Part shown: in pieces, positions 1-22,406 of the stretch
How positions within the stretch are numbered: the first letter of the stretch is position 1
Layout: every line of letters starts with the position of its first letter
DNA from: Elusimicrobiota bacterium
GTDB lineage: Bacteria; Elusimicrobiota; Elusimicrobia; F11
Direction: 5' to 3'
DNA: 22,406 nucleotides
Assembly (NCBI GenBank): GCA_046153645.1
Contig: JBJXGI010000006.1
Span: forward strand, 1 to 22,406
Notes under the pieces: generated by a model
Told to the model about the DNA's origin: nothing
Database searches by the model: none
Seen by the model: only the letters and a program-made list of their open reading frames with translations
Translations under genes and position numbers: made by a program

Positions 1-248
1 ATGATATTGATCTCCTTTATGAACGAGCCCGTAAAGCCGGCGCTTATGGGGGCAAACTTCTCGGTGCAGGAGGGGGAGGGTTTATTTTCTTTTTTGCTCC
101 CCCAGAAATTCACGATCGAATAAAAAAAGCGGTTCCTGAAGTAAAAGTTTGGGTTCCTTTTAAATTTGAATCTGACGGTTCTCAAATTATTTTTCATACC
201 GATCAACAACAAGAAAAAGCTGAAGTTTATTCCATCCAACATATTTAA
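1..248 (+). CDS. hddA: GHMP kinase, probable D-glycero-D-manno-heptose-7-phosphate kinase (5'-truncated by the window edge)
   Basis: Not in the ORF track. Manual translation from nt 3 gives DIDLLYERARKAGAYGGKLLGAGGGGFIFFFAPPE...VPFKFESDGSQIIF...HI*, with stop TAA at 246-248. GGKLLGAGGGGF is the GHMP C-terminal motif in the form typical of HddA-like sugar kinases. Confidence 0.8.
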   Translation, partial: DIDLLYERARKAGAYGGKLLGAGGGGFIFFFAPPEIHDRIKKAVPEVKVWVPFKFESDGSQIIFHTDQQQEKAEVYSIQHI

Positions 249-257
249 GGAAACGCA

Positions 258-806
258 TTGATTAAGAAAACAGTCTGGAAAACTTTAAAAAAAACAAAAG
301 TTTTTTCAGACGATCCATGGATTCATCTAACGAGAGAAAAAATTCAGTTGCCTAATGGCCGAATCATTCCCAATTTCTACCATTTAAACGCTCCCGATTA
401 TGTTGTTATTATCCCTTTTTTTTCAAAAAATGAGGTAATGGCCATTACTCAATATAAACATGGCGTTAAAAAAGAAAGTGTTATGTTTCCAGGCGGTGGA
501 ATTGATAAAGGTGAGACTTCGTTACAGGCAGCCAAACGAGAATTTCTTGAAGAGACGGGATACCAAGCGAAAAAATGGAAATATTTGGGATCCTATATTA
601 AAGATGCCAATCATTTTTTTTGTAAAGCGCACTATTTCATTGCAAAAGATCTCAGTTTTTTACAGTCACCACGAATAGATGACACTGAAAATATCAAAAT
701 AAAAAAAATCTCCATGAAACAATTATTAATGTCTTTAAAAAACAACAAGATTCCTCTTATGGGTGTTGCCTTCGGTGTATTATTAGCGGAGAATTTCCAC
801 TCTTAA
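258..806 (+). CDS. Nudix hydrolase (ADP-ribose/NDP-sugar pyrophosphatase-like)
   Basis: Complete Nudix box GGIDKGETSLQAAKREFLEETGY (GX5EX7REUXEEXGU). TTG start preceded by AAGGA at 247-251. Confidence 0.9.
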   Translation: MIKKTVWKTLKKTKVFSDDPWIHLTREKIQLPNGRIIPNFYHLNAPDYVVIIPFFSKNEVMAITQYKHGVKKESVMFPGGGIDKGETSLQAAKREFLEETGYQAKKWKYLGSYIKDANHFFCKAHYFIAKDLSFLQSPRIDDTENIKIKKISMKQLLMSLKNNKIPLMGVAFGVLLAENFHS

Positions 807-809
807 CTT

Positions 810-1766
810 ATGGATGAACAAAAAAGAATATTGGTTACTGGTACAAAAGGGCTCTTAGGATCAGCAATGAAAAGAGTTTTTGATTTAAATGGTCAAAAAT
901 CTTTTTTTGTTGATAAGACTCATGGGGATCTGGAAAATAGTAGTGATGTAAAGCATATCCTTAATGAATTCAAACCGGAATTGATTGTTCATACAGCGGC
1001 GGTTGTCGGTGGTATTCAATATAATATGGAAAAACCTGAAGAATTACGGGATCGAAACCGTTCTATTAATCAGCATATTTTAAATTATGCCTTTGAATTG
1101 AAAGTAAATAAAACAATTTCTTTTTTATCGACTTGTATATTTCCTGAAGACGCGCCAGAACCATGGGATGAATCTATGATTCATTTGGGTGAACCAGATA
1201 AACGTCAATGGGGTTATGCTGTTGCCAAGAGAGAGTTAGATCTTCTTTCTAAGCAACTTAACGCAAAATCCAATAATCAATCGAAGTTTCTAACCATGAT
1301 GCCATCTAGTATGTATGGTCTTAACGATAATTTTGATCCAAATAAAAGCCATGTCATTCCCTCTGTTATTTCTAAAATTTTTAATGCTAAAAAAACGGGA
1401 GAACCTCCTGTTTTTTGGGGGTCGGGAAATCCGAGAAGAGAATTTTTATTGTCAGATGATATGGCTCGAGCTGTATTTTGGGCTTTAGGTTCATATGAAA
1501 GTGAAGAATCTCTTATCGTTTCTCCTCTCGATGATACATCGGTAAAAGAAGTGGTTATTTATGTCTCAAAATATTTAGATTATTCTGGTGAGATTAAGTG
1601 GGATAGAGAAAAGCCCGATGGTCGATTTACAAGGCGAACCAGTAATAAAAAATTTCTTAGTTTGATTAAATCTTTTTCTTTTACTCCTTTTGAAGAAGGA
1701 ATAAAGTCAGCTTGTCAATTTTTTGTTGAAAATTTTCCGCAGATTCGTGGGTTAAAGAATAGATGA
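810..1766 (+). CDS. fcl: GDP-L-fucose synthase family epimerase/reductase (extended SDR)
   Basis: N-terminal ILVTGTKGLLGS, AAVVGGI, STCIFP (catalytic Ser/Cys region), YAVAK (YxxxK), DNFDPNKSHVIP (catalytic His), WGSGNPRREFL and KPDG. Confidence 0.85.
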   Translation: MDEQKRILVTGTKGLLGSAMKRVFDLNGQKSFFVDKTHGDLENSSDVKHILNEFKPELIVHTAAVVGGIQYNMEKPEELRDRNRSINQHILNYAFELKVNKTISFLSTCIFPEDAPEPWDESMIHLGEPDKRQWGYAVAKRELDLLSKQLNAKSNNQSKFLTMMPSSMYGLNDNFDPNKSHVIPSVISKIFNAKKTGEPPVFWGSGNPRREFLLSDDMARAVFWALGSYESEESLIVSPLDDTSVKEVVIYVSKYLDYSGEIKWDREKPDGRFTRRTSNKKFLSLIKSFSFTPFEEGIKSACQFFVENFPQIRGLKNR

Positions 1767-2821
1767 TTGATATAAAAAATTTACCCGTCACGATTATTGT
1801 TTCCAGTTTCAATCGTCCTCAATTCTTGCGAAAACTTTGTCTTTATTTTATTGGACAAGAAGAAAAGTTTCCTGTTCTTTTTGGAGATGCTTCCTATACT
1901 GAGAAAAAACAATCAGTTCAAGCCATTGCCGAAGAGTTTAAAATGGAAACACGTTTTTCTTTTCATGATTTTGAATCTGGTTATCCTTTGTACCCTCTTC
2001 TATTCGAATTATTAAAAAAAGTTAAAACGCCCTATGTGATGTTGTTGGCTGACGATGATTTTGTCGCCACAGATTTTCTCCCTATTGGGATTGATTTTTT
2101 AGATAAAGAACCTTCATATAGTCTTGTTCATGGGAATTCTCTTATTGCTATTGTAAGCTCAAATGACATTCCACAGTCAACTCAACAATACAGTCAACTC
2201 GAACAACATGCTGATGATAGATTAGATAGACTTATAAATCATTTGGGCGCATATTCAACCACCGCATTTTCAATACATCGAACAGATCAAATGCTCAAGA
2301 ATTTTGCTTACTTAATAAATTTAAAAACAGATCATCGATTTTCAGAAGTATTGGAAAGTTGTCTTTCGGTCGTTCAGGGAAAAGTCAAAAAAATGGATAA
2401 TCTCTTTTTGGTGAGAAGAATGCATCCCCAGCAAGATTCAGTTCAGCTTGGGCTAAAAGAAGATGACTTTGATTGGGTAACTTCAAAAAAATGGGCACCG
2501 CAATATGAATTGTTCTTAGATATTTTGAAAAAAGAAGTCGAGGTAAATTCTCCGGAATTAAAAAAGAAATTTGATGTTGAAGTTAAAAGATCGATGTGGA
2601 CGTACATGGGGGGTTTTTTTGGTCCGCCTCCTTTTCCGGGTAGAACCTCTCGTCAATTATTAGCCGACTTTGTTAATAAGTTAATTTTAAGTGACCATTT
2701 CAACATTTCTACGTATTTTAAAAAAAACGAAGATAAACTTTCGGAACTCATTAATAGCAAATCAAAATATAGCAGAAGTTTTATTCCCATTTATAAAATT
2801 TTAATGAGCCCCTTGGATTAA
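1763..2821 (+). CDS. GT-A fold (GT2-like, probably TIGR04440-type) glycosyltransferase
   Basis: TIIVSSFNRP start, GDAS, VKTPYVMLLADDDF (DxD), FLDKEPSYSLVHG. ATGA overlap with the upstream gene. Confidence 0.8.
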   Translation: MIDIKNLPVTIIVSSFNRPQFLRKLCLYFIGQEEKFPVLFGDASYTEKKQSVQAIAEEFKMETRFSFHDFESGYPLYPLLFELLKKVKTPYVMLLADDDFVATDFLPIGIDFLDKEPSYSLVHGNSLIAIVSSNDIPQSTQQYSQLEQHADDRLDRLINHLGAYSTTAFSIHRTDQMLKNFAYLINLKTDHRFSEVLESCLSVVQGKVKKMDNLFLVRRMHPQQDSVQLGLKEDDFDWVTSKKWAPQYELFLDILKKEVEVNSPELKKKFDVEVKRSMWTYMGGFFGPPPFPGRTSRQLLADFVNKLILSDHFNISTYFKKNEDKLSELINSKSKYSRSFIPIYKILMSPLD

Positions 2822-2825
2822 ACTT

Positions 2826-3842
2826 ATGAATGATTTGAAATCAAAGCCACGAGTTTTAGTTATTCTTTTGACTTATGAACCTGCTTTTGTCCGGCACGGG
2901 AATGATCTTCTTGTGGATTATTATCAAAAAAATTTTCAATCTTTTGTTAATCCAGTCGGTGATTTTGAGACCATTTTCTGTATTAGTGATTTTTCAAGTT
3001 CCGCTGAATTTAAAGAATTTTTGAGGGAATTTGTTAATACCAATCAAAATTCTATTCTCATTGACGGAAATAAAGATGCGACTCAATGGATCGCTTTTAA
3101 TTCTGCCATGAATCAGTTTGCAGATCTAGATTATGTCGTTTATCTCGCTTCAGATGTTCGTGCGCGTGATCGTTACTGGCTTAAAAATTTAATGGACGAT
3201 ATGGAAGATCCGGATGTTTTTATGGTCCAGACTACTGTCACTTTTGATGGTTATCATTTTCAAACACAGCCTGAGTCTTTAAATGAGCCTTCTCGATTAC
3301 TAAATTTTCCTGAATGCTTAAACTTACATGGTGCGCTTTTTCGATATACTTTATTTGAAGAATTTGACGGAAGATATCCTGATATATTCTCTGGAAATTA
3401 TACCGAGTATTGTTTGATGTATATGTTGGCAGCCTTAAATAAAAAATGTGTGATCAATTTTAAAACCAACTTAATCCATGATCGGTTTCACTCTTTTCGT
3501 CATGATAGGACTAGTAAGGATAATTTTAAAGTGAGAAATGATGCTTATAATGCCGATGTGGCATATTTTAAAAAAATAAGATTCTTTCTTCCTTTAGGTG
3601 AATTTTTTAGTCGAAAAAATCATTTTTACGCTAAATTTAGAAAGATAATTTCATGGTGGAGAAAAGAGCCCGTATTGCTTCCATTTTTTTATCTATTTGA
3701 AAAGATTGGATATAAAAACTTTATAACTATGGATAAAGAACAACGAATTGCTTTAATTAAAGTTCTTTTTTATCAAAAGTCAGGTCACTACCCAGGATAC
3801 ACTTGGAATATCCTTGGCTCAGAAACGAAATATTTGAAATAA
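2826..3842 (+). CDS. Putative divergent GT-A glycosyltransferase / hypothetical protein
   Basis: 338-aa ORF with GT2-like pattern: RVLVILLTYE, CISDFSS, AFNSAM...DLDYVVYLASDV (degenerate DxD position), HGALFRYTLFEEFDG. Lies between a GT and the ABC flippase. Confidence 0.55.
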   Translation: MNDLKSKPRVLVILLTYEPAFVRHGNDLLVDYYQKNFQSFVNPVGDFETIFCISDFSSSAEFKEFLREFVNTNQNSILIDGNKDATQWIAFNSAMNQFADLDYVVYLASDVRARDRYWLKNLMDDMEDPDVFMVQTTVTFDGYHFQTQPESLNEPSRLLNFPECLNLHGALFRYTLFEEFDGRYPDIFSGNYTEYCLMYMLAALNKKCVINFKTNLIHDRFHSFRHDRTSKDNFKVRNDAYNADVAYFKKIRFFLPLGEFFSRKNHFYAKFRKIISWWRKEPVLLPFFYLFEKIGYKNFITMDKEQRIALIKVLFYQKSGHYPGYTWNILGSETKYLK

Positions 3843-3848
3843 AAAAAC

Positions 3849-5645
3849 ATGGTTAAAAAAATTATTGAGAAACTATGGATTTATTGGCGAATCGCCATTG
3901 GACCAATTAAAAGAAGTTTTTTCCTTTTATTGGTGCTGAGTATCTTGGTTAGTCTTTTTGAGTTAAGTGGTTTAACCATGATGATGTCTTTTTTAGATGG
4001 AGTGACCAATCCTGATCGGTTTCTCAAGAGTCAAATAGCTCCTTTTATCAGAACCTTAATCGAAATTTCAGGACTAACCCCTACACGAGAAATGCTGATA
4101 TTTTTCACACTGTGCATCGCAGGAAGTCTATATGTCATTAAAGGTTTTATGGTCTCTCTTAATCAGTACTGTTCGAGTTATATTGCCCATGGTCTCTATA
4201 TTAAAACTAAACAGAGGATTTTTAGTTTCTTTCTAAAAGCCGAATACACTTTTATTTCTGCTAAGGGAAGAGGGGGGATTCTTTCTGACTTGAATCAGCC
4301 TGCTGAAGATATTGAGTTTGCTTTTGTTAATTTGGGGAAAATTATTCTCGAAATGATAACAATTGTGGCTCAGTTGTGTTTCATTTTTTACTTTTCTGGT
4401 TGGATATTCTTTTTTCTGGGAATTATTGCTTTTGGGATTGTTTATTTTTGGAAAAATATTGTTCTTTTAAAGTCTATTCGAATTGGAAGAGAAATATACG
4501 AAGCAAGAACGGATATTTCTAAAACAGAAATTGATGCGATGGATGGTATTAAAGTTGTTAAATCATATATATTGAGTGACAATTTTTTGGGGAAATATAA
4601 AGCTATCCTTGCTCGCGAGTTTAAATCGGCTTTAAATTTAGTTTTACTTAAAACATCACCTACTTTATTTCAGGAAATTGTTGTAATGGGAATGGTTGTT
4701 TCTCTTAGTTATATTTGTTTTTTTGCCCCCTCCTTTGGCCTGACTTTTTCCACTTTAGTGGTTATTTTAATTTCGATTCGTCGTCTTATACCTTCTATAT
4801 CTGGTTTTTTGGTTTCAGCAGTTGAATTAGGGCGGAGATTGAAAGGGGTAGAGCAAATTGAGTCTCTTCTCTATAAAACCCCGATTGAAAGAACAGATGG
4901 AAGAGAAAGGTTGTCTTCTATTGAATCTGTCAAATTTGAAAATGTTTCTTTTCGATATTCAGGGCAATCTAAACCGCCTATTTTAAAAGACCTTAACCTT
5001 CAATTTGAAAAAGGTCGCATGACCGCTTTGGTGGGTCCATCGGGGGCTGGAAAAAGTACGATTGCCAATTTAATTGCGGGTTTTTTTCATAAAGAAAGTG
5101 GTGATATCAAAATAAATGGAATTTCTATCGAAAATATTGCTTTAGAAAGTCTACGTTCCAAGATTGGATATATCAGTCAAGATATTTTCTTATTTAATGA
5201 GTCATTAAAAAATAACATTACACTTTGGCGGTCTAATATAAGTGAAGAACAATTTAATACCGCTATTAAACTTGCACACTTAGAATCAGTGGTTCAGGAT
5301 CTTCCAGGTAAATTTGATACTATTGTTGGCGATAGAGGATTAAAATTGTCTGGTGGACAATGTCAACGTGTCGCCATTGCTCGGGCGATTGTAAATAAAC
5401 CTGATATTTTAATTTTTGACGAAGCAACAAGTGCGCTTGATAATTTGACCGAAAAGATTATTTATGAAGCAATTGATTCTTTTAGGAGTCAAAGTGTCGT
5501 TATCGTTATTGCGCATAGACTTGAGACGATTAAAAATGCTGATCAGATTGTTGTTTTGGAGGGCGGATTTGTTGTTGATCATGGCACCCATGATGAGTTG
5601 ATAAATAAAAATAATTTATACGCGAAATTATATGGAAAGAAATAA
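3849..5645 (+). CDS. ABC transporter permease/ATP-binding fusion (MsbA/PglK-like glycan flippase)
   Basis: Hydrophobic N-terminal TM domain. Walker A GPSGAGKS, Q-loop ISQD, signature LSGGQ, Walker B/D-loop ILIFDEATSALD, H-loop IAHRL. The flippase role is inferred from context. Confidence 0.92.
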   Translation: MVKKIIEKLWIYWRIAIGPIKRSFFLLLVLSILVSLFELSGLTMMMSFLDGVTNPDRFLKSQIAPFIRTLIEISGLTPTREMLIFFTLCIAGSLYVIKGFMVSLNQYCSSYIAHGLYIKTKQRIFSFFLKAEYTFISAKGRGGILSDLNQPAEDIEFAFVNLGKIILEMITIVAQLCFIFYFSGWIFFFLGIIAFGIVYFWKNIVLLKSIRIGREIYEARTDISKTEIDAMDGIKVVKSYILSDNFLGKYKAILAREFKSALNLVLLKTSPTLFQEIVVMGMVVSLSYICFFAPSFGLTFSTLVVILISIRRLIPSISGFLVSAVELGRRLKGVEQIESLLYKTPIERTDGRERLSSIESVKFENVSFRYSGQSKPPILKDLNLQFEKGRMTALVGPSGAGKSTIANLIAGFFHKESGDIKINGISIENIALESLRSKIGYISQDIFLFNESLKNNITLWRSNISEEQFNTAIKLAHLESVVQDLPGKFDTIVGDRGLKLSGGQCQRVAIARAIVNKPDILIFDEATSALDNLTEKIIYEAIDSFRSQSVVIVIAHRLETIKNADQIVVLEGGFVVDHGTHDELINKNNLYAKLYGKK

Positions 5646-6732
5646 GAAAGTTTCAGTCGTTATTCCAACCAAAAATCGCTCTTTCTTCCTAAGAAAAACT
5701 TTGGAATATTATTCACTCACAAACTTTGAACATCAAATTGTTATTGGTGATGCAAGTGATGAAAGTTTCTCTCTTGCTAATCAGAATGAAATAAAAAAAC
5801 ATCCTGAATTGGCTATTAGCTATATAAAATTTAATCCCGATAAACGAATTACTCACTCAATGGTTGAAATGCTAGAAAAGGTGAATACTGACTATTCTTT
5901 GTTCAGTGGTGACGATGATTTTTTTGTTGGCTCTTCTTTATCAAAATGTGCTGATTTTTTAGATAAAAACCCTGATTATTCTGCTGCCTGTGGAGAGCCG
6001 GCTTGGTTGTATCTTAAAAGTGTTGCAGAAGATGTGGTGGAACCTATTTATCTGAAAAGAGGTCCGACCATTGGCTTAGATGGGAATAAACCTTCAGTGC
6101 GTCTCATGACGTATATGAGTCCCAGTCCACTTATTACCACTTTTTCGTTGCAGAGGACTTCTGGTATTTTATATGCATGGAAACATGCCAGTGAAATAAA
6201 TTTAGACCTTAATCGCCATTATTTACCACTTCATGAAATTTCTGTGAATGTAATCCAAATAATTCAAGGAAAACTTAAACTTATACCCGGCCTGTATCAC
6301 TTAATGTTAAGACACAATGACAAAAAACACGATTCTCAAGGAGTTGATGATTATTTCGATAAGGTTTTGAATTGGGACTGGAATCATCATGTCAGAGGAA
6401 TGATTGAATGGTGGGCCAAACAATTTTCTCAGGCAGAAGGATTGGCTTATGAAAAGTCCTTTCATTTTATGTCGGCTTTGTTTATAAGGTTTTCAAATGA
6501 AATGTTAGGTCGTTATTCTAAAAGACGAATAAAAGAGCTTGGGTTTGAAAAAAATAATCCTGCTTATAAGAAACAAATGAGAGATTATCTGATTAAGGTT
6601 CCGGGTTTACAAAAAGCGTGGTTACGTTATAAAGGAATCCAGCAATTTAATTTAGATAATTTTCTCGATCCAAAGTCACGTTTTTATAATGACTTCTATC
6701 CTATGTATCAAACACTATTTTTGAACAAATAA
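5632..6732 (+). CDS. GT-A fold (GT2-like, probably TIGR04440-type) glycosyltransferase, paralogue of 1763-2821
   Basis: VSVVIPTKNR, IGDAS, VNTDYSLFSGDDDFF (DxD), FLDKNPDYSAACG. Confidence 0.82.
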   Translation: MERNKKVSVVIPTKNRSFFLRKTLEYYSLTNFEHQIVIGDASDESFSLANQNEIKKHPELAISYIKFNPDKRITHSMVEMLEKVNTDYSLFSGDDDFFVGSSLSKCADFLDKNPDYSAACGEPAWLYLKSVAEDVVEPIYLKRGPTIGLDGNKPSVRLMTYMSPSPLITTFSLQRTSGILYAWKHASEINLDLNRHYLPLHEISVNVIQIIQGKLKLIPGLYHLMLRHNDKKHDSQGVDDYFDKVLNWDWNHHVRGMIEWWAKQFSQAEGLAYEKSFHFMSALFIRFSNEMLGRYSKRRIKELGFEKNNPAYKKQMRDYLIKVPGLQKAWLRYKGIQQFNLDNFLDPKSRFYNDFYPMYQTLFLNK

Positions 6733-6736
6733 CCCC

Positions 6737-6765
6737 TTGACTCTATTGCTGGATTGCGGTATGTT
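6737..6765 (+). promoter_or_regulatory. Sigma70-type promoter
   Basis: TTGACT (6737-6742), a 17-bp spacer and TATGTT (6760-6765), in the only large intergenic gap of the window. Predicted +1 is about 6772. Confidence 0.7.
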
Positions 6766-6779
6766 CAAAATATGAACAT
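6761..6779. promoter_or_regulatory. Palindromic operator candidate ATGTTCA-AAATA-TGAACAT
   Basis: Perfect 7-bp inverted repeat with a 5-bp spacer. It overlaps the -10 box and predicted start site directly upstream of a winged-helix regulator. Confidence 0.7.
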
Positions 6780-6799
6780 TAATGGGAAAGTTAATATTT

Positions 6800-7342
6800 A
6801 TGGATGAAAAGTCCTTTAATATTCTTAACCTTATTTCTGAGTTTCCAGGTCTTACTCAGCGTGATTTAGCTAAGAAAACAGGTTTTTCTATTGGCTTGGT
6901 TAATTTGGTTCTTAAACGCCTTGCTTCTACTGGCCACATCAAAATAAAAAATCTCAATAAAAAAAAGATTTATTACTTACTTACTCCAAAAGGTTTTTTG
7001 GAACAATCCAGGCGTTCCTATAAATACCTCTCAAAAACCATTCGTGTTTTCTTTGACTATCAAGCTGCCGTTAGTGATTTGGTCGACTCCCTGTTCCAAG
7101 ATAAAAAAAGTCGTGTGGCAATTATCGGCCGAAATGAAATATCTGAACTTCTCGAAGTTGTTATAAAAAATAAAGGATATTCACTAAAATATCGTTTTAT
7201 TGAAGAAAGAGAGAAAATTGAATCAGATGAATTACTGTTGGATTGTAGGGCTCAGATAAAGGGGAACCCAAAGCAATACGGTGTTCGAATTTTGGAAGAA
7301 TTGTTACATAAAAAAAACGGTCATGTTATGAATAAAATATGA
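6800..7342 (+). CDS. Winged helix-turn-helix transcriptional regulator (polysaccharide-locus-associated MarR-like) with a C-terminal alpha/beta extension
   Basis: LTQRDLAKKTGFSIGLVNLVLKRL (HTH) and KKIYYLLTPKG (wing). The C-terminal RVAIIGRNEISELL is a Rossmann-like strand-helix. An alternative in-frame ATG lies at 6782. Confidence 0.88.
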   Translation: MDEKSFNILNLISEFPGLTQRDLAKKTGFSIGLVNLVLKRLASTGHIKIKNLNKKKIYYLLTPKGFLEQSRRSYKYLSKTIRVFFDYQAAVSDLVDSLFQDKKSRVAIIGRNEISELLEVVIKNKGYSLKYRFIEEREKIESDELLLDCRAQIKGNPKQYGVRILEELLHKKNGHVMNKI

Positions 7343-8334
7343 GAAATTCAAAGTCGTCAGTTTTGGTAATTGGATCTGGGGAACTAGGGAGTCGTCATTT
7401 ACAAGCTATTTGTCAGATTCCATATCTTGAACGTATTGATGTGTTAGATCAGAGAATTGAGGCGCTAAACGTTGCTCGCAGCAGAGTTGAGTCTATTTCG
7501 AATAGAAATAAATTTATTGAATATCAATGGATCCAAGACATATCAAAAATTTCTTCCCAATATGATTTGATTGTTGTCGCTACTCAGGCGACGGAGCGAG
7601 TTCAAATAATCAAAGAATTAATTGCTAAAAATATTTCACGGAAATTTTTTATTGAAAAGGTTGTGGCACAATCAACCTCTGAATATGAATCATTATTGTC
7701 TGTTTGTGAGAAAAATAACATAAAAATTTGGGTCAATTTAAAATCCAGATTGCACCCATCACATTTGAGGGTAAAACAAAAATTAAACTCTGAAGAGAAA
7801 ATTGTTTTTCATGTGCTTGGTGGAAATCATGGTTTGGGTAATAACGGCGTTCATGTTGCCGATTTATTTATTTATTTCTCAAACCAAAAGAAAATAAATC
7901 TACAAAAAGAATCAATCGATCTTATTTTGCATCGATCTAAACGATCCAATGAAATATTTGATCTATCTGGAGAACTTTACGGAAACACCGATAAAGGTGA
8001 CTCGTTTTTCTTGAGTTTTCAAAAGGATAATCTCGCTTTTCCCTTATTTTATATCTCATCTGCCTCCTATCGCGCAATTGTTGATGATTCCAATAAATGG
8101 ATGTTAGAGGCAACGGAAGCCGGTAAATGGAAGTGGGAGCCATATAACATTGATAAAAATATAATGGTGAGCGAATTGTCAACCGTCATCGTCTCAGATA
8201 TTTTAACTAAACAACAATGTTCACTTCCTCTTTTGGATGAAGCTTATGGTTCTCATCAGTTTATACTAGATGCATTGCATCCCACTTTCAAGAAATTGAT
8301 TAAAAACGATTTAGAGCTGTGCCCTATTACATAA
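7339..8334 (+). CDS. Gfo/Idh/MocA family NAD(P)-dependent oxidoreductase
   Basis: VLVIGSGELGSRHLQA Rossmann motif, DLIVVATQA, and IEKVV (EKP-like motif). ATGA overlap. Confidence 0.78.
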   Translation: MRNSKSSVLVIGSGELGSRHLQAICQIPYLERIDVLDQRIEALNVARSRVESISNRNKFIEYQWIQDISKISSQYDLIVVATQATERVQIIKELIAKNISRKFFIEKVVAQSTSEYESLLSVCEKNNIKIWVNLKSRLHPSHLRVKQKLNSEEKIVFHVLGGNHGLGNNGVHVADLFIYFSNQKKINLQKESIDLILHRSKRSNEIFDLSGELYGNTDKGDSFFLSFQKDNLAFPLFYISSASYRAIVDDSNKWMLEATEAGKWKWEPYNIDKNIMVSELSTVIVSDILTKQQCSLPLLDEAYGSHQFILDALHPTFKKLIKNDLELCPIT

Positions 8335-8336
8335 AT

Positions 8337-9341
8337 ATGAATAAATTCCTTTCATCAAAAGAGGTGGTTGAAAATTTAAAATCATCTTCTTTTAAATATC
8401 ATGAAGTGATTATTGTCGGTTTTGGATATATGGGGAAAGAATATGTGAAGGCGGCGCAATCTTTAGGTTTTGGTCAAATTACAGTATATACTCGCACGAA
8501 ACCAAAAGAATCTCCTAAAGGTATCAAAATTGTTTCTGGCGGTTTTGAAAAACTTCCAGTCTCTACAAATAATAAGAATTTGGTTATTGTCGCAGTGAGC
8601 ACAGACTTGCTCCTTTTGGCATCTGAGTGGATAATTAAGCAAGGTTATAAAAATATTTTGTGTGAGAAACCGGTATCACTTTGGTCCACACAAATTGAAG
8701 AACTAAATAAAATGGTTCTTCATGAAAAAGTTTCTTTTTATTGTGCTTTTAATCGAATCGCATTCCCTTCTGTTATTGAGGCTCGCTATCAATGTGATTT
8801 GTTGGGTGGGGTTACTTCTTGTCGATACTCATTTACGGAGTTGGCGAAGCGACTCAATTTAAGCTTATATAGTGAAAGTGAGAAAAAACGATGGGGAATT
8901 GCTAATAGTATTCATGTTTTAAGTTTGGCACACGCTGTGATTGGAAACCCTCGTACATGGAATTCTGTTCATGGAGGGGCATTGGATTGGCACCCCTCCG
9001 GTAGTTATTTTATTGGTTCAGGGATTTCTGTGGATAATATCCCTTTTAGTTTTTTTTCTGATTGGGGTTCTTCCGATCGATGGTCAGTTGAATTTTTTAC
9101 TTCTGGCGCTGCTTTTAGATTATGCCCCTTAGAAAAACTATATTTGAAAGAAAGTTCACTGGTTGACTGGAAAGAATGCGCTGTTTCTGTTTGTGATTCT
9201 AACACCAAGCCTGGACTTTTGGAACAGATGGCGGCTATTCTATTTCCAGAAAAATGTCCCATTCCGCTTTTCCAATTAGATAAATTAGCGCAGTTGGTTC
9301 AATTTAGCGAAAATATTTTTGGTTATAGTGAGGGCTTATGA
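8337..9341 (+). CDS. Gfo/Idh/MocA family NAD(P)-dependent oxidoreductase
   Basis: IIVGFGYMGKEY, ILCEKP, AFNR. ATG 8337, two nt after the upstream stop, is preferred over the track's GTG 8319. Confidence 0.78.
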   Translation: MNKFLSSKEVVENLKSSSFKYHEVIIVGFGYMGKEYVKAAQSLGFGQITVYTRTKPKESPKGIKIVSGGFEKLPVSTNNKNLVIVAVSTDLLLLASEWIIKQGYKNILCEKPVSLWSTQIEELNKMVLHEKVSFYCAFNRIAFPSVIEARYQCDLLGGVTSCRYSFTELAKRLNLSLYSESEKKRWGIANSIHVLSLAHAVIGNPRTWNSVHGGALDWHPSGSYFIGSGISVDNIPFSFFSDWGSSDRWSVEFFTSGAAFRLCPLEKLYLKESSLVDWKECAVSVCDSNTKPGLLEQMAAILFPEKCPIPLFQLDKLAQLVQFSENIFGYSEGL

Positions 9342-10042
9342 TTAAAAAAGCACTTATTACAGGCGGAACGAGAGGAATTGGTTATGCTATTGCTGAAATC
9401 CTGATTAAAAAAGGGTATTTGGTCACAGTGACAGGGACACAAAAGAATGGACGGGGCCCGGCTCAAAGTCTCTATCTTCCATGTGATTTTAATAATGAAA
9501 AATCGCTAGCAGATTTTTTATTAACCATAACAAATGAAAATTGGGATGTTTTAGTTAATAATGCGGGAATCAATAAAATTGGTCCAATGGATGAATATGA
9601 TTTTAACGACTTTCAGAAAATTCAATTTGTGAATGTTCATGTTCCCTTTCTGATAACTAAAGCTGTTCTTCCCTCTATGAAAAAGAGAAAATATGGACGT
9701 ATTTTAAATATTACATCTATTTTCGGTGTGGTTAGTCGCGCGGAACGTTCTGCTTATTCAACAAGTAAATTTGGATTGCAAGGAATGACCAAAGCACTTG
9801 CACTAGAAGTCGCAAAAGATGGTATTTTGGTGAATTGTTTGGCTCCTGGGTTTGTGGATACAACACTGACAAGGAAAATTCTCAAAAATAAGGGAATCAA
9901 AGAAATTTCGAAATCAATTCCGATGGGACGTTTAGCTAAAGCAGATGAAATTGGAAAAGCCGCAGGGTTTTTACTCAGCGAAGAAAACTCTTATATGACA
10001 GGCCAAAATATTATTATTGATGGAGGTTTTACCTGTGCCTGA
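9338..10042 (+). CDS. Short-chain dehydrogenase/reductase (classical SDR, FabG-like)
   Basis: TGGTRGIG, VLVNNAG, NITS, YSTSK (YxxxK), VNCLAPGFVDT, TGQNIIIDGG. Confidence 0.92.
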   Translation: MIKKALITGGTRGIGYAIAEILIKKGYLVTVTGTQKNGRGPAQSLYLPCDFNNEKSLADFLLTITNENWDVLVNNAGINKIGPMDEYDFNDFQKIQFVNVHVPFLITKAVLPSMKKRKYGRILNITSIFGVVSRAERSAYSTSKFGLQGMTKALALEVAKDGILVNCLAPGFVDTTLTRKILKNKGIKEISKSIPMGRLAKADEIGKAAGFLLSEENSYMTGQNIIIDGGFTCA

Positions 10043-11111
10043 TGATTTGATTATCCAGTCATATAAAGGCCCCTATAAGGTTGTTTTTGGAAAACTTTTT
10101 GATGGTCTGGAAAATGGATTGGGAGAGAAAGACCACTTACTTATTGATTCAAAAGTTGCCTCTCTTTACGCTGGACCATTATCTAAAGCATTGAATTCTC
10201 ATTCCGTTTTAAAAATTGAAGCCCTTGAAACGAATAAATCATTAGAAAAAATTCCTGAATACGTTACTTTTCTTTTAGAAAAGGGTATCAAACGTGATCA
10301 TCGACTGGTTGTTATTGGTGGAGGAATTGTCCAGGACATTGCAGCCTTTATGGCATCTTGTCTGTTGCGTGGTCTTCCCTGGGTATTTTATCCAACCACC
10401 TTGTTAGCTCAATCTGATTCTTGTATTGGTTCAAAGTCATCCATTAATGTGGGAAAGTATAAAAATCAAGTGGGGACATTCACGCCCCCAACTGAAATTC
10501 GAATTTCACTCGATTTGCTGCAATCACTTTCCGCTCAAGAAGTTAAATCTGGAATTGGTGAAATGATTAAGGTTCATGTTATTGCTGGATGGGAAGATAT
10601 TCGTCGAATTTCGAAAAATTATACAGAGTTGTTTAATAATCAAAATTTACTTGCCCAAACTTTACATCGTTCACTTGAGATAAAAAAAGGAAAAATTGAA
10701 ATAGATGAGTTTGATCAGAAAGAAAGATTGATTATGAATTATGGGCATACTTTTGGTCATGCTATTGAAAGTGCCACTCAGTTCTCTATTCCACATGGAA
10801 TCGCTGTCACTATTGGCATGGACTTAGCCAATTGGGTTTCTTGGAAAATCGGTTTAATTGATAAATCCGTATTTGATGAGCTTCATTCTGTCATGCTTGC
10901 TAACTATGATGGATATCAATCCGTTTATATTCCTTTTGAAAAATTCTTTTCATCATTAGCGAAAGATAAGAAAAATTTAGGAGGAGACATTTCACTTATT
11001 CTTCTGAGAGCGCCTGGACAGGTATATTTACATCGACATCCCAATAACCAGACTTTAAAAGATTTATGTCTATCTTTTTTTGAAACTATGAAAGTAAGAG
11101 TGGCTGTATGA
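10035..11111 (+). CDS. AroB-related sugar-phosphate cyclase (3-dehydroquinate synthase superfamily)
   Basis: GGGIVQD, PTTLLAQSDSCIGSKSSIN, KNQVGTF, EMIK, NYGHTFGHAIE and PHGIAV (metal-ligand E/H/H pattern), DKKN. GTG 10035 has GGAGG at 10022-10026. Confidence 0.88.
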   Translation: MPDDLIIQSYKGPYKVVFGKLFDGLENGLGEKDHLLIDSKVASLYAGPLSKALNSHSVLKIEALETNKSLEKIPEYVTFLLEKGIKRDHRLVVIGGGIVQDIAAFMASCLLRGLPWVFYPTTLLAQSDSCIGSKSSINVGKYKNQVGTFTPPTEIRISLDLLQSLSAQEVKSGIGEMIKVHVIAGWEDIRRISKNYTELFNNQNLLAQTLHRSLEIKKGKIEIDEFDQKERLIMNYGHTFGHAIESATQFSIPHGIAVTIGMDLANWVSWKIGLIDKSVFDELHSVMLANYDGYQSVYIPFEKFFSSLAKDKKNLGGDISLILLRAPGQVYLHRHPNNQTLKDLCLSFFETMKVRVAV

Positions 11112-12106
11112 TTAACGTCGGAATCATCGGCTTGGGGAAAATGGGTCAAATTAGAAAGGCTGCGGTTGAATCGACTGGCAGAGGTCAGATATTGGCTGCT
11201 TCAGATCCTGTGATAAAATTGAACGATAAAAATATTAAAGACTATCCAAATCCTGAGCAGGTCATTTCAGATTCTTCTATTGATACCATTTTTATTTGCA
11301 CACCCAATTACATGAACAAAGATCTCACTATAAAAGGGTTAGAGGCTGGAAAAAATATTTTTTGTGAAAAACCGCCAGCTTTTTCTGCTAAAGATATTGA
11401 AGAAATTATAGAAGTCGAAAAAAAATCCGGTAAGAAATTAATGTATGGGTTTAATCATCGACATCACGACAGCGTTATTCTTGCTAAACAGAAAATTGAT
11501 TCCGGTCAATATGGGAAAATTTTGTGGATGAGAGGACGGTATGGGAAAAGTGTAGATGAAAATTTTTTTAAAAATTGGCGTTCCAAAAAAGAATTGGCTG
11601 GTGGGGGGATTCTCATTGATCAAGGAATTCATATGTTGGATCTTTTTCTGATGATGGCTGGTGATTTTGAAGAGGTTCATGCATTTGTTTCTAATCTTTA
11701 CTGGAAATTAGATGTTGAAGATAATGTATTTGCCATTTTAAAAAACAAAAATGGAGTTGCTGCTTCTCTCCACTCGACAATGACTCAGTGGCGACATTTA
11801 TTTTCTTTGGAGGTTTTTTTGGAGAAAGGATATTTCGTTATCAATGGCTTATTAACTTCCTCAGGAACTTATGGACAGGAAACTATGACGATTGCCACTA
11901 ATCGAAGCGTTGCTCCTGCTGCGATATGGAGTGATGAGGAACATTTAAAATTTGAAATTAATAATTCTTGGAATTATGAAATCGGACATTTTTTTGATGC
12001 CATTGACAGAAATACGGCGGTAAAGATTGGGCATTCTGATGACGCATTAAAAGTGATGAGACTGGTTGATAAAATCTATTTACAAAATAATAAAGGAGTC
12101 AATTAA
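11108..12106 (+). CDS. Gfo/Idh/MocA family oxidoreductase
   Basis: VGIIGLGKMG, ICTPN, IFCEKP, GFNHR, GGGILIDQGIHMLD. Confidence 0.92.
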   Translation: MINVGIIGLGKMGQIRKAAVESTGRGQILAASDPVIKLNDKNIKDYPNPEQVISDSSIDTIFICTPNYMNKDLTIKGLEAGKNIFCEKPPAFSAKDIEEIIEVEKKSGKKLMYGFNHRHHDSVILAKQKIDSGQYGKILWMRGRYGKSVDENFFKNWRSKKELAGGGILIDQGIHMLDLFLMMAGDFEEVHAFVSNLYWKLDVEDNVFAILKNKNGVAASLHSTMTQWRHLFSLEVFLEKGYFVINGLLTSSGTYGQETMTIATNRSVAPAAIWSDEEHLKFEINNSWNYEIGHFFDAIDRNTAVKIGHSDDALKVMRLVDKIYLQNNKGVN

Positions 12107-12107
12107 T

Positions 12108-12656
12108 ATGGAAAGAAAAGAGTGGTTCAACACATATCTTGAACAGTATAAGTCTACGGTTATTAATCCGGGAATATATAAGGATTTAAGTACTTTGACC
12201 GATTGGGTTTATGAAGCCAATAAAAACGGTAAAAAAACTATTTTCGCTGGAAATGGTGGTAGTGCCGTTATCTCAAGCCATGCTGCTGTCGACTTTACCA
12301 AGACAGCTGCGGTCCGTGCGATTAACTTCAATGAAGGCGATCTCATCACATGTCTGGGGAATGATTATGGATATGAGTGGTGGGTCCAGAAAGCCATTGA
12401 GTTCTATGCTGATCCTGGAGACGTTATCGTTTTAATTTCATCAAGTGGAAAATCTCCCAATATAATTAATGCGGCTAAATATGCCAAAGAAAAAGGATTT
12501 AAATTGGCGACGTTTAGTGGTTTTGCTCAAACCAATCCACTTAATCAATTGGGTAATTTAAATTTCTGGGTTAATAGCCAACAATACAATGTGATCGAAA
12601 ATACTCACCTCATCTGGATTCTGGCTGTTTGTGACATAGTTATAGCTGAGCATTGA
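12108..12656 (+). CDS. SIS-domain phosphosugar isomerase (GmhA/phosphoheptose isomerase-like, divergent)
   Basis: FAGNGGSA, GNDYGY, GDVIVLISSSGKSPNII. ATG 12108 with AAGGAG at 12093-12098 is preferred over the track's start at 12066. Confidence 0.85.
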   Translation: MERKEWFNTYLEQYKSTVINPGIYKDLSTLTDWVYEANKNGKKTIFAGNGGSAVISSHAAVDFTKTAAVRAINFNEGDLITCLGNDYGYEWWVQKAIEFYADPGDVIVLISSSGKSPNIINAAKYAKEKGFKLATFSGFAQTNPLNQLGNLNFWVNSQQYNVIENTHLIWILAVCDIVIAEH

Positions 12657-13742
12657 ATGAGACCCCAGGGGTTTGTGGAAATAAACGAAAGGAAAATTAT
12701 CCGCTCACACCAGATTCTTCCTCAAGTTGTTTTTGTGGGAGGACATCCAGGTTGTGGAAAAACAATGCTGACGCCGATTCTTGGAAGTATGAATCGGGTG
12801 GAAATTCAAAAGTATAACTATCCCATGGAATATATGGCGCAATTAGAATTTCTAGGGAAAATGACGCCTGATTCGGCAACAGCCATGGTCCGCATGCTTT
12901 TGGATATTGATATTTACAATATGTCGATGTCAAGAGAAGTAAACTTTCGTTATTCTGATCTTTCATCTGTTTTTCAAAACCCCAACCCATGGCGTTACTT
13001 TAAAAGATCCATTGGCAAAGGGGATGAGGTTGTTCTAGCGAAAATTAAAACTGAAAAACCTATTCTTCAAATAGTCACACATAACTTGTTAGCACTTTCT
13101 CAAACCTTGTTTAATTCATTGGGTGAGCGGATGACGGTTTTAGAGGTTATTCGGCATCCGCTTTACATGTTAAAACAGTGGTTTTTATATGTGGAAAGAT
13201 ATGGGACTGATGTGAGGGATTTTACTATCTGGTTTGAATATCAAGGTAAACAGTTGCCTTTTTTCGCGAAAGGATGGGAAGAAAAGTTTCTCAATTGTAA
13301 CAGTATGGACCGTGTTATTTATTCTATTTCGCAATTGGCACAGATGGGGGGAAAAAATATGGCTCAGCTTTCTCCTACTTTAAAAGACAGAATTCTTTTT
13401 ATTCCTTTTGAGAGGTTTGTTCTCAATCCTTATCCCTTTATCGATAAAATTGAAAATCTTTTAAATACACAGCGAACACCCGCCACGATAAAAGAGTTGA
13501 AACGTCAAAAAGTGCCACGACAAAAAGTGGCTGATGGCATATCCCTTCCTATTTATAAGTTAAATGGCTGGCAGTCTCCAAAGCAAGGTTCTTCGGAAAA
13601 AGAAGAATTACAATCAAGATGGGCTTTTGCTAAAGAAAAAGCTTCGCCGGAAGGATTGGCTTTACTCAAAAGAATGTGTGATACATATGAAGAGGAAAAT
13701 GTTCCAGAGTGGAAAGGTTTTATAGATGAGGTTTATAAATGA
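12657..13742 (+). CDS. P-loop protein with sulfotransferase-like features (putative sulfotransferase or kinase)
   Basis: VVFVGGHPGCGKTML P-loop. EVIRHPL resembles the 'vRdP' motif and ILFIPFERFVLNP the 'vrYEdlv.dP' motif of bacterial sulfotransferase-fold proteins. Confidence 0.6.
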   Translation: MRPQGFVEINERKIIRSHQILPQVVFVGGHPGCGKTMLTPILGSMNRVEIQKYNYPMEYMAQLEFLGKMTPDSATAMVRMLLDIDIYNMSMSREVNFRYSDLSSVFQNPNPWRYFKRSIGKGDEVVLAKIKTEKPILQIVTHNLLALSQTLFNSLGERMTVLEVIRHPLYMLKQWFLYVERYGTDVRDFTIWFEYQGKQLPFFAKGWEEKFLNCNSMDRVIYSISQLAQMGGKNMAQLSPTLKDRILFIPFERFVLNPYPFIDKIENLLNTQRTPATIKELKRQKVPRQKVADGISLPIYKLNGWQSPKQGSSEKEELQSRWAFAKEKASPEGLALLKRMCDTYEEENVPEWKGFIDEVYK

Positions 13743-14914
13743 AAAAGATTGCGATGATTCCTGCTCTATTAGGTAGCCAGAGAATTCCTGATAAAAATCT
13801 TATTTTGGTTGACGGATATCCGATGATGTTTCGCGTGGTTGAGGCTTGTAAAACCTCAGGGATTTTCGATGAGATTTATATTAATTCTGAACATCTCATA
13901 TTTAGAGATTGGGCGCAGATGCTGGGTGTTAAGTTCTATGAACGCCCCAACTCTCGCGGTGGATCAAATTGCGAAATGAAAAATAAGTCGCGGCAATGTA
14001 ATAAAGATCGTTGTCAAACTCATGATCACTTTCTTTATGATTTTATGACTTATTTAAAAGAACCAGTCCATTTGGCTTTAATTCATACCACATCCCCACT
14101 ATTAAAAGGTGTAACCATAAAGAAGTTTATGCAAACTTTGGAAAAAGAAAATTATGATTCACTTTTTTCAGTAGAACATAAATACACCGAGACACTGTTT
14201 GCTGGAAAACCTTTGAATTTTTCTTTTGCGGAGAAAATCCCTACTCAGACACTTCCTCCCATTGAAATGATTACTTGGGCTATGACTGGTTGGAAAACAG
14301 ACTCATTTATCAAGTCATATGACCGAGATGATAAAAAAGAAAATGGACCGACGTACTGCGGAAAAATGGGCACCTATTTGTTAGATCGTATTGAAGCCAT
14401 TGATGTTGATAATTTTGAAGATCTAGCAATGGCTGAAGCTTCTTTGCAATATCGTCGCCATAAGGTTGTGCCGGGTCAGTTTAAAGTGCCAGAGGGCTTT
14501 CAAGGGGTCGAGAGTTGTTTGGTCGATCTCATCCGAAGAGATGGCGTAACAAAGTTCGTAAATGAATCGGCCAATTCTCGGCATAGTAATTTAGATGAAA
14601 TCAAAAAGATGATGGGGCCGCCGCCATGGATTTATGTTTTGGTTTATTCTGCGACAGATCAAACGGGTCTTATTTGCCAAAAGCCTGGCGAAGGATGTCG
14701 TAAACATTTCCATGCCACACATGATGAGTGGTGGGTTGTTTTAGAAGGACAGTTTGAATGGGTTTTAGGAGATGGCACAAAAATTCTTACTAAAAAAGGA
14801 GACGTGGTTTGTATTCCTAAGGCAATGCCGCACCAAATTACCTGTGTTGGAACAGAGCCAGGTATTCGAATGGCCAATGGCGGTCGCGATATGGATCACG
14901 TTTACATCAAATGA
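13739..14914 (+). CDS. NeuA/KdsB-like cytidylyltransferase fused to a C-terminal metal-binding cupin
   Basis: IAMIPALLGSQRIPDKNL, IYINSE, HTTSPLL, EAIDVDNFEDL. The cupin carries GEGCRKHFHATHDEWWVVLEG (G-x5-HxH-x4-E-x6-G) and GDVVCIPKAMPH. Confidence 0.82.
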   Translation: MKKIAMIPALLGSQRIPDKNLILVDGYPMMFRVVEACKTSGIFDEIYINSEHLIFRDWAQMLGVKFYERPNSRGGSNCEMKNKSRQCNKDRCQTHDHFLYDFMTYLKEPVHLALIHTTSPLLKGVTIKKFMQTLEKENYDSLFSVEHKYTETLFAGKPLNFSFAEKIPTQTLPPIEMITWAMTGWKTDSFIKSYDRDDKKENGPTYCGKMGTYLLDRIEAIDVDNFEDLAMAEASLQYRRHKVVPGQFKVPEGFQGVESCLVDLIRRDGVTKFVNESANSRHSNLDEIKKMMGPPPWIYVLVYSATDQTGLICQKPGEGCRKHFHATHDEWWVVLEGQFEWVLGDGTKILTKKGDVVCIPKAMPHQITCVGTEPGIRMANGGRDMDHVYIK

Positions 14915-15603
14915 AGAAAGTAGTCATTATCACGGGAGCCTCTCGCGGAATTGGGGCTTCCTGCGCCAAATTACTTGACGCTCATGGATATGAAGTCGTG
15001 AAAGTTTCTCTTCATAAAAAAGATGCTCGTTCATTGATTTGTGATGTTCAAAAAGAACCCTCTGTTAAAAGTACAGTTCAAAAGATTTTAAAGAAATATA
15101 AAAGAATTGATGCTCTTGTAAATTGCGCTGGGGTTGTCTCTTTTTCATCTTCGCTCAAAACAACTCAAACTGAATGGGAACGAGTGATGGGTGTTAATCT
15201 CTTGGGCACCTACTATTTTTCTAAACATGTCATACCTCAAATGAAAAAACAAAAAAGCGGAAGAATCGTTAACATTTCTTCTATTGCAGGGAGACTTTAT
15301 AGTCGTATGGCATCCCTTCCTTATACTTGTTCTAAGTACGCGGTTATTGGGCTTACCAAACAAATGGCAGCTGAATTTGCTCAAGATGGTATTACAATCA
15401 ATTGTTTATGCCCTTCACAAACAAAGACCGATATGATTTCAAAGAATTTTTCTCAATCTCAAATTGAGCAGATGATAAAAAAAATTCCGGTGGGCAGATT
15501 GGCCCATCCATCAGAAATTGCTCATGTTATTCACTTTCTTTTGTCCGAACAGGCGTCCTATATGAATGGAAGTATTATTGACGTAAATGGTGGACAGTTG
15601 TAA
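14911..15603 (+). CDS. Short-chain dehydrogenase/reductase (classical SDR)
   Basis: TGASRGIG, LVNCAG, NISS, YTCSK, INCLCPS, GSIIDVNGG. Confidence 0.92.
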   Translation: MKKVVIITGASRGIGASCAKLLDAHGYEVVKVSLHKKDARSLICDVQKEPSVKSTVQKILKKYKRIDALVNCAGVVSFSSSLKTTQTEWERVMGVNLLGTYYFSKHVIPQMKKQKSGRIVNISSIAGRLYSRMASLPYTCSKYAVIGLTKQMAAEFAQDGITINCLCPSQTKTDMISKNFSQSQIEQMIKKIPVGRLAHPSEIAHVIHFLLSEQASYMNGSIIDVNGGQL

Positions 15604-16613
15604 TGGGTTCTTTTTCACCAAGCATTTCTACAAGTGAAATGGTTGGTGTCATTGGAACCGGTAGTATAGGGACTCGTCATCTAGAAATTTTAAAGTCTTT
15701 TGAAAAAATTCGCCCCGTTTGTTTTTCTAAACGAGCTTCTCGGAAAAAAGAATTATTTGCGCAGGGATATTCAATTGTCGATTCGGTTCTCGAAATGAAG
15801 AAATTGGGTGTAAAAGCGGCGATTATTGCCACCGATACAAAAGAACATTTCCGGTATGTTGAAGAGTGTTTGGAAGCGGGCATGGACGTATTGGTTGAGA
15901 AACCATTGGCCATAGATGCTAAAGAAGCCAAAAAAATAGCTCAGCTTTCAGAGAAATTATCGAGGAAAGTATATGTTGGGTGCGTGATGAGATTCTCTTT
16001 GAGTTTGAGAGAATTTATTCGTTGTTTAAAAGAAATGGGAAAAATTTATTCTGTTCGAGTTGAGTGTCAATCTTATTTACCAGCATGGAGACCGGAAAGA
16101 AATTATAAAGAGGCTTATTCTGCTCGGAAAGAAGAAGGTGGGGTTTTAAGAGATTTGGTTCATGAGATTGATTATACAGGTTGGATTTTTGGTTGGCCCG
16201 ATTCTTTACAGGCTCATTTGGGAAACACAGGTGTCCTTGGAATTGAATCTGAAGAATTTGCAGATATCTCATGGAACATTTCGCCCTATACCAGCGTCTC
16301 TATGCGCTTGGACTATTTATCAAACCCTCCTAGAAGAGGAATAATTGTTACTGGGGAAAAAGGGGTTCTTGAGTGGGATGGGATAAAAAATTCTGTTTGT
16401 TTTACTTCAAATGAAGGTAGAAATGAATGGGAAAGTGGTGAAAATCAAAACGCGAAATATGAAATGCAATTAAATAGCTTTTGTGAGGCGGTATTTTCAG
16501 GAAAAACTTCGGGTCTATTGGCCACGGTAGTCGATGGCGTTAAAGCCATGTTAGTGATAGAAGCCGCTAGGCTTGCTTCAATGAATAAAAAAGAGATGGA
16601 GATTAGCTACTAG
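15603..16613 (+). CDS. Gfo/Idh/MocA oxidoreductase of the type found in nonulosonic acid clusters (PtmF-like)
   Basis: VIGTGSIGTRH, LVEKP, and SYLPAWRPERNYKEAYSARKEEGGVLRDLVHEIDY. TAATG overlap with the upstream gene. Confidence 0.85.
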   Translation: MGSFSPSISTSEMVGVIGTGSIGTRHLEILKSFEKIRPVCFSKRASRKKELFAQGYSIVDSVLEMKKLGVKAAIIATDTKEHFRYVEECLEAGMDVLVEKPLAIDAKEAKKIAQLSEKLSRKVYVGCVMRFSLSLREFIRCLKEMGKIYSVRVECQSYLPAWRPERNYKEAYSARKEEGGVLRDLVHEIDYTGWIFGWPDSLQAHLGNTGVLGIESEEFADISWNISPYTSVSMRLDYLSNPPRRGIIVTGEKGVLEWDGIKNSVCFTSNEGRNEWESGENQNAKYEMQLNSFCEAVFSGKTSGLLATVVDGVKAMLVIEAARLASMNKKEMEISY

Positions 16614-17356
16614 TGGATACGGAGACAGGAATCGTCGCAATTATTCCAGCCAGATCAGGGTCAAAAGGGTTGCCTGGGAAAAACATTCGACCCTTTATGG
16701 GGATTCCTTTGATTGCCCACTCTATTTTATTAGCCAAGAGTTGCATGGAAGTACAAAGAATTATTGTAAGTACTGATTCTCCTCAAGTTTCAGAAGTCGC
16801 AAAAAAATATGGTGCAGAAGTTCCCTTTGTGCGCCCTACTGAATTGGCTCAGGATGATACGGCCCTTTGGCCGGTGATTCGACATGCGTTATCTCAAATC
16901 GAAATAAAAGGGGATCAGTATCGTTATGTGATGCTCTTAGATCCCACGACACCGTGTCGTCACCCACAATATGTGTACGAGTGTTATCAAAGACTTTTAA
17001 TTAATCCTGAAGCCGATGGAATTATTGGTGTTTCCAAACCGGACTTTAATCCTCTTTGGCATTCGGTTGTAGAAAAAAATGGTTGGATGGAAAACCTGAT
17101 GCCCGAAAGCGAACAAATCAATCGTAGGCAAGACGCGCCAGATATTTTTCGAATTAACGGGTCTATTTATATTTGGAGAACAGAATTTGTCAGAGAAAGA
17201 GAAGATGGTTGGCGGAAAAATGGAAAATATTTAATGTATGAAACGCCTGATTTTGCCTCCATTTCAATTGATACTCTAGATGAGTTTAACCGAGCTGAAT
17301 TATTTGTTCGAGAAGGTTTATTTGAATTCCCATGGCTTCAAAAACAGGTGAAATAA
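16613..17356 (+). CDS. neuA: CMP-nonulosonic acid synthetase (acylneuraminate cytidylyltransferase, NeuA/LegF/PtmB type)
   Basis: IIPARSGSKGLPGKNI, VSTDS, GAEVPFVRPTELAQD, LDPTTP, RRQD, INGSIY, SIDTLDEF. GTG start overlaps the upstream TAG. Confidence 0.92.
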   Translation: MDTETGIVAIIPARSGSKGLPGKNIRPFMGIPLIAHSILLAKSCMEVQRIIVSTDSPQVSEVAKKYGAEVPFVRPTELAQDDTALWPVIRHALSQIEIKGDQYRYVMLLDPTTPCRHPQYVYECYQRLLINPEADGIIGVSKPDFNPLWHSVVEKNGWMENLMPESEQINRRQDAPDIFRINGSIYIWRTEFVREREDGWRKNGKYLMYETPDFASISIDTLDEFNRAELFVREGLFEFPWLQKQVK

Positions 17357-17359
17357 TTT

Positions 17360-18163
17360 ATGAAAACAATACTTCAAAAAATTGATTTGACTGGAAAAAA
17401 GGTTCTTATTGCTGGTGGTGCGGGGCATTTGGGAAAAATGATGGCTCATTCCTTAGTAGAGTTAGGCGCAAATGTGATGTTAGTTGATTTAGTAAAAAAA
17501 GATTTAGTTCTCGTTCAAAAAGAATTGGACAAAATTAGATTTGGCGCGTCCCGATTTTTAGTTTGTGATATTTCTAATGAAAAAGACTTAAGAAAAAACA
17601 TGAAGCTTGCCATTAAAGAATTATCGGGCTTAGATATATTGATTCATTCTGCCGCATTTGTAGGAACGACGAAATTCCCCGGATGGGCCGTTCCCTTTGA
17701 AAGTCAAAGCGTCAAAGCCTTGGACGCTTCATTAAAGGTGAACATGACGTCTGCTTTTATATTGGCACAAGAAGCGCAAAAAGCTTTATTAAAATCATCA
17801 TCTGCTAGCATTATTTTTATTTCATCTATATATGGAATGGTTGGCCCTGATATGAGTCTTTATGAAGGGACAAAAATGGCCAATCCTGCTGGGTATAATG
17901 CCTCTAAAGGGGGAGTTCTTCAACTCACTCGATATTTATCAACTGTTTTGGCTCCCAGCATTCGTGTTAATGCTATTTCTCCTGGTGGCATTTGGAGGAA
18001 TCAGCCTAAGTCTTTTGTAAAAAAATATTCAGAACGTACACCTTTAAAAAGAATGGCCACAGAAGACGATATTGTGGGAGCCGTAATTTTCTTGGCCAGT
18101 GGACTTTCATCTTATGTGACCGGTCAAAATATTGTGGTTGATGGTGGTTGGACCGCATGGTAA
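17360..18163 (+). CDS. SDR oxidoreductase of nonulosonic acid clusters (PtmA-like)
   Basis: AGGAGHLG, ISSIYGMVGPDMSLYEGT, YNASKGG, VNAISPGGIWRNQPKSF, TGQNIVVDGGWTAW. Confidence 0.85.
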   Translation: MKTILQKIDLTGKKVLIAGGAGHLGKMMAHSLVELGANVMLVDLVKKDLVLVQKELDKIRFGASRFLVCDISNEKDLRKNMKLAIKELSGLDILIHSAAFVGTTKFPGWAVPFESQSVKALDASLKVNMTSAFILAQEAQKALLKSSSASIIFISSIYGMVGPDMSLYEGTKMANPAGYNASKGGVLQLTRYLSTVLAPSIRVNAISPGGIWRNQPKSFVKKYSERTPLKRMATEDDIVGAVIFLASGLSSYVTGQNIVVDGGWTAW

Positions 18164-19185
18164 AGATAGGATTTAAGTACCCTTGTTTCGTTATTGCTGA
18201 AGCTGGGGTTAATCATAATGGAAGCCTTCGGCTTGCTAAGAAGCTTGTTCTGGCCGCCAAAAAGGCCGGCGCCGATGCGGTAAAGTTTCAAACCTTCTCT
18301 GCGGATCGTTTGGTTTTATCAAGTGCGCCTAAAGCTGAATATCAAAAGAAAAATACTCGAAATTCTGAAACACAATATCAGATGCTCAAAAAACTAGAGC
18401 TTTCCAAGAGCGATCATATCGCCTTAAAAAAGTTTTCGATGAAAAATAAGATTTTGTTTTTGTCTTCAGCCTTCGACGAAGAAAGTTTAGCGTTACTTGA
18501 AAATCTAGATATTTCGATTCATAAGATTGCTTCAGGTGAAATAACCAATTTGCCTTTTTTGGAGAAAGTGGGAAAAACAAAGAAACCAGTTATTCTTTCC
18601 ACTGGAATGAGTAATTTAACTGAAGTTAAACGCGCTGTTCAAATTTTAAAGAAAAATGGGTCTAAACAAATTATTGTTTTGCATTGTTTGAGCCAGTATC
18701 CAGCAAATTTAAGTGAAATTAATCTACGGGCCATGAATACGCTTAATAAATCGTTATTTTTACCCGTTGGATATTCTGATCACTCTTTGGGAATTTTTAT
18801 TCCGCTGGCGGCTGTCGCTTTGGGTGCCTGTGTTATTGAAAAACATTTAACTTTGAATAAGAAACTAGAAGGTCCGGATCATGCCGCTTCTTTAGAACCA
18901 CATGAGTTTTTTCAAATGGTAAAAGGAATTCGAGGTGTCGAAAAAGCATTAGGAACAGATATAAAAAAAGTACAACCTTCTGAAATGAATACGAAAATGG
19001 TTGCGCGAAAGAGTATTGTGATAAAAAATTCTTTGAAGAAAGGTGAAAAAACAAATCGAAATACTTTTGTCATGATGCGCCCTGGAACAGGTTTAAGCCC
19101 TTTTGAAATAAACCGATTTATTGGGAAAAAAGCCAAATTTAATTTGAAGGCAGGTGTTCAACTTCAGCCTGGAATGTTGCGATGA
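18157..19185 (+). CDS. neuB: Nonulosonic acid synthase (NeuB/LegI type) with C-terminal SAF/antifreeze-like domain
   Basis: IAEAGVNHNG, DAVKFQTF, KIASGEITN, LSTGM, LHCLSQYP, GYSDHSLG, IEKHLTL, GPDHAASLEP, RPGTGLSP. ATG 18157 is preferred over TTG 18148. Confidence 0.95.
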   Translation: MVKIGFKYPCFVIAEAGVNHNGSLRLAKKLVLAAKKAGADAVKFQTFSADRLVLSSAPKAEYQKKNTRNSETQYQMLKKLELSKSDHIALKKFSMKNKILFLSSAFDEESLALLENLDISIHKIASGEITNLPFLEKVGKTKKPVILSTGMSNLTEVKRAVQILKKNGSKQIIVLHCLSQYPANLSEINLRAMNTLNKSLFLPVGYSDHSLGIFIPLAAVALGACVIEKHLTLNKKLEGPDHAASLEPHEFFQMVKGIRGVEKALGTDIKKVQPSEMNTKMVARKSIVIKNSLKKGEKTNRNTFVMMRPGTGLSPFEINRFIGKKAKFNLKAGVQLQPGMLR

Positions 19186-20339
19186 AAACAGTCGCTTTTG
19201 TGACGGTAAACCGGTCAGATTATGGGTTATATCGCTCCGTTATGGAAAAAACGATTATAACGAAGAATTTAAAGCCCACTTTTTGGGTATCGGGGGCTCA
19301 TTTTTCTCAAAAACAGGGGTTTTCCGTCAACGAAATCATCCATGATCGTTCCCCAATAGGTGAAAAGATAAGATTATCAGATGTTTTAGATGACCCTGCT
19401 GGTATTTCTCAGTCAATGGCGGAAGTGACTTTTAGATTTTCACAAGCTATAAAACGGAAAAAACCAGATTTTTTAGTGGTCTTGGGGGACCGATTTGAAA
19501 TGCACGCCGCTGCGGTGGCGGCTATTCCATTTGTTATCCCGATTATTCATATTCATGGGGGAGAAGTGACTGAAGGTGCAATTGATAACTCTTTCAGGCA
19601 TTCAATTACAAAAATAAGTCACCTTCATTTTACCTCTACTAAAGAAGCGCGTGAGCGGATTATTCAAATGGGAGAAGAACCTTGGCGAGTAATTGTTTCT
19701 GGAGCACCAGGGCTTGATAATGTTAAAACAGTTCAAACTTTTTCTCCGCAGGAATTAAGGCAGAAGTTTAAGTTGAATTTTTCGGAAGCTCCGATTCTGG
19801 TAACTTATCATTCTGTTACCATGGAATTTCAAAAAACAGATTTTTATGTAAAGCAGTTATTGAGCGCGCTTGGTCACTTTAAAGAACCCATTTTGTTTAC
19901 GGCCCCCAATAATGATACAGCTGGGAGGCAGGTTCGAAAACGAATAGAATCATTTATCAAAAACCATTCCAATTCTATGATGGTTGAAAATTTGGGAACA
20001 CGTGGATACTTTAGTGTTCTAAAGTGGGCACGCGTGATGGTGGGAAACTCTTCTAGTGGTATTTTAGAGGCACCGTCTTTTCAATTGCCAGTTGTAAATA
20101 TAGGTCGTCGCCAACAAGGACGGCTTCAAGCGAAAAATGTTATTAATGCGCCAGATCGTTCCATAGAGATCATAAATGCAATTAAAGAAGGATTGTCTGT
20201 TTCATTTAGAAATTCTTTGAAAACACTAAAAAATCCATATGGAGATGGGAACGCTGCAGAAAAAATTGTAAGTGTTTTAAGTAAGGTTAAAGTTGATCAA
20301 AAATTGCTTTTGAAAAAATTTTATCAAGTGAAATTATAA
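19182..20339 (+). CDS. neuC: Hydrolysing NDP-N-acetylhexosamine/diacetylbacillosamine 2-epimerase (NeuC/LegG type)
   Basis: VTVNRSDYG, LGDRFE, HIHGGE, RHSITKISHLHF, GNSSSGILEAPS, NIGRRQQGR, NPYGDG. Confidence 0.95.
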   Translation: MKTVAFVTVNRSDYGLYRSVMEKTIITKNLKPTFWVSGAHFSQKQGFSVNEIIHDRSPIGEKIRLSDVLDDPAGISQSMAEVTFRFSQAIKRKKPDFLVVLGDRFEMHAAAVAAIPFVIPIIHIHGGEVTEGAIDNSFRHSITKISHLHFTSTKEARERIIQMGEEPWRVIVSGAPGLDNVKTVQTFSPQELRQKFKLNFSEAPILVTYHSVTMEFQKTDFYVKQLLSALGHFKEPILFTAPNNDTAGRQVRKRIESFIKNHSNSMMVENLGTRGYFSVLKWARVMVGNSSSGILEAPSFQLPVVNIGRRQQGRLQAKNVINAPDRSIEIINAIKEGLSVSFRNSLKTLKNPYGDGNAAEKIVSVLSKVKVDQKLLLKKFYQVKL

Positions 20340-20342
20340 ATT

Positions 20343-20987
20343 ATGAAAATAAAGTGTGTGATATTAGGTGCGGGAGGACATTCAAAGGTTTTATTGGATT
20401 GTCTTGAAACTAATAAATCTATTGAAATCATTAATTTATTAGATGCTGATGTGAAATTAAAAGGAAAAAATGTCTCCAAATACAAAGTTCTAGGTGGAGA
20501 TGAAATGCTTCCGCAAGTAAAAAAAATGAAAGTCACTCATTTTATTATCGGAGTTGGAAGTGTTGGTAATAGCACCATTAGGCAAAAACTTTTTAATCTC
20601 GGTATTGAGCAAGGTCTTCAACCCCTGAGCGTCATTCATCCCTCGGCAGTTATTTCCCCTTCGGCTATTATAGGGGTTGGAACAGTTGTTTTTCCAATGG
20701 CGGTGGTAAATGCGGGCGCTATTATTGGACGAAACGTTATTATTAATACGGGAGCGGTAGTAGAGCATGATTGTAAAGTTTTTGATCATGTTCACTTGTC
20801 ACCTAAATCTTGTTTGGCAAGCACTGTGATTGTGGGGAAAGGAAGTCATATTGGTGCCGGAGCAGTGGTTAAACAACTGGTTAAAATTGGCGAAAATGCT
20901 GTTGTGGGCATGGGCGCTGTTGTTCTTCAAGATGTTTATTCAAATCAAACCGTTGTAGGTAATCCGGCAAGAGAGTTAAAAAAATAA
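20343..20987 (+). CDS. neuD: NeuD/PglD family sugar acetyltransferase (hexapeptide left-handed beta-helix)
   Basis: ILGAGGHSKV, IHPSAVIS, hexapeptide repeats, VEHD (catalytic His), VGNPAR. Confidence 0.88.
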   Translation: MKIKCVILGAGGHSKVLLDCLETNKSIEIINLLDADVKLKGKNVSKYKVLGGDEMLPQVKKMKVTHFIIGVGSVGNSTIRQKLFNLGIEQGLQPLSVIHPSAVISPSAIIGVGTVVFPMAVVNAGAIIGRNVIINTGAVVEHDCKVFDHVHLSPKSCLASTVIVGKGSHIGAGAVVKQLVKIGENAVVGMGAVVLQDVYSNQTVVGNPARELKK

Positions 20988-21853
20988 TGAATATTAGAAT
21001 TATTCCAAGGTTGGATATTAAAGGTCCTAATTTGGTGAAGGGTATTCATTTAGAAGGTCTCCGCGTTCTTGGAAAACCGGAGGATTTTGCTAAGTATTAT
21101 TATGAAAATGGGGCAGATGAGCTTATTTATATGGACGTCGTGGCCAGCCTTTATCAACGAAATAGTTTATTGGATATTGTTAAAAGAACTTCTCAGGAAA
21201 TTTTTATTCCTTTAACCGTGGGTGGCGGAATTCGGACAATTGAAGATATTCGAAAGATTTTGAGAGCTGGCGCGGACAAAGTGTCTCTTAATACCGCCGC
21301 TATCGCTAGGCCTGATTTTATTCGTGAAGCGGCCGAAACATTTGGTTCTTCAACTATTGTTGTATCCATTGAGGCCATCAAACATGCTCCTGGAAAATAT
21401 GAGGCTTACACCGATAATGGCCGAGAAGCAACCAACATTGATGTTTTCGAATGGGCTCAAAAAGTGACCGATTTAGGCGCAGGTGAAATATTTTTAACTT
21501 CTATTAATCAAGAAGGAACGGGTCAAGGGTTTGACTTGGAATTAACTCGGAAAATTGCGGATATGGTTCATATTCCTGTTATCGCTTGCGGTGGAGCGGG
21601 AAATCAAGAACACATGGTGCAGGTTGTTAAACAGGGGCATGCCGATGCCGTTAGCGTGGCTTCAGTACTTCATTATGATTTCGTTGGGAAAATAAAACCT
21701 GTGAGTGGTCATAAAGAAGAAGGAAATGTTGAATATCTTAATAGTGGGCGAAATTTTTCAAAAATTAAAGGATTCTCTATTCCTGATATAAAAGATTATT
21801 TAAATAAAAATAATATTGCATGTCGAATACTAAAGGAAAAATCACATGTCTAA
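20987..21853 (+). CDS. hisF: HisF-like TIM-barrel subunit of a glycan amidation system (WbuZ-like paralogue)
   Basis: RIIPRLDIKGPNLVKG, GADEL, PLTVGGGIR, AGADKVSLNTAA, GAGEIFLTSINQEGTGQGFD, IACGGAG. It sits in a polysaccharide locus rather than a his operon. Confidence 0.88.
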   Translation: MNIRIIPRLDIKGPNLVKGIHLEGLRVLGKPEDFAKYYYENGADELIYMDVVASLYQRNSLLDIVKRTSQEIFIPLTVGGGIRTIEDIRKILRAGADKVSLNTAAIARPDFIREAAETFGSSTIVVSIEAIKHAPGKYEAYTDNGREATNIDVFEWAQKVTDLGAGEIFLTSINQEGTGQGFDLELTRKIADMVHIPVIACGGAGNQEHMVQVVKQGHADAVSVASVLHYDFVGKIKPVSGHKEEGNVEYLNSGRNFSKIKGFSIPDIKDYLNKNNIACRILKEKSHV

Positions 21854-22406
21854 CCCGGTGGCTATTATTGATTATGGGTTGGGGAATGTTTTCAGTATTT
21901 TAAAAGCTTGTGAACGTGTTGGAATTCGCGCGCAATTAACAGCAACAAAAGAAGAGATTTTGAACTCCCCCGCTGTTATTCTTCCTGGTGTGGGTGCCTT
22001 TGGTGATGCCATGGCAACTTTAAATAATTTAGATTTGGTTTCTGTGTTGAAAGATTTTGTCCATCAAGGTAAACCTTTGATGGGTGTTTGTTTGGGGCTT
22101 CAATTGCTTATGGAGGAAAGTCATGAATTTGGCCTGCACAAAGGATTGGGAATTATAAAAGGCGATGTGGTTAAGTTAAATTTAGAAAAAAAAGAAAATA
22201 GAATTTTGAAAGTGCCTGAGGTTTGTTGGAATAAAGTTAATAAACCCGCCGGAAAAGAAAATGCCTGGGACCAAACACCCTTAAAAGATTTTTCAAATGG
22301 TGAATATATGTATTTTGTACATTCTTTTTATGTTCGACCAAAAGAGAAAGATGTGGTACTTTCTCATACTCAATACGGAGAAACAGAATTTTGCTCCTCT
22401 GTAAAA
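21846..22406 (+). CDS. hisH: HisH-like class I glutamine amidotransferase (WbuY-like paralogue), 3'-truncated by the window edge
   Basis: Not in the ORF track. Manual translation gives MSNPVAIIDYGLGNVFSI...ILPGVGAFGDAM...GVCLGLQLL (nucleophile Cys)...YFVHSFYV..., and the frame is open to the end of the window. Confidence 0.9.
   Translation, partial: MSNPVAIIDYGLGNVFSILKACERVGIRAQLTATKEEILNSPAVILPGVGAFGDAMATLNNLDLVSVLKDFVHQGKPLMGVCLGLQLLMEESHEFGLHKGLGIIKGDVVKLNLEKKENRILKVPEVCWNKVNKPAGKENAWDQTPLKDFSNGEYMYFVHSFYVRPKEKDVVLSHTQYGETEFCSSVK

Follow-up and report, generated by a model that had tools for sequence, protein, structure and literature searches.

We judge that the window analysed here, a stretch of 22,406 nucleotides of Elusimicrobiota DNA, carries a conserved and uncharacterised module making a cytidine-activated unit for incorporation into a surface glycan, as the original prediction had it. 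On balance we find it probable that the module makes a CMP-activated C7, 7-deoxy keto-acid sugar, with a relative of AroB and an SDR stripping the terminal phosphate and leaving a methyl group. The predicted product is a new sialic-acid-like seven-carbon sugar (CMP-7-deoxy-heptulosonate), not the carbocycle first proposed. A search of the literature found no published description of the module; the original prediction likewise knew of no characterised pathway with such a gene set.

Layout and conservation of the nine-gene block

Nine open reading frames lie on the + strand between 7339 and 15603 at the predicted positions and in the predicted order (Table 1): two Gfo/Idh/MocA oxidoreductases, an SDR, a DHQS-family enzyme, a third Gfo/Idh/MocA protein, an SIS protein, a P-loop protein, a cytidylyltransferase-cupin fusion and a second SDR. 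Their tight coupling was borne out, adjoining frames overlapping or abutting throughout. The block does not stand by itself, since there is a 4-base overlap between marR and gfo1 and a 1-base overlap between the last SDR gene and the gene after it. The internal promoter proposed at 6737-6765 matches 9 of 12 consensus bases; with 27 sites of this quality in the region and 30.4 +/- 5.6 after shuffling, it does not exceed chance expectation, although it does sit inside a 49-base gap. Downstream, what had been described as a NeuABCD pathway with its own cytidylyltransferase is indeed separate and has its own NeuA, but it is more than NeuABCD, being of legionaminic-acid type and continuing on contig C97, which opens with the C-terminus of HisH and carries genes for WbuX-like, CBS-nucleotidyltransferase, dehydratase and DegT proteins. 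ABC flippase genes lie upstream of the block, and relatives of the TIGR04440 glycosyltransferase at 1763..2821 adjoin it in L052, L057, L065, L076, L079 and other loci.

Table 1. Features of the window, with positions counted from its first nucleotide.
Feature	Position	Strand	Evidence
TIGR04440 glycosyltransferase, candidate transferase for the CMP-sugar	1763..2821	+	119 bits, cut-off 70
Second TIGR04440 glycosyltransferase, candidate transferase	5632..6732	+	147 bits, cut-off 70
MarR-type regulator of polysaccharide loci, outside the nine-gene block	6782..7342	+	HTH_24; TIGR04176 62.5 bits, below cut-off 88
Gfo/Idh/MocA oxidoreductase 1 (Gfo1), divergent, accessory tailoring enzyme	7339..8334	+	PF01408 E 5e-9
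Gfo/Idh/MocA oxidoreductase 2 (Gfo2), divergent, accessory	8319..9341, alternative start ATG 8337	+	PF01408 E 6.5e-5
SDR1, partner of the AroB-like enzyme	9338..10042	+	adh_short_C2 E 3e-50
AroB-related phospho-lyase, DHQS-family	10017..11111	+	TIGR04425 445 bits
Gfo/Idh/MocA oxidoreductase 3 (Gfo3)	11108..12106	+	relatives: glucose-fructose oxidoreductase 2e-25, DgpA 1e-24
GmhA-like SIS isomerase, core gene	ORF 12066-12656; likely start ATG 12108, after GGAG	+	SIS_2
Sulfotransferase-fold protein with kinase-type P-loop, accessory	12657..13742	+	model fold, GxPGCGKT loop
NeuA/KdsB-type cytidylyltransferase fused to cupin	13739..14914	+	CTP_transf_3 and Cupin_2
SDR2, accessory, typical of the window's subtype	14911..15603	+	adh_short_C2 E 2e-54
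Separate legionaminic-acid-type pathway: Gfo, NeuA, PtmA-like SDR, NeuB, NeuC, NeuD, HisF/HisH	15603..22406	+	NeuB, NeuC, NeuD over cut-off

Co-occurrence of these genes elsewhere is far above chance. Two metagenome loci (L076 and L079) show the identical nine-gene order, and a relative (L029) has all nine genes reshuffled. Counts were made over 62 cellular loci (24 Type I and 38 Type II), 6 aro-operon loci and the viral loci (36 Type I, 43 Type II). An SDR gene stands directly upstream of the AroB-like gene in 58/62 cellular loci (22/24 Type I, 36/38 Type II) and in none of the 6 aro-operon loci; in viral loci the pairing holds for 34/36 Type I and 35/43 Type II, a DegT aminotransferase replacing the SDR in 6 viral cassettes. 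The SIS gene is present in 40/43 viral Type II cassettes versus 0/36 of Type I. Gfo3, which partly defines Type II so that its count there is partly circular, occurs in 36/38 cellular Type II loci versus 2/43 viral ones. Gfo1 (7/38 cellular Type II loci, with relatives also in loci lacking an AroB-like gene) and Gfo2 (9/38, the window included, usually next to Gfo1) are less frequent, and SDR2 at a threshold of at least 200 bits was found in 7/38 Type II loci, all 7 without a 2-hydroxyacid dehydrogenase. The phage cassettes show that the core consists of SIS, AroB-like, SDR or aminotransferase, and NeuA-like genes, the remaining genes being accessory. The proposal of a single nine-gene pathway thus stands as regards a conserved block, but only four functions (SIS, AroB-like, SDR and cytidylyltransferase) make up the conserved core.

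An AroB relative apart from AroB, and its neighbours

The AroB-like enzyme exceeds the curated cut-off of TIGR04425 (445 bits, cut-off 400) and falls under that of the aroB model TIGR01357 (254 bits, cut-off 305), and a canonical aroB scoring 342 bits on the latter lies elsewhere in the genome, on contig C40. The enzyme is therefore distinct from the housekeeping DHQ synthase, as had been predicted. TIGR04425 is a hypothetical equivalog in NCBIfam with 'cyclizing' in its family name, and no mention of the accession was found in the literature. Structure comparison gives a DHQS fold (Z 40.1, rmsd 2.6 over 342 residues), with DHQS as the nearest solved structures. The NAD loop and every DHQS catalytic residue are retained, including metal ligands E182/H244/H260 and substrate residues K140, N150, K185, K223, R237, N241, H248 and K318, roles that we take over from the A. 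nidulans enzyme. The alignment with DHQS revealed no residue change that would block ring closure.

Fold, NAD loop, metal ligands and substrate residues are thus common to AroB (TIGR01357) and the window's clade, but the latter stands apart, always in glycan loci and nearly always beside an SDR. In a tree of 87 sequences, 70 form one clade (support 0.878) separate from AroB, DOIS and S7P cyclases, with 6 AroB and 6 aro-operon sequences outside it. Q106 and C136 mark nearly all Type I and II enzymes versus 0/12 AroB or aro-operon sequences, and F232 is mostly present. Type I and Type II enzymes are interleaved, and the window's enzyme shares a 50-sequence subclade (support 0.987) with two mycobacterial-type enzymes (L137, L138). 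The marks M223/D241/P248 of S7P cyclases of the EEVS/DDGS type, found in both annotated S7P cyclases, are replaced by K, N and H in the window; compared with two annotated DOIS, the marks N107, E241 and no R237 are likewise absent, the window having D, N and R. Sequences of 2-epi-valiolone synthases (EVS), compared by eye, have DP and lack DKK, where the window has DE at 230-231 and DKK at 317-319. EVS cyclise the neutral sedoheptulose 7-phosphate and share the K250/R264/N268/H275-equivalent residues, so these do not prove an acid substrate for the window's enzyme.

The cytidylyltransferase matches CTP_transf_3 (50.6 bits, cut-off 22.6) and gives no match to NTP_transferase; its best solved relative is CMP-NeuAc synthetase (5e-9). 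It shares S13, R15, K19, N20, T118-P120, Q170 and D224/D228 with the window's own NeuA, and has the SxRxxxKN, T/SP, Q and DxD motifs of CMP-ulosonate synthetases, the first R of the usual AR motif being L. Named equivalog cut-offs are not reached (PseF 59 of 206; KdsB models at most 35 bits). By established chemistry, members of the CMP-sialic-acid/CMP-Kdo synthetase family act on the anomeric hydroxyl of a 2-keto acid, a group missing from a plain carbocycle. From its sequence, this NeuA-type domain likely makes the CMP-glycoside.

The SIS protein stays under the cut-off of the gmhA model TIGR00441 (78 bits, cut-off 209), its best solved relatives are GmhA (4e-18), and it has H72, D76, E178 and L187 at the positions aligned to the zinc ligands, which we take to be H, E, Q and H in GmhA. 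It likely acts on a phosphorylated precursor. Searches of Pfam and NCBIfam gave no match for the P-loop protein, which has 843 relatives and a confident model (pLDDT 94). It has in common with the PAPS-dependent tyrosylprotein sulfotransferase type the fold (Z 15.9, rmsd 3.5 over 231; Foldseek E 8e-7) and an R-H-P strand-helix motif, but the TPST loop is GVPRSGTT where the P-loop protein has GxPGCGK[TS], a Walker A. Among its relatives G29, G34 and K35 are kept in 66/66, GCGK[TS] in 65/66 and Q174 in 64/66, the last presumably standing where the 3'-phosphate serine of sulfotransferases is expected. PAPS-dependent sulfotransferases carry a 5'-PSB loop with K/R-S-G-T and a 3'-PB serine, and this motif is absent here. 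The protein is likely ATP-dependent, a putative kinase on a sulfotransferase fold. For Gfo3, the closest solved relatives, glucose-fructose oxidoreductase and DgpA, do not appear to settle regiochemistry.

Predicted pathway and alternative readings

The non-cyclising reading leans on a mycobacterial precedent. The LOS locus of Mycobacterium marinum encodes a kinase (2328), a 'DHQ synthase family' protein (2329), an SDR (2330), an aldolase (2331) and a ThDP enzyme (2332), according to PMC12395582 and PMC9306805; the consulted part of PMC9306805 leaves the AroB-like gene unmentioned and assumes a ready-made deoxy aldehyde. Loss of 2331 or 2332 abolishes caryophyllose, the donors of 2332 are open-chain 2-oxo acids, and the caryophyllose branch is 1,3,4,5-tetrahydroxyhexyl and hence ends in CH3. 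The window's enzyme is 36% identical to the M. marinum paralogue, which reaches 311 on TIGR04425, short of the cut-off of 400. L138 has the gene order of the M. marinum LOS sub-cluster, and its enzyme shares 86% identity with the M. marinum protein, which falls in a cluster that includes AroB_2 of strain M; from gene order and identity we infer that AroB_2 is MMAR_2329. No report of an MMAR_2329 or MMAR_2330 knockout turned up in the literature. As a control, 12 ThDP loci were taken from the same genus. The order aldolase-SDR-AroB-like-kinase is present in L226 and L230, L232-L234 have a NeuB-like synthase and HAD phosphatase without an AroB-like gene, and in L225, L227 and L229 the 9 kb around shows no HAD gene and no AroB-like gene. 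The ThDP protein of L234, whose genome has the housekeeping aroB only, clusters with M. gastri entries, and the M. gastri sugar presumably ends in a terminal CH2OH.

In the pathway that we propose, a heptulosonate 7-phosphate (DAHP or a stereoisomer) would come from host metabolism and be adjusted by the SIS protein. The AroB-like enzyme, given its fold and residues, would go through the first half of the catalytic cycle known from DHQ synthase (oxidation at C5 by NAD, elimination of the C7 phosphate, re-reduction) and, by analogy with the caryophyllose locus, release an open 6-keto-7-deoxy acid. SDR1, its near-constant partner, would reduce the 6-ketone and so block aldol closure. The NeuA-type domain would then form the CMP-glycoside, the cupin perhaps aiding ring opening or protonation; Gfo1-3, SDR2 and the P-loop protein, accessory as they are, could set hydroxyl stereochemistry or add phosphate, and a TIGR04440 glycosyltransferase and the upstream ABC flippase may transfer and export the sugar. 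No synthase or aldolase was found in the 43 viral Type II cassettes, so that a dedicated paralogue would be required only if it makes something other than DHQ.

Clade membership, the known caryophyllose product, the ThDP-locus control, SDR pairing, NeuA-type activation and Maf-like transferases support this non-cyclising reading. Counted against it are the intact DHQS catalytic residues with no ring-blocking change, the released DHQS intermediate, which Bartlett and Satake reportedly found in 1988 to cyclise on its own, the SIS protein, whose role it does not explain, the loci lacking both HAD and AroB-like genes, and the M. marinum enzyme's score under the TIGR04425 cut-off. DegT in place of SDR, which recalls DOIS plus aminotransferase in aminocyclitol pathways, also counts against it. 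At about 36% identity, function need not be constant within the clade.

A carbocycle is the weaker reading of the module and, as originally proposed, probably wrong, given the NeuA-type nucleotidyltransferase and a clade also serving the acyclic caryophyllose route, a ThDP-dependent branched-sugar pathway that relies on an open-chain 2-oxo acid. It would have the enzyme close a dehydroquinate- or valiolone-type ring, to be reduced and epimerised by SDR and Gfo, cytidylylated and attached to the glycan; cytidylylation might fall on a tertiary alpha-hydroxy acid, or give a CDP-cyclitol after the P-loop kinase. We hold such cyclisation unlikely, even with the DHQS fold and full catalytic set, the 'cyclizing' label of a hypothetical equivalog, a likely kinase inside the block and DegT in 6 viral cassettes in its favour, since the cytidylyltransferase is of NeuA/KdsB type and not of the phosphate-acting GlgC or IspD type, Maf-like genes (20/43 viral Type II cassettes) imply that glycosyl groups are transferred from an anomeric centre, the P-loop gene is found in 0/43 viral cassettes and only in L029 among Type II loci found from the AroB-like side, and clade members serve an acyclic product.

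A non-cyclising enzyme with another substrate or product is also doubtful. It could yield a neutral 7-deoxy-heptulose from sedoheptulose 7-phosphate, a 3-hydroxy heptulosonate (SIS giving heptose 7-phosphate, Gfo3 a heptonate and SDR2 the product) or an acyl substituent on legionaminic acid. The GmhA-like SIS, a transaldolase gene in the same surface-sugar island and EVS, which show that DHQS-like sites can accept sedoheptulose 7-phosphate, are compatible with this, but the by-eye comparison places the window's DE and DKK with DHQS and not EVS, and no CMP-ketoses were found in the literature searched. Sister cassettes carry acid-sugar dehydratases or 2-hydroxyacid dehydrogenases; Gfo3 and 2-hydroxyacid dehydrogenase, however, each occur in only 2/43 viral Type II cassettes, so that cassettes can evidently do without the oxidation route. 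Likewise, Leg-type genes accompany 23/31 P-loop loci of at least 10 kb, but many Type II loci have none in view (L007-L010, L139). That the enzyme is an ordinary second DHQ synthase in a chance assembly of unrelated tailoring genes seems very improbable: its residues and nearest structures are those of DHQS, but the genome already has a canonical aroB, the 12 AroB or aro-operon sequences lack Q106 and C136, and the glycan-locus context is conserved across phyla and phages.

Tentatively, and with less confidence than in the CMP-activated product itself, we suggest that a DHQS-family branch gave up ring closure and, with its SDR, became a terminal deoxygenase for free sugar-acid phosphates. This would explain the methyl end of caryophyllose and feed a CMP-activated C7 'short sialic acid', undescribed in any glycan, in many phyla and phages, the window's subtype adding a sulfotransferase-fold protein that has become a kinase. 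The published literature searched described no 7-deoxy-heptulosonate glycan. In the consulted part of a 2026 review (PMC12904256), all characterised enzymes of the sugar phosphate cyclase/DHQS fold make rings. A member stopping at the deoxy ketone would be a new route to omega-deoxy sugars that does without nucleotide activation, and many glycan-locus genes labelled 'dehydroquinate synthase' would need a corrected name. CMP-ulosonates of a new class would also be expected in the surface glycans of uncultured bacteria and in phage-encoded cassettes; MMAR_2329/2330, from a culturable organism with a known product, offer a direct test of the corresponding caryophyllose step. If the carbocycle reading holds after all, the CMP-activated carbocycle would be no less novel.

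Comparison with known systems

The analogy first drawn to validamycin/acarbose fails on two points, nucleotidyltransferase family and the missing EEVS/DOIS fingerprints together with clade membership. Like the module, the C7-cyclitol route (EEVS, kinase, nucleotidyltransferase) and the DOIS route have oxidoreductases and a nucleotidyltransferase after an enzyme of the sugar phosphate cyclase fold, but the window lacks the M223/D241/P248 and N107/E241 marks. The validamycin/acarbose nucleotidyltransferase is of the sugar-1-phosphate (GlgC/NTP_transferase) type, a feature absent from the module, which matches CTP_transf_3. The CMP-Kdo and CMP-nonulosonate pathways (KdsD/KdsA/KdsC/KdsB; NeuA/PseF/LegF) share with the module an SIS isomerase, terminal phosphate removal, NeuA/KdsB-type CMP activation and, in its sister cassettes, Maf-like transferases. 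In contrast to these, the module's phosphate is likely lost by elimination and reduction (CH3) and not by HAD hydrolysis, the cassette has no synthase, and seven carbons are predicted. The caryophyllose sub-cluster (MMAR_2328-2335) likewise has a same-clade AroB-like enzyme directly after an SDR, and the terminal deoxy (methyl) carbon of its product comes from a C7 2-oxo acid, like that of the predicted window product. In M. marinum the acid is the product of an aldolase and is attached by a ThDP enzyme to a CDP-3,6-dideoxy-4-ketohexose, whereas the window has neither enzyme and its acid would itself be CMP-activated.

Gene content of the block and its island

We found the nine ORFs of the block at the predicted coordinates and in the predicted order, and profile matches returned the gene families that had been assigned to them. 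The tight coupling proposed for these genes also held, as neighbouring ORFs of the block overlap or abut, and the block is part of a longer gene run in which marR overlaps gfo1 and SDR2 overlaps the next gene. The internal promoter of the original prediction was not supported, its site being not above chance (27 such sites versus 30.4 +/- 5.6 in shuffles). The NeuABCD pathway placed downstream is present as a separate pathway, although it is of the legionaminic-acid type with acetamidino genes and not plain NeuABCD.

Contig C42 is the entire window, and the island extends from it onto contigs C97 and C100. The HisH gene of the window resumes at the start of C97, and the end of C97 and the start of C100 overlap inside an aldolase gene. 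Contig C89, which is probably part of the same island, terminates in the N-terminal part of a GHMP kinase, whose C-terminal part would be the one at the start of the window, a join that is inferred; the four contigs likely form a single long glycan island. The island of this genome (G000) also holds a second CMP-acid cassette, fetched as loci L141 and L140, without an AroB-like gene.

Coordinates of the block and of other features of the island and of comparison loci
Feature	Position	Content
Nine-gene block (+)	window 7339..15603	gfo1, gfo2, SDR1, AroB-like, gfo3, SIS, P-loop, cytidylyltransferase-cupin, SDR2
Claimed promoter site	window 6737-6765	
Genes at window start	window 3-1766	GHMP kinase C-terminus (3-248), NUDIX hydrolase, Fcl-like epimerase/reductase; suggests a GDP-heptose or GDP-deoxyhexose branch
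338-residue protein	window 2826-3842	no Pfam/NCBIfam match; between TIGR04440 glycosyltransferase and ABC flippase
Second cassette, genes 1	C97:8332-12897, C100:1-4543	Gfo3 paralogue, SIS, FkbM methyltransferase, transaldolase, HpcH aldolase
Second cassette, genes 2	C97:8332-12897, C100:1-4543	HAD phosphatase, two SDRs, KdsB-like cytidylyltransferase, 2-hydroxyacid dehydrogenase
650-700 residue family, examples	L141:4615-6717; L100:18492-20573	no Pfam/NCBIfam match

Family and loci of the AroB-like enzyme

The AroB-like protein of the window passes the TIGR04425 cut-off (445 bits, cut-off 400) and fails that of the aroB model (254 bits, cut-off 305), and the true aroB of the same genome lies on contig C40. 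Across a phylum sample, 20 of whose matches were fetched as loci, the TIGR04425 cut-off was passed in 9 of 301 genomes. No publication on TIGR04425 or on the nine-gene set was found in a text search of mostly open-access papers, and plasmid and phage records queried with the AroB-like protein gave only distant AroB, DOIS and S7P cyclases and no annotated copy of the module.

Excluding AroB-like matches below 110 bits or 250 residues, 75 loci were sorted by context, in counts that are descriptive, related loci being non-independent. Type I (24 loci) has the gene beside a ThDP enzyme, CDP-3,6-dideoxyhexose genes, an aldolase or NeuB-like synthase and often an FGGY kinase; Type II (38, window included) is defined by a Gfo3 or NeuA-like gene; six loci are aro operons and seven are unassigned. 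The gene immediately before the AroB-like gene encodes an SDR in 22/24 Type I and 36/38 Type II loci, and in 0/6 aro operons. Co-occurrence elsewhere, on which the idea of a module had been made to depend, was observed: the nine genes stand in the window's order in loci L076 and L079, and the full set occurs in a reshuffled order in L029. With the P-loop protein as query, an AroB-like gene was present in 30 of 80 metagenome loci (best 80 of 290 matches), and in 21 of the 31 among these that reach at least 10 kb. A compact Type II locus (L139: SIS, Gfo3, 2-hydroxyacid dehydrogenase, SDR, AroB-like, HpcH, cytidylyltransferase) occurs in G871, a genome of the PPE-bearing genus, and is a possible cultured model. 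Three sister cassettes (L050, L053, L058) carry an enolase-superfamily acid-sugar dehydratase after the P-loop gene, with no AroB-like gene in view.

Viral loci (L145-L224, best 80 of 191 matches) divide into 36 of Type I and 43 of Type II. Among these best 80 of 191, all 36 Type I loci have an aldolase or synthase and an SDR, and none has SIS; the 43 Type II loci have SIS in 40, a cytidylyltransferase in 41, an SDR in 36, a class III aminotransferase in 30, a Maf-like gene in 20 and Gfo3 in 2, with no aldolase, synthase or P-loop gene, and a DegT aminotransferase is directly upstream in six of the seven that lack the SDR. Because of this gene content, we take SIS, the AroB-like enzyme, a ketone-processing enzyme and the NeuA-like enzyme to be the module core, and class the P-loop protein, SDR2 and the three Gfo enzymes (Gfo1-3) as accessory. 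A SIS-Gfo3-dehydrogenase route from sedoheptulose 7-phosphate was rejected as an obligatory entry in view of the phage cassettes without Gfo3. The proposal that gfo1/gfo2 substitute for the 2-hydroxyacid dehydrogenase was likewise weakened, by L083, where gfo1 and gfo2 occur together with an Ldh_2 enzyme, and by L124, where a weak gfo1 match lies beside the dehydrogenase; at strict thresholds gfo1/gfo2 occur in 9 loci and the dehydrogenase in 17, both in none and neither in 12.

In a FastTree phylogeny (87 sequences, 353 columns), a single clade (support 0.878) contains 70 Type I, Type II and unassigned enzymes with both types interleaved, and the enzyme of L109, counted as Type II, falls outside it. 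Q106 and C136 are marks peculiar to this clade. The aro-operon AroB genes of L021-L026 are near-identical across records titled as three phyla (e.g. L023, L024), which suggests mis-binning or recent transfer.

Predicted activation and precursor supply, and the P-loop protein

The cytidylyltransferase of the block is of the NeuA/KdsB type by domain match, motifs and nearest solved structure. Enzymes of this type couple CMP to a 2-keto acid at its anomeric hydroxyl, and CMP-2-keto acids of this kind are the donors of Maf-like transferases; the nucleotidyltransferase of the validamycin pathway is of the GlgC type. The SIS protein has GmhA as its closest match, yet scores below cut-off and has changes at the ligand positions generally known for GmhA, and its presence where aldolases are absent points to precursor supply. 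Gfo3 is about equally near C1- and C3-oxidising enzymes.

For the P-loop protein, sequence searches against solved structures gave no significant match, and the fold search alone gave one: its predicted structure has a sulfotransferase fold. The Walker A lysine is kept in 66/66 P-loop sequences and Q replaces the expected serine in 64/66, so that, by the residue roles generally known for sulfotransferases, the protein is likely a kinase, perhaps the counterpart of the Type I FGGY kinase. Its gene's commonest direct neighbours (best 80 of 290 metagenome matches) are SIS, WbuX-like and cytidylyltransferase genes. The 650-700 residue family, noted in a Pfam scan of unassigned genes (50 chosen ORFs), occurs in at least 18 loci, immediately follows the P-loop gene in 9/80 (best 80 of 290), and is a candidate new ulosonate transferase.

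Proposed phosphate loss, possible ring closure and the caryophyllose comparison

Type I loci resemble the caryophyllose pathway, and we therefore expected the LOS locus of M. marinum to contain an AroB-like gene paired with an SDR gene; there, PMC12395582 places the 'DHQ synthase family' gene MMAR_2329 beside the SDR gene MMAR_2330. According to PMC9306805, mutants in MMAR_2331-2333 lack caryophyllose, the donors of the ThDP enzyme MMAR_2332 are open-chain hydroxy-2-oxo acids, (4R) being preferred, and the cluster of Rhodopseudomonas palustris CGA009 yields a branch identical to the caryophyllose one; by term count, 'dehydroquinate' is absent from the available main text and supplement. No publication giving MMAR_2329 a role was found in a search of papers other than the primary reports on mycobacterial LOS structures. 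The caryophyllose branch is D-altro-1,3,4,5-tetrahydroxyhexyl (PMC5706390), from which the donor can be deduced to be a 3,7-dideoxy-heptulosonate with a C4 configuration opposite to that of DAHP. The ThDP enzyme could make no use of a ring product. Conversion of the C7-phosphate to a methyl would be the simplest task for the AroB-like enzyme and the SDR. Locus L138 has the gene order of the M. marinum LOS locus, and its AroB-like protein is 86% identical to M. marinum P0131, whose cluster includes AroB_2 of strain M; we infer that AroB_2 is MMAR_2329.

By analogy, we hypothesise, with a slight leaning in its favour, that a heptulosonate 7-phosphate would enter the window's pathway, that the AroB-like enzyme would eliminate phosphate leaving the ring unclosed, that SDR1 would reduce the resulting ketone, and that CMP activation, tailoring and transfer would follow. 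No publication on a dideoxy-heptulosonate glycan was found in this mostly open-access literature, and a published mention may exist. Formation of a carbocycle, as first proposed, seems unlikely to us. The DHQS substrate and metal residues, with the roles generally known for them, are all present in the alignment, no ring-blocking residue was found, and the DHQS intermediate closes its ring spontaneously, points that count against a non-cyclising enzyme. The marks of S7P cyclases and of DOIS, compared with two annotated sequences of each, are both absent. A search for a connection to genes of bradyrhizose or caryose gave none, the passages of PMC3899966 holding nothing relevant. A caveat lies in EVS enzymes, which take a neutral substrate in a site resembling that of DHQS (PMC5133447). 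Compared by eye, EVS sequences lack the DE and DKK motifs common to the window enzyme and DHQS. In its predicted structure (pLDDT 94) the window enzyme adopts the DHQS fold (Z 40.1; DOIS 38.0, ValA 36.6), which does not tell a cyclising from a non-cyclising function.

That the protein is an ordinary DHQS, to which these residues and this fold would be suited, we consider very improbable given the clade marks, the conserved glycan-locus context and the aroB on C40. A non-cyclising enzyme with another substrate or product class we consider about as unlikely as a carbocycle. P0131 and the window enzyme are 36% identical, and this distance between Type I and Type II counts against transferring the caryophyllose chemistry. 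A 50-sequence subclade (0.987) unites the window enzyme with mycobacterial-type enzymes. The original interpretation is partly supported: the genes form a real, widespread CMP-sugar module, whose key enzyme is predicted, from the comparative analysis, to be more likely to deoxygenate than to cyclise.

As a control we compared ThDP loci with and without an AroB-like gene in the genus of L137, where ThDP matches occur in 14/400 genomes and 12 loci were fetched; an AroB-like paralogue was seen in 3/400 in a first search (1e-55), a floor that misses those of G778 and G538. Two loci (L226, L230) read aldolase-SDR-AroB-like-kinase, in L228 the aldolase stands about 20 kb from the remaining genes, which lie in L137, L236 is incomplete, and L231 and L235 differ from the other ThDP loci. 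L232, L233 and L234 combine a HAD phosphatase with a NeuB-like synthase and lack an AroB-like gene, and L225, L227 and L229 have the synthase but neither phosphatase nor AroB-like gene. Among the P-loop loci, five that show no AroB-like gene likewise carry a HAD gene (L077, L084, L100, L110, L127), L110 ending where an AroB-like gene could lie. The sole aroB of the L234 genome is the housekeeping gene (125 bits versus 718 for the G778 paralogue), and M. gastri entries share a 90% cluster with the L234 ThDP protein. We take the M. gastri branch to end in CH2OH. It is described as highly hydroxylated in PMC9306805. For the two sugars of known structure, and so in just two cases, phosphatase versus AroB-like/SDR matches CH2OH versus CH3.
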